Assembly: GCA_019310525.1 (NCBI GenBank)
Contig: JAFDEE010000004.1
Coordinates: forward strand, 8,828-72,827
Reading direction: 5' to 3'
Length of the DNA stretch: 64,000 bases
From: Deltaproteobacteria bacterium
GTDB lineage: Bacteria > Desulfobacterota > DSM-4660 > Desulfatiglandales > HGW-15
Part shown: positions 1 to 64,000 of the stretch, piece by piece
How positions within the stretch are numbered: position 1 is the first letter of the stretch
Layout of the letters: the number at the start of each line of letters is the position of its first letter
Position numbers and translations under genes: made by a program
The notes under the pieces: generated by a model
Database searches by the model: none
What the model was told of the DNA's origin: nothing
Seen by the model: the letters and a program-made list of their open reading frames with translations, nothing else

Positions 1-963
1 GTTCATCAGGATTTCGGCAGAGTAAGACAGAGAATAGCCACCGAAGGCCACGACGAGATTGCTGTCCATAAGGATCTTGAAAACCTTCCTCAACCAAGGA
101 CCCAGGCGGGCCTCCCTGCGGCTGCGGATCCCCTGGATCTCCTGTACAACCTGCTTGATCATCCAGTTGGGTGTGGAGGCCCCGGCCGTGACTCCCACCA
201 CCTCCATGGATGCCAGCCTTTCTCTGTCCAGTTCCTCGGCCTTCTCGATGTGAAAGGTACGGAGGCCTGCGCCTTCGGATACCTGGACCAGTCTCTGGGT
301 ATTGCCGCTGTGGTACCCTCCGACGACCACGACGCAATCCACGTGGCCGGAAAAAGATTTCACTTCTTGCTGACGGTTATGGGTCGCATCACAGATGGTG
401 TCGAAGATGACGGCCTTGGGATACCTGGCTCTCACGGCCTCCTGTATTTCCCTGTAAACTTGGGCGTCCTGGGTGGTCTGGGCCACGACAAGGAGTTTTT
501 CCGTCTCGGGTAGGGTCGCTACCTCCTCGGGGCGGCCGATCACATGGGCCTTGCCCTCCGCATAACCCTGAAGGCCGATGACTTCTGGATGGTCCTGGTC
601 CCCGACGATTACAGCCGTAAATCCTTTTCGGGTATGGGATCGAATAATGGCCTGGACCCTGGCCACCCTGGGGCAGGTGGCGTCCAGGATTCGAAGGCCG
701 CTGGAGCGGAGAATCTCCCTTTCCCCGGGAGGAATTCCGTGGGCACGGATCACCATTGTCCCCTTTTTCCCCTGGATCTCCCGGATGTCTTCTATCGGGA
801 TGACGCCCTTGGATTTCAAGAGGTCGATCACCTGGGAGTTGTGGATGAGGGGGCCGTAAGTATAGATAGGTCCATCACCCTTGTTGGCCTCGTTTAGGAC
901 AAGGTCCATGGCGCGGTGGACGCCCATGCAGAAGCCGGCGGTCTTTGCCAGTTTTACTTTCAA
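1..963 (-). CDS. ispH: 4-hydroxy-3-methylbut-2-enyl diphosphate reductase (IspH/LytB); 3' end runs off the window, with an unusually long hydrophobic C-terminal tail
   Basis: Absent from the ORF track because it is open at the window edge. Manual reverse translation from TTG at 963 gives LKVKLAKTAGFCMGVHRAMD..GPLIHNSQV..DATCPRV..VVAQTTQ..ICDATHNRQ..GGYHSGNTQRL..TAGASTPNW (IspH three-Cys signature). The TTG overlaps the dus stop codon (TTGA). Confidence 0.8.
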   Translation of the reverse strand, partial: MKVKLAKTAGFCMGVHRAMDLVLNEANKGDGPIYTYGPLIHNSQVIDLLKSKGVIPIEDIREIQGKKGTMVIRAHGIPPGEREILRSSGLRILDATCPRVARVQAIIRSHTRKGFTAVIVGDQDHPEVIGLQGYAEGKAHVIGRPEEVATLPETEKLLVVAQTTQDAQVYREIQEAVRARYPKAVIFDTICDATHNRQQEVKSFSGHVDCVVVVGGYHSGNTQRLVQVSEGAGLRTFHIEKAEELDRERLASMEVVGVTAGASTPNWMIKQVVQEIQGIRSRREARLGPWLRKVFKILMDSNLVVAFGGYSLSYSAEILMN

Positions 964-1937
964 GCGGCCTGATCCTCCAGGGTTTCAAAATACTCGTCAA
1001 GGGTTTGGATGAGGGTCTCGAGATCCCCGATCCGGGTGATTCGCCCCCGGAATCGGCTGCTGTGGGGAAGCCCCTTGGTATACCAGAGGAGAAGCCCCCG
1101 CATGGCCCGGGCAGCGCGATATTCTCCAAGGGATTCCGCCAGGAGGTTGAAATGCTCCAAGATCAGGGCCTTGCGCTCGGAAAAGGTTGGTTCGGGGATG
1201 GAAAGATCCCGCTCAAGGCAGAGTATTTGTTTGAAAATCCATGGGTTTCCTACGGCTCCACGACCTATCATGACCCCGTCGCACCCGGTCTCCTTCCGCA
1301 TCCTCAAGGCCGCAGCGGGCTCAAAGACATCCCCGTTCCCGATGACGGGGATGTTCAAGACCGTCTTGATTTCTCCGATGATGTTCCATTCGGCGTGAAG
1401 AGAAAAACCCTGAGTGGCATAACGGGGATGAACGGTCAGGGCATCTGCGCCGCAATCCTGGACAATTTTGGCGATCTCGAGGTAGGAGGGTTCGGAAGGA
1501 CTCCAGCCTGCACGGATCTTGACAGTCAAGGGTACGGAGCAGCTGAGCCTGACGCGGGAAAGAATCGATTCCACCCTCTTGGGATCCCGCAACAGGGCCG
1601 CTCCTGCTCCTGTCCGGGTCACCTTTTTCACCGGGCAACCCATATTGATATCCACGACAGAGGCCCCCGCATCAATGACTATTCGAGCGGCCGTGGCCAT
1701 GATCTCGGGATGGGATCCAAAGATCTGTACGGCCAGAGGCCCTTCGGCGGGATGGCTCTTCAGGTAGCGGAAGGTGCTTTCCTGCCCCCGTGTGAGCCCG
1801 GTGGCACTGACCATTTCCGTGGTGACCAATCCCGCCCCCATTTTCTTGACCATGAGGCGAAAGGGGAGGGAGGTGATACCGGCCATCGGGGCCATGAGGA
1901 GCCAATTGTCTAATTGGAGGGTGCCGATCTTGAGCAT
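960..1937 (-). CDS. dus: tRNA-dihydrouridine synthase (Dus family, DusB-like)
   Basis: 325-aa ORF with LMAPMAGITSLPFRLM, DINMGCPVKKV and KIRAGW motifs typical of FMN-dependent Dus enzymes. Confidence 0.9.
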   Translation of the reverse strand: MLKIGTLQLDNWLLMAPMAGITSLPFRLMVKKMGAGLVTTEMVSATGLTRGQESTFRYLKSHPAEGPLAVQIFGSHPEIMATAARIVIDAGASVVDINMGCPVKKVTRTGAGAALLRDPKRVESILSRVRLSCSVPLTVKIRAGWSPSEPSYLEIAKIVQDCGADALTVHPRYATQGFSLHAEWNIIGEIKTVLNIPVIGNGDVFEPAAALRMRKETGCDGVMIGRGAVGNPWIFKQILCLERDLSIPEPTFSERKALILEHFNLLAESLGEYRAARAMRGLLLWYTKGLPHSSRFRGRITRIGDLETLIQTLDEYFETLEDQAA

Positions 1938-2025
1938 GGTGGCATATTAGAGAATTTTCGGGGGGTTGACAAGGGCGCATACAGGAAAGGGGCTTGGTGG
2001 TTCCCGGAGAATGTGAAGAAGGCGG

Positions 2026-2054
2026 TTGTACTGCAGGGTGGCATGAGCTATCAT
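2026..2054 (+). promoter_or_regulatory. possible sigma70 promoter (TTGTAC-17-TATCAT) for the 144-aa gene
   Basis: Hexamers read directly, with a 17-nt spacer, about 100 nt upstream of the ATG at 2155. Confidence 0.3.
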
Positions 2055-2154
2055 TTTTTTAGAAACTTTTTCCGGGGCAGGTAAGGGGGCGTATGCGGAA
2101 GAGAGGACACTTCCTGCTTTCCGGGCCGACGAGAGATCACGAGGAGGGCGTTGA

Positions 2155-2589
2155 ATGACAAAAGAAGACAAGGGCCATTTCGCCAAAAAACATGAGGAAA
2201 ATCAGGCGCTTGATCGGAAGATCCTCGAGGCGATCCGGGAGAGGGCCGTGGACGATGATCTTCCCTGTGCCGTTGCTTTTTCCATAGCGGAAGACCTGGA
2301 TGTCTCTCCAGCCGAGGTGGGCAGGGCGGTGGATATCGTTGAAAAGCATATCATCAAGTGCCAGCTGGGGCTTTTCGGGTACGGCCCCCGGAAGAGCTTG
2401 CTGTCTCCGCCTGAGTCCATTGATCCAGAGCTTTCCGAGGCCATCCACCAGGCCTTGGTGGACGGCCGTCTTCCCTGCCGGGCCGCGTGGGATATCGCAA
2501 AAAGGCTGGGAATTCGAAAGATGGCCGTATCTTCCGCCTGCGAGGGGCTCGGTATCAAGATTTCCCGATGCCAACTGGGTGCCTTCTGA
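2155..2589 (+). CDS. hypothetical protein made of two tandem ~55-aa repeats, each with LPC...CQLG(L/A)F (four Cys in total)
   Basis: 144-aa ORF with a strong RBS (GAGGAGGG). Internal repeat: LPCAVAFSIAEDLDVSPAEVGRAVDIVEKHIIKCQLGLF versus LPCRAAWDIAKRLGIRKMAVSSACEGLGIKISRCQLGAF. Confidence 0.6.
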   Translation: MTKEDKGHFAKKHEENQALDRKILEAIRERAVDDDLPCAVAFSIAEDLDVSPAEVGRAVDIVEKHIIKCQLGLFGYGPRKSLLSPPESIDPELSEAIHQALVDGRLPCRAAWDIAKRLGIRKMAVSSACEGLGIKISRCQLGAF

Positions 2590-2696
2590 GCCTGGAACTG
2601 CAAGAGGTCGATCACAAAGCAGGCAAGGCCCTTGAGAACCAATGGGAGGGGGCAGGCCGGGGGGAGATGCCGCTGCGCGATTTTTCGTGAAGAGTT

Positions 2697-3626
2697 TCAG
2701 CCGCCAAGAAAGAGATCCGTACTGATGTAACGCTCACCGGTGCTCGGGAGTATCACCACGATCTGCTTGTCCCGGTTTTCGGGTCTTGCCGCCACTTTCA
2801 GGGCAGCGGCCACCGCGGCCCCGGAGGAAATCCCGCAAAGGATACCTTCTTTTTTGGAGAGGTCCCGGGCCGTCTCGAAAGATTCCTCATCGGAGACCGT
2901 TATGATCTCGTCAAGGATCCGGGTGTTGAGGACCGGGGGAATGAATCCGGCCCCGATCCCCTGGATCTTGTGGGGGCCCGGTTTCCCTCCGGAGAGAACG
3001 GGGGAGCTGGCGGGTTCCACGGCCACGGCCTTAAATTCGGGTTTGCGTTCCTTTATTACCTCCGATACCCCGGTAATCGTTCCTCCGGTTCCCACCCCGG
3101 CCACCAGGATATCCACCGCGCCCCCGGTATCCCGCCAGATCTCTTCAGCCGTGCTCCGCCGGTGAACGGCGGGATTGGCCGGGTTGCTGAACTGGTTGGG
3201 CATGAAGGCGCCGGGGGTCTCATCAAGTATTTCTTGGGCCCTTTGGATCGCCCCCTTCATACCTTGCTCCGCCGGGGTGAGGACCAGGTCCGCCCCAAGG
3301 TGTCGGAGCAGTTTTCGCCGCTCAAGGCTCATGCTCTCAGGCATGGTCAGCACGAGCCGGTACCCTTTCGCGGCACAGACGAAGGCAAGGGCTATCCCGG
3401 TATTGCCGCTGGTGGGTTCCACGATCAAGGTTTTCTCGTTGATGGAACCCTGCCTCTCCGCAGCCTCGATCATGGCCGCCCCGATGCGGTCCTTGACACT
3501 GCCCAGCGGATTCATGAATTCTAATTTTGCAAGGATCGAGGCCGGAAGGCCCTTCCCTATCCGGTTCAATCGGACCAACTGTGTCGATCCTATGGTCTGG
3601 ATGATGTCATTGAAAATGCCAGGCAT
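2697..3626 (-). CDS. cysK: cysteine synthase A (O-acetylserine sulfhydrylase)
   Basis: 309 aa with [13 protein letters not shown] (PLP lysine), [10 protein letters not shown] and GTGGTITG motifs. Confidence 0.92.
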
Positions 3627-3629
3627 CTC

Positions 3630-4622
3630 TCAGCCCTCCCTCTTTTTCGGCATCCTGGAAACCTTTTTTTCCACGGCCCCTTTCATGATCAATTCGGGTT
3701 TTTTCAAGAAGACCCGGGTATCCGGGGGCACCGACTCGGTGATCCACACGTTTCCTCCGATCACGCACCGGGCCCCGATAACCGTTTCTCCTCCGAGGAT
3801 CGTGGCCCCGGAGTAAATGACAACGTCGTCTTCGATGGTGGGGTGGCGCTTTTGGTTCCGTAAACTTTCCAGGGCGTCCCTGGGGAGGGAAAGGGCCCCG
3901 AGGGTCACTCCTTGGTAGATCCTTACCCGGTTTCCGATCTCGGCGGTCTCTCCGATGACGACACCGGTCCCATGGTCGATGAAGAAACTCTCCCCGATTC
4001 GGGCACCTGGATGGATGTCGATCCCTGTAAGCCCGTGGGCGTATTCTGTCATCATTCGAGGGATGAGGGGTATATTCTGCTCATAGAGCAGATGGGCGAT
4101 CCGGTAAACCGTGATGGCAAAGAGGCCTGGATAGCTGAAGATGACCTCGTCGTGACTGCGGGCGGCCGGATCCCCTTCCCGGGCCGCTACGACGTCTTTT
4201 CCGAGTAAGGAACGGAGGTTGGGCATTTCCCGGATAAAATCTATGGCGGCTTCATGGCCCCGGTCCAGGCATTGGCTGCACGGTTGGTTGTACCGGAGAC
4301 ACTCGTGGCGGATGGAAAGGGTGATCTGTTCCGCAAGGGACTCATAAAAGGTGGAGACCTCCTGCCCGTAATAGTAACCGAAATTGACCTTGTCCACCCG
4401 CTCCCTCGTAAAGTATCCAGGAAAGAGTATTTGGCGGGCCCTTTTGATGAGAGCGACTATGGCCTCCCTGGAAGGAAGGGGTTCCGGACTCACGTGGTCG
4501 AAGCATTCCTTCCGGTCGCAGGAACGCACCAGTCGGTCCACAAGCTCCGGGAGCTCTTTTCGGAACCGTTCCGTGTTCAACACATCCGTCTTGCATCGAT
4601 CTTCTTTTAGCACGTCTTCCAT
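3630..4622 (-). CDS. cysE: serine O-acetyltransferase, long form
   Basis: 330 aa with a hexapeptide-repeat core (IDIHPGARIGESFFIDHGTGVVIGETAEIG). It ends 3 nt before the cysK start. Confidence 0.9.
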   Translation of the reverse strand: MEDVLKEDRCKTDVLNTERFRKELPELVDRLVRSCDRKECFDHVSPEPLPSREAIVALIKRARQILFPGYFTRERVDKVNFGYYYGQEVSTFYESLAEQITLSIRHECLRYNQPCSQCLDRGHEAAIDFIREMPNLRSLLGKDVVAAREGDPAARSHDEVIFSYPGLFAITVYRIAHLLYEQNIPLIPRMMTEYAHGLTGIDIHPGARIGESFFIDHGTGVVIGETAEIGNRVRIYQGVTLGALSLPRDALESLRNQKRHPTIEDDVVIYSGATILGGETVIGARCVIGGNVWITESVPPDTRVFLKKPELIMKGAVEKKVSRMPKKREG

Positions 4623-4685
4623 GGTTCAAGTTCTTTCTTTTTCCCGCCTCGGGCGGACCCATAGGAGAGAACCGGCCAAAGCCGC

Positions 4686-5870
4686 CTAAGTGCCTGAGGC
4701 GCAGGCCTGGCCTTCAGGCTTCCAGAAGGGTGAATAGCTCCGGAGTTTTTCTATGATCGGAGGAACTTTTTCCAGCACGAAATCAATCTCCTCCTCAGTG
4801 TTGTAAATACTCAGGCTGAAGCGGATGGAGCCGTGGGCCATGGTAAAGGGGACGCCCATGGCCCGGAGCACATGGGAGGGCTGCAGGGAGCCGGAGGTGC
4901 AGGCGGACCCGGAGGAGGCGCAGATCCCATGTTCATCCATGAGCAGCAGAATGGCTTCTCCTTCAACGAATTCGAAGCTGATATTGGAGGTATTGGGCAG
5001 GCGTTCCGCCCCCGCCCCGTTGACCCTGGTATTCGGGACCAGGGAGAGGATTCCGGTTTCCAGCTTGTCCCGGAGGGCCTTCACCCGCGTGTTTTCCTTC
5101 TCCATGTTCTCGGCCGCCATCTCACATGCCTTTCCCAGCCCGATGATGCCGGCCGTGTTCTCCGTACCTCCCCTGCGGCCTCTTTCCTGGTGTCCTCCGA
5201 TCAGGAAGGGCGAGAATCTGGTGCCCGTTCTCACGTAAAGCACACCGATCCCCTTGGGGGCGTGAAGCTTGTGCCCGGATATGGAAAGCATGTCGATGGC
5301 ACTGTTGCTCAGATCGATCGGAATCTTCCCCACGGCCTGGACAGCGTCCGTGTGGAAGAGAATCTTCCTTTCTTTGGCCATCCGGGCGGCCTCTTCAACG
5401 GGAAAAATGACTCCTGTTTCATTGTTGGCCCACATGAGAGTGACGAGTGCCGTATCCCGGGTGAGGCTCACCCGGTACTGGTCCATGTCCAGCCGACCTT
5501 CCCGGTCAACGGGGATCTCCGTGACCTTGTATCCTTGTTTTTCAAGGTAGTGACAGAGTGACCTGACGGCGGGGTGTTCCACCCTGCTTGTCACGATATG
5601 CCTTTTTTCCTTCTCCGTACGCAGGGCCGAGAGGATGGCCGTGTTGTCACTCTCGGAACCGCAACTGGTGAAGATGATCTCTTCGGGCCGGGCTCCCAAC
5701 AAGTCGGCCACCTGTTCCCTGGCTTTGCGGAGTTTTGCCGCCACCTGTCCGCCGAAAGTGTGGGCACTGGAGGGGTTACCGTAATATTCGTTGAAATAGG
5801 GCAACATGGCCTCAAGTACTTCGGGGGAAACCTGGGTGGTGGCGTTGTTGTCCAGGTAGATCGTTCTCAT
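4686..5870 (-). CDS. nifS: cysteine desulfurase NifS
   Basis: 394 aa with IYLDNNATT, SGHKLHAPKGIG (PLP lysine) and SSGSACTSG (active-site Cys). Confidence 0.9.
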   Translation of the reverse strand: MRTIYLDNNATTQVSPEVLEAMLPYFNEYYGNPSSAHTFGGQVAAKLRKAREQVADLLGARPEEIIFTSCGSESDNTAILSALRTEKEKRHIVTSRVEHPAVRSLCHYLEKQGYKVTEIPVDREGRLDMDQYRVSLTRDTALVTLMWANNETGVIFPVEEAARMAKERKILFHTDAVQAVGKIPIDLSNSAIDMLSISGHKLHAPKGIGVLYVRTGTRFSPFLIGGHQERGRRGGTENTAGIIGLGKACEMAAENMEKENTRVKALRDKLETGILSLVPNTRVNGAGAERLPNTSNISFEFVEGEAILLLMDEHGICASSGSACTSGSLQPSHVLRAMGVPFTMAHGSIRFSLSIYNTEEEIDFVLEKVPPIIEKLRSYSPFWKPEGQACASGT

Positions 5871-6691
5871 TCTGTCACCTCCTCTACGACCAGTTCAGGC
5901 CAGACCAGTTCTCTGAGTTTTTGTTCAACAAAGTTTTTCAGGGTCAGTTCAGAGGCCCTGCACGTGGCACAGGCTCCGCGGGTCGCGACCAGGACCCGGT
6001 TCCCGATCACATCCACGAGTTCGATGTCTCCCCCGTCGTTTTGGAGGGAGGGCCGGATCTCCCGCTCTATCGTCTCCTCGATCATCCGGATTTTCTGGAT
6101 GTTGGAAAGTTTCGGCCGGGTCACGCGTTTTTTCTCGGATCGGACCCGGGCGATGATCTCACGGATGGTATCGTGGCAGCCCTCGCATCCTCCCCCGGCC
6201 TTCGTGTAGTTCGTGACCTCCTCCACCGTGCTCAGGTTGTTTTCCCTTATTGCCCTCTCGATTTCCAGATCCGTCACCCCGAAACACTCGCAGACGATTT
6301 CCCCTTCCTGTTCCTTGACCGGCTGGCCCCGGTAATCGGCAAGGGCATGTTCCAGGGCCTGTCGGCCGAGAACTGAGCAGTGCATCTTCTCCTTGGGAAG
6401 CCCCCCGAGATAGTCCACGATATCCTGGTTGGTGATCTTTTCCGCCTCCTCGATCGTTTTTCCTTTCAACATCTCGGTGAGGGCGGAGGCGGAAGCGATG
6501 GCGCTGGCGCACCCGAAGGTCTGGAACTTGGCCTCCTGTATCTTTCCGTTCTCATCCACCTTCAGCATGAGCTTCAGGGCGTCCCCGCAGGCCATGGAGC
6601 CCACCTCACCGACGGCGTTGGCATCCTCCATCTCCCCGGCGTTTTGCGGGTTGAGAAAGTGTTCCTTGACTTTGTCCGAGTATTCCCACAT
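5867..6691 (-). CDS. nifU: Fe-S cluster assembly scaffold NifU (three-domain form)
   Basis: 274 aa with an IscU-like N-terminus (GSMACGDALKL, FGCASAIA), a central CEGC 2Fe-2S region and a C-terminal NifU domain (GACATC). It overlaps the nifS start by 4 nt. Confidence 0.9.
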   Translation of the reverse strand: MWEYSDKVKEHFLNPQNAGEMEDANAVGEVGSMACGDALKLMLKVDENGKIQEAKFQTFGCASAIASASALTEMLKGKTIEEAEKITNQDIVDYLGGLPKEKMHCSVLGRQALEHALADYRGQPVKEQEGEIVCECFGVTDLEIERAIRENNLSTVEEVTNYTKAGGGCEGCHDTIREIIARVRSEKKRVTRPKLSNIQKIRMIEETIEREIRPSLQNDGGDIELVDVIGNRVLVATRGACATCRASELTLKNFVEQKLRELVWPELVVEEVTE

Positions 6692-6811
6692 GATTTCTTC
6701 CTCCCGACTGGAAGCCCGACTGAAGGAATAGGTTCGAATCGGGGCTTAATAAGGACATGGACCGGCATTCTTTATTAATGAAAGGGCCCTTATCGACAAG
6801 TTTAATCATTA

Positions 6812-6832
6812 TTCCTATTTTGACAATAGGAA
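6812..6832. promoter_or_regulatory. perfect 8-5-8 palindrome TTCCTATT-TTGAC-AATAGGAA; candidate operator upstream of nifU-nifS-cysE-cysK
   Basis: Read directly. It lies 121-141 nt upstream of the nifU start in the divergent intergenic region. Confidence 0.35.
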
Positions 6833-7058
6833 ATATTGAATCCTAATCCTGGCACTCTCGATCATCGGTTATGAGACCATTCTGTGTTGGGGGCCGAAAG
6901 ATTTTTAGAACATTATACCAGGTGCAACTACTGAAGGGCGAAAATATTGACCGGAATGGATCCCGGGGATGATCCCGGAGGCTTCAGAATCTTGCAGGTT
7001 GTTGATAAACATAGTGAGCGAGGTAGTTTTAAACTGCCTGTTCAGAGGGGAAACAGAC

Positions 7059-8231
7059 ATGCCGATTTCAGGAAAGATGCAGAAGATCATCGAGACTTCA
7101 TCGAGTGTTACCAGGATGTTCGAAGAAGGGGCAAGGCTCAGGGCCCGGTATGGGCCGGACAGGGTCTACGATTTCACCCTGGGAAACCCGGCGGTTCCTC
7201 CTCCCCCCGAGTTCGGAGAGGTTCTCCGGAACCTGGTGAAAGAGGATTCCATCCCCCATGGCTACACCCCGACCGCCGGGCTTCTCCCGGTCCGAAGGGC
7301 CGTGGCTGAATACCTGAGTCGTGAGCAGGGAACGGAGATCCCGGCCGAAAACGTTGTCATGACCTCCGGAGCGGTCGGGGCCCTGAACGGCATCTTCACC
7401 GCCCTGATGGACCCCGGGGAGGAGATCTTGGTGCCGGCCCCTTATTTCGTGGCCTACACCCTCTACGTGATGAACATGGGGGCGGTCCTCCGCTCCGTGC
7501 CCACGGGAGGGAATTTTCACCTGGATCCCGGGGCCATGGAGGCGGCCATCACCGGGAAGACCAGGGCGGTTTTGGTCAATTCCCCCAATAATCCCTCGGG
7601 TGCGGTCTATTCCAGGGAGGAGTTGGAGCAACTCGGAGAAGTCCTGGATCGGGCCAGCAAGAGATACGGGAGGAGAATCTACCTGATCTCGGATGAACCG
7701 TACCGTAGGTTGGCCTTCGACTCCGAAGTGCCCTCCGTGCTAGAGTCCTATCCCCACACGATCCTGATTTCCTCATATTCCAAGCAGCTTTCCCTTGCCG
7801 GAGAAAGGATCGGATATCTTGCCGTTCACCCGGAGGCCGAGGACGCCGAACAGCTTGTCAAGGCAGCCGGGGTCATGAACGCCGTTCTTTACGTCAACGC
7901 ACCGAGCCTGTTCCAGAGGGTCGTGGCCGCCCTTCAGGGGGCGGTGGTGGACGTGGAGGCTTACAGGCGCCGCAGGGACCTCGTCTGCGAGGTGTTGGAG
8001 AGGGCCGGCTATACCTTCACCGTGCCTCAGGGGGGGTTTTTCATCTTCCCGGAGTCCCCGATCCCCGACGATATCACCTTTTGCCGGAGTCTCATGGAAG
8101 AGCGCATCCTGGTCTGCCCGGGAACGGATTTCGGCACCCCGGGTCATTTCCGCCTCTCCTTCGCCGTTCCGGAGAAGACCATCCTGGAGGCGGAGGAAGG
8201 ATTCAGGAGGGCCAGGGAAGAGATAGAATAG
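7059..8231 (+). CDS. class I/II PLP-dependent aminotransferase (aspartate/alanine aminotransferase-like)
   Basis: Within the 6969..8231 ORF. The start was moved to ATG 7059 (MPISGKMQKI...), which has an upstream RBS. Motifs: SPNNPSG and SYSKQLSLAGERIGY (PLP lysine). Confidence 0.85.
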   Translation: MPISGKMQKIIETSSSVTRMFEEGARLRARYGPDRVYDFTLGNPAVPPPPEFGEVLRNLVKEDSIPHGYTPTAGLLPVRRAVAEYLSREQGTEIPAENVVMTSGAVGALNGIFTALMDPGEEILVPAPYFVAYTLYVMNMGAVLRSVPTGGNFHLDPGAMEAAITGKTRAVLVNSPNNPSGAVYSREELEQLGEVLDRASKRYGRRIYLISDEPYRRLAFDSEVPSVLESYPHTILISSYSKQLSLAGERIGYLAVHPEAEDAEQLVKAAGVMNAVLYVNAPSLFQRVVAALQGAVVDVEAYRRRRDLVCEVLERAGYTFTVPQGGFFIFPESPIPDDITFCRSLMEERILVCPGTDFGTPGHFRLSFAVPEKTILEAEEGFRRAREEIE

Positions 8232-8239
8232 GGTGAAGC

Positions 8240-9130
8240 ATGAAAGAGCGGAAGGTTTCCCCCACGTGTATAGAGTGCCTCAGGAAAATGACCCGGGATA
8301 TGGCCGAGATGGCAGTTCCCGGGGATAAAGGCACCCTTTCCCGGGCAGAGGCCGCGGCCGAAAGGATTCTTCAGGAGGCTGTTAAAAGCGGAGATTGGTG
8401 CCCCCCGAGGATCGCGAACCGCATCCTTAGAGAACTCCGTGATTATACGGGAGTGGAGGATCCTTACGCAGCGTTCAAGTCCCTGGAAATGGCCAGGGCC
8501 CGTGAGACGATAGCCGTCCTGGAGGGACGGACGGGGTCTGATTTTCGCTCTCTCGTCTGCCTTTCCCTTCTGGGCAACAGCCTGGATTTTTTCTATGGAC
8601 CGGATACGGCCTTCGCCGGTATTCCGGAAGATCCGGGAAGTATTTCCTGTTACTATGATGACATCGGGCGCCTGGAATCCTTCCTCTCCTCCAGGCCCGA
8701 ACGGGTCCTCTTCCTCACGGACAACGCCGGGGAAATCTTCTTTGATCTCCCCCTCTATGACTATATCCGGGAACATGCCGGAGAGACGTTATTGCTGGTT
8801 AAGGGGGAACCTTCCCTGAACGACCTGACCCGTACCGAACTCCGGCATGCGGGCCTGGAGGGTCGATTCGACAAGGTGATGGATACCGGTATTGATGGGG
8901 TGGGGATCGACTGGGAATGCCTGCCGGGGAAAGTCCTGGAACTCTTCGACTCGGCGGACCTGGTCATTTCCAAGGGAATGGCCAACTTCGAAACCCTCTA
9001 TCCCCGGCTCCTGTCCACTCCCATCTTTTTTCTGTTCAAGGTCAAGTGCGAACCAATCCAGGACTATATCGGGGCCCCGAAGGGAAGTTATCTTGCTTTC
9101 TGGCGGGACGGAATTCCTTCGGTTCGTTGA
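8240..9130 (+). CDS. DUF89 / ARMT1-like damage-control phosphatase family protein
   Basis: 296 aa with an N-terminal CIECLRKM, LTDNAGEIFFD and ISKGMANFE motifs typical of DUF89. Confidence 0.75.
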   Translation: MKERKVSPTCIECLRKMTRDMAEMAVPGDKGTLSRAEAAAERILQEAVKSGDWCPPRIANRILRELRDYTGVEDPYAAFKSLEMARARETIAVLEGRTGSDFRSLVCLSLLGNSLDFFYGPDTAFAGIPEDPGSISCYYDDIGRLESFLSSRPERVLFLTDNAGEIFFDLPLYDYIREHAGETLLLVKGEPSLNDLTRTELRHAGLEGRFDKVMDTGIDGVGIDWECLPGKVLELFDSADLVISKGMANFETLYPRLLSTPIFFLFKVKCEPIQDYIGAPKGSYLAFWRDGIPSVR

Positions 9131-9258
9131 GCAAGCATCAATACTGCAGCTATTCAAATTTACCGGCCTGGTGTTTTCTGGCGACTTATCTGCGGGGGAA
9201 GCCGCAGCCCGGGGGGAGACCCGGAACGGAAGAAAAGGCGTCATTGGGTGCACCTTGA

Positions 9259-9945
9259 TCATTCTCCAAGCAGGATCTCCCGGGACTTGGGACCACAGTT
9301 TAAGAGCAGATCGAGGACGGAGAGGTTCGGAAGGAATTCGCCCCAGAGCTGGGGATACACCGGGACGGGGGGAGTGAAAAAATCCAAACTTATTCCCGCC
9401 TCCCGAAAAACTTCCTCATTCAAGAATTTCTTGGCCGGCCTCTGGGCCAAAAAGCGGGTTGCGCCCGTCCGCCTGCAGATCTCAATGAGCCTCCGATCCC
9501 CCGTGCCACCCACCCCAAGCTCCGAGAGGAGCAAAACCTCACCCTGGATACCTAGATGCCGGATCACGTGCCGGATAATCTCCATATTCAGGTCCAGGAG
9601 CCTTTCAAAATCCCCGGAGAAGATTTTTTCGAAGAACGGCAGGTGTTCCCTCAGGTAGGGCGCCCTGGCATAGGCGGTCTTGATGGTCTCCAGGTGCTTT
9701 TTCGCCCAGCGGCCCTCACGGCATATCCGGACGGAACGGATCGTCTGCAGGCCCAGTCCTTTTTTCCACACCGGGATGGTCATCCAAAGGGTGCCAAGGT
9801 GGTTCTTGAATCGGTTTCTCGAAATCCAGGTGGTGCCCCGGGGAAATTGAACGTCGTCCAGGATGACGAAAAGATCGGAAAGGTGGGCCTTGTAAAAGAA
9901 ACCGGGATAAGGGGCGAAGTAAGGCTGGCTGGCGGAAAGGATCAT
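9259..9945 (-). CDS. WbqC-like family protein
   Basis: 228 aa whose N-terminus (SQPYFAPYPGFFYK..VILDDVQF..W.SRNR) matches the WbqC family signature. Confidence 0.75.
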   Translation of the reverse strand: MILSASQPYFAPYPGFFYKAHLSDLFVILDDVQFPRGTTWISRNRFKNHLGTLWMTIPVWKKGLGLQTIRSVRICREGRWAKKHLETIKTAYARAPYLREHLPFFEKIFSGDFERLLDLNMEIIRHVIRHLGIQGEVLLLSELGVGGTGDRRLIEICRRTGATRFLAQRPAKKFLNEEVFREAGISLDFFTPPVPVYPQLWGEFLPNLSVLDLLLNCGPKSREILLGE

Positions 9946-10385
9946 TCAGGGAGAACCTTTTCATAGGGGTGAGGGTCCAGGAAAAGGCGGGGGTCTCTGG
10001 CTTTAAGTTCCCTGTAGCGGGAAAGGCAGAAACGCCTGGAGAAGTCCGGATGTTGGAGGTATGGGAGAGTATTCTTCTTAAAGATATCCACGAAGCGGTT
10101 GAAGACCTCCTCCTTCTGGTTCGCGTCGACGAAATGCTTTTCCTGTACATGGTTGTAAGTAACCTCTGTGCCGAGGACCCTTCTGAGGATGAAATACGCC
10201 CTGTCTTTTTCAGGGACGAAATGGAAGTATTCCTCCCTGAGGGGAACGGCGGCCCTGGCCTCCATGCGCACGAGCCAGCGATCCCCGGCGATGATGCGGC
10301 TCTGGTCCCATATTTCCAGCTTCAGCCCGTTTTGCAAGTTAAGGGTTTCGACGTGTTTTTCCCCGATCATCATACTCCTCTGCAA
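9942..10385 (-). CDS. hypothetical protein
   Basis: 147-aa ORF overlapping both neighbours (4 nt and 16 nt), consistent with translational coupling. No recognisable motif. Confidence 0.5.
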   Translation of the reverse strand: MQRSMMIGEKHVETLNLQNGLKLEIWDQSRIIAGDRWLVRMEARAAVPLREEYFHFVPEKDRAYFILRRVLGTEVTYNHVQEKHFVDANQKEEVFNRFVDIFKKNTLPYLQHPDFSRRFCLSRYRELKARDPRLFLDPHPYEKVLPE

Positions 10386-10975
10386 AGCCGAATGATTTCC
10401 CCGGATGTGTACTCGGCCACGTCGGCCAGGCCGTCCAGGGGCATGAAGATCCTGGCATTGGCCGAAAACAGACAGGTCACGGAAGCAGGAAATTCCTCGT
10501 CCGCCAGGTAAATGATGTAAAGGAGCGCAATCTTGGGCAGGGGGTAAAGCAACAGGGAGAGGTCTCCCGATCCCCCAGGGGGATCCTTTTCCCCTTCGAA
10601 GGCCTTCAGGATTTCTTCCGTCCTCTCCAGTATTTCCGGGACACGGGGAACCAGCACCCGTTCTGTATTAGCCGAGAAGGCCCCATGATAGGGCATGCTG
10701 TCGGGCAGGTCCTTGAAGGAGACAAATGGCGCGAGTCGAAGGGGATCCTGGACCACGTGAAGGGCATAAAGGGTCACGAGCAGGGCCCGGGGCCCTGTGT
10801 CGGCCTTCTCGGAGAAGGTGACGCCCTCGGGAGACAGGCAGCAGTCCCGGCCGAAAGCCCGGAACAGGAATTGTCTTCCCCTCCTGAGGGCCGGAATCTT
10901 TTTATCCAGGCCTTCCGGCTCCCGGTAGATGCGCTCCAGGTTGTTTCGGATGAGGGTGTCGTAGTTTGTTTCCAT
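10370..10975 (-). CDS. DUF3786-like protein
   Basis: 201 aa. The N-terminal pattern (..LFRAFGRDCCLSPEGV..) resembles DUF3786 as I recall it; assigned from memory only. Confidence 0.5.
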   Translation of the reverse strand: METNYDTLIRNNLERIYREPEGLDKKIPALRRGRQFLFRAFGRDCCLSPEGVTFSEKADTGPRALLVTLYALHVVQDPLRLAPFVSFKDLPDSMPYHGAFSANTERVLVPRVPEILERTEEILKAFEGEKDPPGGSGDLSLLLYPLPKIALLYIIYLADEEFPASVTCLFSANARIFMPLDGLADVAEYTSGEIIRLCRGV

Positions 10976-10978
10976 GTT

Positions 10979-11000
10979 ATTGAACGTTTTTCAAGGGTCT
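10979..11000. repeat. solo terminal fragment of the MITE family (ATTGAACGTTTTTCAAGGGTCT)
   Basis: Matches the AATTGAACGTTTTTCAAAGGTCTC end of the 32.6, 35.1 and 48.1 kb elements. No partner end lies nearby. Confidence 0.4.
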
Positions 11001-11097
11001 TTGGTTCTTCACCGGCAGATCAGCGGCGGTAGTGTAACACGAATCAGTCCGATTCCAAAGGGGAAAGGAAAGGGGACGGCGGGGGTCCCGGGGGGTG

Positions 11098-11904
11098 TCA
11101 TGAAGGGGAGGCCGGTTTTGGAGATGGAAGCAGACTGGATACATAAACAAGTCGGATCCCCCGCAGATTCCGGACGAAACGGCCCACGGCCCGGGCGGTC
11201 TCGGGAAAAGGATGTCCGATGCCGATGGCTGCGCCCCTGCTCAGGGCCCGACGCGCGAGCCTTTCAAGCTGGGCGAAAATGGCGGATTCATCCAGCCGCG
11301 TATCCAGAAAGATGTTCCTGCAAGCGGCTGCCATGTGGAGTCTGCGGGCGGTTTCGTAACCGGTGGACCGGCTGGTGGTGAGGCTGTCCACGAAAAAGAG
11401 GTTTTTTTCCTTGATTACGGCCAGGGCCTCCTCCATTTCCTTTTCCGAGGAGGTGAACCGGGATCCCATGTGGTTGTTTACCCCCGTTGCAAAGGGGATT
11501 TCAGAGATGTTTTCTTCCATGACTCGGGCGATTTTGTCGGCGTCATCCCCGACAAAAAGGGCGCCCGGCCCCGGGTCCACTTCCGGATTAAAGGGCTCCA
11601 TGGGCTGGTGGAGCATGATCTCGTGGCCGGCCTCGTGGATCTCACGGGCCAGGGCGTGGGAATAGGGAACACGGGGTAAGACGGCAAAGGTGATGGGAAC
11701 GCCGATGTCCAGGAAACGATGGGCGCGGGAGGGGCTGAAGCCGATGTCGTCCACGATAAGGGCGATGCGGGCAGGTCCCTTTCCGCCCCGCCGAGACCCG
11801 CGTTCACTGGCAAAGGCCTTGGAAATTCCGCTGAATCCGAAGAACGCTCCCATCAGAAAGGAGCTCCCTTTCACCAGAAAATCCCTTCTGCGCATGTCAC
11901 ACAC
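11098..11904 (-). CDS. divergent polysaccharide deacetylase family protein (YibQ-like)
   Basis: 268 aa with an N-terminal signal/TM segment and IALIVDDIGFS, LHQPMEP and NNHMGS motifs. Confidence 0.8.
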   Translation of the reverse strand: MCDMRRRDFLVKGSSFLMGAFFGFSGISKAFASERGSRRGGKGPARIALIVDDIGFSPSRAHRFLDIGVPITFAVLPRVPYSHALAREIHEAGHEIMLHQPMEPFNPEVDPGPGALFVGDDADKIARVMEENISEIPFATGVNNHMGSRFTSSEKEMEEALAVIKEKNLFFVDSLTTSRSTGYETARRLHMAAACRNIFLDTRLDESAIFAQLERLARRALSRGAAIGIGHPFPETARAVGRFVRNLRGIRLVYVSSLLPSPKPASPS

Positions 11905-12026
11905 TTTTTTTTCTGCCTGGGGTTCTCCGTCTGAAGGCGGTCAGTCTGATCGGCTTTTTTGTACAACTTGTTGTTGATGTTGTCAACACTAAACACAATA
12001 TATTGTATTATCATATTTGGGGAATA

Positions 12027-12053
12027 AAACCCTCGCTTTCAGGCGAAGGGTTT
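12027..12053 (-). terminator. intrinsic terminator on the minus strand (AAACCCTTCGC-loop-GCGAGGGTTTTATT)
   Basis: 10-bp stem with one bulge, followed on the minus strand by a U-rich tract. It separates the 12.06-12.40 kb orphan region from yibQ. Confidence 0.4.
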
Positions 12054-12305
12054 AGTTCGATTGTTTTTTATTAGGGTTCAAGTGGCCAAGTGATTGTTGT
12101 AGAATCCAATAAGCTGGCCTCAATGCATTTCGCCTTGACCCCTTGGGCCTTAAAGCTCGGCTTCAGCCGATATTTTTTACTACGCAGACGTTCTGGTTTT
12201 GAGGCGCTCTTCGGGCTGATCCAGTGAAGGGTGGCGCCCTTTTCTTGTGTGTACTCCTGAAAAGGTGGTGGAGGTAACGGTCCGGGATGTTGTATAGTTT
12301 AGTTT

Positions 12306-12362
12306 CCATCCATAAATGGCCTTTTTGGGCGAGGAAGGCGAAATCGGCCACTTATGGATAGG
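12306..12362. repeat. long imperfect hairpin repeat (CCATCCATAAATGGCC ... GGCCACTTATGGATAGG)
   Basis: The arms were read directly. The GGCCATTTATGGATGG arm recurs at 62528-62543. Confidence 0.45.
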
Positions 12363-12438
12363 CGCTGAATTATGGGGAATCTGAATTTCATCCAATCCGG
12401 GGCGGCAGAGGAAGGTCTTTTCGAAAAGGAGGTGTGCG

Positions 12439-13800
12439 ATGGGTTCTTCGGGAGATGAGGGGCTCCAGGCCCTGAGAGCCGATGCAGAAAAGATTTTTCG
12501 CGCGGGGGTGGGCAGGGTGGACCCGGGCGAGGCCGTTCGGCGGTTCGTCCGTCTGGAGGGTCAAACCCTGGTTTGCGGGAAAGAAGATTCCCACGGGGTG
12601 CACCTGGATCTTTCTGCATTCGACCATGTCTACCTGGTGGGGGGTGGAAAGGCGACGGCCCCCATGGCCGGGGCCATGGAGGAGATCCTGGGGGAGCGGA
12701 TCACGGGGGGGATCGTGAGTGTCAAGTACGGGTTCACTAAACGGCTTTCCCGAACCGAGGTGGTCGAAGCCGGCCATCCCCTTCCAGACCAAAAAGGAGT
12801 GGAGGGGACCCGGAAGATCCTGGATCTCCTTGAGGGGACTGGAGAGAGGGATTTGGTCTTCTCGTTGATTTCCGGGGGAGGGTCCGCTCTTTTGCCATCC
12901 CCCGCGGGACGGATCACCTTGGAGGAGAAACAGGCGGTGACCCGGGCCCTGCTGGAGTGCGGGGCGAACATCCACGAGATCAACAGCGTGCGAAAACACA
13001 TCTCTTCTTCCAAGGGGGGACAAATGGCCAGGGCCGCCTATCCGGCCACCGTCGTCAATCTTATGCTCTCGGACGTGGTTGGAGACGATATGGATGTCAT
13101 CGCCTCGGGCCCCTTTGTACCCGATTCGAGCACCTTCCAGGAGGCCCTTGGGGTACTGGATCGCTATGGACTCTCGGATATCCCGGAATCCGTCCGGGAC
13201 TACCTGAAGACGGGAATGGAAGGCCGTGTTCCGGAAACCCCCAAGGCAGGAGATCCTGTCTTCGACCGGGTCCACAACTTCGTCATCGGGAGCAACATCC
13301 TCGCCCTGGAGGCGGCGGCGAAGGAAGCGGAAAAGCAGGGATACCGCACCCTGATCCTTTCTTCCATGGTGGAGGGGGAGACCCGGGAGGTCGCCGGGGT
13401 GCATGTGGCCATCGGAAAGGAGATCCTGAGGACCGGCCGGCCCATGCCTCCGCCGGCCTGCGTTATTTCAGGCGGGGAGACCACCGTTACGATCCGGGGA
13501 AAGGGCTTGGGGGGAAGAAATCAGGAATTTTGCCTGGCGGCCGCCTTGGAGCTCCGGGACCTGCCTCCCCGAATCGTGGTGCTCAGCGGGGGGACGGATG
13601 GGAACGACGGACCCACGGAGGCCGCGGGTGCCGTCGTGGATCCGCAATCAGTGAAGCGGGGACGGGACCTAGGGCTGGCGGCCGGGGAATACCTGGAGAA
13701 CAACGACTCCTACCACTTTTTTAAAACCACGGGAGAACTGCTGGTAACCGGACCCACCAATACCAATGTCATGGATGTGAGGGTAATCCTCGTGCGGTGA
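12439..13800 (+). CDS. glycerate 2-kinase (DUF4147/MOFRL family; TtuD-like)
   Basis: 453 aa with a strong RBS (AAGGAGG). Motifs typical of MOFRL glycerate kinases: GGGKA, SGGGSALL, GGETTV and LSGGTDGNDGPT. Confidence 0.85.
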   Translation: MGSSGDEGLQALRADAEKIFRAGVGRVDPGEAVRRFVRLEGQTLVCGKEDSHGVHLDLSAFDHVYLVGGGKATAPMAGAMEEILGERITGGIVSVKYGFTKRLSRTEVVEAGHPLPDQKGVEGTRKILDLLEGTGERDLVFSLISGGGSALLPSPAGRITLEEKQAVTRALLECGANIHEINSVRKHISSSKGGQMARAAYPATVVNLMLSDVVGDDMDVIASGPFVPDSSTFQEALGVLDRYGLSDIPESVRDYLKTGMEGRVPETPKAGDPVFDRVHNFVIGSNILALEAAAKEAEKQGYRTLILSSMVEGETREVAGVHVAIGKEILRTGRPMPPPACVISGGETTVTIRGKGLGGRNQEFCLAAALELRDLPPRIVVLSGGTDGNDGPTEAAGAVVDPQSVKRGRDLGLAAGEYLENNDSYHFFKTTGELLVTGPTNTNVMDVRVILVR

Positions 13801-13882
13801 GGGGAGTTGAGCGAAGCCGGCCCCCGGGAGTAGAATGTGTCCCTCCTCCTTTTAGCGCCGGAAAATTCCGGGAAGCGGGTCC

Positions 13883-14962
13883 TCAAAGGGAATATTTCTT
13901 CAAGACCTTTTTGATGTCCTCGGTTCGATCCTTGTGGGTGACCAGGGTTTTATCCCCCGCCCGTACCACGACCAGATCCCTCACGCCGATCAGCATGACG
14001 GATTCATCCTTGTTCTCGCAGAAGACCAGGTTGTCCCTGGCGTCCATGTTCATCAGTCGACCGCGGGAATGGTTCCCCGAATCGTCCCCGGGGAGGTAGG
14101 CCTTCATGGCGTTCCACCCCCCCACGTCCGACCATGAGAATGTACACCCAACACAGCGCACCGTTTCCGCCCTTTCCATGACGGCATAGTCTATGGATAC
14201 CGTTTCGATCGAGGCGAAGGCCCTGCCGAGGGCCTCCGGCCACCTTGGCGTATCCAGGTACGTCGTGGCCTCCGAGAGGGCCTCCAGGTGGGCGGGGATG
14301 TGCCTTTCGATCTCTCTCAAGATGGCCTCCGCGGTCCAGACGAACATTCCGGAGTTCCACTTGAAACGCCCGGACTCCAGGTAGCCCCGGGCCGTCTCTA
14401 GGTCCGGTTTCTCCTTGAACCGGAGGAGTTCGTAGTGCTCGATCCCCTCGTCGTCGATGATTTTTCTTCCCAGCTCCAGGTAGCCGTAGCCCGTCGCCGG
14501 GTAAGTGGGGTGGATGCCGAAGGTGTATAGGACCGCTTCTTTTCGGGCGAATTTCAGGGCGGAGGACAGGGTCTTGCGGAAGACCTCCTCCGGTTCGATC
14601 ATGTGGTCGGCGGTCAAGGTGGCGATCACCGGGTTACCGAACCGCTCCCGGCAGATCAGGGCCCCGAGGCAGACGGCTGCGGCGGTATCCCGCCGATATG
14701 GTTCCCCAACGATGTTTTCCCGAGGGATTTGAGGCAACTCTTCCGAGACCATTTCCACGAAGTCCTTGCTGGTCAGGACCAGGATCCGGTCATTGGGAAA
14801 CAGGTCGCTTACCCTGTCCAGACTTTTCTGGAGAAGGCTGCGATCGTCGCTGAAGAGCTTTAAGAACTGCTTGGGTCTTGTTTCGGTGCTGAGGGGCCAG
14901 AACCGGGTTCCCGCCCCCCCCGCCATGATGATACAGGCTGTTCCATCCGAGCTTCCGTTCAT
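13883..14962 (-). CDS. manC: mannose-1-phosphate guanylyltransferase, nucleotidyltransferase domain only (no C-terminal cupin)
   Basis: 359 aa with the GGAGTRFWPLS signature. It ends without the PMI-type cupin found in bifunctional ManC. Confidence 0.85.
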   Translation of the reverse strand: MNGSSDGTACIIMAGGAGTRFWPLSTETRPKQFLKLFSDDRSLLQKSLDRVSDLFPNDRILVLTSKDFVEMVSEELPQIPRENIVGEPYRRDTAAAVCLGALICRERFGNPVIATLTADHMIEPEEVFRKTLSSALKFARKEAVLYTFGIHPTYPATGYGYLELGRKIIDDEGIEHYELLRFKEKPDLETARGYLESGRFKWNSGMFVWTAEAILREIERHIPAHLEALSEATTYLDTPRWPEALGRAFASIETVSIDYAVMERAETVRCVGCTFSWSDVGGWNAMKAYLPGDDSGNHSRGRLMNMDARDNLVFCENKDESVMLIGVRDLVVVRAGDKTLVTHKDRTEDIKKVLKKYSL

Positions 14963-15060
14963 GGTGCAATCCTCGTCAATTTAGGTTTTTTCCCGCCCGG
15001 CCCTTTTCGGCGTGCCGGCGGACCTAGATATTATGTGGGGCATGCAGGCCGAAGGGCCTG

Positions 15061-15993
15061 TTAAAGGGCGGGGCGGGGCCTTTTCAGGCAGAGATCCACG
15101 AGTTCATCAATTCTCGCGGTGCCCGCGCAGAGCACGCTGTCCGCTCCGCCCCAGTACAATTTCAGCGTTCCGTCCTCCTCCGGAACGGCGCCGCAGGTAA
15201 AGACCACATTGTGGACATATCCTGTGACTTCCCAGGGGTCCTCGGGCTGGAGGATCCACTCGTCCGCCACACCCAGGACCTTGCCGGGATCATCCAGGTC
15301 ATGGAGGGCCGCCCCCAACCGGTAGACGGCCCCGTCCATGGTCTTAAACACGCCGTGGAAGATCTGGAGCCATCCTCTTTCCGTCCTGATGGGCGTGGCG
15401 CCCGGTCCCACCTTCATCTCGTCCCAATGGTAGGGCATGGGCCTGATAAGGATCCTTGAGTCCCCCCAGTGGATCAGGTCCGGGGAATAGGAAATCCATA
15501 TCGACCACGGCGCAATCTCCGTATGGGGCCGGTCGAGGCGTACATACCTTCCCTCGAAGCGGGCCGGGAAGAGGACCACGTTCCTGCAATCGCATTGGGT
15601 TATCAGGGCCACGCGTTCAAGGCGCCTGAAATCCCTCGTCTTTGCAAGGGCTATGCGGACACCGTGCCGGGAATAGGCACTGTAGGTAATCAGAAATTCC
15701 CCGTCCAGGGCGCAGATACGCGGATCTTCCACCCCGAACTCTTCATAGGGAGCGAAAGGGCCTTCCTTTGCCGGCGTGATGAAAGGTTCCCCGTGCACCC
15801 TGAAGTTAAAGCCGTCCCGGCTCTCGGCCAGGCCGATGACGGAGCGGCCGTTCCTGAGGTGGGAGCGGAACAGCATGATGTACCTGTCCCCATGCTTGAC
15901 CACCCCCGCGTTGTGTACGGTCTCCACGGGATAGGGGACTTGATCCCTGGTAAGGATCGGATTGTTGCTATGTCGTTGTACCGGTCCGCCCAT
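15061..15993 (-). CDS. glycoside hydrolase family 130 protein (beta-mannoside phosphorylase-like), cytoplasmic
   Basis: 310 aa with NPILT..YP..V.NAG, EDPRI, YSA.S and WGG motifs. Clearly paralogous to 17335..18294. No signal peptide. Confidence 0.8.
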   Translation of the reverse strand: MGGPVQRHSNNPILTRDQVPYPVETVHNAGVVKHGDRYIMLFRSHLRNGRSVIGLAESRDGFNFRVHGEPFITPAKEGPFAPYEEFGVEDPRICALDGEFLITYSAYSRHGVRIALAKTRDFRRLERVALITQCDCRNVVLFPARFEGRYVRLDRPHTEIAPWSIWISYSPDLIHWGDSRILIRPMPYHWDEMKVGPGATPIRTERGWLQIFHGVFKTMDGAVYRLGAALHDLDDPGKVLGVADEWILQPEDPWEVTGYVHNVVFTCGAVPEEDGTLKLYWGGADSVLCAGTARIDELVDLCLKRPRPAL

Positions 15994-17332
15994 AATCGTC
16001 TTCCAGGCGTTCGATGTCGTCTTCCCCGAAGTAATCTCCCTTTTGGACCTCGATAAAGACCATGTTTTCTTCTCCGGGATTGGCGATCCTGTGGGCGCCC
16101 CCGCGGGGGATGTCCACGGATTCCCCTTCCTTCAGGGCGATCTCCCGCCCGTCGAGGGTCACAAGGGCCCGTCCCGTCACGATGTGCCAGTGCTCGGAGC
16201 GGCGACGGTGCCGCTGGTAGCTGAGCCTTTTTCCGGGATAGACCGTGATCCGCTTGACTTTGTGATCCTGCCTGTCGGAGAGGACCTCGTAGAACCCCCA
16301 CGGCCGGTGATCCTCCCTTTTTCTTTCCTCGAGGATCCGTTCGTAGACACGGATGTAATCGTCCACCATGCGCTCAACGCCGAACCGAGCCTCTACCCAC
16401 CGGCGGCATTCCTCCCGTCGGATTTTTTCGACACGGGAAACCGCTTCCACCATCTCATCCAGGTCTGAGACCAGGAAACCGGTCTGCCCGTGGGCGATCA
16501 CTTCGGGCATACTGCCCCGGTTGAAGGCCAGGACCGGGGTGCCGCAGGCCATGGCCTCGATCACCGAGAGGCCGAAGGGCTCTTCGAAATGGATGGGATG
16601 GAGCAAGGCATAAGCTCCGCCCAGCAGTTCGTCCCTCTTCTCCGGTCCGGCACTGCCGATATAGAGGATCTGCTCGTCGTCGATATGCGGTTTTACTTCC
16701 CTGTTGAAGTAGTCCTCATCCTGGACGATTCCCGCGATGATGAGCTTCTTTCCCGTTTTCCGGGCCACCTCGATGCACTCCCTTGTTCCCTTTTCATGGT
16801 GAATGCGGCCGAAGAAGAGTAGATAGTCTCCTTCGGCGGGACGAAAGGTGAATTGCTTAAGATCGATACCGTGATGAATGGTGGCGATGTATTCCAGCCC
16901 GGGATCTTTGTCCGCTTCGCTGATCGCTACGTAGTAGGCCCTGTGGTTGTATTTCCGATACACCGGCAGGATCCCGGGAGAGGAAAAACCGTGGATGGTG
17001 GTAAGGACCGGGGTGTCGGTCAGGGCGCTGTATGTGAGGGGCAGGAAATCGAAATGGTTGTGGATGAGATCGAATTCATCCGCCCTCTCGAACACCTCCG
17101 AGATATGGAGGCTTTCCCATACCTTCGGATCGAGGGTTTTGTCCTCCTCGTATCCCCTGGCGCAGACGGCGTGAAGCATACCAGCGGTTTCAGAATCTCC
17201 AGTGGCGAAAAGGGTGACGTCTACTCCCCTGGCGACCAGGCCTTCCGTCAAGAGGGAGACGACGTTCTCCCAGGGCCCGTAATGTCTTGGCGGGGTCCGC
17301 CAGGCGATCGGCGATAGCATGGCGATACGCAT
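15968..17332 (-). CDS. GT4 glycosyltransferase fused to a C-terminal PMI-type cupin domain
   Basis: The ORF was trimmed to ATG 17332 (MRIAMLSPIAWRTPPRHYGPWE), which has the RBS AAGGAGG and lies 2 nt after the upstream stop. The last ~112 aa (RPWGFYEV..VKRITVYPGKRLSYQRHRRRSEHWHIV..DDIERLEDDYGR) match the C-terminal cupin of bifunctional ManC/AlgA enzymes. Confidence 0.8.
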   Translation of the reverse strand: MRIAMLSPIAWRTPPRHYGPWENVVSLLTEGLVARGVDVTLFATGDSETAGMLHAVCARGYEEDKTLDPKVWESLHISEVFERADEFDLIHNHFDFLPLTYSALTDTPVLTTIHGFSSPGILPVYRKYNHRAYYVAISEADKDPGLEYIATIHHGIDLKQFTFRPAEGDYLLFFGRIHHEKGTRECIEVARKTGKKLIIAGIVQDEDYFNREVKPHIDDEQILYIGSAGPEKRDELLGGAYALLHPIHFEEPFGLSVIEAMACGTPVLAFNRGSMPEVIAHGQTGFLVSDLDEMVEAVSRVEKIRREECRRWVEARFGVERMVDDYIRVYERILEERKREDHRPWGFYEVLSDRQDHKVKRITVYPGKRLSYQRHRRRSEHWHIVTGRALVTLDGREIALKEGESVDIPRGGAHRIANPGEENMVFIEVQKGDYFGEDDIERLEDDYGRTGTTT

Positions 17333-17334
17333 TC

Positions 17335-18294
17335 TTATCCTCCTTGGATGGCGTTGTGTTCCCTGAGCCATGCGAGAAGTTCCTTGATACTCGCCGTGGC
17401 CAGGGCGATGCAGGTATCGGCGCCTCCGTAATAGAGGCGGATTTCGTCCCCTTCCAGGATCCAACCGCAGGGAAACACCACCTTGTCCACGTCGCCGAAG
17501 ATCTCGTAATCTTCCTCCGGGGCGAATATCCACTCATCGGAGCGAATGATGAGCCGGCGGGGATCTTCCAGGTCAAGGAGGGCCAGGCCCAACCGATAGA
17601 TGGATCCGCTGGCGGTGGTTCGAACCCCGTGGTAGAGGATCAACCATCCTTCCTCGGTCCTGAGGGGCGGGGGGGAGAGGCCGATCTTGTCCGCGTCCCA
17701 CCAGCCTCCTTTTCTGGCTGGAATCAAAATAGAGTGATCCCCCCAGTGTTTGAGGTCAGGGGAAAAAGAGATCCAGATATGGGCGCCGGTGGAGGGGAAG
17801 GTGGCCACGGGCCGGTGAAGCATGGCCCACCGACCGCCGAACCGGACCGGGAAAAGGGCCGCGTCCTTGTCCTCGGGTGGCATGACAGCCCCGATACGTT
17901 CGAACGTTCTGAAATCACGGGTTTTGGCCAGGGAGACCAAGGGTCCGCTCTTTGAGTAGGCCGTGTAAGCCACCACCCAGGATTCCAGTTTTTCCAGGTA
18001 GGTGATTCTTGGATCCTCGATCCCCCAAATCTCCTCAGGGAAGGTCTCCGGGCAGGGCCGAAGGGTGGGCCTTTCGTCGATCCGCCAGGAGCCGACACCG
18101 TCTTTGCTCCGGGCCGCCGTCAGGTGGGAGATACCGCTCCGCTCCTCCACGCGAAGGAGGAGCAGGGTTTGATCCCCGAAAGCGGTGGCCCCCGCGTTGA
18201 AGACCGAGTTAACCGGATAGGGCATCTCCCTTGAGGTCAGGATAGGGTTTCCCGGGTGTCTTCGAAAAAGCTCTTTGAAAAAAGGATTTTTCAT
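17335..18294 (-). CDS. glycoside hydrolase family 130 protein (second paralogue), cytoplasmic
   Basis: 319 aa. By eye it is roughly 40% identical to 15061..15993 over its full length. No signal peptide. Confidence 0.8.
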   Translation of the reverse strand: MKNPFFKELFRRHPGNPILTSREMPYPVNSVFNAGATAFGDQTLLLLRVEERSGISHLTAARSKDGVGSWRIDERPTLRPCPETFPEEIWGIEDPRITYLEKLESWVVAYTAYSKSGPLVSLAKTRDFRTFERIGAVMPPEDKDAALFPVRFGGRWAMLHRPVATFPSTGAHIWISFSPDLKHWGDHSILIPARKGGWWDADKIGLSPPPLRTEEGWLILYHGVRTTASGSIYRLGLALLDLEDPRRLIIRSDEWIFAPEEDYEIFGDVDKVVFPCGWILEGDEIRLYYGGADTCIALATASIKELLAWLREHNAIQGG

Positions 18295-18333
18295 CAGGCT
18301 TTCCCCTCCTTCAATGGAAATGCCGAAATTTTC

Positions 18334-19686
18334 TCAAACCCTTTCTTTCATGCGCTCCAGGGTCCCTTCCACCAGGGAGCGAATCTCCTGAAGTCTTTCT
18401 TCGCTCTGGGCCTCGAACCGCAGTACCAGGATCGGCCCGGTGTTGGAGGCCCGCAAGAGTCCCCATCCGTCCGGAAAGAGGACCCGTACCCCATCCACGT
18501 CGATGATCTCATGATCCTTGGCGAGTTCCTCCTTGACTTTCTCCACGAGTTTGAATTTCTTGTCCTCGGGGCATTCAACCCGGATCTCCGGCGTGTTGTA
18601 GACCTCGGGTAGGTCCGCCAGGCAGCGGCTCAGGGGCTCCCGGTTCCGGGAGAGGAGCTCCAACAGCCGGCAGGCCGCGTAAATGGCGTCGTCATAGCCG
18701 AAGTAGCGGTCCGCAAAGAAGAGGTGTCCGCTCATCTCACCCGCCAGGACGGCCTTCTCCTCCCTTAGTTTTTTCTTGATCAGGGAATGACCGGTCTTCC
18801 ACATGATGGCACGGCCTCCATGGGACCGGATATCGTTGTACATGTTTTGGGAGCACTTCACTTCCCCAATGAAAGTGGCCCCGGGAATTTCCTTCAGGAT
18901 TTCCCGGGAAAAGAGGACCACCAGCATGTCTCCCCAGATGATGCGGCCCTTGTCGTCGACCACGCCGATGCGGTCCGCGTCCCCGTCAAAACCGATGCCC
19001 GCTTCGAGTCCCTGATCCAGGACGGTCCGGATCAGGGTCTCCATGTTCTTGGGGACGGTGGGATCGGGCTGGTGGTTGGGAAAGCGGCCGTCCATTTCGA
19101 AAAAGAGCTCCACGGGATCGCATCCCAGTCTCCGCAGGATGGGGCCTGCCACAACCCCCCCGGTCCCGTTCCCGGCATCCAGGGCCACCTTGACGGGCCG
19201 CTCCAGGGTTATGTTGCGGGCAAGGTAATCCTGGTAGGGGGTGATAATGTCGTAGGTTTCCACCGAGCCTTTCCCCTCACGCAGGGTGCCCCGCTCAAGG
19301 AGTCTCCTGAATTCCTGGATTTCTTCCCCGAAGATGGTGTCCGGCCCCAGGCAGACCTTGAAGCCGTTGTACTCGGGAGGATTGTGGCTTGCCGTGATCA
19401 TGAGACCGCCGTCGGCCTCGAGGTGACGGATGGCGAAGTAGAGAAGCGGGGTCGGACAAACTCCAATATCGATCACGCGAGTGCCCGAATCCAGGAGGCC
19501 TTTCACCAGGGCATCCCGGATTTTCGGAGAGCTGAGTCGGCAGTCCCGTCCGACTATGGCCCGCGTTCCTCCATGCTCTGAAAGGTAGGTCCCGTAACCG
19601 CGCCCGATTAGCTCCACGTCTTCCAGGTTGAAATCCTTCTCCAGGATGCCGCGGATATCGTATTCCCTGAATATCTCTTTCTTCAT
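18334..19686 (-). CDS. phosphomannomutase/phosphoglucomutase
   Basis: The start was moved to ATG 19686 (MKKEIFREYDIRG, RBS AAGGAGA). Motifs: TASHNPPEYNGFK (active-site Ser loop), DGDADR and GEMSGH. Confidence 0.9.
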   Translation of the reverse strand: MKKEIFREYDIRGILEKDFNLEDVELIGRGYGTYLSEHGGTRAIVGRDCRLSSPKIRDALVKGLLDSGTRVIDIGVCPTPLLYFAIRHLEADGGLMITASHNPPEYNGFKVCLGPDTIFGEEIQEFRRLLERGTLREGKGSVETYDIITPYQDYLARNITLERPVKVALDAGNGTGGVVAGPILRRLGCDPVELFFEMDGRFPNHQPDPTVPKNMETLIRTVLDQGLEAGIGFDGDADRIGVVDDKGRIIWGDMLVVLFSREILKEIPGATFIGEVKCSQNMYNDIRSHGGRAIMWKTGHSLIKKKLREEKAVLAGEMSGHLFFADRYFGYDDAIYAACRLLELLSRNREPLSRCLADLPEVYNTPEIRVECPEDKKFKLVEKVKEELAKDHEIIDVDGVRVLFPDGWGLLRASNTGPILVLRFEAQSEERLQEIRSLVEGTLERMKERV

Positions 19687-19841
19687 GGATGCCTTTCTCC
19701 TTTCCCCTTTTGTTGTTTTCGCCATGGCATTGCAAAGGAGAGATTCTTTCCGGCCCGTTTCGAGTTTGCCCGCCCGCCCGGCCCTTGGCGAAACTCTCTC
19801 CCATCACCCCCCAGGCCGGGATGGAGTTCTCCGAATGTTCG

Positions 19842-21068
19842 TTAGAATTCCGGATCGAGGATGACGGGTCTCCCGGTCCTTTTGGCCTCCCGGGCGAGCT
19901 CGTAAGCCTCATTGTACTGCCCGGCAACCACTTCCCACGAAGCGACCTCGTCCAAGTATCGCTTCAGATTTTCCCCCAGTTTGAGCCTGAGTGTCTCGTC
20001 ACTGGCCAGCCGGATCACCTTCTCCCTGAGCATCGCCTTGGTGGTGAACAGCAGACCCCCCTCGCTCTCCAGGGTCTGGGCCGTCAATCCCTCCATGGGT
20101 GCGGTGGTGATGTAAGGTTTGTTCAGGGCGATGATACGGGCCAGGGTCCCTGATTGGGTTTCGTCGGTCGAGGGGAGCACGATGAAGTCGCAGGCCCCCA
20201 TCACCTTGTAATAGATCTCACCCCTCGGGATGAACTCATAGTAATGGGCGATTCCCTTGAGCTGGAGCTCGAGGGCATCGGATTTCCAGCGCTCGTAGTC
20301 GGCCTGATGGGAAGGGTCCCGCATGGTGCCCGCTGCAAGAAGATCCCATTCCTGGCCGCAGCGGACCTTCAGTTCCTCATGGATCTCCTCCCACATGGAG
20401 AGAAGGATGTCCCATCGCTTGTTGGATTGGATCCAGCCTATCATTCCCACCAGGTGTTCCGCGAGGCCCATCTTGTCGAAACCGAGTTCCGCCCGCACCC
20501 GTGGTATCTCATGGATGCCCAGGCGCCTGTCGGGTCTGGCGCCGTGGGGCACCACCATGACGTTTCGCGGAGTCTCCCAGCCGTATCCAGGAAAGGTCCA
20601 GTCGAGTCTCCACTTCTGGTAGTGGCACTTGAAGAGCACCACATCGCTTCTTTGGCAAAGTTCGTAGATGAAGTTGGCCTCGAAGGTCCTCAGACGGCCG
20701 TGGACGGTGTGAGGTTCCACGACGATGGGGAATTCCGAGATGGCCTCGAGGAGGGTCAAAAAGCCCTCGTTGCCGTCTCCGATGCCCCGCTTGTCCCGGT
20801 ATTCATAAAGGCCGTACTCGTGTTCCAAGTGGACCGCATACGGGTTCAGATCCCTGATCTTATCGGCCACAGGCCTCCACCAGTCCTGGCGTCCCATGTC
20901 GATCAAGGGGAAGACGCCTTCCCCTTCTCCGTCAGTATGGCTGATGACCAGAACCTGCCTGCCGGGATTCGCCTTCTGTATGAATTCCCGGGCCTCTTCG
21001 GCAAAGGTGGCGATGCCGCAAAGCCTCGGGGGATAGGAGCTGACCATGACGATGGGAGAGTTATCCAT
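19842..21068 (-). CDS. GT4-family glycosyltransferase
   Basis: The start was moved to ATG 21068 (MDNSPIVMVSSYPPRLCGIATF). It shares the PPR.CGIATF N-terminal motif with the next gene and has a C-terminal E..G motif region. Confidence 0.75.
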   Translation of the reverse strand: MDNSPIVMVSSYPPRLCGIATFAEEAREFIQKANPGRQVLVISHTDGEGEGVFPLIDMGRQDWWRPVADKIRDLNPYAVHLEHEYGLYEYRDKRGIGDGNEGFLTLLEAISEFPIVVEPHTVHGRLRTFEANFIYELCQRSDVVLFKCHYQKWRLDWTFPGYGWETPRNVMVVPHGARPDRRLGIHEIPRVRAELGFDKMGLAEHLVGMIGWIQSNKRWDILLSMWEEIHEELKVRCGQEWDLLAAGTMRDPSHQADYERWKSDALELQLKGIAHYYEFIPRGEIYYKVMGACDFIVLPSTDETQSGTLARIIALNKPYITTAPMEGLTAQTLESEGGLLFTTKAMLREKVIRLASDETLRLKLGENLKRYLDEVASWEVVAGQYNEAYELAREAKRTGRPVILDPEF

Positions 21069-21082
21069 TGCTTGACTCCGAA

Positions 21083-23377
21083 TCAACGTTGGCCGGGCAA
21101 TTGCTGGACCGCCTCGGTCCCCATCAGGTTGTGAAAGCTCATGATGGAAAGGAGGCAGGCCAGGGTGGATTCCGCCCCTTGGTTCAAGTTCGGGCCGTCC
21201 GCCGTGAGACCGTCGCGGCAACCCCCCGTGGTATAGTCATACAAAGGGGTGTTCAGGTCGTTCCTGCCGAAGAACCAATCAAGGGCCCGTCTTGCCTCCT
21301 CGATCCACCTCCTGTCCCGGGTGACGTGGTAGGCCTCGATACAGGCATCGATCATGCCCTGGGCCTCGATCGGTTGCTGGTCGAATCGGGCCCGTTCCCC
21401 GTTCCTGGAATACCATCCCCGATTCCCGATGGGCACGAAATGGCCTTTTGGATCGGTCTGAATCCGCACGAGCCAGTCCAGTGAACGAAGTCCGGCCTCG
21501 ATCATTTCTCCATTCTGCAACCACTGCCCCGACAGGAGAAGGGCCTGGGGAATCTTTCCATTGGCATAGGTGACGATATCCTCTATCCAGGGCCAATCCG
21601 GGGTCGCGTTGGCCCGGAAAAGATCGAAAAGGCCGTTGGCCAGGGTCTCCCTGAGACGTCGCACTTCGCTGTCCCCGCTGTATTTTCGCAAGTAGGCGTG
21701 AATACCCACCAGCCCGAAGGCCATGGCCCTGGGGGCCTGGAACCCGGACATAGCGGGAAGGGCCCGTTCAAAGAGGTTCAAGGCGACCCCTGTTAAGTTC
21801 TGGGACCGTGAAAGGGCGACCGCCATGCCAAGGGCCCAGATGGCCCTGGCGTGGCTGTCTTCCGAGCCCATTTCCTCCTGCCACTTGCGGTCGTATCCCA
21901 TGAAATTCCGGAAACGGCCGTTCTCCGCGTTCAGGGCATGTTCCAGGAAACTCAAGTACCTGCAGGCCAGGATATCAAGTTCTTTTTCCCCCGAGATCAA
22001 ATCCCGGGCCATCAGAACGGCGATCAGGGCCCTCGCGTTGTCGTCGGTGCAGTACCCGTAAGCGCGGTCCGGCACGATGAATTTCGCATGCTGGAGAATA
22101 CCCACGTCATCGGTCAAGAGCTTGAGATGATCGAATTTAGGCTGGGGTAGGTCCGGCGAGGTGGCGTCCAGGGCCTTGGTTTGAAAGGTGGGCCTGGGAT
22201 GAAGTTCCCGTTCCTGTTTCACCTCGCCGAAGATCTCCAGGTACCGCCTGGCCACCTCTTTCCAGACCATGTTCCGGCAATAGGTGTAGGCCCGCTTTCG
22301 CATGGCATGCCGTTCCACTTCATTGGCCAGCAGGTCGTTGATCTCCGCCGCAAGGGCCTTTGAGTCCCGGAAGGGTACGAGCCGTCCCCTGCCTTCCCCC
22401 AGCATCTCCTCGGCATACCAGTAGGGAGTGGAAATGGTCGCCTTTCCCGTGCCAAGGGCATAGGCAAGGGTTCCGGAGACGATCTGATCGCGGTTCAAGT
22501 ACGGGGTTACATAGACATCGGCGGCCCCCAGGAATTCGATCAGCTCTTTGAGGCTCACAAACCGGTTATGAAATATAATGTGTTTTTCCACTCCCAGGTC
22601 CCGGGCCCTTTGCTGCAGGGAAAAACGATAGGACTCTCCTTCAGTCCGCCTGATGTGGGGGTGAGTGGCGCCCAGGACGATATACTTCGTATCCGGGTGG
22701 ACCCCTACGATCTCAGGGAGGGCGTCGATCATGTGCTCAATGCCCTTCCCGGGTGAAAGCAGGCCGAAGGTCAGGATGACTTTCTGCCCTTCAACTCCGA
22801 ACTGATCCTTGAAGTAGTTGGGATCCACGAAGGGTACGTCGGGAATCCCGTGATGGATCAATACGATCTTCTCGGCGGGGATGTCGTAGATCGACCGGAG
22901 GATCTCTTCGGCCTTGCGGCCCATGACCACCAAGCGCTCCGAACAGCGGGCGATCTCTTCAAGGGTCCTCTTCTGCTCGGAGTCGGGCTCCTGGAGGACC
23001 GTGTGCAGGGTAGTGACCACGGGCATCCGCAGGTTGCCGATGAGTTCCAGGATATGACGGCCGCAAGGCCCCCCGAAGATGCCGAATTCGTGTTGCAGGG
23101 AGACCACCTCTACTTGGTTCATGTTCAAAAAATCGGCGGCCAGGCGGTAATCGGTCAATTTTTTTTGATCCAGTTCAAAACGGACCTGGGGGGGATAGGG
23201 ATAACCCTGGGGAATGTCGTTCATCACGACGGCCCAGCACTGGGTTTCAGGGGCCTCGCGGCGGAAAGCCGCCAAAAGATCGGTGGTGAAGGTGGCGATT
23301 CCGCATTGCCTCGGCAAGTGGTTTCCTATAACGGCCATCCGCTTGGGGGCCGTGCGGAGCAGTTCTCCTCGGTTCAT
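21083..23377 (-). CDS. two-domain protein: N-terminal GT4 glycosyltransferase plus a ~370-aa C-terminal helical domain, possibly an (alpha/alpha)6-toroid glycosidase/epimerase-like fold
   Basis: The start was set at ATG 23377 (RBS AAGGGGAGGA); the longest ORF starts at 23413. The N-terminus carries LPRQCGIATF and GT4 motifs. The C-terminal 371 aa (21086-22198) are rich in regularly spaced W/Y/D helical segments (DDNARAL, WALGMA, WPWIED, GWYSRNG). Confidence 0.75.
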   Translation of the reverse strand: MNRGELLRTAPKRMAVIGNHLPRQCGIATFTTDLLAAFRREAPETQCWAVVMNDIPQGYPYPPQVRFELDQKKLTDYRLAADFLNMNQVEVVSLQHEFGIFGGPCGRHILELIGNLRMPVVTTLHTVLQEPDSEQKRTLEEIARCSERLVVMGRKAEEILRSIYDIPAEKIVLIHHGIPDVPFVDPNYFKDQFGVEGQKVILTFGLLSPGKGIEHMIDALPEIVGVHPDTKYIVLGATHPHIRRTEGESYRFSLQQRARDLGVEKHIIFHNRFVSLKELIEFLGAADVYVTPYLNRDQIVSGTLAYALGTGKATISTPYWYAEEMLGEGRGRLVPFRDSKALAAEINDLLANEVERHAMRKRAYTYCRNMVWKEVARRYLEIFGEVKQERELHPRPTFQTKALDATSPDLPQPKFDHLKLLTDDVGILQHAKFIVPDRAYGYCTDDNARALIAVLMARDLISGEKELDILACRYLSFLEHALNAENGRFRNFMGYDRKWQEEMGSEDSHARAIWALGMAVALSRSQNLTGVALNLFERALPAMSGFQAPRAMAFGLVGIHAYLRKYSGDSEVRRLRETLANGLFDLFRANATPDWPWIEDIVTYANGKIPQALLLSGQWLQNGEMIEAGLRSLDWLVRIQTDPKGHFVPIGNRGWYSRNGERARFDQQPIEAQGMIDACIEAYHVTRDRRWIEEARRALDWFFGRNDLNTPLYDYTTGGCRDGLTADGPNLNQGAESTLACLLSIMSFHNLMGTEAVQQLPGQR

Positions 23378-23470
23378 GCCAATTCCTCCCCTTGAGACTG
23401 AAATGACATGCAACCCCCTTTCGGAAGGTGATGGGCGGAGTCATCCGGATCCGGACAGGATGGTGTCTTA

Positions 23471-23550
23471 GCAGGCTGTTGAAAAACTACTGTACTTTCT
23501 TGCCAACGTTTGCCTTGCCTCAGCTGCGCGCGCTACGTTTTTCAACACCC
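23471..23550. repeat. REP-like palindromic element, copy B1 (GGCTGTTGAAAAACTACTG ... GTTTTTCAAC)
   Basis: 10-bp stem GTTGAAAAAC/GTTTTTCAAC. The first ~30 nt are nearly identical to the reverse complement of 24386-24434. Confidence 0.5.
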
Positions 23551-23692
23551 TGTTAGAGCAAAGAGGAACCGGCACGGGATGAAAGAGATCAAGCGTCATC
23601 GGACCTATGCCATCATACAGGGGTGTTGGGCCTGTGGCAAGCACCGGGAGAGTTTAGGGACCCGGCCTTTGTGGAAACCTTTGCGGAGGTCT

Positions 23693-24034
23693 TCAAAAAA
23701 AACGTTCCAGCCACTCCTGAAAAGAGAGATACTTTCCAGTGTGGTAGTCATAGCAAGGTTCGAGAGGGTTCCTGGCGCCTTCATCTCCCATTTCCTCTGT
23801 CCACCGGGACAGGACATCCCTCAACTCTTCCCCGGGAATTCCGAACTGCCGTGCCAGGGTCTTGGTTCCATGGACGTTCCTGTAAACGGCCGCCATCTGC
23901 CACAGCGCCTTGCGGCGCAGTTCCTCGATCTGATCATCGGGCAGGCCGTGCCGGGAAGCCAGATGGGCCGCCCGGGCATAGTGCCCGGCTTCGATCAAGG
24001 TCCTCAGCTCCTCGTTTTCTATCTTCCCCTCCAT
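23693..24034 (-). CDS. hypothetical small helical protein
   Basis: 113-aa ORF (MEGKIENEELRTLIEAGHYARAAHL...) with coding-like composition and no recognisable motif. Confidence 0.5.
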   Translation of the reverse strand: MEGKIENEELRTLIEAGHYARAAHLASRHGLPDDQIEELRRKALWQMAAVYRNVHGTKTLARQFGIPGEELRDVLSRWTEEMGDEGARNPLEPCYDYHTGKYLSFQEWLERFF

Positions 24035-24385
24035 TGTCCTTTCGCCGTGTTCCTCCCTGAATCTTGCTTGTTTGGCAAACTCAACGCTTGCAAGATTCAG
24101 GTCCTATGATCACCCATTTCCGCCCGTAAATTGGGTTCTTCTTCCCTCGACCTGTATCCGGTCGCAGGCACGAAAAAGGGCCCCTCCGGGGCGCTTCTTT
24201 TCTCGCTTTCCGCCTATTTTTTGGGCGGAAAAGTTTGGAAATTGCAGATGAATTACATATAACACGTTGATATTTTAGGACAATTTACAACATACAGTGA
24301 TAATCATTCAAAGGGGATTGTCAAGGTTCCCGCCCTTTTTTCCTGGCCTGGCCGCTCTTGACAATTCCCGAAAAAGCATTACCAA

Positions 24386-24434
24386 GTTGTTGAAAAATGC
24401 AGCGAGTGCAGTAGTTTTTCAACAGCCTGGCAAG
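24386..24434. repeat. REP-like palindromic element, copy B2 (inverted relative to B1)
   Basis: GTTGAAAAATGCAGCGAGTGCAGTAGTTTTTCAACAGCC. Its reverse complement matches the B1 5' end at about 27 of 30 positions. Confidence 0.5.
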
Positions 24435-24568
24435 TCTTTTTCAGGGCCGATGACCATGCCTCCGGCGACGACAGGACGGCCCGCTTGCGGGCCGTCCTGT
24501 CGGGTGAAGTATCCGGAAAACGGCTCCTCTTTTTGTGTCTGGATTTTCGGAAAAAAGGAAGAAGCCTG

Positions 24569-25501
24569 ATGGAAAGAGCATTGTTTTTGGAGAAATATTC
24601 AATCCGGCCCGAGGAATTCGAAAGGGCGGGCTTGAGCTGGGAAGAGCTCCTTGCAATCAGAGACGACCACCGTCGGAATCAGGATCGCCTGGAGGCGGCC
24701 GCCAGGTACGTATCGGACCGTTTGGGCACGGTCGAGGAGGTTCACAGCATCAAGACCCGGATCAAGGATCCGGAGCACCTTATAGAGAAAATCATCAGAA
24801 AGAGGTTGGAAGACCCAACCCTTGTCCTGGATCGTGAGACCTACCGGTTCGTCATCACCGACCTGGCCGGGGTAAGAGCCCTCCATCTTTTCAAGGAGGA
24901 CTGGGAAAAAATCCACGAATTCATCATCCACACATGGGAACTGCGAAGAAATCCCGTCGCCAACGTCTGCGAAGACGACCATGACCGTTTCGTAAAGCGC
25001 TTCAAGGAAAGGGGATGCGAGATACACAAGCATCCCTTCGGTTATCGTTCCGTTCATTACCTGGTTTCCTTCGCACCTTCCAAGGTGGAATTCACCACGG
25101 TTGAAATCCAGGTCCGCACCATCCTGGAGGAGGCGTGGAGTGAGATCGATCACATGATCCGCTATCCTTACCGGGCGGATAAAACAGCCCTCTCACCGTA
25201 TCTCGTCTTCCTCAACCGGCTCCTGGGGAACGCCGATGAAATGGGTTCCTTCATCAAGCTGCTCAATGACAACATCAGCGGTAAGTCCAGGGATCGCTAT
25301 ACCCGTGATTGGAAGAACAGGAGCCCGATCCATTACCTGAAAAGAGACGTGGACGGTCTCCCCGTTGAGATGAATATCAAGCGTTTGCTCCAGGAAAGGA
25401 TCCAGTCCCTTGAAAAACATCTCCTCTCCCTCAAAACCATGCCCTCCTATGACAGTGTGACCGAGGCCTTTTCTTCTCCCCACACCGGGACCCCATCGTG
25501 A
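24569..25501 (+). CDS. RelA/SpoT-domain protein (small alarmone synthetase-like nucleotide pyrophosphokinase) with a C-terminal extension
   Basis: The start was moved to ATG 24569 (MERALF, RBS AAGGAAG). Synthetase motifs: KTRIKDPEHLIEKIIRK, ITDLAGVRAL, GYRSVHYLV and VEIQVRTILEEAWSEIDH. Confidence 0.8.
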   Translation: MERALFLEKYSIRPEEFERAGLSWEELLAIRDDHRRNQDRLEAAARYVSDRLGTVEEVHSIKTRIKDPEHLIEKIIRKRLEDPTLVLDRETYRFVITDLAGVRALHLFKEDWEKIHEFIIHTWELRRNPVANVCEDDHDRFVKRFKERGCEIHKHPFGYRSVHYLVSFAPSKVEFTTVEIQVRTILEEAWSEIDHMIRYPYRADKTALSPYLVFLNRLLGNADEMGSFIKLLNDNISGKSRDRYTRDWKNRSPIHYLKRDVDGLPVEMNIKRLLQERIQSLEKHLLSLKTMPSYDSVTEAFSSPHTGTPS

Positions 25502-25561
25502 TTCCTCCCGGTTGACGAAAGGGGACCAGGAACCTGCGGGAAAAAGGAGGACGGGTCCCCC

Positions 25562-25589
25562 TTGACAAACCGAAAATCCAGATTATTCA
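25562..25589 (+). promoter_or_regulatory. possible sigma70 promoter (TTGACA-16-TATTCA) for the Hsp20 gene, implying a ~185-nt leader
   Basis: Hexamers read directly. Confidence 0.3.
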
Positions 25590-25779
25590 TTTTAAAAACA
25601 GTGAGATAGAACGGGATCGGAAAGGGATTGAAATCCAGGGCCTCAGTCGGGTTCCTGCAGCAATCTTCGATAAGGGAAAGGCATATCGTCCCGCCTGTGG
25701 GTCATGACCCAAAGGCGCCCCCCTCTTTTTCTTGATCTTTTCAGGCTCTGGAAACCCAAGACAATGAGGAGGTGAAATC

Positions 25780-26514
25780 ATGGCCGTATCCGAAAAAGCA
25801 AAAGAGAAACTCGATGAGGCGAGCAGGGAAATCAAGGAGGCTATAGACAATCTCAAGCAGGAGGTTGTGGAACTCTCCTCAAAGGTCAAGGAAAAGCTCA
25901 AAGGAACCGGAGAGGAGATGCGGGTGGGCGTGGAAGAGCTCACCCGGGAAGTGAAAGCCCTCTCAGAGAGAGTCAAGGATCTGATTCCGAAAAGGAGAAG
26001 AAGTGGCCAGGTTCCAGTGAGGGTTCAGAGGACCCCGGGATTTTATCCAGGCACCTGGGAGCAGCCTTTCCTGGAACTTCGAAGAGCGACGGATCGCCTT
26101 TTCGATGAATTCTATCGAACTTTTCAGTGGCCCATGGGTCGCTGGAGAGGCCCTCTGGGATGGCCGGGGGAAATCCTCCAGCCGGATTGGCCCCGGGTGG
26201 ATGTTATCGAGGATGATGAAGAAATTCGAATCACCGCGGAGCTGCCCGGGGTGGAAAGGGACGACCTGGAAGTCTTGCTTAGCGAAGGACGGATTATCAT
26301 CCGGGGGGAAAAAGGGGGGCAGGAAGAACAAAAGCACCGGGACTATTATCAGATAGAAAGATATTATGGCGCCTTTTCAAGGAGCATTCCACTTCCCTGT
26401 GAGGTCGATTCCGAGAAAGTGGAAGCGACCTTCAGGGACGGGGTGCTAACCATCCTGCTTCCCAAGAGGGAAGACGCTCGAAGGCGCACGAGGATTACCG
26501 TCAGGGCGGCCTAG
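25780..26514 (+). CDS. Hsp20/alpha-crystallin small heat-shock protein with a long N-terminal charged helical extension
   Basis: 244 aa with a strong RBS (GAGGAGG). The alpha-crystallin domain runs from about aa 137 (VDVIEDDEEIRITAELPGVERDDLEV..GVLTILLPK). Residues 1-75 are a K/E-rich heptad-like sequence. Confidence 0.85.
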   Translation: MAVSEKAKEKLDEASREIKEAIDNLKQEVVELSSKVKEKLKGTGEEMRVGVEELTREVKALSERVKDLIPKRRRSGQVPVRVQRTPGFYPGTWEQPFLELRRATDRLFDEFYRTFQWPMGRWRGPLGWPGEILQPDWPRVDVIEDDEEIRITAELPGVERDDLEVLLSEGRIIIRGEKGGQEEQKHRDYYQIERYYGAFSRSIPLPCEVDSEKVEATFRDGVLTILLPKREDARRRTRITVRAA

Positions 26515-26621
26515 CGGAAATGGAAGGAGGGGCCGCTCCCTTCCGGCCTGTAGATCCTTTCTTTGGTTGAGCAACCCGATCCGCTGGGGAAGGGGTATCA
26601 TGAAGAATAGGAGGGTGCCGA

Positions 26622-27215
26622 ATGAAAAGGCCTTTGCCGCTCTTCAGGGATGTATGCTCGGGTGAGAGAAAGGTCAATACAGCGACCCTGGAGCAGGTGG
26701 TTCTTTTGGCTGTCGAGATTGCCAGGGAAGGCCGGGAAGGGCGGAAGATCGGCACCCTTTTTGTTGTTTCCGATTCAGAGAAGGTGTTGAAACGGTCCAA
26801 GCCCCTGATTCTTGATCCCCTTAAAGGACACCCGGACGAGGTCAAGCGCATCGGTGACATAAACCTCCGGGAGACACTGAAGGAACTGGCTCAGCTGGAT
26901 GGGGCCTTTGTGGTCTCGGATGAGGGGGTCGTGATTTCTGCCTGCAGGTATATCAACGCTTCGTCGGAAGGGATCCGTCTCCCCCTGGGATTCGGCAGCC
27001 GTCACATGGCTGCGGCCTCCATCTCCAAGGAAACGGATTGCGTGTCCGTAGTGGTTTCAGAGAGTTCCATCGTTCGGGTATTTGACGACGGGGAACTCGT
27101 ATCCGAAATTATCCCGGAGATCTGGGTCATGAGCAAGTACAGTCATCACCTGAGCGGAGGCGAGATCTCGGAAAAAACGGATCGCAAGCTGATGGTCGTA
27201 AGCAAGACGGGGTGA
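26622..27215 (+). CDS. stand-alone DisA_N / diadenylate cyclase (DAC) domain protein with variant catalytic motifs
   Basis: 197 aa with RBS GGAGG. DAC-like core: GTLFVV, LDGAFVV (canonical HDGA), GSRHMAA (canonical GTRHRAA) and VVVSESS. Confidence 0.75.
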   Translation: MKRPLPLFRDVCSGERKVNTATLEQVVLLAVEIAREGREGRKIGTLFVVSDSEKVLKRSKPLILDPLKGHPDEVKRIGDINLRETLKELAQLDGAFVVSDEGVVISACRYINASSEGIRLPLGFGSRHMAAASISKETDCVSVVVSESSIVRVFDDGELVSEIIPEIWVMSKYSHHLSGGEISEKTDRKLMVVSKTG

Positions 27216-27246
27216 CCCGAGGACAAAACCGGCAATCGTCTTTCTG

Positions 27247-28488
27247 TTATCCGCTGTTTTCCCCGGCCGGCCTGCCCTCCGCCCAGCGCTTGAGCAGGTA
27301 AGGCTTGGTTTTTTCAAAGACCATGCAGTCTTCTTCAATGGCTTCTTCGGCCTGCTGGGTTGACATTCTTCGGGTCTTCTTGACGAAGGACAGGGTCCTC
27401 CCGAAGTAAAGGGGAATCAGGGCCTCCATCATGTCGTCGGGATCACACAGGGTATCCCGGTACCCTACGGCCATATCGTAAAGGATCCTCGCCCAGAGGT
27501 CCGTCGGGAAAGCGAACATTCTTTCCTTCATCCCTTTGATCTCCAGGAGTTTTTGAAAGACGTCCCTGGACAGGACTTCCTGGAGGATTTCCTTGTGTTC
27601 GTCGAAGCCCTCATGGAACCGCTCGAATAGCTTCTTGGTGTCCACTTCCACCTTGGGGGGCATGGCCACCTCACCCAGGCCGAATCCATAGATGGCCGTG
27701 GGTTTGCTGTATTTCACCCGGGTCCAGTAAGATTCGAAGTGGACCATCAGGTTGAATATGGTCCCCACTACCTGCCGGAACATGGGGCCCAGGGCCGCCG
27801 CGGGGTCCTTGGGCCTGTGAATCTTGGGCTTTCCCATGAAGGACTGGCAGACCTGGATGCCCTGGTTCAGGGCAAGAGTGGTCATCCAGATGTCGATCCC
27901 GAAATTGGCCACGGCCTCGTCCCAGATGGCACTCTCGAGGTAGACCCTGGCCAGTTCACCGCTGAACCCGAAATCGCCGCCGATGGGCTGGCGGACCCTG
28001 CGTCCGTATAGAGCCCTTGAGAGCGGGTAGGCGATGCCGTTGGTGATGGTGCCGTCATATTTATGACGAACATAGAGGGGCGCGACATAGGAAAAATCAT
28101 CGAAGAGAGGTTCGGCCAGGTGTTTGATCCATTCCGGGGTAATACTTTTGAGATCCGCGTCCACGACAACGATTGCCCGGGCTTCCAGGTCGAGCACTTT
28201 CTCGAAGAGGTTCTTGAAGTTGTTCCCCTTTCCCTTGACCCCCGGCGGCGTGGAGATGTAAATCTTGGGAACTTTGGTGGGGGTGTCCAAGAATGCCTGT
28301 TTCGTATTGTCCGGGGAGTTGTTGTCGCAATTGACGATCACGGTGGACAGATCGGGGAAGTACTTTACCAATCCCTCGCTGGCCTGAATCGTGGGATAGC
28401 TGATGGAGTCCGCCTCATTATAGGAGGGGATACTGACCACCAGCTCGGCTTTGGTGATACCTTCAGGATTGACTTCCTTTTCAAACAT
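27247..28488 (-). CDS. GT-A fold glycosyltransferase of the glucosylglycerate / glycosyl-3-phosphoglycerate synthase type
   Basis: 413 aa with VVSIPSYNEA, NCDNNSPDNT, GKGNNF and VVVDADL (DxD). It overlaps the phosphatase gene start by 8 nt. Confidence 0.65.
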   Translation of the reverse strand: MFEKEVNPEGITKAELVVSIPSYNEADSISYPTIQASEGLVKYFPDLSTVIVNCDNNSPDNTKQAFLDTPTKVPKIYISTPPGVKGKGNNFKNLFEKVLDLEARAIVVVDADLKSITPEWIKHLAEPLFDDFSYVAPLYVRHKYDGTITNGIAYPLSRALYGRRVRQPIGGDFGFSGELARVYLESAIWDEAVANFGIDIWMTTLALNQGIQVCQSFMGKPKIHRPKDPAAALGPMFRQVVGTIFNLMVHFESYWTRVKYSKPTAIYGFGLGEVAMPPKVEVDTKKLFERFHEGFDEHKEILQEVLSRDVFQKLLEIKGMKERMFAFPTDLWARILYDMAVGYRDTLCDPDDMMEALIPLYFGRTLSFVKKTRRMSTQQAEEAIEEDCMVFEKTKPYLLKRWAEGRPAGENSG

Positions 28489-29368
28489 TTTTCCTAAGAC
28501 CTCCCTTCAATTTGAGCAGAATGCCCGAAACGGCGTCGTTCCAACCCCGGGGCCCGGGCTCGGAAGTTATGCTCAATCCGGGAATATCTTCCTTGATCCC
28601 CGGAAAATCCCGGTCGGAGCGGACCAATACCGGGTAGTTTACCCGCTTTAACATGGAGAAGTCGTTTGGGCTGTCCCCGAGACCGATGGTGACAAGCCGC
28701 AAATAGGTCCTCCCGTACCAGATGATCAGTTTCCCGACGGCCTCACCCTTATCCACCTTTCCGTGGAGATGAAAGAACCGCCCCCCCTGGGTCACTTTGA
28801 GGCCCCTGGTGCCGGCGGCCTCCTGGAGGGCCGCGATGTTCCTCTCCCCTTCCAGTAGGAAGGGCTCGTCGAATTCCCTTTGCGCTGCAAGTCTGCATGT
28901 GTCCGGGTCCAGCCCGGTCAACGCAGCGATTTCCTCCGGGTCCATGTCCGAAAATCCTCGGAGGTCCCAGTTCAATTCCTCTCTGATCTCCTTTAGGGCC
29001 TTGACCAGGCTTTTATATGGAGGACCCAGGGACCATTTCCAGAACTCACCGTCCAATACAGCCTCGCCCGGAGGCCAGTTCGTTCCCCCCATCGGGAAGA
29101 AGATCCCCCCGCCGTTTTCGGAGACAAAGGGGGCAGTGAGTCCCAATGTTCTCCAGAGCCTCACCATCTCGGCCCTGGTCTTGCTCGAGACCAGGACCAC
29201 GGGAATATCGGCTTCTTTGCAGGTCTCAAGGGCCGGTGCCGCCTCCTTCCACTCGTAAGTGTCCTGATCCAGCAGCGTTCCGTCAAGATCCGTGAAAATG
29301 ATCGGGAAGAGGGCGGCCGATCGGGGGGATTCCGGGGCATCCCTCTCAGAGGAACCGCCGCTTTTCAT
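28481..29368 (-). CDS. HAD-IIB mannosyl-3-phosphoglycerate phosphatase family (MpgP/YedP-like)
   Basis: 295 aa with FTDLDGTLLD, YEW..AAPAL, VLVSSKTRAEM and GLGDSPND, which aligns well by eye with E. coli YedP. Confidence 0.8.
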   Translation of the reverse strand: MKSGGSSERDAPESPRSAALFPIIFTDLDGTLLDQDTYEWKEAAPALETCKEADIPVVLVSSKTRAEMVRLWRTLGLTAPFVSENGGGIFFPMGGTNWPPGEAVLDGEFWKWSLGPPYKSLVKALKEIREELNWDLRGFSDMDPEEIAALTGLDPDTCRLAAQREFDEPFLLEGERNIAALQEAAGTRGLKVTQGGRFFHLHGKVDKGEAVGKLIIWYGRTYLRLVTIGLGDSPNDFSMLKRVNYPVLVRSDRDFPGIKEDIPGLSITSEPGPRGWNDAVSGILLKLKGGLRKNV

Positions 29369-30641
29369 TCTCCACCACCTCGATCAGGTCGAAAAAGATC
29401 TTCGGGAGTTTGTTGGAAATCCTCTCCCAAGAAACTGTCTGGGGCATCTGAAAAAGACCTTCCAATGTCTTTCGCTCCACCGCCAGGATAGCCTCCGAGA
29501 GACCCATTTCGAGGAAGGGCTTGAATTCCTCGTGGGTATGAACCAGTCTCAGGAAGCGTTCGGTCATCTGACGGGGAGAGGTGAGAAGTTCTCCGGCATG
29601 GAGGATGGAATTGGTGAAAACTTTTTTCACCAGGTATTCCTCGGAGTCCCGATCGTAACGGAGGCTGTTGAAGCTGGCATCGTCCGAGTATTTTTTGATC
29701 TGTTCTTCGGCCACCGCATTGTAAGTGATGGCCAGGTCCCTGAAAAAGGTGTCGGAGATCTCAAGGCCCTCCTCGATCACCAGGGCGTTCATCAAAGTTG
29801 TCACGATGTCCACGGCCATTCTGTTCAGGCCCCTGTTACGGTCGCCGTCAGAGACATCCTGGTGCTTGTGATCAAAGGGTTCCTCGGAGAACATCACCTG
29901 AGCCGGGCTGGATGCCTTTCTGTAAACCTCGATCAGGGTAAAGATCTCTACACCCCAGTTGGTTGCGAAACGCATCCTTTTCAGCAAGTCCACGTGAAAG
30001 GCCACCTCGCCGGAGAGCTGATAGTGGAAACCCAGGAGAAAGTCGATGAGGCGGAGCATCTTGTCTTCCTTGGACTCCGTGAACTTCCGCTTGAGCGAGA
30101 GAAGGAGCGGATCAAGGAGGAGCCTCTTGACCCTCCCGTAAAGTTCTCCGTCCTTGAGGCGGGCGTAATACGCCTTTGAGAAATCATACCCCAGTACCAC
30201 CACGGGGTAAAAGAGCCGATCGAGTTGCACCTTTTTAAAGGTGCGGATGTCGGCATCCACAAGGCCGATGGATTCTGCACCCATGGCGATGGCGATCCCG
30301 AAACCGAGGAATATGTTCTTGCCTTTTCCGGGTTCACTGATATTGAATCCTGCCTCATTCAGTTGTTCGTAGATCCCACTGAACCCCGGTCCGTCGTTCC
30401 ATTGAATCAGGGCGTTCTTTATACCGTATTTCAGGATCAGTTCTTGAAGGGTGTGTGCCTCCCTTTCGCTGGCGCCGTCAAGCCCGAAGATCACCTGGGA
30501 TAGATAAGTGGTGGCCCGGAGTTCTTTCAGGATGTTTTCGAAAACGGGACGGTTGGCGGGGTCCATGAATTCGCTGGCCAGGGTGGGGACGATCAGAACC
30601 GTTTTCTTCCACTTGGAGCCGAGTCGAAGTTGGTTGCGCAA
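29346..30641 (-). CDS. glycosyl-3-phosphoglycerate synthase-like GT (GT55/GT81-like: MpgS/GpgS type)
   Basis: 431 aa with a TTG start. The core GKGKNIFLGFGIAIAMGAESIGLVDADI resembles the GKGEGM...VGFVDADN core of mannosyl-/glucosyl-3-phosphoglycerate synthases. Confidence 0.65.
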   Translation of the reverse strand: MRNQLRLGSKWKKTVLIVPTLASEFMDPANRPVFENILKELRATTYLSQVIFGLDGASEREAHTLQELILKYGIKNALIQWNDGPGFSGIYEQLNEAGFNISEPGKGKNIFLGFGIAIAMGAESIGLVDADIRTFKKVQLDRLFYPVVVLGYDFSKAYYARLKDGELYGRVKRLLLDPLLLSLKRKFTESKEDKMLRLIDFLLGFHYQLSGEVAFHVDLLKRMRFATNWGVEIFTLIEVYRKASSPAQVMFSEEPFDHKHQDVSDGDRNRGLNRMAVDIVTTLMNALVIEEGLEISDTFFRDLAITYNAVAEEQIKKYSDDASFNSLRYDRDSEEYLVKKVFTNSILHAGELLTSPRQMTERFLRLVHTHEEFKPFLEMGLSEAILAVERKTLEGLFQMPQTVSWERISNKLPKIFFDLIEVVENEKRRFL

Positions 30642-30740
30642 CGTCCTTCGATCCTGCTTGAGGACGTGAAAAGTGGTGATTCGGCTGCGGTTTTGGGAGA
30701 AGTCCGTGATGGGAAAACCCTCCTTCCCGTTTAGCGGGTG

Positions 30741-30769
30741 AATCTAAAGAATATCAAGGCGGTTGTCAA
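30741..30769 (-). promoter_or_regulatory. sigma70-type promoter (TTGACA-17-TAGATT) for the GT-phosphatase-GT operon
   Basis: Hexamers read on the minus strand, about 90 nt upstream of the TTG start at 30641. Confidence 0.4.
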
Positions 30770-30913
30770 ATTTTCTTTGGAAGAAATCCGCCGGTGGATT
30801 TGACCGCCCCGAAAGGCGCGGGCGGATTCCTTGAGTTTTATTTAAAAAATACGCAAAAATGGTTCCATTATCGCTCCCCTGGGAGCCGGGCGACGGTCAG
30901 GCCTCTGGAGGGG

Positions 30914-31939
30914 TTAAAACAATCGCTTTTGAACTTCTCCTTCCTTTTCCCGCCGGATCCCGAAATGCTCATAGGCCAGACGGGTGGCCACTCTTCCCCG
31001 GGCGGTCCTCTTGAGGTATCCCCGCTGGATTAAGAAGGGTTCGTACACATCCTCAATAGTATCCTTTTCTTCGCTGACCGCAGCCGCCAGGGTATCCACC
31101 CCCACAGGCCCCCCGTCGAACTTCTCAAGGATCGTAAGCATGATGTGCCGGTCCATCTTGTCAAGTCCCTCCTCGTCCACCTCGAGCATTTCGAGGGCGC
31201 TGCGGGCCACTTCCCGGGTGATCTTGCCCTCGGCCTCCACTTCGGCGAAATCCCTCACTCTCCTCAGGAGCCGATTCGCCACCCTGGGCGTCCCCCTCGA
31301 CCGTCTTGCGATCTCCGTGGCCCCTTCATCTGTGATGGGGATGGAAAGCAGGGAGGCGGAACGTTCGATTATGCGTTTTAAGTCCTCGGGCCTGTAAAAG
31401 TCCACCCTCAGAATGACTCCGAACCGTTCCCTCAGAGGGGGAGTCAGCAGTCCGGCACGGGTTGTGGCCCCTACAAGGGTGAAGGGGGGAAGGGTGATCT
31501 TCATGGTCCTGGCCGAGGGGCCCTGGCCGATGATGATATCCAGCCGGTAGTCTTCCATGGCGGGATAGAGGATTTCCTCCACCACATGGTTGAGCCGGTG
31601 GACTTCATCGATGAACAGGACGTCCCGTGGCTGTAAGCTGGTGAGGATGGCGGCAAGGTCGCCGGGGCGTTCTATCACCGGACCCGAAGTGCTGGTGATG
31701 TTCACGTTGAGTTCGTGGGCGATGATATGGGAAAGGGAGGTCTTTCCCAAGCCAGGGCTGCCGTGGAAAAGGACGTGGTCCAGGGCGTCTTCCCGGGCCT
31801 TGGCCGCATTGATGAAGACTTTGAGATTCCGTTTGATCTCCTCCTGGCCTATGTATTCGTCCAGGGTTCTGGGCCGCAGGCTCACCTCAGCAGGGATCTC
31901 ATCCGGAAGAAGATCGGGATCGATGATTCGTTCAGTCAT
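30914..31939 (-). CDS. ruvB: Holliday junction branch migration helicase RuvB
   Basis: 341 aa with [20 protein letters not shown]-type Walker A (GSPGLGKTS) and DEVHRL. Confidence 0.95.
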
Positions 31940-31959
31940 GGGAACGCCCTTGTATCGGG

Positions 31960-32562
31960 TCAGGCGAGTATTTTAAGGGCTGCTTTGATCAACCCCTCGA
32001 GGGTGATCTCCTTCAGCCCGGCACGGGCCACGTCGATGGCCCGGCTGGCCGACTTGGCCGGGTAGCCCAGGTTCAATAGGGCTGAAAGGGCATCGTCGAG
32101 GACATGTTTATCGGCCTGAACCGAAACACCCGCGGCCGCTGCGGGTTGGTCCCCGGCCATGCGGAGGGCCTTGTCTTTGAGTTCCAAGGCGATCCGCTCG
32201 GCTGTCTTTTTTCCTATTCCGGGTATGGCTCGAATCCGCAAGCTGTCTCCCCTGGCCATGGCCTGGAGAAGGTCCTCGGGGCCGATGCCCGAGAGGATAT
32301 TTATGGCCAGTTTCGGTCCGATTCCCGAAACCGAGATCAGCATCAGAAAGATCTCCTTCTCTAGCGGCGTCTGAAAGCCGAACAGGAGCAAGGCATCTTC
32401 GCGCACGTGGGTATGGATGTAAAGGCTTACGGGCTGGTTGACCTCGGGAAGCGTATAGAAGGTGGAGAGGGGAACCAGGACCTGATAACCTATCCCTCCG
32501 TTGTCGATGATCACCGCCTGTGTGTCTTTTTCAGCAAGTATACCCTTCAACCGGGCAATCAT
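31960..32562 (-). CDS. ruvA: Holliday junction DNA-binding protein RuvA
   Basis: 200 aa with MIARLKG.., GIGYQV and HhH motifs ([21 protein letters not shown]). Confidence 0.93.
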
Positions 32563-32585
32563 AAGTGCACACCACTTCTTTCTAC

Positions 32586-32734
32586 GAGACCTTTGAAAAA
32601 CGCCCCCTTTTGCCCAATCTCTGCGTCAGATTTAAATTTTAATCCTCGAAATACTCAATATTATATGTATTCCTGTGGTTAAAATTTTCGTCTTCCTTGA
32701 TCTTGAACAAAATTGAACGTTTTTCAAAGGTCTC
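32586..32734. mobile_element. MITE-like element (149 bp; perfect 17-bp TIR GAGACCTTTGAAAAACG) in the ruvC-ruvA spacer
   Basis: Both ends were read directly. It belongs to the same family as 35066-35359 and 48137-48447, in inverted orientation. Confidence 0.7.
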
Positions 32735-32763
32735 TTTATATCCGGCTTCGGAAGACCGGGATT

Positions 32764-33264
32764 TCAGCCCCGATCCGGCTGCCGGGATGATTCAAACCGC
32801 ATCCAGTGGATATGGCAAATAGCCGCGGCCAAGGCGTCCGAGGTGTCCAGGTTCAAGGGCCCGCGCAGTTGCAAGAGGGTTTGAACCATGGACCTGACCT
32901 GTTCCTTCGTGGCCCTTCCATAACCCACTACGGATTTTTTGATCTCCAGGGGGGAGTACTCGTAAATCTTGAGGCCGCATTGAACAGCCCCGATGAGGAC
33001 GGCCCCCCGTGCATGTCCGATTTTAAGCGCACTCTTCACGTTTTTGGCGAAGAACATATCCTCTATGGCCAGCTCCTGGGGCCGATAGCGGGTCATGATC
33101 TCCACCATGGAACGGAATATGTAATGGATTCTGTCGTGGAAAGGAATTTTGCTTGAAGCGGTGACGGTGCCGGCATGAACACAGGTCATGCGGTTTTTTT
33201 TCTTCTCAACCAGACCAAAGCCGGTCGTAAGGGAGCCGGGATCCACCCCCAGCACAAGCATCAC
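32764..33264 (-). CDS. ruvC: crossover junction endodeoxyribonuclease RuvC
   Basis: 166 aa with LGVDPGS.TTGFG, EDMFF and EYSP..IKK motifs. Confidence 0.93.
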
Positions 33265-34007
33265 CCCAGGGCCTCCATGACCTCGTCGGGGATATCGAAG
33301 TTTGCATACACGTTGTTTACATCGTCGTTGTCTTCGAGCATCTCCATCAGGTTCAACATCTGTTCCGCCTTTTTCCCTTCCAGCCTGACCGTATTCTGGG
33401 GAACCATGCTGATCTCCGCAAGGTTGTATTTCAACCCCTCTTCGTCAAAGGCCTTCTTGACTGCTTCGAATTCAGAGGGAGGGATATGGACCTCGAAGGT
33501 GGAATCCTCCTCCTTGATGTCTTCGGCCCCCGCATCCAGGGCCACCTCCATGAGCTGTTCCTCGTCCACCTTGTCCTTGTCAAAGACGATCAGGCCTTTT
33601 TTCTCGAACATCCAGGCCACGCAGCCGGGCTCCCCGAGGCTTCCGCCGTGGCGGTCCAGGATGTGTTTCAGATCGGCCACAGTTCTGTTCTTGTTGTCCG
33701 TCAAGCAATTGATAAGGACGGCAACACCACCGGGACCGTATGCCTCGTAATTGACCTCCTCGTAAGAGGTTCCTTCCAGTTCCCCTGTACCCTTCTTGAT
33801 GGCCCTCTCGATGTTGTCCTTCGGCATGTTTTCAGACTTGGCGGCAAGAATGGCCTGTCTGAGGCGGGGGTTGCCGTTGGGATCGCCCCCGCCCAAGCGG
33901 GCGGCGACAGTGATTTCCTTGATCAGTTTGGTGAAGATTTTCCCCCTTTTTGCATCCAGGGCTCCCTTTTTATGTTTTATGGAGCTCCATTTTGAATGAC
34001 CGGACAT
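33261..34007 (-). CDS. yebC: YebC/PmpR family DNA-binding transcriptional regulator
   Basis: The start was moved to ATG 34007 ([25 protein letters not shown]). Family signature throughout. Confidence 0.92.
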
Positions 34008-34133
34008 CGGTTCCCTCCTCATATCTCAAGGGCTGAAACGGAAGCCCCGCTAAATCTTCTCAGGGCCGGTGAACCCGACCCTTGTTCATATTGGTTTCAT
34101 TTACCCGGCAATCAATTCGTCAACTCCCGGAAC

Positions 34134-34748
34134 TCACCTCTCTAAGGGATCCTGGGGATCCAATCGTTCGAGCCCAAGGAGATAGATCTCCCTGCTTCTT
34201 TTTCTAACCGCCGAGGGCCGAATTGCCCGGACCATCTTGAAGCCCCGGGCCAGTTCCTCTTTGAAAGACCTCAAGTTTTCTCCTTCGAACACCTTGCAGA
34301 GGAAGTTTCCTTTAGGCCTCAGGATGGCCAGAGCGATCTCCAGGGCCTTCACGGCCAGGGTCAGGGAACGGCTTTCGTCGGTTACACGGATCCCCGTGGT
34401 CCGGGGAGCCAGATCGCTGATTACAATGTCTCTCGGGCCGATCGCCTGCTTCAGATCCCCGGGAGCCAGGGTCAAGATATCCGCCAGGATAAAGGTGAAA
34501 TTGGGTGCCTCCAGGTGCTCAGGTTCCTTCAGGTCGATCCCGACGACGTCCCCTTTCGCCCCCACTCTTTTCAGGCTGTATTGGGACCAGGACCCTGGAA
34601 AGGCCCCCAGATCCAGAACCCTGTACCCGGGCCGAAAAACCTTGAAACGACGGTCGATTTCTTCGAGCTTATAGACGGAGCGTGCCCGCCAGTTTTCTTT
34701 TTTGGCCCTGCGTGTGAAATGGTCCTCCCACCTGCCTCCTTTTCCCAT
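34134..34748 (-). CDS. rlmE: 23S rRNA (uridine2552-2'-O)-methyltransferase RlmE/FtsJ
   Basis: 204 aa with RSVYKL.EID, VLDLGAFPGSWSQY and ISDLAP motifs. Confidence 0.9.
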   Translation of the reverse strand: MGKGGRWEDHFTRRAKKENWRARSVYKLEEIDRRFKVFRPGYRVLDLGAFPGSWSQYSLKRVGAKGDVVGIDLKEPEHLEAPNFTFILADILTLAPGDLKQAIGPRDIVISDLAPRTTGIRVTDESRSLTLAVKALEIALAILRPKGNFLCKVFEGENLRSFKEELARGFKMVRAIRPSAVRKRSREIYLLGLERLDPQDPLER

Positions 34749-34923
34749 GAAATCCCCAATCCAAGACCTGGATCTCTACCTCCCGGGCTTCCCCGGAAAG
34801 GGGAAAAAGGGGGCGGGTCCAGGATCGTCATTTTCTACCATATCTACCCGGGCAATGCAAAAAAAATATAGGATTTCGAGTCGCTCGGGTCCGGCCAGGC
34901 CAGGGCGATCCCACTATTTTTCC

Positions 34924-34952
34924 TTGACACCCCAGGACAATTTATCTATAGT
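34924..34952 (+). promoter_or_regulatory. near-consensus sigma70 promoter (TTGACA-17-TATAGT)
   Basis: Hexamers and spacer read directly. The next plus-strand gene is the dsrT-like ORF, about 430 nt downstream. Confidence 0.5.
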
Positions 34953-35065
34953 CCCTCATCCAGCATAGACCGCCTTCGTCGTTCCATACACCTGAATCAA
35001 CAGCCAAAAGGGGTACCGGATCCGGGAGAGCGGCTCCCCGATTGCCCGATGAGCGGATCTGCGTG

Positions 35066-35359
35066 GAGACCTTTGAAAAACGTTCAATCTTGTTCAAGGT
35101 CAAGAGAAGACGAAAATTTCAACCAGAGAAATACAACAGAGTGAGACCTTTGAAAAATGTTCAATTTTGCCCAAGGGTCAAGGAAGGCGAAAATTTTAAC
35201 CGCAGGAATACAATTGGAGTATTTCGAGGATTAAAATTTGAGCCTGACGCTGAGATTGGGCAAAAGGGGGCGTTTTGAAAAGGTCTCAGAGTATTTCGAG
35301 GAGTGAAATCCGAGTCTGGCGCTGAGATCGGGCAAAAGAGGGCGTTTTGAAAAGGTCTC
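35066..35359. mobile_element. nested MITE: a complete copy (35143-35287) inserted inside another copy (35066-35142 plus 35288-35359), flanked by a 5-bp AGAGT duplication
   Basis: GAGACC...GGTCTC ends were read directly. AGAGT occurs at 35138-35142 and 35288-35292. The outer halves sum to 149 bp, the unit length. Confidence 0.78.
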
Positions 35360-35390
35360 AAAGAGGGCCGTTCCTTAACAAACGCTAACG

Positions 35391-35954
35391 ATGACCTCAA
35401 ATGCACGCATAAGACTGGACGAGCTCATAGGGCGAAAAAGACCGGCTATCCAAAGTGAATGGGCGGATCTGACCCTGGAAACTTATCCTTCCGATTCCAG
35501 GCGGTTTCTCAAGAAACAAAAAGACCCCTTTGCCAATCCGGTCGGAACGACCATCTCTAAAGAAATCGAGTATCTTCTTGAGGAGTTTCTTAAGGGTGGA
35601 GAGGAAGATCGGATCACTCCTATTCTGGACAGAATCATCCGGATCAGGGCCGTCCAGGACTTTACCCCTTCCCAGGCCGTCGCCTTTGTTTATCTTCTGA
35701 AAAAGATCATCCGCACCCATTTGGAAAAGGATATTCGCGAGTACCGTCTTTACGACGAACTGGCTGAGATCGAGGCCAGGATCGATCGGTTGGCCCTGCT
35801 GGCCTTTGACGTCTATATGAAGTGCCGCGAGAAGCTCTACGAGTTGAGGGCGAATCAGGCTTCCCAGCGGGTTTCAAGGCTTCTCCGGAAAACGGGCCTG
35901 ATCAGTGAGATTCCAAAATGGGGAGAGGAATCCCAGGACCATTGCGGCACATAG
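35391..35954 (+). CDS. dsrT: DsrT-like protein (RsbRD N-terminal domain family)
   Basis: 187-aa ORF immediately upstream of dsrM. Assigned mainly by position (dsrT precedes dsrMKJOP in many sulfate reducers) and general family resemblance. Confidence 0.5.
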   Translation: MTSNARIRLDELIGRKRPAIQSEWADLTLETYPSDSRRFLKKQKDPFANPVGTTISKEIEYLLEEFLKGGEEDRITPILDRIIRIRAVQDFTPSQAVAFVYLLKKIIRTHLEKDIREYRLYDELAEIEARIDRLALLAFDVYMKCREKLYELRANQASQRVSRLLRKTGLISEIPKWGEESQDHCGT

Positions 35955-35995
35955 TCGATCATCTCTGAGAAACCTTTGAGACGAGGTAGGATTCA

Positions 35996-37093
35996 ATGAA
36001 CATCATCATCAGCTTGCTCTTTTCAGTGGTGGCCGTCGTGATACTCGTCCTCATTCCCTGGGTTGGCGTGGGGGCTCTGGATTTACGCCTGCTGTTCGGG
36101 GTTATCGTACCTTATGCGGCCATCCTCACCTTTTTTGTGGGAATCATAATGCGGGTGGTGGGTTGGGCACGATCCCCTGTTCCCTTCAGGATTCCCACCA
36201 CAGCGGGCCAACAATGGAGCTTTCCCTGGATCAAGTCCAACCCCGTGGACAATCCGAGGAACACGAGGGGCGTGGTTCTCCGGATGGCTTTCGAGATTCT
36301 GCTGTTTCGATCCCTTTTCAGGAATACACGCCTCGAATTCAGGCAAGGGCCCAAGATCACCTATGAGTGGGAAAAGTGGCTTTGGCTGGCGGCTCTGGTC
36401 TTCCATTATTCCTTCCTCGTGATTTTCCTCCGGCACCTGCGTTTTTTCCTGGACCCGATTCCGGGATTTGTACATCTGCTTGAAAGTCTCGATGGTTTTC
36501 TCCAGATGGGAGTGGTTCCTCTCAGTGGGCTTGGTGTCCCCGGGGTCTACCTGACTGACATGTTGCTCCTTCTCGCCGTGACTTATCTCTTTCTAAGGAG
36601 GATCTACATTCCCCAGATGCGTTTCATTTCCCTTTCCGCCGACTATTTCCCTCTTTTCCTGATCCTGGCTCTCGGACTCACGGGGATCCTGATGCGGTAT
36701 TTTCTAAGGGTGGATCTTACCGCCGTGAAGGAACTGGCCATGGGCCTTGTCACCTTCAGGCCCAAGACCCCCGAGGGAATCGGTGTGATATTCTATATCC
36801 ACTTTTTCATGCTCTGTGTCCTGATCGCTTATTTCCCTTTCAGCAAGCTCGTGCACATGGCCGGCATCTTCTTGAGCCCCACGAGAAATCTCTCCAACAA
36901 CAGTCGGTTCGTCCGGCACGTCAATCCCTGGAATTATCCCGTCGAGGTGCATACTTATGAAGAATACGAGGAAGAGTTCAGGGATAAAATGATTGAGGCG
37001 GGCCTGCCCGTGGAGAAGATGCCCGAAACACCGGAAGAAGAGGCTGACTCAGCCGAAGAGGCCGGACCAAAAGAAGAAGCAGCAAAGGAGTAG
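35996..37093 (+). CDS. dsrM: DsrM, NarI-like dihaem b membrane subunit
   Basis: 365 aa with multiple TM helices (NarI-like) and an acidic C-terminal tail. First gene of the conserved dsrMKJOP order. Confidence 0.85.
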   Translation: MNIIISLLFSVVAVVILVLIPWVGVGALDLRLLFGVIVPYAAILTFFVGIIMRVVGWARSPVPFRIPTTAGQQWSFPWIKSNPVDNPRNTRGVVLRMAFEILLFRSLFRNTRLEFRQGPKITYEWEKWLWLAALVFHYSFLVIFLRHLRFFLDPIPGFVHLLESLDGFLQMGVVPLSGLGVPGVYLTDMLLLLAVTYLFLRRIYIPQMRFISLSADYFPLFLILALGLTGILMRYFLRVDLTAVKELAMGLVTFRPKTPEGIGVIFYIHFFMLCVLIAYFPFSKLVHMAGIFLSPTRNLSNNSRFVRHVNPWNYPVEVHTYEEYEEEFRDKMIEAGLPVEKMPETPEEEADSAEEAGPKEEAAKE

Positions 37094-37095
37094 AC

Positions 37096-38724
37096 ATGTC
37101 AGACGTCCCAAAACCGGAAGAACTCGCAAGGATAGACCATCGCCCTCCTGAATTGAAAGGGTGGATGGACATGCCCGTGGAGATCAAGCAGGGGATCGCT
37201 TGTTACGGTGGAAAGCCTCAGAATCTGGAATACGTCGGGCTTCCCAATCCCCGGGAATGGTCTCCGTTCGATGAGGACTGGAAACTGCCGGAAAACTGGA
37301 AGGAAATCTTCCTGGAAGGATTGAGAGAACGGCTGGAGCGTTTCAGGTCCCTGAAGGTCTTCATGGATATCTGTGTACGGTGCGGTGCCTGTGCGGACAA
37401 GTGCCACTTCTTCATCGGGGGCGGGGACCCCAAAAACATGCCGGTCCTCAGGGCGGAGCTCCTCCGCTCGATTTACCGCAGGGAGTATACGACTGCCGGC
37501 AAGATCCTCGGTCGTCTCGCGGGGGCGCGGGAAATAACCGTGGATGTCCTGAAGGAGCTCTGGTATTACTTTTTCCAGTGTACCGAGTGCCGCCGCTGTT
37601 CCCTTTTTTGCCCTTACGGAATCGACACGGCGGAAATCACCATCCTGGGAAGGGAGCTGCTGAATCTCCTGGGACTGAATATCGACTGGATTTCAGCACC
37701 AGTGGCCAACTGCTACCGGACGGGAAACCACCTGGGAATCCAGCCCCACGCATACAAGGACATGATTGAGTTCTTCGTGGACGATATCGAGGAGATCACG
37801 GGCGTGCGGGTGGAGCCCAGCTTCAACCGCAAGGGCGCCGAGATTCTCTTCATCACTCCTTCGGGAGACGTCTTCGCCGACCCCGGAACTTATACCTGCA
37901 TGGGTTATCTCATGCTGTTCCACTATCTCCAGGACCTCGGGCTGGATATAACCTGGAGCACCTTTGCCTCTGAAGGGGGAAACTTCGGTTACTTCACCTC
38001 CCATGAGATGGCCAAGAGGCTCAATGCCAAGATGTATGCCGAGGCCAAGCGTCTCGGGGTGAAATGGATCCTGGGCGGAGAGTGCGGGCACATGTGGAGG
38101 GTGATCAACCAGTATATGGATACCTTCAACGGCCCGGCGGATTTCCTGGAGGAACCCGTTTCTCCCATTACCGGCACGAAGTTCGAAAATGCCAAGAGTA
38201 CCAAGATGGTGCACATCGTGGAATTCACGGCGGACCTTATAAAGCATAACAAGCTGAAGCTGGATCCAAGCCGCAACGACAACATCGTCGTTACCTTCCA
38301 CGATTCCTGTAACCCTGCAAGGGGCATGGGGTTCTTAGAAGAACCCAGGTATGTCATCAAGAGTGTCTGCAATCATTTTTACGAGATGCCGGAAAACACT
38401 ATCCGGGAGCAGACCTTTTGCTGCGGCAGCGGGGCCGGATTGAACGCCGGGGAGGACATGGAGCTCCGAATGAGGGGAGGACTTCCGCGGGCAAACGCCG
38501 TCAAACATGTCCATGAAAAACACGGTGTGAACATGCTGGCCTGCATCTGTGCCATCGACCGGGCGGTATTTCCCCCGCTCATGGATTACTGGGTTCCAGG
38601 GGTGAACGTGACCGGTGTGCATGAGCTTGTCGGCAATGCCCTGATCCTTGACGGCGAGCAGGAGAGAACGACCAATTTACGCGGTGAACCACTCCCGGGT
38701 ATGGAGGAAGAAGAGGATGTATGA
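37096..38724 (+). CDS. dsrK: DsrK, HdrD-like catalytic Fe-S subunit
   Basis: 542 aa with two ferredoxin motifs (CVRCGACADKC, CTECRRCSLFCP) and CCG domains (FHDSCNP, FCCGSGAG). Confidence 0.9.
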   Translation: MSDVPKPEELARIDHRPPELKGWMDMPVEIKQGIACYGGKPQNLEYVGLPNPREWSPFDEDWKLPENWKEIFLEGLRERLERFRSLKVFMDICVRCGACADKCHFFIGGGDPKNMPVLRAELLRSIYRREYTTAGKILGRLAGAREITVDVLKELWYYFFQCTECRRCSLFCPYGIDTAEITILGRELLNLLGLNIDWISAPVANCYRTGNHLGIQPHAYKDMIEFFVDDIEEITGVRVEPSFNRKGAEILFITPSGDVFADPGTYTCMGYLMLFHYLQDLGLDITWSTFASEGGNFGYFTSHEMAKRLNAKMYAEAKRLGVKWILGGECGHMWRVINQYMDTFNGPADFLEEPVSPITGTKFENAKSTKMVHIVEFTADLIKHNKLKLDPSRNDNIVVTFHDSCNPARGMGFLEEPRYVIKSVCNHFYEMPENTIREQTFCCGSGAGLNAGEDMELRMRGGLPRANAVKHVHEKHGVNMLACICAIDRAVFPPLMDYWVPGVNVTGVHELVGNALILDGEQERTTNLRGEPLPGMEEEEDV

Positions 38725-39103
38725 CGGAGGCAAAATCATCACCGGTCTGATTATTGGGGTAGGGTTGCTGCTGCTTCCTTTCTGGTACAATGCCGGGAAG
38801 GCGGCCAAGGCACCGGATCCCCGACTGACGGAGAAAGCGAAGCAGGCGAAGATCTGCGTCGCGGAGACATCCTACATGAAGACCTCCCATATGCATCTGC
38901 TGGATCGCTGGAGGAACGAGGCGGTCCGCGATGGGGATCGGTATTATAAGACTGCGGGGGGCCAAGTTTATTACAAGAGCCTCCAGGATACCTGCATGGA
39001 GTGCCATTCCAATAAGAGCAAGTTTTGTGATCAATGTCACAATTTCATGGGGGTCAGCCCCTACTGCTGGGACTGCCATATAGCGCCCAAGGAGAATAAC
39101 TGA
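38717..39103 (+). CDS. dsrJ: DsrJ, periplasmic trihaem cytochrome c
   Basis: The start was set at ATG 38717 (MYDGGKII, TM anchor). Three CxxCH motifs: CMECH, CDQCH and CWDCH. Confidence 0.85.
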   Translation: MYDGGKIITGLIIGVGLLLLPFWYNAGKAAKAPDPRLTEKAKQAKICVAETSYMKTSHMHLLDRWRNEAVRDGDRYYKTAGGQVYYKSLQDTCMECHSNKSKFCDQCHNFMGVSPYCWDCHIAPKENN

Positions 39104-39903
39104 TGGGTATGGACAGAAGACAATTCCTCAAAGTAATGGGTCTCTCCACCGCCCTTGGGCTCGGGGGAAAGGCCGCCTGGGATTTCTTTGCACCTGGCCA
39201 GGCGGAGGCAGCTCTGAAGGAGGCTCCGCTTACCGAAGGCAAGAAATGGGGCATGGTCGTGGACATGAGCAAGATGACCGACCAGGTCCTGGACGAGTGT
39301 ATCGCGGCATGCCACAGGGAACACAATGTTCCTGACCTCGGGAACAGCAAGGAAGAAGTCAAGTGGATCTGGAAAGAGACCTATGAACATACCTTTCCGG
39401 AACAGGAGCACGAATACAGCGTCGAGAAATACAGGCACAAGAATTTTCTCCTGATATGCAACCACTGCACCAACCCCCCCTGCTGCCGGGTGTGTCCCAC
39501 CAAGGCGACATGGAAACGGGAAGACGGTATAGTGATGATGGATCAGCATCGCTGTATCGGTTGCCGTTTCTGTATGGCCGCCTGCCCTTTCGGTGCCAGG
39601 AGCTTCAACTGGGGGGATCCCAGAAAGGCCCCGAAGGAATTAAACCCGGATTTTCCCACTAACCCCCAATACCCGACCCGATCAAAGGGTGTGGTGGAGA
39701 AGTGCACCTTTTGCGCCGAAAGGCTAGCCAAAGGAAAACTGCCGGCCTGTGTGGAGGCCGCCAATCGTATGGGCCCGAATATCTTGACGTTCGGCGACCT
39801 GGACGATCCGGAGTCCGAAGTCCGAAAACTGCTCCGTTCCCATTACACCATTCGGAGAAAACCCGAACTTGGGACAGGCCCCAACGTCTATTATATTGTG
39901 TGA
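39103..39903 (+). CDS. dsrO: DsrO, periplasmic 4Fe-4S ferredoxin-like subunit with Tat signal
   Basis: 266 aa with an RRQFLK twin-arginine signal and multiple CxxCxxCxxxCP clusters. Confidence 0.85.
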   Translation: MGMDRRQFLKVMGLSTALGLGGKAAWDFFAPGQAEAALKEAPLTEGKKWGMVVDMSKMTDQVLDECIAACHREHNVPDLGNSKEEVKWIWKETYEHTFPEQEHEYSVEKYRHKNFLLICNHCTNPPCCRVCPTKATWKREDGIVMMDQHRCIGCRFCMAACPFGARSFNWGDPRKAPKELNPDFPTNPQYPTRSKGVVEKCTFCAERLAKGKLPACVEAANRMGPNILTFGDLDDPESEVRKLLRSHYTIRRKPELGTGPNVYYIV

Positions 39904-39910
39904 GGTGGTT

Positions 39911-41068
39911 ATGCTCGACAAAGCAATCAAGGGAAGTCAGGCATACTGGGGTTGGCTCATTGCCCTGGTCGTACTCATGGGAATAGGTTTCGCGTGTTAT
40001 CTCTACCAGTGGTTCGAGGGATTGCGGATCACCGGAATGAGCCGGGATGTTTCCTGGGGTTTTTATATCGGCCAGCTTACCTATTTCGTGGGGGTGGCCG
40101 CCTCGGGCGTAATGGTGGTTCTGCCCTATTACCTCCACGACTATAAGGCCTTCGGCCGGATCACCATCATGGGGGAATTCCTGGCCGTGGCGGCCATCGT
40201 CATGTGCGGCCTCTTCGTGATGGTGGATCTCGGGTATCTGCCCCGGATGCTCAACATCATGCTCTATCCCAACCCGAAGTCCATCCTTTTTTGGGACATG
40301 ATTGTTCTGAATGTCTATATGCTCCTCAATATCATCATCGGCTGGAATGTATTGAGTGCCGAACGAAAGGGCGTTCCCTATCAGAAATGGATTAAGGTCC
40401 TTATCTATATTTCTATTCCCTGGGCATTCAGCATCCATACCGTGACGGCTTTTCTCTATGCCGGGCTGCCGGGCCGACATTACTGGCTGACGGCCATCAT
40501 GGCGGCGCGTTTCCTGAGTTCCGCCTTCTGCTCGGGACCCGCCCTCCTGATCCTCTTATGCCTGATCGTGAAAAAGTTCACCAAGTTCGATCCTGGAAAG
40601 GAACAGATCCGGACCCTGGGCGGCATTGTCGCCTATGCCATGATCATCAACGTATTCTTCTTTTTCCTCGAGCTTTTCACCGCCTTTTACAGCCAAATCC
40701 CGGGACATATGCATCCCATCCAGTACCTTTTCGTCGGCCTGGAAGGCCATAACCGGCTGGCCCCGTGGATGTGGACCGCGGCCTTTTTCGCCCTGGTGGC
40801 TTTGATCCTTTTGATCGTCCCCGCGACCCGAAGGAGGCCCGATGTTCTGGCGGTGGCCTGTGTCGCGGTCATCATCTCCACCTGGATCGATAAGGGATTC
40901 GGCTTGGTGCCGGGAGGTTTTATCCCCAATCCTTTCGAAAGGGTCACCGAGTACTGGCCCACGGTGCCTGAGATCTTTATCTCAGTAGGAATCTGGGCCA
41001 CCGGTTTCTTTATCCTGACCGTGCTTTACAAGGTGGCCGTCTCCGTGAAGGAAGAGGTCGCAGCCTGA
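39911..41068 (+). CDS. dsrP: DsrP, NrfD/PsrC-like integral membrane subunit
   Basis: The start was set at ATG 39911 (MLDKAIKG). About 10 TM helices; last gene of the dsrMKJOP order. Confidence 0.85.
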   Translation: MLDKAIKGSQAYWGWLIALVVLMGIGFACYLYQWFEGLRITGMSRDVSWGFYIGQLTYFVGVAASGVMVVLPYYLHDYKAFGRITIMGEFLAVAAIVMCGLFVMVDLGYLPRMLNIMLYPNPKSILFWDMIVLNVYMLLNIIIGWNVLSAERKGVPYQKWIKVLIYISIPWAFSIHTVTAFLYAGLPGRHYWLTAIMAARFLSSAFCSGPALLILLCLIVKKFTKFDPGKEQIRTLGGIVAYAMIINVFFFFLELFTAFYSQIPGHMHPIQYLFVGLEGHNRLAPWMWTAAFFALVALILLIVPATRRRPDVLAVACVAVIISTWIDKGFGLVPGGFIPNPFERVTEYWPTVPEIFISVGIWATGFFILTVLYKVAVSVKEEVAA

Positions 41069-41211
41069 GGATTGGGTGGAAAAAAATGGTTGACACTAAC
41101 GATACCCCTTTGTTAAGGAAATTTCACCCTTGATTCAGAGAAGAGGGCGGCTTGGCCGCTCAAGGGTCAAAGCTTCAGAATTCATATTTTAATAAGAGGA
41201 GGGTATGCAAG

Positions 41212-41400
41212 ATGGGTTATCAAGTAACCGTTGATCATGACAAGTGTGAAGGGTGTGAGGAGTGCGTAGAGGTGTGCCCCGTGGACGTGTACGAGATGCA
41301 GGACGGAAAATCCGTGCCCGTGAACGCTGAAGAGTGCTTGGGCTGCGAGAGCTGTGTCGAGGTGTGTGACCAGGAGGCCATCACGGTAACAGAGGTCTAG
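41212..41400 (+). CDS. small 2x[4Fe-4S] ferredoxin
   Basis: 62 aa from ATG 41212 (RBS AGGAGG) with CEGCEECVEVCP and CLGCESCVEVC motifs. Confidence 0.8.
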   Translation: MGYQVTVDHDKCEGCEECVEVCPVDVYEMQDGKSVPVNAEECLGCESCVEVCDQEAITVTEV

Positions 41401-41451
41401 TCCCTCTGATATTAGCTGATTTTATTGCTGAAATTTTAAGGGTTTTCAGCC

Positions 41452-41490
41452 AAGAAGAAGCCGCTCCTTTCGGAGCGGCTTCTTCTTTTA
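41452..41490 (+). terminator. rho-independent terminator (GAAGAAGCCGCTCC-TTTC-GGAGCGGCTTCTTC-TTTT)
   Basis: Perfect 14-bp stem plus a T-run between the convergent ferredoxin and cytochrome c3 genes. Confidence 0.7.
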
Positions 41491-41508
41491 GGTATAGTTG
41501 AATGTTTC

Positions 41509-41919
41509 CTATTTTTTGGCGTGGCAGTCGTTGCACTTTTTGTAAGGAGCCTTTTTGCCCTGGGCTGCGACTTCCTTGTGGCAGGTCTTGCAATCTTTAT
41601 GAAAGGCGTTCATCAACTTGTCGACCTTTCCATTCTTTTTCTTGGGGTCATGACACTCCACACACTTCTTGACCGGGTCCCCTTCCTTCCACAGGTTTTT
41701 TCCGTCCTTGTAATCATGGTGACATTCCGTGCAGGCGATCTTGTAATCCTCGCTGTGTTTCTTATGGGTGAAAGTTACGGCACCTTTTCGGTCTTTCTTA
41801 TAACCCTGGTTTTCAATCTTTACGACATCAGGTGTATCCGCTGCAGTCAGCAATCCGGCTGCCATGAAGAGGATACCGACAATCACAGAAGCAAAGAGTG
41901 CAATCTTTCCCTTTCTCAT
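41509..41919 (-). CDS. periplasmic tetrahaem cytochrome c3
   Basis: The start was set at ATG 41919 (MRKGKIALFASVIVGILFMAAG, signal peptide). Four CxxCH motifs: CTECH, CVECH, CKTCH and CNDCH. Confidence 0.85.
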   Translation of the reverse strand: MRKGKIALFASVIVGILFMAAGLLTAADTPDVVKIENQGYKKDRKGAVTFTHKKHSEDYKIACTECHHDYKDGKNLWKEGDPVKKCVECHDPKKKNGKVDKLMNAFHKDCKTCHKEVAAQGKKAPYKKCNDCHAKK

Positions 41920-42044
41920 CGCCAATTTTCGACCTCCTGTTTCTCGATAGAGCTGGAACCTCATTTTTCCCCGACGATAGGGCTACTCCAAAAAGTAGTC
42001 AATCATCGGGGGATATGTCAAGCCTTAAAAGCCTGAGACCCCTG

Positions 42045-44078
42045 TCATGCTTGATCATAGTGGCTGAATTGCATGCTGAAGGTCCCTCGGCCTTGGGTCA
42101 CGGACCTGAGAGCGGTGGAGTATCCGAACATCTTGGAAAGAGGAACGCTGGCTGTGAGGACCTGGACCGGGCCCTTGGCTGTAATCTGTTCGATTTTACC
42201 TTGCCGGGCATTCAAGTCACCGATAACCTCCCCCACGAATTCTTCGGGCACGAGGATTTCGGTTTTCATTATGGGCTCCAGAAGGATTGGTTCCGCCTTT
42301 TCCATCGCCTTTTGAAAGGCCATGGTGGCTGCGACCCGGAAGGCCATCTCATCTGTGAAATTTTCGTGGATATGGACGTTCAAGAGGGCGGTTTCAACGT
42401 CCAGCACGGGGTATCCCAGCAAAGTTCCGCTCATGGCCGCCTCCTGGATTCCCTCCTGGATGGCCCTCAAGAATTCTTCGGTCAGATCGGGATTCTCGCA
42501 CCGGTCCACAAATCGGTTGCCCGTTCCCCTGGTAAGAGGCTTCAGAGCCAGCACTACGCCTGCAATGTGTTGTTGGCCAGCCAGTTCTTTCTGAAAGATC
42601 TCTTCGTGTTCCACATCCCGGGTGATGGTCTCCCTGTATACCACCTGGGGTTTCCCCTGGTTGGTTTCCACCTGGAATTCCCGCCTGATTCGCCCGACGA
42701 CGATGTCGAGGTGAAGTTCCCCCATTCCTGAAATGATGGTTTGGCCCGTTTCCTCGTCGATCCGGTACTTGAAAGTCGGGTCCTCGTCGGAAAGCTTCGC
42801 CAAGGCGTCCAAGAGTCTGTCTTGGTCTTGAATGCGTTTGGGCTCCAGGGCCACGCTGATGACCGGCTCGTTGAAGCTGATGTTTTCGAGAAGAATGGGG
42901 TGCTCCTCGGTCGTAAGGGTGTCCCCGGTGGTTGTGAGTTTCAGGCCCATGGTGGCGATGATATCGCCGGCAGACGCCTCATTGATCCGCTCCCTCTTGT
43001 TGGAATGCATCTTCAGCAGGCGCGCAAGCTTTTCCTTTACCTTTTTTCCGGGATTGTAAACCGTCTCTCCGGTTTTGAGGGTGCCGGAATAGATCCGGAT
43101 GTAGGTCATCTTTCTGCCCTGGTCCATCTGGACCTTGAAGGCCAGGGCCGATAAAGGACCCTTCCTGTCGGCGGCACGGGTCTCCCTCTTGTTGGTTCCC
43201 GGAACGATGCCGGTAATTGGCGGTATGTCCAGGGGTGAAGGAAGATAGTCGACGATGGCGTCCAGGAGCGGTTGGATGCCCTTGTTTCGAAGGGCGGCAC
43301 CGCAGAGGATGGGCACGGCCTTTAATCGAACGGTGGCTTCACGGATTGCCCGCTTCAGCTCATGATCTCCGATCTCCTGTTCCGAGAGATAGAGATCCAT
43401 GATGTGATCGTCTTTGTCGGCCAAGCTCTCGAGCAAGGCCTCCCTGTGTTCCCGGGCCTGGTCCCTGAGATCATCCGGAATGGGGATTTCTTTATATGCC
43501 GCCCCAAGGGTATCTTCTTCCCACAGAATGGCCTTCATCTTGATGAGATCAATGACCCCGGTGAAGGTGTCCTCGGAGCCCCAGGGCAACTGAAGGATCA
43601 TTGGATCCGCGCCGAGGCGTTCACGGATCATGTTCACCGCACGAAAGAAATCCGCTCCGATCCGGTCCATCTTGTTGATGAAGGCGATCTTGGGCACCCG
43701 GTAACGGTCGGCCTGGTGCCAAACCGTTTCGGACTGGGGTTCCACGCCTCCCACCGCACAGAAAACGCCGATGGCACCGTCCAGGACCCTCAGGGAGCGT
43801 TCCACCTCAATGGTAAAATCGACGTGTCCCGGGGTGTCGATGATGTTGATGCTCCGCCCGAGCCACTGACAGGAAGTCACGGCGGAGGTTATGGTGATCC
43901 CCCTTTCCCGTTCCTCCAGCATCCAGTCCATGGTGGCTTCGCCGTCATGGACCTCTCCCATTTTATGGACACGGCCCGTGTAAAACAGGATCCGCTCCGT
44001 TATGGTGGTCTTGCCCGCGTCGATGTGGGCGATGATGCCGATATTGCGGGTGTTGATGAGTTTTTTATCGGATGCCAT
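42045..44078 (-). CDS. elongation factor G paralogue (stand-alone, outside the str operon)
   Basis: The start was set at ATG 44078 ([25 protein letters not shown]). Motifs: [12 protein letters not shown] and EF-G domains II-V. Confidence 0.9.
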
Positions 44079-44316
44079 GGCGAAATCACCGGTAGTGCCT
44101 TGGGGTGGTATCTTTATAAATGAATTGGCCTGCCGGCGGAGGTTGAGGTTTTCCACCCCGAAAGGCCTGCAAAGGCTCGCCAGTCTTGCGCTTGGCGTTT
44201 GACATGAAGGGTAAATCTAAGGTATCTTCCCTTCTCTGTCAAGCCAAATGGACGGCAGACCTGAGGGGGAGGGACCATTGAAGAGTCTTAGCGTTACAGG
44301 TCGGAGGCTTCGGAAG

Positions 44317-44952
44317 ATGTTTGATCTCCTCCTGGACCGTTTCGGCCCCCAGAAATGGTGGCCTGCTGAAAATGCACTGGAAATGATGGTGGGAGCCATT
44401 CTCACCCAGAATACCAACTGGAAAAATGTGGAACGGGCCATTGTCAACCTGAAAGGGCGGGGCCTGCTCACCCTGGATCGAATCTACTCCGTGCCCAACG
44501 AAGAATTGGCGGAAGTGATCCGGCCCGCCGGGTATTTCAATATCAAGGCGAAACGGCTCAAGAACCTCGTGACTTTCATCCTGGAGGAATATGACGGAGA
44601 TCTTGAGGCCTTCCTCACCGAAGAACCCGCCAAAATCCGGGCAGGGCTTCTTTCGGTAAGAGGCGTAGGACCTGAGACTGCCGACAGCATCATTCTCTAT
44701 GGGGCGGGGGCACCTGTTTTCGTTGTGGACGCCTATACCCACCGCATCCTTTCCCGCCACGGGATGATAGCCGAGGAGGCCGCCTACGACGAGATTCAGG
44801 CCCTGTTCATGGATCACCTCCCCGAGGATCCCCGGCTTTTCAACGAGTTTCACGCCCTGATCGTTAAGGTGGGAAAGGAATATTGCCGCAGGAAACCCCT
44901 TTGCCGGGATTGCCCGCTTGAAACCTGGGGCCCCCAGAGTCCCGGCAGGTGA
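44317..44952 (+). CDS. endonuclease III-like HhH-GPD domain protein
   Basis: The preferred start is ATG 44317 (MFDLLLDRFGPQKWWPA, RBS GGAGG); the longest ORF starts at 44248. Motifs: ILTQNTNW, VRGVGPETADSI and a C-terminal CRRKPLCRDCPL. Confidence 0.75.
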   Translation: MFDLLLDRFGPQKWWPAENALEMMVGAILTQNTNWKNVERAIVNLKGRGLLTLDRIYSVPNEELAEVIRPAGYFNIKAKRLKNLVTFILEEYDGDLEAFLTEEPAKIRAGLLSVRGVGPETADSIILYGAGAPVFVVDAYTHRILSRHGMIAEEAAYDEIQALFMDHLPEDPRLFNEFHALIVKVGKEYCRRKPLCRDCPLETWGPQSPGR

Positions 44953-45106
44953 CATCCCGTGCCCGGATCCGGGCCTTTCTCCATGAGATTTTGCGGGATT
45001 CCTGAACGATTCCGGGCCGTTGTGGGCCATGGAAAACCGCCTTCCTTCATTATTCCGGTTTCGAGGTCCTCCCGCCGGGCTGTGTAAGGGCCTTTGTACT
45101 CGTGTC

Positions 45107-45135
45107 TTGACAGAGCCCAAACAATTCAATATATA
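45107..45135 (+). promoter_or_regulatory. sigma70-type promoter (TTGACA-17-TATATA) for the molybdopterin oxidoreductase operon
   Basis: Hexamers read directly, about 75 nt upstream of ATG 45211. Confidence 0.45.
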
Positions 45136-45210
45136 GATAATCAATCTACGTAATATTTGGATCTGGAAGTGAATGAATCTCCAATAATGCCCTGTGCTAT
45201 GGAGGAGTAA

Positions 45211-47640
45211 ATGAAGGATAAAAAACGGCATATCGTTCGTACCACCACCTGGTCCGCAGGACCTGGGTGTCACGGGGGATGCGGTGTTTTGGCCCATGTG
45301 GAAGACGGGAAGCTGATCAAGATCGAGGGGGATCCGGAGCATCCCTGGAACCAGGGGCGGCTTTGCGCCCGGGTCCTTGCCATGACCCAATACATTGAGC
45401 ATCCCAAGCGCCTGCGCCGTCCCCTCAAGCGAGCGGGAAAACGGGGGGAAGACCGGTGGGAGGAAATCTCCTGGGAAGAGGCCTTTGATCTCATCGAGAA
45501 GCGGATGAAAGCCATACGGAAGGAGTTTGGGCCCGAAAGTGTGATCTTTTCCATGGGGACGGGCAGGGATATCGGCCCCTGGATCTGCCTCCTGGCCTAT
45601 GCTTACGGGAGCCCCAATGTCATGTTCGCCCTGAGCGGCAACGCCTGTTACAGCCCCAGGATCGCCGCCCTGGATACCTTTCAGGGAGATTACTGCGTGT
45701 TCGATGCAGGCCAGTGGTTCCCGGAGCGTTACGAGGATCCACGCTTCGAGGTGCCGGAGTGCATGATCGTATGGGGATACAATATCCCGGCCACCTGCCC
45801 CGATAATCTCTTCGGCCACTGGATCATCGACCTGATGAAACGGGGCACCAAAATCATATCCGTGGATCCCAGGCTTTCCTGGTTCGCTTCTCGTGCGAAG
45901 TACTGGCTCCAGTTGAGGCCGGGCACCGATGCGGCCCTTGCAATGGGTATGCTCAAAGTCATCCTGGACGAGGACCTGTTCGACCATGAATTCCTCGAAA
46001 AGTGGACCAACGGTGCCCATCTTTTGCGGGAAGACACGGGTAGGCTTTTGAGGGAAAGCGATTTGTGCACCGACGGCAAGGAGGGGAATTTCGTTGTCTG
46101 GGATGAAAAGGGAGGACGGCCCGCTGTCTGGGATACGAAGGAACTCCGGTACGATCCGGTGGATGTGGAGCCGGCCCTTTCAGGGAGATGGGAGGTGGCC
46201 CTGGCGGATGGCCGAAAGGTGCCCTGCCGCACGGTCTGGGACGCGTTCAGGGCCGAGGTGGACAGATACCCCCTGGAGGAGGTGGAGAGAATCACCAGGG
46301 TCCCGGCCGAATTGATCGCAAAAGCCGCCCGCTTTTATGCACGGAGCAAGCCGGCCTCCATACAGTGGGGGGTTCCCATTGATATGACTCCCGGGATCAC
46401 CCCCCTGTGTCACGCCATTGCCTCCCTCTGGGCCCTTACCGGGAACCTGGATGTGCCGGGCGGAAACGTGATCTCCCGGTTCGCCTTCGATGCCGTGGCC
46501 TATGCCCTTCCCGGCGCAGAAGGGGTTATTCGTTTGAAAGACAAGGAACAGGACGAGCCCAGGATCGGCGCCGATCGTTACGGCCCATTCAATCGCTTCA
46601 TCTGGCGGACCCAGACGGATCTGACCCTGGAACAGATTTTCACGGAAAAGCCTTATCCCATAAAGGGTCTCTGGATTCAGACCTGCAATCCTCTCGGCGG
46701 TATCGGTATGGATCCCAGGCGCTGGCGCGATGCACTCGAAAAGGTGGAGTTCATCGTGGCGGTGGACCTTTTCATGACACCCACGACCCAGTATGCGGAC
46801 GTGGTCCTGCCTGCGGCCACCTTCCTGGAAAAGGACGGAGTTCGTACCTGGTGGATACCCCTCCAGAGTATCAACAGGGCCGTGAGGGTGGACGAATGCC
46901 GGCCCGACGTGGAAATCAACTTCGAGTTGGCCCGGCGGTTCGATCCGGATCTCAAGTGGAAGAATATTCATGAGCTTTTCGACGATATTATCCGTCCCTC
47001 TGGCCTGACCTTCCGTGAACTTCAGGAGAAGGGTTGGGTTTTTCCTCCCGAGGACCACCCGAGCCACCCCTATCGCCGCCACGAGAGGGGGCTCCTTCGA
47101 GCCGACCGGAAGCCCGGGTTTCAGACCCCCACGGGCAGGTTCGAGCTATATTCCACCATCCGGGAAGAGTGGGGCCTCAAGCCCCTGCCCCATCACGAGG
47201 AACCTCCCTTCACCCCCGTGAGCAGGCCCGATCTTGCCAGAGACTATCCGTTGATCCTCTCCACCGGGAGACGTTCTCCGGCCTTTTTTCACTCCGAGCA
47301 CCGGATGATACCGTGGCTCCGGGCCATTGATCCGGATCCCGTGGTGGAGATCCACCCCGATACCGCCACAGAGCATGGGATCGGGAACGGCGAATGGGTG
47401 TGGGTGGAAAATTGGCAGGGACGAGCCAAACTCAAGGCCAAGGTGAGCCCCATCGTCCCCCGCTGGATGGTCATGGCGGCACACGGCTGGTGGTTCCCCG
47501 AGCGGAAGGGGGCGGAACCGGAGCTTTACGGCGTGTGGGAACCCAATATCAATTTGCTCCTTCCCATGGGTGCCCAGGGAAAAGACGGCCTGGGAGCCCC
47601 GGTCAAACATTCCATGTGCAGGATATACAAAGCGGATTAA
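45211..47640 (+). CDS. cytoplasmic Mo/W-bis(pyranopterin guanine dinucleotide) oxidoreductase catalytic subunit, substrate unknown
   Basis: 809 aa with no Tat signal. The N-terminal Fe-S region is GPGCHGGCGV..(27)..C. The layout is typical of the molybdopterin oxidoreductase and dinucleotide-binding domains. Confidence 0.85.
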   Translation: MKDKKRHIVRTTTWSAGPGCHGGCGVLAHVEDGKLIKIEGDPEHPWNQGRLCARVLAMTQYIEHPKRLRRPLKRAGKRGEDRWEEISWEEAFDLIEKRMKAIRKEFGPESVIFSMGTGRDIGPWICLLAYAYGSPNVMFALSGNACYSPRIAALDTFQGDYCVFDAGQWFPERYEDPRFEVPECMIVWGYNIPATCPDNLFGHWIIDLMKRGTKIISVDPRLSWFASRAKYWLQLRPGTDAALAMGMLKVILDEDLFDHEFLEKWTNGAHLLREDTGRLLRESDLCTDGKEGNFVVWDEKGGRPAVWDTKELRYDPVDVEPALSGRWEVALADGRKVPCRTVWDAFRAEVDRYPLEEVERITRVPAELIAKAARFYARSKPASIQWGVPIDMTPGITPLCHAIASLWALTGNLDVPGGNVISRFAFDAVAYALPGAEGVIRLKDKEQDEPRIGADRYGPFNRFIWRTQTDLTLEQIFTEKPYPIKGLWIQTCNPLGGIGMDPRRWRDALEKVEFIVAVDLFMTPTTQYADVVLPAATFLEKDGVRTWWIPLQSINRAVRVDECRPDVEINFELARRFDPDLKWKNIHELFDDIIRPSGLTFRELQEKGWVFPPEDHPSHPYRRHERGLLRADRKPGFQTPTGRFELYSTIREEWGLKPLPHHEEPPFTPVSRPDLARDYPLILSTGRRSPAFFHSEHRMIPWLRAIDPDPVVEIHPDTATEHGIGNGEWVWVENWQGRAKLKAKVSPIVPRWMVMAAHGWWFPERKGAEPELYGVWEPNINLLLPMGAQGKDGLGAPVKHSMCRIYKAD

Positions 47641-47657
47641 GACACAGGGAGAAAGTC

Positions 47658-47999
47658 ATGGCCGAGAAATCCCAATACGGACTGCTGATAAACTATGAAT
47701 ATTGTACGGGTTGTCATACCTGCGTGGTGGCCTGTTCCCAGGAATACCGCTGGCCGGCCGGCATGTCTGGGATGAGGGTCCTCGAGGTGGTGGAAAACCT
47801 GCCCAAGGACAAGGCATACCTTGCCTTCCTCCCTTTTCCGACGGAACTTTGCATCCTTTGCAGACCCAGGACTAAGAAAGGTCTGGAGCCGGCCTGTGTA
47901 AAACACTGCATGGCGTCATGCATAAAATACGGAACGATCGAGGAACTGGCCGAAGAGATGAAGGGAAAGCCCAGAATGGTCTTATGGAAACCAAGATAA
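47658..47999 (+). CDS. small ferredoxin-like 4Fe-4S protein (truncated DmsB-type partner)
   Basis: 113 aa from ATG 47658, 17 nt after the catalytic subunit stop. Cys motifs: CTGCHTCVVAC and CILC..(11)..CVKHCMASC. Confidence 0.7.
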   Translation: MAEKSQYGLLINYEYCTGCHTCVVACSQEYRWPAGMSGMRVLEVVENLPKDKAYLAFLPFPTELCILCRPRTKKGLEPACVKHCMASCIKYGTIEELAEEMKGKPRMVLWKPR

Positions 48000-48136
48000 G
48001 GAAGGCTCGGAGGGGACCTCCCGGTGAAGCGCTTTTGTCCGAGGGCGGGTCCCTTCCGGGTTCTACTCAGGAGTTGGGCAGAAAAGCCCGGGAGACACCT
48101 GGCTTTCCTCTCTCCCGGCGGACATCCCGGAATAGA

Positions 48137-48447
48137 GAGACCTTTGAAGAACGTTCAATTTTGTTCAAGGTCAAGGAAGACGAAAATTTTAACCATCCCG
48201 CTTTAGAATGCCAAGCGGGACAGGCATCTATACATTGAAGTATTTCGAGGATTCAGATTCCCCGGAGGCAGCGGAAAGCAGGGGCTGACATTTTCTCCGG
48301 AGCGGGCGTATTTCGGCCCTGAATCAGGATAGATGAAGGAACGAAATACGCAGGCAGGGCCTGTCCGCCGCTGTCTGGCGGGCTTGTCACGCCGTAGCCA
48401 TAGCGAAGGCGGAAGATTGGCAAAAGGGGGCGTTTTTCAGAGGTCTC
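48137..48447. mobile_element. expanded MITE copy (311 bp) carrying about 30 bp and 150 bp of extra internal sequence
   Basis: Same ends as the family (GAGACCTTTGAAGAACG ... CGTTTTTCAGAGGTCTC). The flanks ATAGA/AGAGA match at 4 of 5 positions. The internal module 48360-48420 recurs, reverse-complemented, at 62.56-62.62 kb. Confidence 0.7.
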
Positions 48448-48765
48448 AGAGAGTAGATGAAAGGCTCAGGTATAATATGAGTGATTTCCTAGCATTTTCC
48501 TCCTAATCAACCCATATTGAAACCCACCCTATTTCAGATATAAAATAAAAATTTAGTGTTTTTGCCAAGTCTTTCGGTTCTGTCACGCCTTTTCTCCATG
48601 GGGAGGAGAAGAGCCGGTTTTATGGCAACCCAGGGCCGCTATAGGATGAATGGCGGGCGAAACCGGGGGACTTCGGAAAAAAGAAAAACAAAGCGTAAGA
48701 CCGGCGGAGAGATCCCTTTCAAAGCCGCCTTTTATCTTCACCTTATTTTTGGGGAGGAAAGAACC

Positions 48766-50811
48766 ATGAAGCATAATCAGGACGTTTCCAGGGCCATGAG
48801 CGTCAAGCTGGAGGAGATCTTCGATGAACTCCCTTCCAGGCCCGCCTTTGTGGATGGCATTCGGAGGGCCCCTAAAAGGCCCTTCACCCTCACCCAACAA
48901 GAGACCGAACTCGCCCTGAAAAACGCCCTCCGTTATGTTCCTGAAAAATGGCACGGAGTCCTGGCCCCGGAGTTCCTGGAAGAGCTTCTGACCCGCGGGA
49001 GGATTTACGCATACCGCTTCAGGCCGGAGGGAAAGATCACGGGTCGGCCGATCGAAGAGTATGAGGGACGGTGTATCGAGGGAAAGGCCTTTCAGGTGAT
49101 GATCGATAACAACCTGGATTTTGACGTGGCCCTTTACCCTTATGAACTCGTCACCTACGGGGAAACCGGCCAGGTCTGCCAGAACTGGATGCAGTACCGG
49201 CTTATCAAGCGCTATCTCGAAGTCATGACGCGGGATCAGACCCTGGTCGTGGAATCTGGACATCCTCTCGGCCTTTTCCACTCTTCGCCCGACGCCCCGC
49301 GGGTCATCATCACGAATGCCCTAATGGTGGGTGAATTCGACGACTACGAAAACTGGCAGCGGGCGGCGGCCCTTGGGGTGGCGAATTACGGGCAGATGAC
49401 CGCCGGCGGGTGGATGTATATCGGCCCCCAGGGGATTGTTCATGGGACCTACAGTACGATCCTGAACGCGGGCCGTACCATGCTCGGGATTCCCAAGGAT
49501 CAGGACTTGAAGGGGGTCCTTTTTGTTTCATCGGGCCTTGGGGGCATGAGCGGCGCCCAGGGGAAGGCGGTGGAGATCGCCGGAGGGGTCGGGATCATCG
49601 CTGAAGTGGATTCATCGCGGATCAGAACCCGATCCGAGCAGGGCTGGGTGAGTGAAGTCATTGATGATCCGGGAAGGGCCTTTGAGCGGGCCGGAGAGTG
49701 CCTGGAGAAGAAGGAAAGCATTGCCATCGCCTTTTACGGCAATATCGTGGACCTCCTGGAGTATGCCGTGGAGCATCGGGTCAAAATCGATCTCCTCTCC
49801 GATCAGACCTCCTGCCATGCAGTCTACGACGGGGGTTACTGCCCTCAAGGGCTGAGCTTCGAGGAACGGACCGAGATGCTTAAAGCGGATCCGGATGCCT
49901 TCAGGGAGCGCGTTGATCAATCCCTGCGGCGCCACATTGAACTCGTGCGGACCCTTGTGGAGCGGGGGACTTATTTTTTCGATTACGGCAACAGCTTTCT
50001 CAAAGCTGTGTACGACGCAGGCGTTCGCGAGATCTGCAAGAACGGACGGGATCCCATGGACGGGTTTATTTTTCCTTCCTACGTGGAAGACCTCATGGGG
50101 CCCCTTTTCTTTGATTACGGTTACGGTCCCTTCCGGTGGGTTTGCCTGAGTGGAAAACCTGAGGACCTCCTCAAGACCGATCGCGCGGCCATGGAGTGCA
50201 TTGATCCTGAAAGGCGTTTCCAGGACCGGGACAACTGGGTGTGGATCAGGGATGCAGAGAAGAACAGGCTGGTAGTGGGGACCCAGGCCAGGATCCTTTA
50301 CCAGGACGCCGAGGGCCGGAGGGACATCGCCCTGAAATTCAATGAAATGGTGCGAAGGGGCGAAATCGGGCCGGTCATGATCGGCCGGGACCATCATGAC
50401 ACCGGCGGGACGGATTCGCCTTTCAGGGAGACCTCCAACATCAAGGATGGCAGCAACATCATGGCCGACATGGCAATCCAGTGCTTTGCCGGGAACGCCG
50501 CGCGGGGAATGAGCATGGTGGCTCTACACAACGGGGGCGGCGTGGGAATCGGGAAGGCCATCAACGGCGGCTTTGGTCTGGTCCTGGACGGCAGCGAAAG
50601 GGTCGACCGCGTGATCCGCTCCTCCGTCCCCTGGGATGTCGTGGGAGGCGTGGCCCGCAGGGCCTGGGCCCGGAACCCGAACGCTGTTGAGACGAGTATC
50701 CGGTACAATGAAAGGAACCTGGGTGCGGATCATATCACGCTTCCCTATATCGCCGATGAGAAGCTGGTCAGGGACCTCGTGGCCGAGGCCTTTGAAAAGA
50801 AGGAAGGGTAA
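48766..50811 (+). CDS. hutU: urocanate hydratase (long form)
   Basis: The start was moved to ATG 48766 (MKHNQDV, RBS GGGGAGGA). Urocanase signatures: GQMTAGGWMYIGPQGIVHGT, GLGGMSGAQ and NGGGVGIG. Confidence 0.92.
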   Translation: MKHNQDVSRAMSVKLEEIFDELPSRPAFVDGIRRAPKRPFTLTQQETELALKNALRYVPEKWHGVLAPEFLEELLTRGRIYAYRFRPEGKITGRPIEEYEGRCIEGKAFQVMIDNNLDFDVALYPYELVTYGETGQVCQNWMQYRLIKRYLEVMTRDQTLVVESGHPLGLFHSSPDAPRVIITNALMVGEFDDYENWQRAAALGVANYGQMTAGGWMYIGPQGIVHGTYSTILNAGRTMLGIPKDQDLKGVLFVSSGLGGMSGAQGKAVEIAGGVGIIAEVDSSRIRTRSEQGWVSEVIDDPGRAFERAGECLEKKESIAIAFYGNIVDLLEYAVEHRVKIDLLSDQTSCHAVYDGGYCPQGLSFEERTEMLKADPDAFRERVDQSLRRHIELVRTLVERGTYFFDYGNSFLKAVYDAGVREICKNGRDPMDGFIFPSYVEDLMGPLFFDYGYGPFRWVCLSGKPEDLLKTDRAAMECIDPERRFQDRDNWVWIRDAEKNRLVVGTQARILYQDAEGRRDIALKFNEMVRRGEIGPVMIGRDHHDTGGTDSPFRETSNIKDGSNIMADMAIQCFAGNAARGMSMVALHNGGGVGIGKAINGGFGLVLDGSERVDRVIRSSVPWDVVGGVARRAWARNPNAVETSIRYNERNLGADHITLPYIADEKLVRDLVAEAFEKKEG

Positions 50812-50907
50812 AGCGTGAGGCCGAAATAGGAATTCAACCTTCCAGGGCGTGTTCCCTGGGTTCCTGTTTGCGGAAAGCGGAACCTTGCCATGGAAAGGGA
50901 GTAAGCC

Positions 50908-51804
50908 ATGAAAAAGATCATCGAGTGCGTTCCGAATTTCAGTGAGGGAAGGGACAGGGAAAAGATCGAGAAGATCGTTGCTCCTTTCAGGGAGAAGGAA
51001 GGGGTCAAGCTCCTTGATTACCAGTGGGACCACGATCACAACCGGATGGTGGTCACCACCGTGGGTGAGCCCGAGCCCCTGAAAGATGCAGTCATCGAGG
51101 CCATTGGAGTGGCGGTGGAGATTATCGACATGACAAGGCACAAGGGACAGCATCCTCGCATGGGAGCGGTGGATGTGGTGCCTTTCATTCCCATCAAGAC
51201 CGTAACCATGGAGGAGGCTGTCGAACTTTCTAAGGAGGTGGCGCGGGAGATCTCGGAGAGGTACGGTCTCCCTGTTTTCCTTTACGAGGAATCGGCCACG
51301 AAGCCGGAACGGAAAAACCTGGCTGTCGTTCGAAAGGGCCAATTCGAGGGGATGGTGGAAAAACTGAAGGACCCTGAATGGAAGCCGGACTATGGGCCGG
51401 AGACCATCCATCCCACGGCGGGCATAACCGCGATAGGCGCCAGGATGCCCCTCGTGGCCTACAACGTCAACCTGGACACCTCGAACATGGAGATCGCCGA
51501 CAGTATCGCCAAGAAGGTTCGGCACCTGAGCGGCGGCCTGCGTTTCTGCAAGGCCATCGGCGTGGAACTCAAGGACCGGGGCATCGTCCAGGTCTCCATG
51601 AACATGACGGATTATACCCGGACCGCCCTCTACCGGGCATTTGAACTCATCCGCATGGAGGCCAGGCGATACGGGGTCAACGTGGTGGGAAGCGAGATCG
51701 TGGGTCTGGTTCCCATGGAGGCCCTGATCGATTGCGCCGCATACTATCTCGGGCTCGAAGGCTTCTCCATGAGCCAGGTACTCGAGGCCCGGATTATGGA
51801 GTGA
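50908..51804 (+). CDS. glutamate formimidoyltransferase (FtcD N-terminal type)
   Basis: 298 aa with the MKKIIECVPNFSEGRD signature and a conserved fold pattern throughout. Confidence 0.88.
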   Translation: MKKIIECVPNFSEGRDREKIEKIVAPFREKEGVKLLDYQWDHDHNRMVVTTVGEPEPLKDAVIEAIGVAVEIIDMTRHKGQHPRMGAVDVVPFIPIKTVTMEEAVELSKEVAREISERYGLPVFLYEESATKPERKNLAVVRKGQFEGMVEKLKDPEWKPDYGPETIHPTAGITAIGARMPLVAYNVNLDTSNMEIADSIAKKVRHLSGGLRFCKAIGVELKDRGIVQVSMNMTDYTRTALYRAFELIRMEARRYGVNVVGSEIVGLVPMEALIDCAAYYLGLEGFSMSQVLEARIME

Positions 51805-53096
51805 TGAAACCAATGGGCGGAAACATCTTGATCAAGAATGCATCGGAAGTGGTCACCTGCCATGGTTTCAAGGCGAAGCAGGGCGGGGAAATGAAGGATC
51901 TGCATATCATCGAGAACGGTTCGGTGGTGGTAGAGGAAGGACGCATCCGGGCCGTGGGGAAGACGACGGAGATCCTTTCCGGCCTTGATGAGAGCGGATT
52001 CGAGGTCATTGATGCGACGGGCAAGGCCGTTTTGCCGGGTTTTGTGGATTCCCATACCCACTTCGTTTTCGGTGGTTATCGGGCCGAGGAGTTCGCCTGG
52101 CGGCTGCGGGGTGACAGCTACATGTCCATCATGGAGCGGGGGGGAGGAATCCTGAGCACCGTTCGGGCCACCCGGGAGGCCACCAGGGAAGAACTCATTG
52201 CCTCGGGCATGAAACGGCTGGATTCCATGCTCTCTTTCGGGGTGACCACTGTTGAGGGAAAGAGCGGGTACGGGCTGGACCGGGAAACGGAGATCAAGCA
52301 GCTGGAGGTCATGGCGTACCTCCAGGAGAATCACCCCCTGGACATCGCCGCGACCTTCCTGGGGGCCCACGCTGTTCCCGGGGAATACAAGGGCCGTGAA
52401 GACGACTTTATCGATTTCATGCTCCGGGAGGTCATGCCCGAGGTAAGGGAGCGGGGGCTTGCGGAATTTTGCGATATCTTCTGCGAGAAAAACGTTTTTT
52501 CCGTGGACCAGTCCAGGCGCCTGCTCAAGGGGGCCGGGGAGATGGGTTTCAAGATCAAGCTCCATGCCGATGAAATCGTGTCCCTGGGCGGCGCGGAGCT
52601 GGCCGCGGAGCTGGGGGCGGTCTCTGCGGACCACCTGCTCCAGGCCTCGGACAAGGGCATCCAGGATATGGCCCGGGCAGGTGTTGTGGCCACGCTGCTT
52701 CCCGGGACGGCCTTCAGCCTGAAGGAGCCCTATGCCCGGGGAAGGGAAATGATCGACAAGGGGTGTGCCGTGGCCCTGGCCACTGACCTGAACCCCGGGA
52801 GCTGCTTCACGGAGTCTGTGCCCCTGCTCTTCGCCCTGGCCACCCTTTATATGGGCATCACGACGGAGGAGGCCGTCACGGCCATGACCATCAACGGTGC
52901 GGCGGCCCTTGACCGGGCCGACACCGTTGGAAGTATCGACCCCGGGAAAAAGGGAGATCTCATCATTCTTGAATTTCCCTCCTACAGGTATATCCCCTAT
53001 CATATCGGGGTGAGCACGGTGGAAAAGGTCGTGAAGGACGGACGACTGGTGTTCGACAAAGAAAGGAGGAATGGTCCACTTGCTGGCGGATCTTAA
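51804..53096 (+). CDS. hutI: imidazolonepropionase
   Basis: The start was set at ATG 51804, overlapping the upstream TGA. Motifs: PGFVDSHTHFVFGG, KLHADE and ATDLNPGS. Confidence 0.9.
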   Translation: MKPMGGNILIKNASEVVTCHGFKAKQGGEMKDLHIIENGSVVVEEGRIRAVGKTTEILSGLDESGFEVIDATGKAVLPGFVDSHTHFVFGGYRAEEFAWRLRGDSYMSIMERGGGILSTVRATREATREELIASGMKRLDSMLSFGVTTVEGKSGYGLDRETEIKQLEVMAYLQENHPLDIAATFLGAHAVPGEYKGREDDFIDFMLREVMPEVRERGLAEFCDIFCEKNVFSVDQSRRLLKGAGEMGFKIKLHADEIVSLGGAELAAELGAVSADHLLQASDKGIQDMARAGVVATLLPGTAFSLKEPYARGREMIDKGCAVALATDLNPGSCFTESVPLLFALATLYMGITTEEAVTAMTINGAAALDRADTVGSIDPGKKGDLIILEFPSYRYIPYHIGVSTVEKVVKDGRLVFDKERRNGPLAGGS

Positions 53097-53697
53097 TATA
53101 AGGGACTTTTTGGCAAGAACGGCGTCAAAGGAACCCGTGCCGGGCGGCGGGAGCATCTCTGCCCTGTGCGCCTCGGTAGCGGCGGCCCTTGCGGAGATGG
53201 TGGCGGCCCTCACCGTCGGGAGGAAGGGTTACGAGGCCCAAGGCCCTGAGATGGAAAAGATCGCACAAGAGGCCGCAGGGTATAGGGAAAAACTCGCCGG
53301 GGAGATCGACCGGGATTCAGAGGCTTACGCAGAGGTCATGGCCGCCTTCCGTTTGCCCAAGGAAACGGAAGAGGAAAAGGCCGAAAGGTCAAAGGCAGTG
53401 CAGCAGGCCCTGAAAAAGGCTGCCTTGGTTCCCCTGGGGGTAGCGGAAGATGCCTTCCAGGTCATGGAGATGGCCGGAAAGGTGATCGAGAAGGGGAACC
53501 GCAACGCCGTGACCGACGGGGCTGTGGCCGTCATGACGGCACGCACCGCCGTCCTGGGCGCCCTTTACAACGTGAAAATCAACCTGGGGTCCATAAAGGA
53601 CGAGGATTTTGTGGCACAAATCGCAAAAAGGGTGGAATCCCTCGAAGGAAGTGTCGTGGAAAAGGAAAGGGAATTCCTGGCCCGGGTGAAATTATAG
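53071..53697 (+). CDS. formiminotetrahydrofolate cyclodeaminase-like (cyclodeaminase/cyclohydrolase family)
   Basis: 208 aa with FL...ASKEPVPGGGS.SAL..S..AAL..MV family signature. It overlaps the hutI end by 26 nt. Confidence 0.8.
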   Translation: MVHLLADLNIRDFLARTASKEPVPGGGSISALCASVAAALAEMVAALTVGRKGYEAQGPEMEKIAQEAAGYREKLAGEIDRDSEAYAEVMAAFRLPKETEEEKAERSKAVQQALKKAALVPLGVAEDAFQVMEMAGKVIEKGNRNAVTDGAVAVMTARTAVLGALYNVKINLGSIKDEDFVAQIAKRVESLEGSVVEKEREFLARVKL

Positions 53698-53880
53698 GAC
53701 CCAAAACCCTACCTTTTATTCCGCCACGTTTGTGGATGCCCCGTGAAGGCTTGAAATTTGCCCGTTTTTCCGCCATATTGACGGAGTTTCCTTTTTGGTT
53801 GCCCAGAAAATCGATGACCCCGGCCGTTCCTTTCAGGGAGGAGGGGGTCCCGCAACCCTTTAGAGTGCATCAAGACGACC

Positions 53881-54744
53881 ATGCAACTCTTTTTGGAACA
53901 GCTCCTCAACGGCATCGCCATGGGCTCCATTTACGCCCTGGTCACCCTGGGATTGGCCCTCGTTTACGGTATTTTGCGGATCCTTCACGTGGCCCATGCA
54001 GCCCTATATACCGTTGGGGCTTACATGGGCCTCCTTTTTTTCAATCTGACAGGGAGTCTCATCCTGGGATTTCTTGGAAGCATGGCATGCTGTGCATTCC
54101 TGGGAGTGCTCATCGAGCGGTTTGTCTACTATCCTCTTTTGAAGTATCCCCCCTACGTCCCCTTGATCGGAAGTATCGCCGTAATGCTTGCCATAGAAGA
54201 GATGTGCAGGCTGGTGGCCGGCCCTTATATCCTTACTTTCCCCGCACGTCTTCCCTTCCCGGAGCTTCACCTGGGGGGCATCCAGATTTCATCCACGCTC
54301 CTGGCCGTATATAGCATCACGGCCGGTGTCCTGCTCTTTCTCTGGTACCTGACCACCCGAACGGAACTGGGTCTCGCCATGCGGGCCACCTCCCAGGACC
54401 TGTCCATCGCCGATGCCATGGGGATCAACAGCCACTTCATCGTCAGCGTGACCTTCGTCATCGGATCGGCCGTGGCCGCCATTGCAGGGATTCTCGTCGG
54501 GATCTATTACAACCAGGTCTATCCCACCATGGGCGCGGTTCCGGCCTATAAGACCCTTGCCCTGATCGTAGTGGGGGGAATGGGATCGGTGCCGGGAGCC
54601 GTGATCGCTTCCCTGCTTCTCGGCGTGGCGGAGACCATCCTGATCGGATACGCCAACATCCCCCTCCCAAGGGACGCCCTTGCCTTCATCGCCATGATCG
54701 GCGTTCTCATGTGGCGTTCCGAGGGGCTCCTGGGATCGCGCTAG
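53881..54744 (+). CDS. livH: branched-chain amino acid-type ABC transporter permease (LivH-like)
   Basis: 287 aa; polytopic, starting MQLFLEQLLNGIAMGSIYALV.LGL.LVYG. Confidence 0.88.
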   Translation: MQLFLEQLLNGIAMGSIYALVTLGLALVYGILRILHVAHAALYTVGAYMGLLFFNLTGSLILGFLGSMACCAFLGVLIERFVYYPLLKYPPYVPLIGSIAVMLAIEEMCRLVAGPYILTFPARLPFPELHLGGIQISSTLLAVYSITAGVLLFLWYLTTRTELGLAMRATSQDLSIADAMGINSHFIVSVTFVIGSAVAAIAGILVGIYYNQVYPTMGAVPAYKTLALIVVGGMGSVPGAVIASLLLGVAETILIGYANIPLPRDALAFIAMIGVLMWRSEGLLGSR

Positions 54745-54754
54745 GGAGGACATC

Positions 54755-55639
54755 TTGAGTTCCTATCTCATCACCATCGGGACCATCATCGCCATACAGG
54801 CCATCACGGTATGCGGCCTCAACGTGATCGTGGGGTATGCCGGTCAGATTTCCTTGGGACACGCGGCCTTTTTCGGGATCGGGGCTTACAGTGCGGCCCT
54901 TCTGTCCACCAAGGCGGGCCTGTCCTTCTGGGCCGGGCTTCCTTTCGTCGTCCTCATCAGCGGCTTCGTGGGATTGCTGCTTGGGCTCCCGAGCCTGCGG
55001 GTCCGGGAAGACTTCCTTGCCATTACCACCATCGGCATCAACTTTATCGTGGAGGCCGTTTTTCTCTATGTCCCCTTCTTCGGCGGGGCCCTCGGGATCG
55101 GGGGGATACCCCGGATCTACCTTTTCGGCCTGAAGCTCAAGGGCCTCGCCTTTTTCTCCCTCTGCCTGTTTTTCCTGGTGATCGTGCTCCTTGTCTGCTG
55201 GTGGTTCAGCCGGTCCTGGGCGGGTCTGGCCTGTTTCGCCCTCAGGGAGGAAGAATCGGCCGCCTCCAGCATGGGCATCTCACCCGTCAGATTCAAGCTC
55301 CTGGCCTTTGTCGTGGGTACGGCCATGGCCGGCGTGGGCGGCGCCCTTTATGCCCACTACATGCGCTTTATCGCCGCCACGGACTTTTCCTTCCCCGTAT
55401 CCATCTCCTTTTTGAGCATGGTGGTCCTGGGCGGCATGGGCACCCTCTGGGGGCCGCTGGTAGGGGCCCTGATCCTGGGGGCCCTGCCGGAACTCTTTCG
55501 GCCGGTTGAAAATTACAGGATCCTCTTCTATATGGTGCTTCTTCTCCTTATGATCCGCTTCCAGCCGGGCGGCATTCTGGGGGAGAGAAGCCTGTTGCGC
55601 CACAAGATCCTGCCCGCCTTGCTTGGAGGAAGATCATGA
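54755..55639 (+). CDS. livM: branched-chain amino acid-type ABC transporter permease (LivM-like)
   Basis: 294 aa; polytopic, with the YAGQISLGHAAFFGIGAY signature. Confidence 0.85.
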   Translation: MSSYLITIGTIIAIQAITVCGLNVIVGYAGQISLGHAAFFGIGAYSAALLSTKAGLSFWAGLPFVVLISGFVGLLLGLPSLRVREDFLAITTIGINFIVEAVFLYVPFFGGALGIGGIPRIYLFGLKLKGLAFFSLCLFFLVIVLLVCWWFSRSWAGLACFALREEESAASSMGISPVRFKLLAFVVGTAMAGVGGALYAHYMRFIAATDFSFPVSISFLSMVVLGGMGTLWGPLVGALILGALPELFRPVENYRILFYMVLLLLMIRFQPGGILGERSLLRHKILPALLGGRS

Positions 55640-56403
55640 GCGATGCGCTTCTGAAGGTCGAGAACCTCTCCAAGCATTTTGGAGGCCTCCGGGCCGTGGA
55701 CGAGGTGAATTTCGAGGTTCGACCACTGGAGATCCTTGGGCTCCTGGGACCCAACGGAGCGGGCAAGACCGTGTGCTTCAACCTGATTTCCGGTGTATAC
55801 CGCCCCACCTCGGGACACGTCTTTTTCGAAGGTCGGCGTATCGACGGATTCCCTCCCCACCAGATCGCCGCCCTGGGGGTGGGTCGAACCTTCCAGATCG
55901 TGAAACCTTTCACAGAGCTCACGGTCCTGGAAAATGTGCTGGTGGCCAGGGGAATCCGGCGTTATGGGGGGCTGTCCAGGATCTGGTCTTCATGGCGTTC
56001 AAGGGCGGAAAAGGCGGAGGCCATGAAAATGCTCGAACGGGTGGGATTGGCTGAGCTGGCAGAGCGGAAGGCGGGACTTCTCCCGCTGGGCAACCTCAGG
56101 AGGCTCGAAATCGCCCGGGCCCTGGTAATCGGGCACAAGCTGTTGCTTCTGGACGAATCCTTTTCCGGACTCCGCCATGAGGAAATCGAAAAACTCGAGG
56201 AACTCGTCCTGGGCATCCGGAAGGATGGGATCACCGTGCTCCTGATTGAGCACAATATGCAGGTAACCATGAAGCTTTGTGATCGAATCGTAGTCCTGGA
56301 TCACGGAAGGAAGATCGCCGAAGGGACCCCTGAACAGATTCAGCAGGACGAGCGGGTCATCGAGGCCTACCTCGGCCGGAAAGGGGATGTCCATGCTGCT
56401 TGA
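55636..56403 (+). CDS. livG: ABC transporter ATP-binding protein (LivG-like)
   Basis: 255 aa with Walker A GPNGAGKT, FGGL..V and the LLLDE Walker B. Confidence 0.9.
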   Translation: MSDALLKVENLSKHFGGLRAVDEVNFEVRPLEILGLLGPNGAGKTVCFNLISGVYRPTSGHVFFEGRRIDGFPPHQIAALGVGRTFQIVKPFTELTVLENVLVARGIRRYGGLSRIWSSWRSRAEKAEAMKMLERVGLAELAERKAGLLPLGNLRRLEIARALVIGHKLLLLDESFSGLRHEEIEKLEELVLGIRKDGITVLLIEHNMQVTMKLCDRIVVLDHGRKIAEGTPEQIQQDERVIEAYLGRKGDVHAA

Positions 56404-57103
56404 AGCACGGGACCTTCATATTTCCTACGGTGACATCCGGGCAGTGAACGGCGTGAGTTTTCACCTGGATCAGGGTGAACTGGTCTCCATCATCGGGGCC
56501 AACGGGGCCGGAAAGTCCTCGATTCTCAACGCCATCATGGGGATCGTCCCCCTGAAGGCAGGAAGTATCCGCTTCAAGGGAGAAGAGGTGTCTTCCCTTC
56601 CGGCCCATCGGCGGGCCTTTTCCGGAATCCGGATGGTCCCGGAGAGGGCCCGGGTCTTCCCCAGGCTCACGGTCTTCGAGAACCTGCTGGTGGGGGCCTA
56701 CAGGCTCAAGGGGAAGCTCCCCCTGGAGGAACGGATTTCCTGGCTCTATGAGCTTTTTCCAATCCTCGGGGAAAGAAAGAACCAGGCTGCCAGCACCCTT
56801 TCAGGCGGCGAGCAGCAGCAGTTGGCCATTGCCAGGGCCCTTGTTTCGGATCCGGAACTTCTCCTGGTGGACGAAGTCTCCATGGGGCTCATGCCCAAGC
56901 TGGTGGATCGGGTTTTCGACCTCCTCGCTCGACTGAACCGGGAGCAGAAACTGAGCATTCTTCTTGTTGAGCAGAATGCCGTGGCCTCCCTGGCCGTTTC
57001 ACATCGGGCCTATGTGCTTGAGACCGGGAGCATATCATACCAGGGAGATGCGAAGGATCTCATGGAGGATCCAGAGGTCAAGCGGGCCTACCTGGGCCGA
57101 TGA
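56387..57103 (+). CDS. livF: ABC transporter ATP-binding protein (LivF-like)
   Basis: 238 aa with Walker A GANGAGKSS, LSGGEQQQLAIARAL and LLLVDE. Confidence 0.9.
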   Translation: MSMLLEARDLHISYGDIRAVNGVSFHLDQGELVSIIGANGAGKSSILNAIMGIVPLKAGSIRFKGEEVSSLPAHRRAFSGIRMVPERARVFPRLTVFENLLVGAYRLKGKLPLEERISWLYELFPILGERKNQAASTLSGGEQQQLAIARALVSDPELLLVDEVSMGLMPKLVDRVFDLLARLNREQKLSILLVEQNAVASLAVSHRAYVLETGSISYQGDAKDLMEDPEVKRAYLGR

Positions 57104-57239
57104 ACAGGGGGCGAGGGGGGCTGCAGTCCGGTCCTTCGAGACATGGAAGGTCGACCCCTCTCACCGATGCAGGGAAATCCAAACTTTGTTCGTCCCTTTG
57201 GGACGGACGGCCATGAAGGAAGGAAAGGAGGTAAGGAAG

Positions 57240-58391
57240 ATGAAACACATGAGGTTTGTTTTCATCCTGATCGCGGTCTTCGGCCTGTTGGCGGGGAACG
57301 CCTGGGCGGCCGACACAGTAAAGATCGGCCTGCTTGCCCCGTTGACCGGCTTTGCCGCTGCCGACGGCTTGAGCGTCCACAATTCCGTCAAGCTGGCCCT
57401 GGAGCGGATCAACAAGGAAGGAGGAGTCCTGGGAAAGAAGGTCGAACTGGTGGTATACGACGACAGAGCCGATGGAAAGGAGGCCGTGGCCTTGGCCCGC
57501 AAACTCATCCAGCAGGACCGCATCGTCGGGCTGGTTGCGGGTTCCTACAGCACCCCCACCCGGGCCGTCGCACCCATATTCCAGGATGAGGAGATTCCCC
57601 TGGTATCCGCTTACGCAGTCCATCCCGATATCACCCGGGCGGGCGATTACTGCTTCCGGAACGGGTTCCTGGGGATGGTGGAAGGCAAATCCGCAGGGTA
57701 TGTCTCCGAAAAACTGCTTCATGCCAAACGGGTGGCGCTTTTGACCAGCGACAATGACTTTGGAAGGACCCTGGCGGAGGGATTCAAGACCTATGTGAAA
57801 ACCAAGGCCAAGGGGATGAAGATCGTTTCGGCCCAGACCTATCCATTCAAGGAGAAGGACTTCAAGCCCTATCTTTCCAAGATCAAGGAATTGAATCCCG
57901 ACCTGATTTTTGCAAGCGGTTACTATTTTCAGACAGGTCCCATTGTAAAGCAGGCCCGGGAAATGGGAATGAAGACCCGAATCCTTGGAGAGGAGGGCGC
58001 GGATTCTCCTAAGTTTATCGAGATCGCGGGAAAGGCCGCCGAAGGTTTCGTCATCGTGACCAACCTCAACCGCGACGATCCCCGACCCGAGGTCCAGGCC
58101 TTTTTGAAGGAATACGAAAAACGATACGGTATCCAACCTGACATGGTGGGGGCATCCGCCTATGATGCCTTTATGATCATTTGCGATGCCATCAAGCGGG
58201 CGGGAAGCCTCAAGGGCCGGGATATCCGCAAGGCCATTGCTGAAACCAAGGATTTCAACGGCCTTACCGGCGTGCTCAAAGGATTCACGGACATCGGCGA
58301 GGTGGTGAAGGAAGTCCAGGTGCAGATCGTTAAGGACGGCCGGTTCCACCATTTCGGCGTGGTTAAGGACCTGGGACTCATCACTCCTTAA
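57240..58391 (+). CDS. periplasmic amino-acid-binding protein of the Liv ABC system (LivK/LivJ-like)
   Basis: The start was set at ATG 57240 (MKHMRFVFILIAVFGLLAGNAWA, signal peptide). Type I periplasmic binding fold pattern (VKIGLLAPLTG..). Confidence 0.85.
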   Translation: MKHMRFVFILIAVFGLLAGNAWAADTVKIGLLAPLTGFAAADGLSVHNSVKLALERINKEGGVLGKKVELVVYDDRADGKEAVALARKLIQQDRIVGLVAGSYSTPTRAVAPIFQDEEIPLVSAYAVHPDITRAGDYCFRNGFLGMVEGKSAGYVSEKLLHAKRVALLTSDNDFGRTLAEGFKTYVKTKAKGMKIVSAQTYPFKEKDFKPYLSKIKELNPDLIFASGYYFQTGPIVKQAREMGMKTRILGEEGADSPKFIEIAGKAAEGFVIVTNLNRDDPRPEVQAFLKEYEKRYGIQPDMVGASAYDAFMIICDAIKRAGSLKGRDIRKAIAETKDFNGLTGVLKGFTDIGEVVKEVQVQIVKDGRFHHFGVVKDLGLITP

Positions 58392-58420
58392 CGGGACTCA
58401 TCCCTCCGGATACTTTCCAA

Positions 58421-58460
58421 ACCCCCCGGCCCGAAAACCCCAAGGGCCGGGGGGTTTTAT
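58421..58460 (+). terminator. rho-independent terminator (CCCCCCGGCCC-loop-GGGCCGGGGGG-TTTTATT)
   Basis: 11-bp GC stem plus a T-run between the convergent liv operon and the ABC exporter genes. Confidence 0.6.
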
Positions 58461-58540
58461 TGTCGTGCGCCCGGCATGGGCGCACTCCTGCGGGTTTTGG
58501 TCCCTTGTCTCTCCTGATTCTGGGCCGAAAGTGGAAACGG

Positions 58541-60658
58541 TTAGACCAGCCGGTACCTGCTGAGTTTGTAATAGAGCCCCCGGAGGGCCATCAATTCTTC
58601 GTGGGTCCCCTGTTCCTTGATTTGTCCCCGGTGCATGACCAGGATGCGGTCGGCATTCCGGATGGTGGACAGCCTGTGGGCGACCACCAGGGTGGTGCGC
58701 TCCCGGGTCATCCGGGAAATGGCCTCTTGGATGAGCCGCTCGGTCTCGGGATCGACGCTGGAGGTGGCTTCATCCAGGATGAGGATCCCTGGCGAGCGGG
58801 CCAGGGCCCGGGCAAAGGAGAGCAACTGTCGTTCCCCTGCCGAGAGATTGGAGCCCCGCTCTCCCATTTCCTGCTGGAGACCCCCGGGAAGCCTGCGGAT
58901 GAACCGATCGGCGTTGGCGTCCCGTATGGCACGGTTGATGTCCTCAGGGGAGATGGATTTGCTGCCCAGGGAAATATTCTCTTCGAGGCTCCCTGAGAAG
59001 ATGAAGACGTCCTGAAGCACGAGCCCCAATCGGGATCTCAGCTCGACCTTGGACCATTCTCTGAGATCCTGGCCGTCCAGGAGCACTTGTCCGGCCCCTG
59101 GATCGTAAAATCGTTCTATGAGATTGACCACGGTGGTTTTGCCGGCACCCGTGGCTCCCACGAGGGCGACCATTTCTCCCGGCTTGATCTCGAAGGAAAT
59201 ATCTTTAAGGACGGGCCGCCCGTCCCGATAAGCAAAAGAAACGGATCGGAACTCGATGTGTCCCTTGAACTTTCCGGGTCTTCGAGGATGCACAGGATCT
59301 GGGATCTCCTCCCGGTGGTCCATGAATTCCATGATCCGTTCCGTGGAAGCCATGGCGGATTGCATGATATTGTACTTCTCCGAGATGTCCCTGATGGGTT
59401 TGAAGAACATCTGGATATAACTGATGAAGGCCACAAGGGATCCCAGGGTCAGCTCTTCCGCAATCACCTTTCCTCCCCCCCGCCAGATGATGAGGGCCAC
59501 CGCGAGGGCCGAGAAGAGTTCCATCACAGGCATGAAGACCGCAAATATCCTGATCTGCTTCATGCCTGCCAGAAAGTTTTCGTGGTTAATGCGGGTGAAG
59601 GCCTCCATCTGGTTCTCCTCCCGGGTGAAGAGCTGGATGATCCGCATCCCGGAGATCCTCTCTTGCAGAAAGGCGTTGATCTTTGCCACGGCGGCCCTCA
59701 ACTCTCTGAAGGCCTCGCGGGCGAGGGAACTGAAAAGAAGGGTGATTCCGAACAGGAAGGGAATCAGGAGAAAGCAGAGCAGGGCCAGGCGCCAGTTGAG
59801 GTAGAGCAATACGGCCAGGATGCCCGTGAGGATCAGGATATCCTTGAAAACGGTGATCGCCACGGATTTGAACATCTCGTTGAGGTTTTCGATATCATTG
59901 GTGACCCGGGTCACCAGCCGCCCCACGGGGTGGCGGTCAAAAAAGGTCAGGGCCTGGGATTGTATTCGATCGAAGAGTTCGATGCGGATATCCTGCATGA
60001 TTCGTTGCACCGTTCTCTCGAGGAGGTAATACTCCCCGTACCCCAGGCCGAAGGACAACGCAAGAAACACTATCAGGATCAGGCTTACCTGGAGCACCCC
60101 CCGAAGGTCCTCTTTCCTCACCTTCATGCGCTCGGCCGGGAGGAGTTCCTTTAACATGTCCCTGGGCACGGCGAAGCTGCCGTCTTCCAATGCCCGGGCG
60201 GCCAGGCGTATCTTTGCGGATGAGATTTCACCGAAGGATTCGGCCGGGATCTTGTAATAGGGCCGTTGGGAGATCAGGCCCATTGAGCGGTACCGTTGGA
60301 GCAGGGCGGGATCCATTTTCTTGAGATCGGTTTGAGGAACGAGTCCCCAGGTTCCGTCCGGGCTTTTTGTGATCATTCGGTCATGCCTTGTAAAAAAGTC
60401 CCGGAGGGGTTTTTCACCTTTGAGTTTCCCGGTTTCCACCCGGTAGTACGCGGCGAGGATATAGTGATCGATGGCGATCTTGGACAAGTATGGAATCGCC
60501 AGGTCCAGGAGGGTGAGCAGGATCGCCATGAGCAGGGCGAGGGCCATGACCCCCTTGTAAGGGAAGGCATACCGGGCCAGCCGCCTGAGGAGCTTGACAT
60601 CGTATGGTTTCCCCAGCCGATTCTCCTCCATATAACCGTAATCTCCGTGCATCGCCAT
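58541..60658 (-). CDS. ABC exporter (type IV fold, fused TMD-NBD) with a ~125-aa insertion between TM1 and TM2
   Basis: 705 aa with Walker A GATGAGKTT, LSAGERQLLSFARAL and ILILDEATS. TM1 ends near aa 58 and TM2 begins near aa 188. Confidence 0.85.
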   Translation of the reverse strand: MAMHGDYGYMEENRLGKPYDVKLLRRLARYAFPYKGVMALALLMAILLTLLDLAIPYLSKIAIDHYILAAYYRVETGKLKGEKPLRDFFTRHDRMITKSPDGTWGLVPQTDLKKMDPALLQRYRSMGLISQRPYYKIPAESFGEISSAKIRLAARALEDGSFAVPRDMLKELLPAERMKVRKEDLRGVLQVSLILIVFLALSFGLGYGEYYLLERTVQRIMQDIRIELFDRIQSQALTFFDRHPVGRLVTRVTNDIENLNEMFKSVAITVFKDILILTGILAVLLYLNWRLALLCFLLIPFLFGITLLFSSLAREAFRELRAAVAKINAFLQERISGMRIIQLFTREENQMEAFTRINHENFLAGMKQIRIFAVFMPVMELFSALAVALIIWRGGGKVIAEELTLGSLVAFISYIQMFFKPIRDISEKYNIMQSAMASTERIMEFMDHREEIPDPVHPRRPGKFKGHIEFRSVSFAYRDGRPVLKDISFEIKPGEMVALVGATGAGKTTVVNLIERFYDPGAGQVLLDGQDLREWSKVELRSRLGLVLQDVFIFSGSLEENISLGSKSISPEDINRAIRDANADRFIRRLPGGLQQEMGERGSNLSAGERQLLSFARALARSPGILILDEATSSVDPETERLIQEAISRMTRERTTLVVAHRLSTIRNADRILVMHRGQIKEQGTHEELMALRGLYYKLSRYRLV

Positions 60659-60681
60659 CGGCTGTTCCGATCCCCCTTCCT

Positions 60682-62463
60682 TTATTCCTCCAGTTCCCTG
60701 GCCAATTGCTGTCTTTCGTAAAGCCGGGCGTATTCCTCGCCCCGGCGCAAGAGGGTCTCGTGATCCCCCTCCTCGATGATCCTGCCTTGATGAAAAACCA
60801 CGATCCTGTCCGCGCGGCCGATGGTGGAAAGCCTGTGGGATACGAGGAGGGTGGTCTTGCCCTTCCTTTTTCCGAGGATCTCGGAAAGGATCCTCTCCTC
60901 CGTACGGGTGTCCACCATGGAGAGGGCATCATCCAGGATCAGGATGGGAGGATCCCCCAGGACCGCCCGGGCAATGGTCAGCCTTTGTTTTTGTCCTCCC
61001 GAAAGAGTGATCCCCCTTTCTCCCAGGAGCGTGTCCAGGCCCTGCTCCAGGGCCTGGAATTCTTCCAGGACCTGGGCCGTCCGAAGGGCGGATTCCAGTT
61101 CCCGGTCCGAAACGCCCTTTCGCCCGAAAAGGACATTATTCCGGACGGTATCGGAAAATACAAAGGCCTCCTGGGTCGCGAAGCCGATACTTCCCCTCAG
61201 AACCTTTAAGGGAATATCGCGGATGTCTTTTCCGTCGAGAAAAAGGGTCCCGGGGGGGACGTCGTAAAGGCGCGCGAGAAGGTGGAACAGGGTCGTTTTG
61301 CCCGAGCCCACCCTGCCGACCATTGCGATCGTCCGGCCTGCCGGGATCATCAGGTGGATCTCTCGAAGGGCGTCTTCCTTCTGGCCCGGGTAGCGAAAAG
61401 AGAGTCCCCTGAACTCGATTTGTCCCTTAATGGCGCCGGACTTTCGAATGGCTCCGATGTCCCGGATTTCCGGCTCCTCGTTCAGGATCCCGTTGATCCT
61501 CCGCATGGAGGCCGATCCCCTCTGGAGGAGGTTGGCAACCCATCCCAGGGCCATCATGGGCCAGGTGAGGAGGTTGAGGTAGCTGATGAAGGCCACGAAA
61601 TCCCCGGTGCTGATGCGCCCCAGGATGGTGAGGCCTCCCCCCAGACCGATGACTATGGCCAGCCCCAGGTTGGTGAAGATCATCATCATGGGGAAGAACA
61701 GGGCATAAGTCCGGGCCAGTTTCATGTTCTCGGAGACGTATCGATCGCCTGTTTCCCGAATTTTCCGGTACTGCCATTTTTCCCTGGAATAGGCCTTGAT
61801 TACCCGAATGCCGGAAAAGGCCTCCCGCACCCCTTCCGTGAGATCCCCGAAGGTCTTTTGGACCCTTTCGAATCCGGTGGACATCCTTCGGGTCAAGCCC
61901 CTGGTGACAAGGATGATCACCGGGGCCGGGATGAGGGAAATGAGGGTGAGAAGCGGGCTGATATGGAGCATAAACCCGATGGCCGCCATCCCCAGGACCA
62001 GCCCGTCCGTCAGGGCCACCAGGCCCATTCCCGTGGCCATCCTCACGGCATTGATGTCATTGATGGCCCGGGCCATGACATCTCCCGTCTTGGTCCTCTG
62101 GTAAAAGGATTGAGAGAGGGTAAGAAGATGGGAAAACAGGGTGTTTCGCAACCCCTCTTCGATCCTCCGGGACAGCCCGATGAGAAGGTATCGCCACAGG
62201 TAGCGCAGGAAGGCCATCAAAAGGGCGATCACCGCGATCATCCCCCCGAAATGGAGAAGGAGCCGGGTGGAGGCGGTGCCGGCCGTGAGGGTGTCAATGG
62301 CCTTCTTGATGACCAAAGGGATCAGGAGTTGGAGGAAGTCCACCGCCACCAGACTGGCGAGGCCCAGGATCAGGGCCCCCCGGTTTTCCGAGAAGTAGGG
62401 CTTGAGAGGCAGGAAGTTGTGAAGGATCTTCCTTATGGCCATGGGACGGCGTTTCCTGTTCAT
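60682..62463 (-). CDS. ABC exporter (fused TMD-NBD), likely heterodimer partner
   Basis: 593 aa with Walker A GRVGSGKTT, LSGGQKQRLTIARAV and ILILDDALS. Confidence 0.88.
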   Translation of the reverse strand: MNRKRRPMAIRKILHNFLPLKPYFSENRGALILGLASLVAVDFLQLLIPLVIKKAIDTLTAGTASTRLLLHFGGMIAVIALLMAFLRYLWRYLLIGLSRRIEEGLRNTLFSHLLTLSQSFYQRTKTGDVMARAINDINAVRMATGMGLVALTDGLVLGMAAIGFMLHISPLLTLISLIPAPVIILVTRGLTRRMSTGFERVQKTFGDLTEGVREAFSGIRVIKAYSREKWQYRKIRETGDRYVSENMKLARTYALFFPMMMIFTNLGLAIVIGLGGGLTILGRISTGDFVAFISYLNLLTWPMMALGWVANLLQRGSASMRRINGILNEEPEIRDIGAIRKSGAIKGQIEFRGLSFRYPGQKEDALREIHLMIPAGRTIAMVGRVGSGKTTLFHLLARLYDVPPGTLFLDGKDIRDIPLKVLRGSIGFATQEAFVFSDTVRNNVLFGRKGVSDRELESALRTAQVLEEFQALEQGLDTLLGERGITLSGGQKQRLTIARAVLGDPPILILDDALSMVDTRTEERILSEILGKRKGKTTLLVSHRLSTIGRADRIVVFHQGRIIEEGDHETLLRRGEEYARLYERQQLARELEE

Positions 62464-62527
62464 GAAAAAAGAGATACTGGAGGCCGGCTGGGCCTGTCAA
62501 CAATTCGTTATTGGCTTTTAACTAGTG

Positions 62528-62626
62528 CCCATCCATAAATGGCCAATTTTTGCAATCCTCCGCCTCTCTCACGGCTACGGCGTGACAAGCCCGCCAAACA
62601 ACCGGCGGACAAGCGGCGTCAGGCTC
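62528..62626. repeat. mosaic intergenic repeat sharing modules with the 12.3 kb hairpin and the 48.36 kb MITE insert
   Basis: CCCATCCATAAATGGCC matches 12306-12321. GGCTACGGCGTGACAAGCCCGCC... is the reverse complement of 48375-48400 with few mismatches. Confidence 0.45.
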
Positions 62627-62633
62627 AAAGCGG

Positions 62634-63800
62634 TCAGGACCTTCTCTTTGGCGGAACTTTCCGGACTGCAGCCAGGGAAATCAGACACATAAAGGCCCCA
62701 GCAAAGAAAGGGATCCGGTAATCGATCATCCAGAGGAGCCCTCCAAGGGCGGGAAGAACCACTGCGGCTATGTGGTTTATGGTGAATCCGACGGCCATGC
62801 TGGGTGCTATGTCTCTGGGATCCGCGACTTTCTGGAAATAGGTTCGAATGGCCATGGAAAAATTGAAAAAAACATGGTCAAGCACGTACAGTAAGGCCAG
62901 GAGGAGCCGCGAATGAACCGTGGCGTAGGCCAGAAAAATAAGGACAAGAGCCCCGTACTCAAGGGTGAGAATGCGTCTTTCGCCGAACCGGAGGATTGAT
63001 TTTCCGATTATGGGACTGAGGAAGTAGTTCACACAGTTGTTCAACACGAAAAGGGCCGTTATTTCCTGGATCTGAAAATGAAACCGCTTGACCATTAGAA
63101 ATACCGCGAAGGCCATGAAGATCTGCCGTCTGGCGCCCGCCATAAAGGTCAGAAAATAGAAAAGCCAGTATTTTTTGCGGATCACCATGGACCTTCTCTG
63201 GGGCACGATGTCCCGGCTCGAAGGATCACGGAATGACCCCCAGATGCCCGCAAGGGCGACAAGGCCGCCGATGAGCAGATAACATTGGGTATAATTCAAT
63301 ATGAAAGAAGCCAGGTAGATGAGGATCCCCACCCCGATACTTGATGCCGCCGCAAGGCTTCGCAGGCGGCCGAAAACCAGGGGAGACTGAGTGTTATCGA
63401 AATATTGAAGGGTCAGGGACTGGTTGGTGGTCTCGAAGTAGTGGAACCCGAAGCTCATCACAAGGGTGGTGAAAATAAGGCCTCCGAATGATGGAAGGAA
63501 TCCGGTACCGGCCAATCCCAGGCCCATGATCATAATGCTCAGGGTCGAGAGGCGGTGTTCCCGGATCACCATCATGGCGAAGATGGCAAAAAGGGCGAGG
63601 AATCCAGGGATCTCCCGAATCGACTGGATTATACCTATGTGTTGTCCATCGAGGTTTACGGCTTCCACCGCGAAGTTGTTGAAAAGGGTGAGCCACGCCT
63701 GAAGCCCAGCCGTTGATGCGATGGTCAGGACGACAAGGAAGCGGTACATGGGGTTTTGCTTTAGGTCCATCATGCCCTTCTGTAATATATTCGGATTCAC
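62634..63800 (-). CDS. MFS transporter
   Basis: 388 aa with about 12 predicted TM helices and a basic loop between TM6 and TM7. Confidence 0.85.
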   Translation of the reverse strand: MNPNILQKGMMDLKQNPMYRFLVVLTIASTAGLQAWLTLFNNFAVEAVNLDGQHIGIIQSIREIPGFLALFAIFAMMVIREHRLSTLSIMIMGLGLAGTGFLPSFGGLIFTTLVMSFGFHYFETTNQSLTLQYFDNTQSPLVFGRLRSLAAASSIGVGILIYLASFILNYTQCYLLIGGLVALAGIWGSFRDPSSRDIVPQRRSMVIRKKYWLFYFLTFMAGARRQIFMAFAVFLMVKRFHFQIQEITALFVLNNCVNYFLSPIIGKSILRFGERRILTLEYGALVLIFLAYATVHSRLLLALLYVLDHVFFNFSMAIRTYFQKVADPRDIAPSMAVGFTINHIAAVVLPALGGLLWMIDYRIPFFAGAFMCLISLAAVRKVPPKRRS

Positions 63801-64000
63801 TCTTCAGGAAGGAAGAAAGCGAATGGAGGTCCTCGAAGGTGCCAAAGGGAGGCGGAATCAAGGGCCGCCAGAGGGGCATTATGAACGATTTTAATTATAT
63901 GTCAAACATGACCATTCAAACCTACCCTGATCCGTTGATACTCCGCAGGCGGTGTCCTGATGGCTGCAGTTATATCCAAGACCGGACACTAGATTAGGAC

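Follow-up and report, generated by a model that had tools for sequence, protein, structure and literature searches.

The conserved unit within a cluster of seven genes at positions 13883-23377 of the window (the whole stretch of 64,000 nucleotides that was analysed) is the pair of a GT4 glycosyltransferase fused to an (alpha/alpha)6 barrel and a GH130 protein of the E/K type. The module formed by this pair is so far uncharacterised, and a literature search found no publication describing it. We propose that the cluster is a stress-associated cytoplasmic module for mannoside synthesis and phosphorolysis, a reading that we consider evenly balanced between right and wrong. If it is true, this operon of a sulfate-reducer-type bacterium, with its widespread and mobile core, points to an internal carbohydrate, for stress or as a reserve, that has not been described so far.

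All seven genes lie on the minus strand, and both their layout, with gaps between -26 and +116 nt, and the domain assignments of an earlier sequence-only reading were confirmed by the open reading frames and by Pfam and NCBIfam profile scans. From the 23377 end downward the intergenic gaps are 14, 116, 39, 2, -26 and 98 nt, as measured from homologue-supported start codons, which replace the longest-ORF calls at 17533, 21221 and 23413 that lie too far 5'. Terminator-like sites were not found between the seven genes on the minus strand. Desulfoferrobacter suflitae possesses all seven genes in identical order and dozens of genomes keep the gene order, an arrangement that is far from chance. A conserved small ORF of 113 aa (23693-24034, minus strand; ORF113) is probably the eighth cluster gene. 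Its orthologues, detected by tblastn, immediately precede the GT4-(alpha/alpha)6 gene in locus L005 (51% identity) and immediately follow manC in the Desulfoferrobacter locus L001 (42% identity), and it has zero domain matches in Pfam and NCBIfam. All cluster proteins look cytoplasmic by a hydropathy analysis, a simple test rather than SignalP, which revealed no signal-like N-terminus and no 19-residue window above 1.42 in any of them and thus bears out the absence of signal peptides noted earlier.

The core gene, universal in the module (21083-23377, minus strand), encodes a GT4 domain at aa 1 to ~394 (nt 22196-23377; Pfam Glycos_transf_1 and Glyco_transf_4), with PimA as the best PDB glycosyltransferase match and MshA also among the best, followed by a C-terminal domain of ~370 aa (aa 395-764, nt 21086-22195) for which Pfam gives nothing. 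The fused helical domain of the sequence-only reading was retained and refined to an unannotated (alpha/alpha)6 barrel: the AF2 model is all-helical (pLDDT 81, pTM 0.86), and Foldseek matched it to YPO2471 (7TEM, TM 0.70), then to AGE/cellobiose-2-epimerases, GH9 and GH76. Acidic residues of the barrel are invariant, D445-D446 among them. The domain family comprises 4,990 representative clusters, either fused or stand-alone, and the whole protein has 8000+ homologues with 65-79% identity between phyla. The adjacent gene (19842-21068, minus strand) encodes a divergent GT4-like glycosyltransferase of 408 aa with a weak Glycos_transf_1 match (38 bits) and no match in a PDB sequence search, whose orthologues are 72-84% identical and present in 30 of 51 loci. 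It is a distant paralogue of the core GT4 domain, with which it shares 22% identity and the N-terminal PRxCGIATF and ExxxSGTLA motifs.

The two GH130 proteins, GH130b (17335-18294, minus strand; PF04041, 197 bits) and GH130a (15061-15993, minus strand; PF04041, 188 bits), are 44% identical to each other. Invariant residues are R48, E93, D94, K143, R161, H222 and D293 among 48 orthologues of GH130b, and R43, E89, D90, R137, R155, H213 and D285 among 30 orthologues of GH130a; the key residues are also kept in plasmid variants. By published phosphorylase and linkage-signature rules (PMC7660257, PMC4599007), the E/K pair of GH130b corresponds to the beta-1,2-mannoside signature and the E/R pair of GH130a to the beta-1,3-mannoside signature, from which these specificities are predicted. 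Both proteins retain the Asp that serves as proton donor and the full set of three basic phosphate ligands, and neither has a signal or membrane segment, suggesting that both are cytoplasmic and of the phosphorylase type; the phosphate-binding residues, whose loss would have spoken against the sequence-only reading, are in place. In the PDB, GH130b is matched best by TM1225 (197 bits), followed by Uhgb_MP (185 bits) and Lin0857 (180 bits), so that it falls into no characterised subfamily. GH130a is 70% identical to an Ilyobacter plasmid copy, always accompanies the glucosylsucrose synthase (GSS)-like GT4 described below, and its gene overlaps the upstream one (15968-17332) by 26 nt. Loop L2 of GH130b equals in length that of the 'pure' phosphorylases Uhgb_MP and TM1225 and that of GH130a is shorter by two residues, lengths that give no ground for assuming a side activity as GDP-Man transferase.

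Between the two GH130 genes lies a gene for a GT4-cupin fusion (15968-17332, minus strand). Over 336 aa, its GT4 domain (aa 1-335, nt 16328-17332) shares 45% identity with TeGSS (7FG9; 281 bits), including the catalytic-site residues Y18 and R179, and the cupin (aa 336-454, nt 15971-16327) matches PF01050 (123 bits) and the C-terminal part of the TIGR01479 model, in agreement with the type II phosphomannose isomerase (PMI) assigned earlier. The cupin is fused in 18 of 30 orthologues of the GSS-like GT4, and the fusion is widespread, annotated in databases merely as 'glycosyltransferase'. TeGSS is a GT4 alpha-1,2-glucosyltransferase with UDP-glucose as donor, and this cyanobacterial glucosylsucrose synthase extends a small solute into salt- and heat-induced cytoplasmic oligosaccharides (PMC9909042). 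Since this closest characterised relative uses UDP-glucose, the transferred sugars are not necessarily all mannose, and the product could be partly gluco-configured. The ManC protein (13883-14962, minus strand; NTP_transferase and ManC beta-helix domains) covers only positions 3-344 of 467 of TIGR01479, that is, the GMP half, and its usual PMI cupin is found on the GT4 instead. The PMM/PGM gene (18334-19725, minus strand; four PGM_PMM Pfam domains, NCBIfam PgmG 527 bits) is an accessory supply gene for the interconversion of Man6P and Man1P; of the 51 related loci just 5 have it, and manC is likewise present in 5. The earlier link of ManC and PMM from Man1P to GDP-mannose and mannose-6-phosphate is thereby extended by PMI into a closed route, Fru6P <-> Man6P <-> Man1P -> GDP-Man.

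Among the matches listed, the module has at least 586 confirmed genomic occurrences in more than 12 phyla plus Asgard archaea, and the core unit is present in at least several hundred species. Of 51 loci with sufficient flanking sequence, 38 have a GH130 gene adjoining the core gene, and so do nine of ten annotated plasmid loci. The module is carried on transposon-flanked and conjugative plasmids, and in Novosphingobium it is reduced to a minimum of two genes flanked by IS elements. The mannose-activation genes differ by locus, including a split type II cupin with ManC and PMM, bifunctional ManC (beside the module on sphingomonad plasmids), class I PMI, and PMM (as in Sphingobium amiense), and were recruited to the core independently. 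Among ~90 loci, no flippase, polymerase or transporter is recurrent near the homologous clusters, which supports the sequence-only reading.

In 23 of 80 loci, spread over five phyla, genes for HSP20, GroES/EL or DnaJ were found no more than 10 kb away; these chaperone-adjacent loci (~29%) are phylogenetically clustered, and the background of ~2-3% is our own estimate with no computed control behind it. A RelA/SpoT homologue (RSH) is located immediately upstream in 15 loci. For example, the gene order is RSH-groES-groEL-ORF113-cluster-dnaJ in locus L005 and, on a single strand, groES-groL-manC-pmi-GT4-GH130-pmm in Sphingobium amiense, and grpE-dnaK-dnaJ-USP adjoin the module on two sphingomonad plasmids, one of which also has Dps and BON. 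The surroundings of the cluster in the window, out to 7 kb, include HSP20, a c-di-AMP cyclase, an alarmone-synthetase-like gene and a glycosyl-glycerate operon. Together with the recurrence of the core in hundreds of species and on mobile plasmids, these neighbourhoods of groESL, dnaK/grpE/dnaJ, hsp20 and RelA/SpoT genes point to an internal carbohydrate, as yet undescribed, for stress or as a reserve. They indicate stress physiology or compatible solutes, in support of the storage oligomer or mannosylated solute suggested earlier. It should be noted that no heat-shock promoter or operator shared with the cluster was found, CIRCE preceding groES and never the cluster, and that searches for sigma32-like patterns and Rfam elements gave nothing.

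GT4 enzymes are retaining and make alpha-glycosides, whereas GH130 enzymes are inverting and act on beta-mannosides. The GT4s therefore cannot form the bond that the GH130s phosphorolyse, and the earlier idea of synthesis and breakdown of one linkage by the two families does not work in that form. High cytosolic phosphate normally favours phosphorolysis, so that an anabolic use of GH130 would need a capping or pulling step. We infer a scheme, with its donor, acceptor, linkages, flux direction, primer, cap and un-capping roles and stress induction, in which the module would build and re-mobilise an intracellular mannose-containing oligosaccharide or glycoside as a heat or osmotic stress protectant or reserve. 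The PMI cupin would convert Fru6P to Man6P, PMM would convert Man6P to Man1P, and ManC would convert Man1P to GDP-Man. The retaining GT4s would add alpha residues irreversibly from a nucleotide sugar, most likely GDP-Man, as primer and/or cap, and this irreversible step would make net accumulation feasible despite the high phosphate. The GH130s would reversibly add or remove beta-mannose at the non-reducing end with Man1P and Pi, the (alpha/alpha)6 domain would probably trim or un-cap the product, and breakdown would lead from Man1P through PMM and PMI to glycolysis without spending ATP. The operon in the window is an elaborated version of the module, in which three layers are added to the core: the GT4 paralogue, the pair of the GSS-like alpha-1,2-transferase with the beta-1,3-type GH130, and the complete mannose-activation route.

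An alternative that we consider unlikely is that the enzymes, instead of making a free oligomer, glycosylate a small compatible solute made by neighbouring genes. The substrates would be a glycosyl-glycerate here, di-myo-inositol phosphate (DIP) in the closest relative and primers resembling sucrose in other carriers. A mannosylated solute such as a mannosyl-glucosylglycerate (MGG)-like or mannosyl-DIP-like compound would result, and the GH130s would transfer beta-mannosyl residues or serve in recycling. Indeed, the window contains an operon with GpgS-like, MPGP-family phosphatase and mannosylglycerate synthase (MGS)-like genes at 27247-30641 and a glycerate 2-kinase gene at 12439-13800, while locus L005 has, right downstream of the cluster, MIPS and IPCT/DIPPS, and also carries a GT-A homologous to that of the window. 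A compatible solute is what TeGSS extends, which among characterised enzymes is closest to one of the GT4s, and CAZy lists GH130-GT81 fusions (PMC7660257). However, those solute genes are missing within 10 kb of the other ~78 loci and from all plasmid loci examined, the minimal two-gene mobile module has no solute-synthesis gene, and the phosphatase MggB, partner of the GT4 enzyme MggA in the MGG pathway, is missing from the cluster.

Quite unlikely is a salvage role, in which the GH130s phosphorolyse imported beta-mannosides, ManC channels the resulting Man1P to GDP-Man and the GT4s use this to make unrelated alpha-mannosides. In its favour are the classically catabolic nature of GH130 phosphorylases, the AGE-family epimerase of a Rhizobium variant, a classical partner in mannobiose catabolism, and the salvage model proposed for the Teth514_1785-1796 cluster, which also has two GH130s, ManC and a GT4. 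That cluster, however, contains five transporter genes and a GH5, whereas a sugar transporter (ABC or other), solute-binding protein or secreted glycanase is recurrent in none of ~90 loci; a supply de novo from Fru6P is available through PMI and PMM; and the strict pairing of GT4-(alpha/alpha)6 with GH130, the mobile cassette and the chaperone neighbours are unexpected for a nutrient-utilisation locus. Finally, mannosylation of a lipid, lipoglycan or protein at the cytoplasmic face by PimA-like GT4s, edited or recycled by the GH130s, is improbable despite the PimA and MshA matches, the JGI and NCBI annotation 'glycosyltransferase involved in cell wall biosynthesis' and WbqC-like and polysaccharide-deacetylase genes 2-5 kb from the cluster in the window, since the annotation is generic, these neighbours are not conserved, the cluster has no membrane segment, initiating transferase, flippase, polymerase or ABC exporter and none recurs near it, and characterised GH130 phosphorylases all act on soluble substrates (PMC7660257).

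The mannose-supply part of the proposed stress-associated module resembles the bifunctional type II PMI-GMP (ManC/AlgA, TIGR01479), the respective parts of which are matched by the GMP at 13883-14962 and the PMI cupin at 15971-16327. Unlike in ManC/AlgA, the two halves are on separate polypeptides and the cupin is joined to a glycosyltransferase. In contrast to the UDP-glucose-dependent TeGSS/alr1000, which is unfused and located beside sucrose-phosphate synthase, the window gene carries a fused PMI cupin and lies between two GH130 genes together with genes of GDP-mannose supply. The glycosyl-glycerate solute pathways (GpgS/GpgP, MpgS/MpgP, MGS, and MggA/MggB for MGG; PMC3736172) are represented 4-7 kb upstream on the same strand by genes for a GpgS-like protein, a phosphatase of the MPGP family and a GT-A resembling MGS, and Desulfobacterota have homologues of MggA, a GT4 alpha-mannosyltransferase. 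These solute genes lie outside the conserved cluster, MggB is lacking, and GH130 plays no part in the described MGG pathways.

The sequence-only reading knew of no characterised bacterial pathway with this gene set, and a partial precedent is in fact provided by Thermoanaerobacter X-514 (Teth514_1786-1789), where two GH130 beta-1,2-mannoside phosphorylases, ManC and a GT4 form one characterised cluster (PMC4264767). Both clusters combine two paralogous cytoplasmic GH130s with a co-directional mannose-1-phosphate guanylyltransferase and GT4, and Man1P would connect phosphorolysis to GDP-mannose here as was proposed there. Five ABC-transporter genes and a GH5 in the Thermoanaerobacter cluster indicate uptake and have no counterpart in the window cluster, and the former lacks the GT4-(alpha/alpha)6, GSS-like GT4, PMM and PMI that the latter possesses. 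Moreover, the window GH130s fall outside the Teth514 subfamily (154-166 bits, as compared with 197-208 bits to TM1225), and one of them is of the beta-1,3 (E/R) type. The analogy drawn earlier with GH130-type mannogen cycling in Leishmania does not hold at the family level, as the Leishmania MTPs are GT108 and the window GH130s had no match to GT108 structures at E<=1e-5. The two systems are nevertheless alike in paralogous five-bladed propeller enzymes and, as proposed for the window, in cytoplasmic beta-mannoside synthesis and phosphorolysis with GDP-Man and Man1P and a stress-linked reserve. In Leishmania one family does both jobs, whereas in the window cluster the retaining GT4s and the (alpha/alpha)6 domain would be obligatory partners.

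The description of positions 13883–23377 as a minus-strand operon of seven genes, put forward in the sequence-only reading, was correct, as judged from ORF layout, domain scans, intergenic gaps, and terminator and hydropathy scans. In the order of transcription, Pfam and NCBIfam searches identified a family GT4 glycosyltransferase whose C-terminal extension of about 370 aa has no family match (21083–23377), a divergent GT4 (19842–21068), PMM/PGM (18334–19725), the PF04041 protein GH130b (17335–18294), a GT4 fused to a type-II-PMI cupin (15968–17332), the second PF04041 protein GH130a (15061–15993), and a ManC with the guanylyltransferase and beta-helix parts only (13883–14962). With starts set by homologue starts, the gaps are 14, 116, 39, 2, −26 and 98 nt; no terminator-like sites were found on the minus strand between these genes, and the hydropathy scan gave no signal-like or membrane-like hydrophobic segment in any cluster protein. 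ManC covers only positions 3–344 of the bifunctional GMP/PMI model, and the PMI cupin that it lacks is the one carried on the GT4. Together with PMM, the operon is predicted to encode the route Fru6P <-> Man6P <-> Man1P -> GDP-Man. A 113-aa ORF upstream of the first GT4 (23693–24034, minus strand) probably belongs to the cluster as well, because its orthologues adjoin the cluster in two other lineages; neither this ORF nor the C-terminal domain of the first GT4 matched any Pfam or NCBIfam family, even at permissive thresholds.

Both GH130 proteins are recognized as five-bladed propellers (PF04041, 188 and 197 bits vs a cutoff of 26), and their structure matches comprise 18 GH130 structures. 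GH130 phosphorylases retain a proton-donor Asp and three basic phosphate ligands, whereas hydrolases have glutamates in place of these ligands (PMC7660257, PMC4599007). The reference positions in the phosphorylase Uhgb_MP are D104 for the proton donor and R150/K, R168 and H231 for phosphate binding. The proton donor is present as D90 in GH130a and D94 in GH130b, and the phosphate-binding residues as R137, R155 and H213 in GH130a and as K143, R161 and H222 in GH130b. All of them belong to sets of key residues that are invariant among 30 orthologues of GH130a (R43, E89, D90, R137, R155, H213, D285) and 48 orthologues of GH130b (R48, E93, D94, K143, R161, H222, D293). Thus, all three basic residues are kept in both proteins in the phosphorylase pattern, as the sequence-only reading had expected, and because the proton donor and phosphate ligands are invariant, both enzymes are predicted to be of the phosphorylase type. 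The pair is probably cytoplasmic, lacking an h-region or TM segment in the hydropathy scan. The two proteins are 44% identical to each other and about equally far from every characterized subfamily, scoring 197–208 bits with TM1225 and 154–185 bits with the Lin0857, Uhgb_MP and Teth514 enzymes.

Linkage specificity in this family follows the +1-subsite pair at Uhgb_MP Y103/R150, where Y/R corresponds to beta-1,4, E/K to beta-1,2 and E/R to beta-1,3 (Li et al. 2020; PMC7660257). GH130b has E93/K143 (E/K, the beta-1,2 class) and GH130a has E89/R137 (E/R, the beta-1,3 class), and by this published rule GH130b would be specific for beta-1,2 and GH130a for beta-1,3 linkages. All beta-1,2 GH130 phosphorylases assayed so far show weak, loop L2-dependent GDP-mannose transferase activity (PMC12814180), and the criterion for a bifunctional phosphorylase/GDP-Man transferase is an L2 that is either short, as in Teth514, or folded off the active site (Ladeveze 2025; PMC12814180). 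The loop has 10 residues in GH130b, equal to Uhgb_MP and TM1225, and 8 in GH130a, and is shortened by 9 in the Teth514 enzymes, its length saying nothing on its orientation. With GH130b equal to the 'pure' phosphorylases and GH130a two residues shorter, L2 length gives no clear indication for or against GDP-Man use by the pair.

GT4 is a retaining family with alpha products (CAZy), and GH130 enzymes are inverting and use beta-mannosides as substrates; therefore, the linkage split by the GH130s cannot be a product of the GT4s. Over 336 aa, the GT domain of the GT4-cupin protein shares 45% identity (281 bits) with the glucosylsucrose synthase TeGSS (PDB 7FG9), and TeGSS Tyr18 and Arg179 are kept as Y18 and R176. 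In cyanobacteria, glucosylsucroses are induced by salt and heat, and TeGSS is the alpha-1,2-glucosyltransferase that makes them by extending sucrose (PMC9909042). The AlphaFold model of the C-terminal extension of the first GT4 is a confidently predicted (alpha/alpha)6 barrel (pLDDT 81, pTM 0.86), the fold neighbors of which include the uncharacterized YPO2471, AGE/cellobiose-2-epimerases, GH9, and GH76 alpha-mannanases. Many of its acidic residues are invariant, e.g., D445-D446, and the domain family is large (4,990 representative clusters), with both stand-alone and fused forms. The second GT4 in the operon (GT4mid) is distantly paralogous to the first.

The GT4-(alpha/alpha)6 protein, which we use as the core gene for locus comparison, has thousands of homologues that are 65–79% identical between phyla and carry only generic annotations. 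A scan of one genome per species gave at least 586 confirmed matches, and the phyla among the matches listed are Desulfobacterota, Acidobacteriota, Gemmatimonadota, Verrucomicrobiota, Chloroflexota, Spirochaetota, Bacteroidota, Sumerlaeota, Planctomycetota, Pseudomonadota and Promethearchaeota. Desulfoferrobacter suflitae possesses all seven genes in an order identical to that in the window. Of 51 loci with enough flanking sequence, 38 have a GH130 gene following the core gene and only 5 have PMM and ManC. The commonest layouts are GT4mid-GH130b-GT4gss-GH130a, where GT4gss is the TeGSS-like GT4 with or without its cupin. In two Promethearchaeota MAGs (L050, L056), the core protein is 63% identical to that of the window and its gene lies directly downstream of a GH130-like gene, the product of which is 28–29% identical to GH130b. 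These Asgard loci suggest inter-domain transfer of the module. In L005 (9914–12244), the closest related MAG, the GT4-cupin frame reads stop-free into GH130a (776 aa), owing either to a natural GT4-cupin-GH130 fusion or to an error of assembly; a genuine fusion would be Rosetta-stone evidence for the joint working of the two proteins.

In an annotated plasmid collection, the core gene was found on 26 plasmids or chromids of cultured bacteria. The smallest arrangement, on pLA3 of Novosphingobium pentaromativorans, consists only of the GT4-(alpha/alpha)6 gene and an overlapping GH130 gene with IS elements on both sides. Ilyobacter polytropus has GT4gss-GH130a-GH130c-GT4toroid (GT4toroid being the core gene) flanked by transposase and recombinase genes, a Deinococcus plasmid has GT4toroid-GT4gss-GH130b, and a Chondrinema plasmid has GT4toroid-GT4gss with GH130c on the opposite strand. 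Type c GH130 proteins (410–490 aa, with an N-terminal extension of about 190 aa) take the place of GH130b and keep the E/K pair and the phosphate-binding residues. They occur in Gammaproteobacteria, Alphaproteobacteria, Spirochaetota, Calditrichota, Fusobacteriota and Bacteroidota (loci L038, L060, L064, L069, L073, L075, L078 and L080, and plasmid loci L085–L087, L090 and L091). The phosphorylase residues are kept in all GH130 variants of the plasmid loci, including the E/K type c. The invariant unit is therefore the GT4-(alpha/alpha)6 protein with an E/K-type GH130, and GT4gss with the E/R-type GH130a is a further sub-module. The Rhizobium SL42 locus has an additional AGE epimerase. Genes for mannose activation were recruited repeatedly, and in forms that are not homologous: a class I PMI in Sinorhizobium and Neorhizobium, and a bifunctional ManC in Sphingobium cloacae and Sphingomonas paucimobilis, while Sphingobium amiense has groES-groL-manC-pmi-GT4toroid-GH130-pmm as overlapping genes on one strand. 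Because this recruitment was repeated, it argues strongly that mannose, as Man1P and GDP-Man, would be the currency of the module.

Genes of stress response recur beside the module. Of 80 genomic loci, 23, from five phyla, have chaperone genes (hsp20, groES/EL, dnaJ) no more than 10 kb away, to be read against a chance of about 2–3% per 20-kb window that is an estimate rather than a computed control, and with the loci being phylogenetically non-independent. In 15 loci, the gene immediately upstream, with the same orientation, encodes a RelA/SpoT homologue (RSH). Two sphingomonad plasmids have grpE-dnaK-dnaJ, a HAD-IIB hydrolase and a universal stress protein adjoining the module, and the Sphingomonas paucimobilis plasmid additionally has Dps and a BON protein. 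In the window, HSP20, a c-di-AMP cyclase, an alarmone-synthetase-like gene, an operon of GpgS-like, MPGP-phosphatase and MGS-like genes, and a glycerate 2-kinase all lie within 7 kb. The first three belong to a plus-strand run of stress and second-messenger genes divergent from the operon (24485–27215), which encodes a 338-aa RelA_SpoT-domain protein similar to small alarmone synthetases, a 244-aa HSP20 whose N-terminus is long and helical, and a DAC-domain cyclase.

A search for sequence motifs of heat-shock regulation found none before the cluster. The CIRCE operator precedes groES in five loci and the cluster in none, the sigma32-type promoter pattern had no match upstream of the cluster, and sigma54-like sites before it are sporadic. 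No regulatory motif shared across loci was found, no Rfam family occurs near the cluster in the window or seven related loci, and the operon 5' leader has an ordinary fold (z = −0.42). Two inverted-repeat pairs of TGTTGAAAAAC were observed upstream of the operon, one (23477–23547) between a sigma70-like promoter (23640–23612, minus strand) and the start of the first GT4, and the other (24388–24424) in the divergent intergenic region. This motif is enriched in the window (7 matches with at most one mismatch vs 0.8 expected), but other loci lack it upstream of the cluster, and it was rejected as a conserved element.

Three overlapping minus-strand genes 4 kb upstream of the cluster (27247–30641) encode a GpgS-like GT (NF040724, 206 bits, below cutoff), an MPGP-family HAD phosphatase (TIGR01486, 248 bits, above cutoff) and a 413-aa GT-A with remote similarity to the Rhodothermus mannosylglycerate synthase (2BO4), and likely constitute a glycosyl-glycerate compatible-solute pathway. 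A glycerate 2-kinase (DUF4147 and MOFRL; 12439–13800, plus strand), convergent with ManC, could recycle glycerate from glycosyl-glycerates; this adjacency is not conserved in other loci. The L005 locus has the order RSH-groES-groEL-ORF113-cluster-dnaJ. Directly past its cluster (12282–17470) lie dnaJ, a GT-A 41% identical to the 413-aa protein of the window, a myo-inositol-1-phosphate synthase and a bifunctional IPCT/DIPPS-type gene, the latter two being di-myo-inositol-phosphate (DIP) genes, and an HD/DUF4202 protein. Glycosyl-glycerate and DIP genes were ruled out as obligatory partners, since they are not conserved at related loci. The Thermotoga mannosyl-DIP synthase might be GH130-like, a lead prompted by the DIP genes adjoining the L005 cluster. 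In the mannosylglucosylglycerate pathway, MggA is a GT4, and both MggA and MggS are Leloir transferases (PMC3736172), which rules them out as GH130-like enzymes. Elsewhere in the window, DsrMKJOP-like genes (nitrate-reductase-gamma-like, Fe-S, Fer4_11 and NrfD proteins; 35996–41068, plus strand) and RuvABC/YebC (30914–34022) are consistent with a sulfate-reducing Desulfobacterota chromosome. Past the glycerate kinase, downstream of the operon 3' end (8240–11904), there are genes for an ARMT1-like damage-control phosphatase, a WbqC-like protein, a DUF3786 protein and a divergent polysaccharide deacetylase, which are not conserved beside the cluster elsewhere.

The evidence best fits a stress-associated module of the cytoplasm for making and re-mobilizing a mannose-containing oligosaccharide or glycoside. 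The retaining GT4s would add alpha-linked residues from nucleotide sugars irreversibly, the GH130s would add and remove terminal beta-mannose reversibly via Man1P and Pi, and the (alpha/alpha)6 domain would contribute a further activity, probably hydrolytic or isomerizing. We infer a division of labor into priming, capping and un-capping, which would explain why an irreversible GT is always paired with a reversible phosphorylase in a phosphate-rich cytoplasm. Alternatively, the module enzymes may decorate a neighboring compatible solute, an explanation for which support is found in the window and L005 only. Salvage of imported mannosides in the style of Teth514 fares worse, as uptake genes are absent from all loci examined. 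Envelope or protein glycosylation is the least plausible, given the lack of membrane machinery: surface-polysaccharide genes (initiating transferase, flippase, polymerase, exporter) are absent among recurrent neighbors and annotated plasmid loci, no Wzx/Wzy/ABC machinery recurs nearby, and the cluster proteins have no TM segments, which speaks against the surface-polysaccharide locus named beforehand as the competing identity.

A bolder form of the synthesis-and-re-mobilization reading, which we consider unlikely, treats the GT4-(alpha/alpha)6 and GH130 unit as a horizontally mobile 'thermoprotectant cassette' that is complete in itself, with carriers as far apart as Asgard archaea and Alphaproteobacteria. 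The GH130 phosphorylase would then be anabolic, polymerizing beta-mannose from Man1P; an alpha-cap added by the GDP-Man-driven GT4 would shield the product from cytosolic phosphate; and the fused (alpha/alpha)6 domain would strip the cap and release the store. If true, bacteria and archaea would have a counterpart of Leishmania mannogen, and this would be the first physiological biosynthetic use of a GH-family phosphorylase.

GH130 enzymes are usually treated almost solely as catabolic tools of gut and plant-biomass degraders, and the module suggests another use. Two GH130 subfamilies without a characterized member are tied to the GT4-(alpha/alpha)6 protein in a module that is 65–84% identical across phyla, travels on conjugative plasmids and in IS-flanked cassettes, and is repeatedly coupled to mannose activation and chaperone or alarmone genes. 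Judged from sequence, it has real potential as a new class of stress carbohydrate pathway, and its carriers include cultured bacteria, so that it is open to direct tests there. If a stress or reserve glycan is made, anaerobes, soil bacteria and Asgard archaea would have an intracellular carbohydrate of a new class, the GT-like side of GH130 chemistry would gain a physiological rationale, and a thermostable enzyme set would become available for beta-mannosides, which are chemically hard to synthesize.

A full-text literature search found no published description of the GT4-(alpha/alpha)6/GH130 module. The nearest characterized system is the Thermoanaerobacter GH130/ManC/GT4 cluster of the Teth514 type (PMC4264767), which likewise combines two GH130 genes, ManC and a GT4. 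However, the ABC transporter, solute-binding protein and GH5 of that salvage cluster are absent within 10 kb in the window and do not recur in about 90 related loci; more broadly, no transporter, flippase, polymerase or secreted glycanase recurs near homologous clusters. In concept, the operon comes closest to the Leishmania mannogen cycle (PMC10913872, PMC8950772). The description of this cycle as 'GH130-type' in the sequence-only reading did not hold, as the MTPs belong to GT108; GT108 membership of the two GH130 proteins was rejected, with no MTP structure among the PDB matches at E<=1e-5 and every match being GH130. The nearest enzyme relative is glucosylsucrose synthase (TeGSS/alr1000), with UDP-glucose as its donor and sucrose as its acceptor, from which the operon differs in that the neighboring sucrose-phosphate synthase gene, the neighbor criterion for TeGSS, is absent among the window ORFs scanned. 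The operon departs in defining features from all three systems, and its general kind, nucleotide-sugar/phosphorylase-coupled mannoside metabolism, is already known.

Follow-up and report, generated by a model that had tools for sequence, protein, structure and literature searches.

A gene block between two carbohydrate clusters is probably a reduced heat-shock array with a likely (p)ppGpp synthetase and a likely c-di-AMP synthase

Do the four genes that separate a mannoside operon from a glycosyl-glycerate triad belong together, or do they share nothing but their place? In the original prediction for this part of the window (the whole 64-kb stretch of DNA that was analyzed), they were four unrelated genes, coding for a 113-aa helical protein bracketed by inverted REP-like elements, an alarmone synthetase candidate, an extended Hsp20 and a stand-alone diadenylate-cyclase-like (DAC) protein, and together with the flanking compatible-solute genes they were proposed to form an osmo/thermo-stress regulon. 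Gene calls and domain matches recovered all four genes and both flanking clusters as described, and two hairpin repeats were found around the 113-aa gene (Table 1).

Table 1. Features of the gene block and its flanks (positions in the window).
Feature	Positions	Strand	Details
GT4/GH130/PMM "mannoside" operon	up to 23413	-	left flank of block
REP-like hairpin A	23467..23555 (arms 23469-23487, 23537-23555)		inverted repeat
113-aa ORF	23693-24034	-	without Pfam match
G+C-rich hairpin	24180..24192		T-runs on both strands; resembles bidirectional terminator (consensus scan, pattern match only)
Promoter-like site	24297..24325	-	TTGACA, 16-nt spacer, TATCAC; CTTGACAA at 24318-24325; corresponds to groES promoter of relatives
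Synthetase promoter-like site	24357..24385	+	CTTGACAA, 16-nt spacer, TACCAA
REP-like hairpin B	24367..24445		inverted copy of A; in predicted 5' leader of synthetase gene
Perfect palindrome	24469..24502		CGACAGGACGGCCCGC TT GCGGGCCGTCCTGTCG; 16-nt arms; in synthetase leader
RelA_SpoT protein	24485-25501 (ATG at 24569)	+	310 aa from this ATG; PF04607
hsp20 promoter-like site	25561..25589	+	CCCCTTGACAA, 16-nt spacer, TATTCA
Hsp20	25780-26514	+	244 aa; PF00011
DAC protein	26622-27215	+	197 aa; PF02457
GT2, MPGP-family phosphatase and GpgS-like gene (glycosyl-glycerate triad)	from 27247	-	right flank of block

Comparative genomics tied every block gene to chaperone genes in related thermophilic bacteria of the sulfate-reducer type, and the label "unrelated" had to be dropped. 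In the close clade of the synthetase (58-66% identity), a chaperone gene was present within the fetched flanks in 7/7 other lineages, with divergent groES-groEL beside the synthetase in four of the seven, versus 0/78 distant relatives (Fisher p = 2e-10, window left out), a contrast that is inflated because the contigs of the distant relatives are shorter (7.8 kb on average). In L169, for example, a mannoside operon, a 113-aa-family gene, groEL and groES are followed by the divergent synthetase and then three hsp20 genes, while in L167 dnaJ, groEL and groES are divergent from the synthetase, with Glyco_transf_20, hsp20 and DksA/TraR-type genes nearby. The order in L084/L088 is hsp20, hsp20, synthetase and, after a 43-bp gap on the same strand, the mannoside operon, with ruvB and ruvA further on; the neighborhoods in L170/171, L179, L180 and L087 follow the same chaperone theme. 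Since the relatives are metagenome contigs and several come from similar habitats, this count may overstate how many lineages are independent.

The other block genes have comparable surroundings. Genes for Hsp20 adjoin the DAC gene in all four of its close relatives (75-77% identity): three lie 5' of it in L004/L005, hsp20a, hsp20b and an extended hsp20 precede it in L175, and in L177 the order is lon, then dnaK, dnaJ, a MerR-family gene, clpB, a sigma-factor-like gene, hsp20 and the DAC gene. Among the other species-representative DAC loci hsp20 was nearby in 6/76 (Fisher p = 1e-4, approximate because computed with a denominator of 78), and in the wider DAC family at only 8/80 loci. The 113-aa family comprises only 11 clusters among 5.8 billion proteins and is normally encoded just downstream of groES-groEL; homologues lie 3' of groEL in four further lineages (five fetched loci; L169, L170/171, L172/173 and L174); another adjoins the DAC gene in L175. 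These homologues favor the 113-aa start over the JGI call of 101 aa. The AlphaFold2 model of the protein (pLDDT 86.7) has five helices and a beta-hairpin, and a comparison with the PDB gave no fold match (best E 0.98). The extended Hsp20 is 60% identical to a 272-aa orthologue in L169 and has a 245-aa orthologue encoded directly 5' of the DAC gene in L175. As in IbpA/IbpB of the Hsp20 family, it has an alpha-crystallin domain (residues 141-239; PF00011, 76 bits) and a C-terminal I-x-V motif, readable as I-T-V. It differs from them in the roughly 140 extra residues N-terminal to this domain, which are rich in amphipathic helix, give weak apolipoprotein-type matches at residues 2-67 and are conserved only in the close relatives L169 and L175.

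On balance, we favor the reading that the block is a reduced heat-shock (protein-damage stress) array that likely encodes synthases for both (p)ppGpp and c-di-AMP. Pieced together from relatives, the full array would carry dnaJ, the 113-aa-family gene, groEL and groES on one strand and a small 71-aa gene, the RelA/SpoT synthetase, hsp20a, hsp20b, the extended hsp20 and the DAC gene on the other. The groES-groEL pair is not in the window and, with hsp20a/b, would be what the block has lost.

The DNA between the 113-aa and synthetase genes fits this reading. Positions 24101-24400 were predicted to be the most AT-rich DNA in this part of the window, and their GC content of 45.7% (window mean 56.7%, sd 4.1) is indeed the minimum between about 12 and 32 kb and the seventh lowest of the whole 64 kb. 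Judged by alignment, this DNA matches the divergent groES/synthetase promoter of relatives, with TTGTCAAG, ATAATCAT and CTGATATTAT conserved in the regions upstream of groES in L167, L169, L170 and L172, and it would be a remnant groES promoter and leader; a point against the reading is that the terminator-like hairpin sits between its minus-strand promoter-like site and the 113-aa gene. In L167, L169 and L170, a CTTGACA element also precedes the synthetase gene, and CCCCTTGACA..AAAAT..GATTAT is conserved 5' of the leading hsp20 gene of L169 and L171. The window has five CTTGACAA sites, and three of them occupy promoter-like positions within the block. That TTGACA is shared may reflect no more than a strong housekeeping -35 box, and the three proposed promoters are not among the sites listed by a sigma-70 consensus scan.

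An alternative that we regard as unlikely is that these are independent housekeeping genes, placed by chance and without shared regulation, so that their position between sugar clusters would be meaningless. Such an account would suit the DAC family at large, whose neighborhoods vary strongly across phyla with no single partner gene conserved. It would also suit the pairing of synthetase and DAC genes, which co-occur only in this window (synthetase at 0/80 DAC loci, DAC at 0/78 distant synthetase loci), the linkage to the glycosyl-glycerate triad, likewise confined to this window, and the outcome of a search of the intergenic regions, which turned up no CIRCE, HAIR or sigma-32 consensus. However, chance placement is hard to reconcile with the chaperone adjacency of the close synthetase and DAC relatives, with the tie of the 113-aa family to groESL, or with a promoter region homologous to that of groES.

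The hairpins raise a further alternative, namely that the block, in whole or in its left part, arose by a recent REP-mediated insertion or rearrangement and was acquired horizontally. Hairpin A, flanked by the start of the 776-aa GT4 gene on one side and the stop of the 113-aa gene on the other, and hairpin B have common 30-nt arms (90% complementary), with predicted folds of -28.5 kcal/mol (z-score -1.6, weak) and -32 kcal/mol (z-score -5.7), respectively. Their core, GGCTGTTGAAAAAC, occurs four times within 2 mismatches (0.4 expected), and three of the four copies are inside the hairpins. The right arm of hairpin A (23509-23555) is a dispersed repeat, as judged from a depth spike in two of four public metagenome runs (X2 and X6; ~6x or more over neighboring bins) and from its junction to different flanks in metagenome contigs of runs X2, X4 and X6. 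Hairpins A and B resemble REP/MITE-like palindromic repeats in being imperfect, intergenic and present in several copies with differing flanks in metagenome contigs, but they number only two in the 64-kb window. The nearby palindrome has fully complementary arms (-34.4 kcal/mol, z-score -5.5). The dispersed inverted repeats enclose the 113-aa gene together with its promoter region, groESL is absent at exactly that place relative to relatives, and GC3 is slightly lower in the block genes (0.61-0.69) than in the flanking genes (0.70-0.77). Nevertheless, we consider an insertion quite improbable. The overall composition of the block is ordinary, ORF calls and domain matches identified no transposase or integrase among its genes, and the arrangement is identical in three separate assemblies. 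Moreover, the order and orientation of the mannoside operon, 113-aa-family gene, synthetase and hsp20 are those of L169, which argues for a deletion inside an inherited array rather than an insertion. Compared with relatives, the block is not four unrelated insertions but probably a reduced form of the clade-typical groESL/synthetase/hsp20/DAC array, with dispersed REP-like hairpins bordering the segment with the 113-aa gene.

The synthetase, whose 310-aa start is backed by homologues, matches PF04607 with 70.8 bits (cut-off 27) and is a synthetase-only RelA/SpoT homologue, extended by helical sequence at the N-terminus and ending in a coiled coil. Every catalytic motif is kept: RxK, DxxGxR, GYRSxH, ExQxRT and H..Y align with those of RelP and are invariant across 21 homologues. 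The best matches of its AlphaFold2 model (pLDDT 80) were RelP and RelQ (E 8e-10). Based on motifs and modeled fold, the protein looks catalytically competent and is likely a (p)ppGpp synthetase. It differs from RelP/RelQ of Firmicutes (PDB 6ewz, 6fgj, 5ded) in its core identity of only about 20-25%, in ~55 additional helical residues at the N-terminus, an insertion that separates the second motif from the third and the ~100-aa coiled coil, and in having its genes in chaperone clusters, not cell-envelope-stress regulons; it also falls below the cut-off of the RelQ equivalog model (35 bits vs 320). We see very little chance that it is instead a small alarmone synthetase that acts as a toxin, like those of the CapRel/FaRel type, with the 113-aa protein as antitoxin in a toxin-antitoxin or phage-defense pair. 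The two genes are adjacent and divergent here, a 113-aa homologue in L090 lies directly 3' of a 45%-identical synthetase, and PADLOC gave a weak match to PDC-S33 (E 2e-6). On the other hand, the defense-system models matched none of the other three block proteins, and CapRel (E 2.7e-5) and FaRel2 (E 6e-4) rank behind the housekeeping RelP/RelQ in fold. In addition, the 113-aa family is missing from nearly all synthetase relatives, and in L172/173 and L174 it follows groEL without any synthetase.

The DAC protein matches PF02457 with 77 bits (cut-off 27). It is bacterial and has over 7,500 homologues of some 195-200 aa; relatives are spread over many phyla, and at least 523 stretches of species-representative genomes encode them. 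D93-G94-A95 and R127-H128 are invariant among homologues. Alignment with CdaA places G-S-R-H-M opposite G-T-R-H-R and V-S-E-S opposite V-S-E-E, and these changes are family-wide. They allow a doubtful alternative in which the protein, with RHM for RHR and without the metal-binding glutamate of CdaA, is a nucleotide-binding regulator and no cyclase. However, the RH[non-R] and S-x-S pattern is also present in DacZ-type proteins with DacZ_A or DACZ_N sensor domains, including P0344, which reaches 426.5 bits along the whole haloarchaeal DacZ model, and DacZ and CdaZ are Mn-dependent cyclases, active by experiment (PMC6741144). The invariance of the DGA motif also speaks against this alternative. 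Because both changes are typical of the DacZ clade, they are no sign of a dead enzyme; the protein looks catalytically competent and is likely a c-di-AMP synthase. Its DAC domain is closest to the euryarchaeal DacZ/CdaZ clade (best NCBIfam match: DacZ model positions 123-268 of 270, E 1.7e-40; 139 bits, cut-off 430). It differs from DacZ/CdaZ in lacking the pyruvate-kinase-C-like sensor domain (DacZ_N or DacZ_A), and in its short N-terminus, where a Cys is invariant, and its conserved 35-aa C-terminal tail with W168 and H176.

A mannoside operon lies beside arrays of this kind in three or four lineages (L084/L088, L169 and L027). The glycosyl-glycerate triad was linked to block genes nowhere else among the compared DAC and synthetase loci. 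Two lineages have di-myo-inositol-phosphate-pathway domain genes near DAC arrays (L004/L005), and the Glyco_transf_20 gene near the array of L167 belongs to the family of trehalose-6-phosphate synthases.

Conserved gene order and common promoter-like sequences lead us to infer a putative regulon. Together with two enzymes that look competent, chaperone synteny and, in several lineages, genes with domains of protective-solute pathways partly support the original prediction, more for heat or protein damage, the probable signal, than for osmotic stress. Elsewhere, c-di-AMP controls potassium and compatible-solute balance. It has a role in osmolyte balance (PMC6108528) and communicates with Rel via DarB (PMC7900238), and (p)ppGpp belongs to the heat-shock response of Bacillus subtilis (PMC7098656, PMC10212131); these are precedents for an alarmone rise on heat shock and for two connected messengers. 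The B. subtilis link is post-translational and its synthetase genes are outside chaperone operons, whereas the putative link described here is genomic, the synthases being encoded within chaperone arrays. Heat or proteotoxic stress would turn the block on through TTGACA-type promoters common with chaperone genes. The RelP/RelQ-like synthetase would then produce (p)ppGpp and slow translation and growth, the sensor-less DacZ-type cyclase would produce c-di-AMP, the extended sHSP would hold unfolding proteins, and the neighboring sugar genes would supply protective solutes. The fuller array looks typical of one clade, thermophilic Thermodesulfobacteriota of hydrothermal and marine sediments.

All four genes of the original prediction exist, as judged by gene calls, Pfam matches and JGI assemblies, and the same gene order is present in three JGI assemblies of the metagenome contig that holds the window. 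Public DNA runs containing the window come from marine, hydrothermal-vent and sediment metagenomes, and the names attached to homologues would place the source in the Thermodesulfobacteriota, in a Syntrophobacteria-like group. One flank of the block is the GT4/GH130/phosphomannomutase (mannoside) operon, and the other is a triad of a GT2, an MPGP-family phosphatase and a GpgS-like glycosyltransferase gene, followed by ruvB, ruvA, ruvC and yebC. In layout the triad may resemble the mannosylglucosylglycerate pathway of Petrotoga. The phosphatase scored above the cut-off of its model, the GpgS-like enzyme reached 206 bits against the 700-bit cut-off of the methanogen-type glucosyl-3-phosphoglycerate synthase model, and the second GT2 has weak similarity to GpgS and MGS. 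A search of the whole 64 kb with Rfam at gathering thresholds returned no RNA family (no tRNA, rRNA or riboswitch), and thus no c-di-AMP or ppGpp riboswitch. The features of the block and of the loci fetched from relatives (L numbers) are collected in the table.

Positions and gene orders of features in the window and in loci fetched from relatives
Locus	Feature	Position	Strand	Description
Window	Hairpin A	23467-23555
Window	113-aa helical protein	23693-24034	minus
Window	AT-rich DNA	24101-24400		45.7% GC
Window	Hairpin B	24367-24445
Window	Perfect palindrome	24469-24502		16-nt arms, fold z-score -5.5
Window	RBS-UCUUUUU pairing in predicted synthetase leader	24520-24571
Window	RelA/SpoT-domain protein	true start ATG 24569	plus	310 aa; start based on homologues
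Window	Hsp20		plus	244 aa; alpha-crystallin domain residues 141-239
Window	Tandem duplication in hsp20-DAC spacer	26582		10 nt, GCTGGGGAAG
Window	DAC protein		plus	197 aa; hardly more than the DAC domain
Window	Triad	27247-30641
L084/88	Gene order			hsp20, hsp20, synthetase, 43 bp, mannoside operon as in window; ruvB and ruvA further on
L084	Synthetase upstream of GT4 gene	6947-8045		776-aa GT4 gene, 43 bp apart, same strand; likewise in L088
L087	Gene order			71-aa gene, J-domain protein, synthetase
L167	Gene order			dnaJ, groEL, groES divergent from synthetase; Glyco_transf_20, hsp20 and DksA/TraR-type genes nearby
L169	Gene order			mannoside operon, 121-aa gene, groEL, groES; divergent synthetase, then three hsp20 genes
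L170/171	Gene order			dnaJ, 121-aa gene, groEL, groES; divergent 71-aa gene, synthetase, three hsp20 genes
L179	Gene order			groEL, groES divergent from synthetase
L180	Gene order			synthetase adjoins hsp20
L004/L005	Gene order			three hsp20 genes, DAC gene, 71-aa gene
L175	Gene order			hsp20a, hsp20b, extended hsp20, DAC gene
L177/178	Gene order			lon, then dnaK, dnaJ, MerR-family gene, clpB, sigma-factor-like gene, hsp20, 115-aa gene, DAC gene
L170	71-aa gene	9693-9908
L171	71-aa gene	3373-3588
L087	71-aa gene	26-256
L004	71-aa gene	10592-10804
L005	71-aa gene	5317-5529
L172	71-aa gene	11941-12219
L172	NPCBM_assoc/ABC genes	8494-11906
L174	NPCBM_assoc/ABC genes	2943-5886
L175	NPCBM_assoc/ABC genes	8857-11796

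Residues 91-230 of the long synthetase ORF match PF04607 with 70.8 bits (gathering cut-off 27). PF04607 is the sole Pfam match of the 310-aa protein, in which no HD hydrolase, TGS or ACT domain was found. Its motifs RxK, DxxGxR, GYRSxH, ExQxRT and H...Y align residue for residue with those of S. aureus RelP. In 21 homologues R64, K66, D98, G101, G158-Y-R-S161, H163, E179, Q181, T184, H195 and Y199 are invariant, with R103 and R183 nearly so. The predicted enzyme keeps all the synthetase motifs of RelP and RelQ. Outside PF04607 the AlphaFold2 model (pLDDT 80) is helical, with extra helices at both the N- and the C-terminus. It has a fold of the RelP/RelQ type, matching these enzymes at E of about 1e-9. 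The best Foldseek matches were 6ex0, 6fgj and 2be3 (E 8e-10 to 1e-8; target-normalised TM-scores 0.57-0.67), followed by the RelQ entries 5ded/5f2v at E 2e-8 and weaker. Against the RelQ/YjbM equivalog model (NCBIfam NF053588), however, the protein reached only 35.1 bits, far below the curated cut-off of 320; it belongs to a separate subfamily and is no RelQ orthologue. Roughly 3,000 homologues occur across many phyla. Judged by its sequence, the protein is probably of the small alarmone synthetase type, and acceptors beyond GDP/GTP (ATP, the tRNA 3' end) would be compatible with it.

The alternative of a toxin-antitoxin pair or a defence system was considered and rejected. A toxic small alarmone synthetase or CapRel-type defence did not fit, the neighbours of the synthetase being variable and including no conserved antitoxin; the 113-aa gene as antitoxin was dropped because it adjoins a synthetase in only two contexts and elsewhere occurs without one; and PADLOC gave the synthetase only a weak PDC-S33 match. 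The toxic enzymes CapRel and FaRel2 are also poorer fold matches than RelP by a wide margin. On the PADLOC, neighbourhood and fold evidence, the toxin-antitoxin explanation is less well supported than the heat-shock reading.

The neighbouring Hsp20 matches PF00011 with 76.1 bits (cut-off 20.8) and ends in R-I-T-V-R-A-A, which supplies the I-x-I/V motif expected of a small heat-shock protein.

The DAC protein matches PF02457 with 77.2 bits (cut-off 27) over residues 34-158. Its D93-G94-A95, invariant in 21 family members, aligns with the DGA of CdaA, while R127-H128-M129 and S146-E147-S148 stand opposite the RHR and the VSEE (with its metal-binding glutamate) of CdaA and DisA. These deviations suggested a dead cyclase. 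This idea was dropped because the same RHM/SES pattern is found in proteins with DacZ_A or DACZ_N domains, one of which, a sensor-domain protein, scored 426.5 bits over the full DacZ model and is a near-equivalog of haloarchaeal DacZ. The deviation accordingly characterises the clade and is no proof of inactivity. For DacZ and CdaZ, Mn-dependent cyclase activity has been demonstrated (PMC6741144). The reading of the DAC protein as non-catalytic is less well supported. The DAC domain is nearest to archaeal DacZ (E 1.7e-40). The protein nevertheless differs from DacZ in architecture: it scored 139 bits against 430 for the DacZ equivalog (NCBIfam NF041371), covering only model positions 123-268 of 270, and whereas DacZ has an N-terminal pyruvate-kinase-C-like sensor domain, neither DacZ_N nor DacZ_A was found in it by Pfam. 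We regard it as a putative c-di-AMP synthase of the DacZ clade.

The family to which this protein belongs is large (>7,500 clusters of proteins of ∼195-200 aa, 58-78% identity). Species-representative genomes encode relatives in at least 523 stretches, and the family ranges over Thermodesulfobacteriota, Rubrobacteraceae, Planctomycetota, Elusimicrobia, Dadabacteria and Deinococcota. In five Rubrobacteraceae/Actinomycetota loci (L053, L057, L068, L070, L073) a DsbA-like thioredoxin domain shares an ORF with the stand-alone DAC type, N-terminally in protein P0241 and C-terminally in P0244, and Cys12 and Cys108 are invariant in the family. These ORFs and the invariant cysteines hint at possible redox control.

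The 113-aa protein is homologous to the product of the 121-aa gene that follows groEL in relatives (E ∼1e-35). Only 11 clusters of its family were found in 5.8 billion proteins. Its genes come directly after groES-groEL in L169, L170/171, L172/173 and L174, adjoin the DAC gene in L175 and follow a synthetase in L090. The confident AlphaFold2 model (pLDDT 86.7) had no PDB match better than E 0.98. Often, genes for an NPCBM_assoc-domain protein, an ABC transporter ATPase and an ABC-2 permease lie downstream of a family member.

Although the original prediction described four unrelated genes, synteny in relatives shows them to be co-travelling members of a heat-shock neighbourhood. The close synthetase clade, at 58-66% identity, is marked out by its gene neighbours: a chaperone gene lies near the synthetase in all seven other close lineages and in none of 78 more distant relatives, whose contigs are shorter (Fisher p = 2e-10). 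The last of the three hsp20 genes of L169 is of the extended type and 60% identical to that of the window. In L171 the synthetase is followed by hsp20a, hsp20b, an extended hsp20 and the contig end; joining this order to that of L175 gives the array typical of the clade, which the window carries in trimmed form. Neighbourhoods vary across the DAC family as a whole, with an hsp20 gene within ∼6 kb of the DAC gene in 8 of 80 loci of the wider family, and are consistent among the nearest relatives; the MerR-family gene of L177/178 is possibly HspR-like. Chance juxtaposition of the four genes is less well supported than co-travel. A conserved partner gene of the DAC gene was rejected: the cluster that seemed to lie downstream in 58 loci appeared to arise artefactually from off-frame ORFs in genomes of high GC content, and the real neighbours differ between lineages.

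A further small gene recurs in these heat-shock neighbourhoods. Its 71-aa product has a conserved W-G-K-x-C-S-x-C-F-T motif and no Pfam match; in some lineages the gene precedes the synthetase, in others it comes immediately after the DAC gene, and the window lacks it.

The claim of a stress block is thus supported by synteny, with heat favored over the osmotic stress also proposed. The specific pairing of two messenger enzymes is unsupported, the combination of synthetase and DAC gene being unique to the window, and the same is true of the linkage of the glycosyl-glycerate triad to the block. A search for RNA runs containing the block or its hsp20 gene found none, and co-regulation of the genes is likewise unsupported. 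Sugar and solute genes recur near the arrays. For example, 776-aa GT4 and GH130 genes lie upstream of the DAC gene in L027, and in the relative represented by L084/L088 the mannoside operon may share a transcript with the synthetase. In L007 the DAC gene adjoins ruvB. In L004/L005 a myo-inositol-1-phosphate synthase gene lies alongside, as does one whose product has both nucleotidyltransferase and CDP-alcohol phosphatidyltransferase domains; these predicted domains match the di-myo-inositol-phosphate pathway known from thermophiles. Glyco_transf_20, found in L167, is the family of trehalose-6-phosphate synthases. Together, these recurring genes would fit a theme of thermoprotection.

A trace of the fuller array survives between the genes for the 113-aa protein and the synthetase. 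The DNA there aligns with the divergent groES/synthetase control region of relatives, with TTGTCAAG, ATAATCAT and the leader motif CTGATATTAT in common, while tblastn found no groES, groEL, dnaJ or remnants of them in the window. The AT-rich stretch thus represents a groES-type promoter and leader that stayed behind when the operon was lost. It is the local minimum in GC, but the seventh lowest in the window as a whole. Three of the five CTTGACAA sites of the window fall inside the block, where their positions ahead of the 113-aa gene, the synthetase and hsp20 are promoter-like; L169 and L171 share the one ahead of hsp20. A generic promoter scan did not return these three sites, and fuzzy searches of 14 intergenic regions of the window and relatives found no CIRCE, HAIR or sigma-32 consensus.

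Several structures near these sites were also noted. Within the predicted leader of the synthetase, a UCUUUUU run pairs with the ribosome-binding site AGGAAG downstream of it, two G-U pairs included, an arrangement that resembles a fourU-type RNA thermometer. The palindrome just upstream of the synthetase start overlaps an alternative TTG start; it is no classical terminator because no T-run follows it, and may serve as an operator or as a structure of the leader. The duplication in the hsp20-DAC spacer, seen in one public assembly, indicates that this spacer tolerates length change.

The inverted elements reported around the 113-aa gene were confirmed as two hairpins with 30-nt arms, 90% complementary. 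Two copies of this REP-like element are in the window and none was found in 2.1 Mb of fetched relatives. One arm showed a depth spike in the public metagenome runs X2 and X6 and distinct flanks in contigs of X2, X4 and X6, and the element is therefore probably a dispersed repeat. Insertion of the block by way of these repeats is a less well supported account of its origin than trimming of the clade's array, and horizontal acquisition was rejected on composition, the GC and GC3 of the block being ordinary.

Both messengers have been studied mostly in Firmicutes and Proteobacteria, where control of the enzymes falls to sensor domains or to partner proteins. In the present case neither synthase has a sensor domain, and the genes for both lie inside chaperone arrays, which suggests a simpler control in which the enzyme is made only when the heat-shock genes are on. 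Heat or proteotoxic stress would switch on the array, and the synthetase would raise (p)ppGpp and thereby curb translation, for which (p)ppGpp in B. subtilis heat shock offers a precedent (PMC7098656, PMC10212131). The cyclase would raise c-di-AMP, a messenger that in other systems controls potassium and compatible solutes and communicates with Rel via DarB (PMC6108528, PMC7900238), while the sHSP and solutes would protect proteins. We propose tentatively, and with appreciable doubt, that in this clade of thermophilic bacteria the genes for a dedicated (p)ppGpp synthetase and for a DacZ-type c-di-AMP cyclase without a sensor domain belong to the heat-shock regulon itself, that messenger levels are set by transcription with the chaperones and not by sensor domains, and that protein damage is thereby coupled to the synthesis of thermoprotective sugars and solutes (mannosides, glycosyl-glycerates, di-myo-inositol phosphate, trehalose).

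All parts are members of known families. New are the location of the two synthase genes within chaperone arrays, a small protein family linked to groESL and, unless already named in Galperin's 2023 DAC classification, the sensor-less DacZ-type architecture. If true, the proposal would connect proteostasis, growth control and compatible-solute synthesis in thermophiles in a way that can be tested. It would also give a first functional lead for the stand-alone DAC proteins, a very large and so far uncharacterised family, and a first lead for the small groESL-tied family.

Follow-up and report, generated by a model that had tools for sequence, protein, structure and literature searches.

The window analysed here is a stretch of 64,000 nucleotides from contig JAFDEE010000004.1 of a Deltaproteobacteria bacterium. 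The program ORF list places three adjacent minus-strand ORFs at 29346-30641, 28481-29368 and 27247-28488, which we call genes 1, 2 and 3 and which follow one another on one strand as gpgS-like, gpgP-like and ggs-like genes (Table 1). Reading the letters directly, we found that genes 1 and 2 overlap by 23 nt, the ATG of gene 2 at 29368 lying 5' of the stop TGA of gene 1 (29348-29346), and that genes 2 and 3 overlap by 8 nt in ATGTTTGA at 28488-28481; both ORF coordinates and overlaps thus agree with a preliminary description of this DNA. The promoter that the same description called a good sigma70 promoter is present as a site, but promoter-like sites in the region number three against 2.0 expected from shuffles and, being near chance, the candidate alone is not significant.

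Table 1. Features of the glycosyl-glycerate locus and its probable accessory gene
Feature	Coordinates	Strand	Basis
Sigma-70-like promoter candidate, TTGACA-17-TAGATT	30741..30769	-	10/12 matches; ~30 nt upstream of ATC start
gpgS-like gene, divergent glycosyl-3-phosphoglycerate synthase, probably 454 aa (431 aa from TTG 30641)	29346..30710	-	NF040724, fold, homologue names
gpgP-like gene, HAD-IIB mannosyl-/glucosyl-3-phosphoglycerate phosphatase family, 295 aa	28481..29368	-	TIGR01486, PDB matches, motifs
ggs-like gene, putative one-step glycosyl-glycerate synthase, GT-A + C-terminal helical domain, 413 aa	27247..28488	-	AF2 fold, residues, homologue names
MOFRL glycerate 2-kinase, probable accessory gene for glycerate turnover	12439..13800	+	Pfam DUF4147 + MOFRL

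Gene 1 probably begins at ATC 30710, 69 nt upstream of TTG 30641, because the conserved N-terminus of all homologues ('xTDFSQ..ITTFH') falls in this region, GGAGG stands 8 nt before the codon, and no ATG, GTG or TTG occurs between it and the in-frame stop upstream. The protein would then be of 454 aa and not, as had been described, of 431 aa. Isoleucine occupies the conserved start position in at least 52 of the 119 homologue clusters, and in a further 25 the gene call is truncated. Three lineages have no canonical start between this position and the stop codon upstream of it, and a Shine-Dalgarno sequence stands at constant distance from it. From these alignments one may tentatively propose that the gpgS-like gene is translated from a conserved non-AUG (AUU/AUC) codon in most orthologues, although we hold this to be rather doubtful. 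If true, translation of a stress-solute operon with overlap-coupled downstream genes would be throttled from within, in the IF3-sensitive manner of infC, and initiation fidelity, besides transcription, would set the level of solute synthesis. Outside infC and pcnB, conserved non-AUG initiation is rarely seen in nature; the recurrent Ile-codon start, if confirmed, would be one such case and would give simple access to the translational control of solute synthesis.

By fold and motifs gene 1 belongs to the glycosyl-3-phosphoglycerate synthases (GpgS/MpgS; GT81, GT55 and relatives), and the GpgS/MpgS core ascribed to it earlier therefore stands. It carries GKG and DAD motifs, and its GKG/DXD, HKHQ and GLxRM blocks are invariant in an alignment across the divergent and canonical-type GpgS clades. 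The best 48 PDB fold matches (Foldseek) of its AF2 model (pLDDT 83.9) were all GpgS or MpgS, with E values from 9e-11 to 2e-7. Its best curated match was NF040724 (GpgS_Meth; E 5e-61, 206.7 bits, 345 residues from 10 to 354), the model of the Methanococcoides burtonii GpgS, which likewise has a HAD-type GpgP partner; the score lies far under the 700-bit equivalog cut-off. However, the best NF040724 score in the phylum was 389 bits and none of 301 genomes reached 700, so that the cut-off shuts out every Desulfobacterota relative and tells little about function; judged by these scores the model is lineage-specific. The subclade of gene 1 is divergent, with a C-terminal insert of about 40 aa and DAD where the canonical proteins have DCD, and the same genome carries a second, more canonical GpgS paralogue (287 bits) with which gene 1 shares 30% identity. 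This combination makes it conceivable that the specificity of gene 1 could be shifted relative to canonical GpgS.

The product of gene 2 scored 248.4 bits against TIGR01486, above the cut-off of 164.75, and is thus a member of the HAD-IIB MPGP family, as the preliminary description had claimed. All three motifs were read in the sequence, FTDLDGTLLD (D27xD29xT), SSKT (S61-S62-K63-T64) and GDSPND, and the PDB sequence matches included Thermus MpgP (3ztw, E 1.4e-37), YedP (1xvi) and Pyrococcus MpgP (1wzc). It remained under all MpgP equivalog cut-offs (TIGR02461, 206.4 against 244.35; NF001216, 217.7 against 353; NF001218, 213.2 against 362). As membership is at the family level only, sequence does not fix GPG or MPG as the substrate. 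Among the members of the family are the HAD-like GpgPs characterised from M. burtonii and Persephonella marina, and the MpgP of Thermus acts as a GpgP as well (table in PMC3240985).

Gene 3 has GKG and DAD motifs and matches only Glycos_transf_2 and MGS_GT in Pfam. The best PDB fold for its AF2 model (pLDDT 92.5) was the mannosylglycerate synthase (MGS) of Rhodothermus marinus (2y4j, 2bo4), matched at full length over 412 columns (E 2.8e-17, TM 0.70/0.76). MGS residues K76, D100, D102, R131, T139, D192 and H217 correspond to K87, D110, D112, R141, T149, D199 and H224 of gene 3, and the equivalents of the MGS DXD, K76, R131, T139, D192 and H217 are invariant or at least 90% conserved in 87 homologues. 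R131 and T139 of MGS reportedly have roles in glycerate binding; R141 and T149 are presumably the equivalents of the residues that bind the carboxylate of the small hydroxy-acid acceptor. With both domains, the catalytic residues and these presumed acceptor-binding residues, gene 3 falls among the MGS-like one-step glycosyl-glycerate synthases of GT78-type fold. Only two of about 35 JGI-named close homologues (P0019 and P0092, 78-82% identity) carry the name 'glucosylglycerate synthase'. The modelled fold and retained residues point to a Ggs-type one-step synthase, the assignment proposed beforehand for the downstream 413-aa GT-A enzyme, and not to MggA, which is a retaining mannosyltransferase of family GT4 with a GT-B fold (Cunha 2013, PMC3736172); by family matches and model gene 3 is GT-A, and gene 1 is GT-A too. 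When more distant Ggs-like proteins were sought, a profile search with AT-rich representatives matched Patescibacteria, Woesearchaeota and Calditrichota and not Persephonella, a cluster look-up with 10 thermophile-like representatives returned only Thermococci and Thermotogota MAGs, and a contig scan around one Ggs-like protein from Thermotogota gave 80 named loci, none from Persephonella or Petrotoga mobilis.

The triad is conserved in the relative loci L003-L008 and, within the order, in 8 of 9 further genomes. In a sample of 301 Desulfobacterota genomes, Ggs-like genes were found in 136 and GpgS-like genes in 117, with both in 112, Ggs only in 24 and GpgS only in five (Fisher p = 3e-51, without correction for phylogeny). 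Outside this order the gene-1-type and gene-3-type genes are not linked. In relatives a convergent glycerate 2-kinase gene directly follows ggs, whereas here an insert of about 13 kb lies between the two. The kinase of the window is 72% identical to the one after the triad in L004, which scored 217 bits against the glycerate 2-kinase model NF041176; the kinase is a neighbour also in L005, L007 and L008, and comes immediately after distant Ggs-like genes in L024, L033 and L035. No GG hydrolase of the GH63/MGH1 type was found in the genome.

We consider it fairly likely that the triad represents a cluster of the gpgS-gpgP-ggs type whose product, reached by two alternative routes, is the compatible solute glucosylglycerate (GG) or a glycosyl-glycerate very close to it. 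As family and fold suggest, the GpgS-like GT-A enzyme would move glucose from NDP-glucose to the 2-OH of D-3-phosphoglycerate and the MPGP-family HAD phosphatase would then strip the phosphate to give GG. In the second route the Ggs-like enzyme, to judge from its MGS fold with the catalytic and presumed acceptor-binding residues, would glycosylate free D-glycerate with no phosphatase step. A promoter just upstream probably serves all three genes in a single transcript, their translation apparently being coupled through the two overlaps, and the flanking glycerate 2-kinase of relatives probably feeds released glycerate back into glycolysis. The analysis itself yields the structure of the genes, the family and fold of their products, their conservation and synteny, and how often they co-occur; we infer the sugar (glucose rather than mannose), its nucleotide donor, the role in osmoprotection and the transcription of the triad as an operon. 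A glycosyl-glycerate locus with a phospho-intermediate, in which a glycosyl-3-phosphoglycerate-synthase-like GT is followed by an MPGP-family phosphatase, is what the preliminary description had seen here, and this part of it is upheld.

Such a layout is already known, and since the pair occurs in 112 of the sampled genomes the locus is an ordinary example of its kind. In P. marina, gpgS, gpgP and ggs are reportedly set in an 'operon-like' layout; as far as its description goes the same three enzyme types are clustered there for two routes to one solute, and here too they are adjacent and on one strand. The locus differs from it in the divergent GpgS subclade and the probable ATC start, and in its host, a mesophile-type Desulfobacterota MAG; the rare non-ATG start seems to be the single odd feature of an otherwise known layout. 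GgS joins ADP-glucose and D-glycerate, and both P. marina and Petrotoga mobilis have dual routes (PMC3736172). A second GT in such clusters has a known explanation in a one-step Ggs, which opens another way to one and the same monoglycoside. The combination of one-step and two-step synthesis of one glycosyl-glycerate also follows the logic of R. marinus, with its one-step MGS (GT78) and two-step MpgS/MpgP.

That likeness raises the question of the sugar, for with the same architecture an MpgS-MpgP-MGS set would make mannosylglycerate by two routes as in R. marinus. Mannosylglycerate synthase is the closest solved structure to gene 3, the best equivalog-level matches of the phosphatase bear MpgP names, the MpgS of Rubrobacter, Pyrococcus and Thermus are among the fold matches of gene 1, and a GDP-mannose supply operon (ManC, PMM and a PMI-cupin, with three GT4 and two GH130 genes) lies at 13883-23413, 4-13 kb from the triad. 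Yet gene 3 and MGS are just 18% identical, the phosphatase stays below every MpgP equivalog cut-off, and in relatives no such operon adjoins the triad. Against its GpgS_Meth match at 5e-61, gene 1 reached only 24.7 bits on Pfam Osmo_MPGsynth, under the gathering score, with no MpgS family model among its NCBIfam matches at E<=0.01, and its homologues at 72-83% identity are mostly named 'glucosyl-3-phosphoglycerate synthase' by JGI. Since gene 1 stands far nearer to GpgS than to MpgS of GT55, the sugar is probably glucose rather than mannose, and we regard a mannosylglycerate locus as improbable.

Two GTs around one phosphatase had instead been taken in the preliminary description as the mark of a two-sugar solute, by the GpgS + MggA + MggB logic, and this deduction is not supported, since MggA is GT4 whereas gene 3 is GT-A and MGS-like over its full length. 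Sequential transfer to a diglycoside (glucosyl-glucosylglycerate or mannosylglucosylglycerate), with gene 3 adding the second sugar or the nearby GT4/GH130 genes mannosylating GG, would agree with the very strong co-occurrence of the GpgS-like and Ggs-like genes and their constant adjacency within this order, and glucosyl-(1-6)-glucosylglycerate accumulates in P. marina (Lamosa 2013, as cited in PMC5381378). However, R141 and T149, the presumed carboxylate binders, are kept, and the 24 genomes with Ggs-like genes alone, together with the missing linkage outside this order, agree better with independent routes than with two enzymes that must act in sequence. Petrotoga mobilis and Rhodopirellula baltica make mannosylglucosylglycerate by pathways (GpgS + MggA + MggB; GgS + MggS) that share the first step, GpgS or, in Petrotoga, GgS, and GpgS, MggA and MggB can also be clustered, e.g. 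in Coraliomargarita; by their descriptions these pathways are set apart by the GT4 MggA and, in R. baltica, an unrelated HAD as MggB, neither of which is in the triad. GT4 genes occur here only in the separate mannose operon, which in this genome is inserted exactly between ggs and the glycerate kinase gene and whose enzymes, given its closeness, may mannosylate at a later stage. A diglycoside could arise solely through genes outside the triad, and on balance we think it unlikely. The operon resembles the beta-1,2-mannoside phosphorylase cluster of Thermoanaerobacter, for which no GG link is known (PMC4264767). When a link between this operon and Ggs was sought elsewhere, only one of 80 distant loci had a GH130 gene nearby, at 2.4 kb from the Ggs-like gene and next to one for a chaperonin, and we do not count this as support. 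An assignment of MggS to GH130 found no confirmation in a search of the open literature and is not used as evidence.

GG also primes the mycobacterial methylglucose lipopolysaccharide (MGLP) (PMC3240985, PMC2674218), and the products might by analogy be primers for a polymer or glycolipid and not free solutes. The second GpgS paralogue of the genome indeed adjoins glgA, glgB, a GH57-DUF3536 protein and a methyltransferase, but this polymer-like context belongs to that paralogue; the triad has glycerate kinase as its conserved neighbour with no acyl- or methyltransferases, and the pairing of a one-step synthase with a phosphatase is a solute-type layout. A priming role therefore appears very unlikely to us.

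Read as two routes to one monoglycoside, the locus would extend the predicted glucosylglycerate makers by both known routes to a lineage of sediment-type Desulfobacterota MAGs, and the commonness of the pair would help when metagenomes are examined for the physiology of osmotic and nitrogen stress. For annotation, two glycosyltransferases flanking one phosphatase need not signal a two-sugar solute. No gene for a small membrane partner follows the ggs-like gene; downstream of it the minus strand holds a 119-aa ORF without family match, and a DAC protein is encoded on the plus strand.

The triad of gene 1 (gpgS-like), gene 2 (gpgP-like) and gene 3 (ggs-like) is genuine and conserved, a cluster for a glycosyl-glycerate solute with the known two-route design, and its product is most likely glucosylglycerate (GG), of which we infer both the sugar and the physiological role. 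Fernandes et al. reportedly described in 2007 that ggs, encoding the one-step GG synthase, is grouped with gpgS and gpgP in an operon-like manner. Dual pathways serve GG synthesis in P. marina, mannosylglycerate synthesis in R. marinus and mannosylglucosylglycerate synthesis in Ptg. mobilis (PMC3736172). A pair of glycosyltransferases flanking one phosphatase is therefore known to mark two routes to a single monoglycoside. It does not support the preliminary description, which had taken this layout as the one expected for a two-sugar solute (GpgS + MggA + MggB). That reading also needed gene 3 in the role of MggA, which is a GT4 (GT-B) enzyme (PMC3736172), and gene 3 is not. The motifs quoted for the triad proteins were all found. 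The three genes lie head to tail (see table); the stop codon of gene 1 (TGA, 29348-29346) was read inside gene 2 by 23 nt, and genes 2 and 3 overlap by 8 nt in the common stretch ATGTTTGA.

Features of the triad region and of the neighbouring insert in the window
Feature	Position	Strand	Remark
MOFRL glycerate 2-kinase	12439-13800		72% identity, orthologous to relatives' kinase
Insert	13883-27215		exactly between ggs and glycerate kinase
Mannoside operon	13883-23413	minus	ManC-like, GH130, GT4::PMI-cupin, GH130, PMM, GT4, 776-aa GT4
199-aa ORF	23510-24109	plus	no family match
Diadenylate-cyclase-domain protein	26622-27215	plus	stand-alone, 197 aa; best match haloarchaeal DacZ at 139 bits, well under the cut-off
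Gene 3	27247-28488	minus	last of triad
Gene 2	28481-29368	minus	start ATG 29368
Gene 1 (as listed)	29346-30641	minus	listed start TTG 30641
Promoter-like site	30769-30741		TTGACA-17-TAGATT
Inverted repeat	~30795-30832	minus	long, GC-rich; between ruvB and promoter-like site

Gene 3 looks like a one-step glycosyl-glycerate synthase with a free hydroxy-acid acceptor, a reading that joins its modelled fold, its conserved residues and their reported role. In Pfam it matched Glycos_transf_2, with the GT domain of the one-step mannosylglycerate synthase (MGS) slightly under threshold. Its AlphaFold model (pLDDT 92.5, pTM 0.90) matched Rhodothermus MGS over the full length (412 columns, E 2.8e-17, TM 0.70/0.76), spanning both its GT-A and its C-terminal helical part, whereas mycobacterial GpgS (glucosyl-3-phosphoglycerate synthase) matched the GT-A half alone. 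In a profile alignment MGS K76, D100, D102, R131, T139, D192 and H217 correspond to gene 3 K87, D110, D112, R141, T149, D199 and H224, which show full or at least 90% conservation among 87 homologues; according to Flint et al. in 2005, reportedly, R131 and T139 hold the D-glycerate carboxylate. Two close homologues carry the JGI name 'glucosylglycerate synthase' and most others generic names.

Gene 1 belongs to a divergent GpgS subclade, with an insert of ~40 aa close to the C-terminus and with DAD in place of DCD. Its top curated match was NF040724 (M. burtonii-type GpgS; E 5e-61, residues 10-354), and its 207 bits lie below a 700-bit cut-off which we regard as lineage-specific, since none of 301 sampled genomes of the phylum exceeded 389 bits. 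The Pfam GT55 model of mannosyl-3-phosphoglycerate synthase (MpgS) gave merely 24.7 bits, and homologues with 72-83% identity are mostly named 'glucosyl-3-phosphoglycerate synthase' by JGI. The 48 top PDB fold matches of its AlphaFold model (pLDDT 83.9) were solely glycosyl-3-phosphoglycerate synthases, namely GpgS from mycobacteria and MpgS from Rubrobacter, Pyrococcus and Thermus. Gene 2 is certainly, by sequence, a member of the HAD-IIB MPGP family (TIGR01486, 248.4 bits, cut-off 164.75), and its nearest solved structures were Thermus MpgP (mannosyl-3-phosphoglycerate phosphatase; E 1.4e-37), E. coli YedP and Pyrococcus MpgP. It fell below the cut-off of all MpgP equivalog models, and characterised HAD-type glucosyl-3-phosphoglycerate phosphatases (GpgPs) belong to the same family in a table of PMC3240985, which also credits Thermus MpgP with GpgP activity; the family is thus fixed, while the substrate may be glucosyl- or mannosyl-3-phosphoglycerate.

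The triad recurs in equal order and with comparable overlaps in L003, a near-identical MAG, and, at 75-83% identity, in L004, L005, L007 and L008, where it sits after ruvB; a complete Desulfobacteraceae MAG (L006) has it in a different context. Among the 301 genomes, Ggs-like genes were present in 136 and GpgS-like genes in 117, with both in 112, Ggs alone in 24 and GpgS alone in 5 (Fisher p = 3e-51, without correction for phylogeny). This co-occurrence, and the canonical-type GpgS adjoining a Ggs-like gene in many genomes, with or without a HAD gene in between, make the cluster kind common, and the window triad is a lineage-specific version of it with a divergent GpgS. Gene-1-type orthologues occurred in 32 of the sampled genomes, adjoining the gene-3-type in 8 of the 9 further genomes from the window's order and unlinked to it elsewhere. 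This unlinked arrangement and the Ggs-only genomes argue for two independent routes rather than an obligatory two-step glycosylation.

Mannosylation of GG would be the remaining way to a diglycoside, and the position of the mannoside operon, with GDP-mannose genes, three GT4 and two GH130 genes, leaves room for it in this organism. In its core the operon is similar to the beta-1,2-mannoside phosphorylase cluster of Thermoanaerobacter (PMC4264767). It is not beside the triad in relatives, and no recurrent link of such an operon to Ggs-like genes was found at the distant Ggs-like loci. It belongs to a ~13-kb insert that keeps the triad apart from the glycerate kinase; in relatives these are direct neighbours, the kinase being convergent with ggs in L004, L005, L007 and L008, and the distant Ggs-like genes of L024, L033 and L035 each have a MOFRL glycerate 2-kinase directly 3'. 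The insert also carries a plus-strand stress-type block of the 199-aa ORF, a RelA/SpoT small synthetase, Hsp20 and the DacZ-like diadenylate cyclase. The cyclase gene is convergent with ggs, an association which is positional only and absent in relatives; c-di-AMP is an osmolyte regulator in other bacteria.

Gene 1-type translation probably initiates at ATC in the window and at ATT in several relatives. All full-length homologues start 23 residues before the listed start with M(T/S)DFSQ..ITTFH, a block conserved in the canonical GpgS clade too. The window codon at this position is ATC 30710. GGAGG precedes it by 8 nt, and the stretch back to the upstream in-frame stop contains no ATG, GTG or TTG; ATC is also found in a second assembly, for which NCBI calls the 454-aa form. 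ATT or ATC stood at the conserved start in 7 of 11 scored order-level loci (window, L003, L006, L101-L104), ATG in three, and GAT directly after an in-frame stop in L106; L107 (GCT) was left out and L105 gave no match. In three lineages (window/L003, L006, L103) no canonical start occurs upstream of ATT/ATC before a stop codon is reached. ATG and ATY starts alike are preceded, at a distance of a few to ~10 nt, by a purine-rich motif of Shine-Dalgarno-like (GGAGG) type, which is weak in L006. Across 119 homologue clusters the conserved start was Ile in at least 52, preceded by non-conserved extensions of 2-71 residues, and Met or Val in 42, while 25 were truncated calls lacking the conserved N-terminus; gene callers either lengthen or shorten it. 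AUU/AUC initiation is the simplest reading; any regulatory meaning is speculation.

The sigma70 promoter proposed upstream does exist as a 10/12 match, but three such sites in the 4.7-kb region against 2.0 expected by chance leave it a candidate only. The nearby inverted repeat, with arms GGAATCCGCC...GGCGGATTTC around an inner GCCCGCGCC-TTTC-GGGGCGG, may be the ruvB terminator; for lack of a T-run behind it, the terminator scan did not list it.

The same genome encodes a further GpgS paralogue of more canonical type (287 bits on NF040724, 30% identical to gene 1) at C1:105994-107295 (surroundings in L002 8037-16307). Behind it, in the same orientation, come glgA (GT5), glgB and genes for a GH57-DUF3536 protein and a SAM methyltransferase, a layout reminiscent of mycobacterial MGLP synthesis (GpgS / alpha-glucan / GH57 / methyltransferase logic). 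This paralogue has no Ggs-like neighbour. In two Desulfobacteraceae MAGs (L060 3824-6782, L090 6028-8529) a Ggs-like gene of a different clade, ~40% identical to gene 3, lies directly 5' of a GpgS 78-81% identical to this paralogue. Outside the order, the gene-1-type synthase has a PF00702-type HAD upstream, beside a 528-aa protein without Pfam match, in L095 7214-9958 (G042); in L097 7330-8109 (G040) its partner is an MPGP-type HAD on the downstream side; other genomes there lack an adjoining phosphatase. In L064 (967-3569) a GH130 gene that shares 74% identity with the second GH130 of the window directly follows a group-II-type Cpn60 chaperonin gene, 2.4 kb of ORF-poor DNA away from a Ggs-like gene. 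Four cluster representatives, P0244 (1179 aa), P0254 (1061 aa), P0269 (748 aa) and P0271 (730 aa), either contain Ggs-like stretches in two or three copies or combine a Ggs-like domain with other domains in one fusion.
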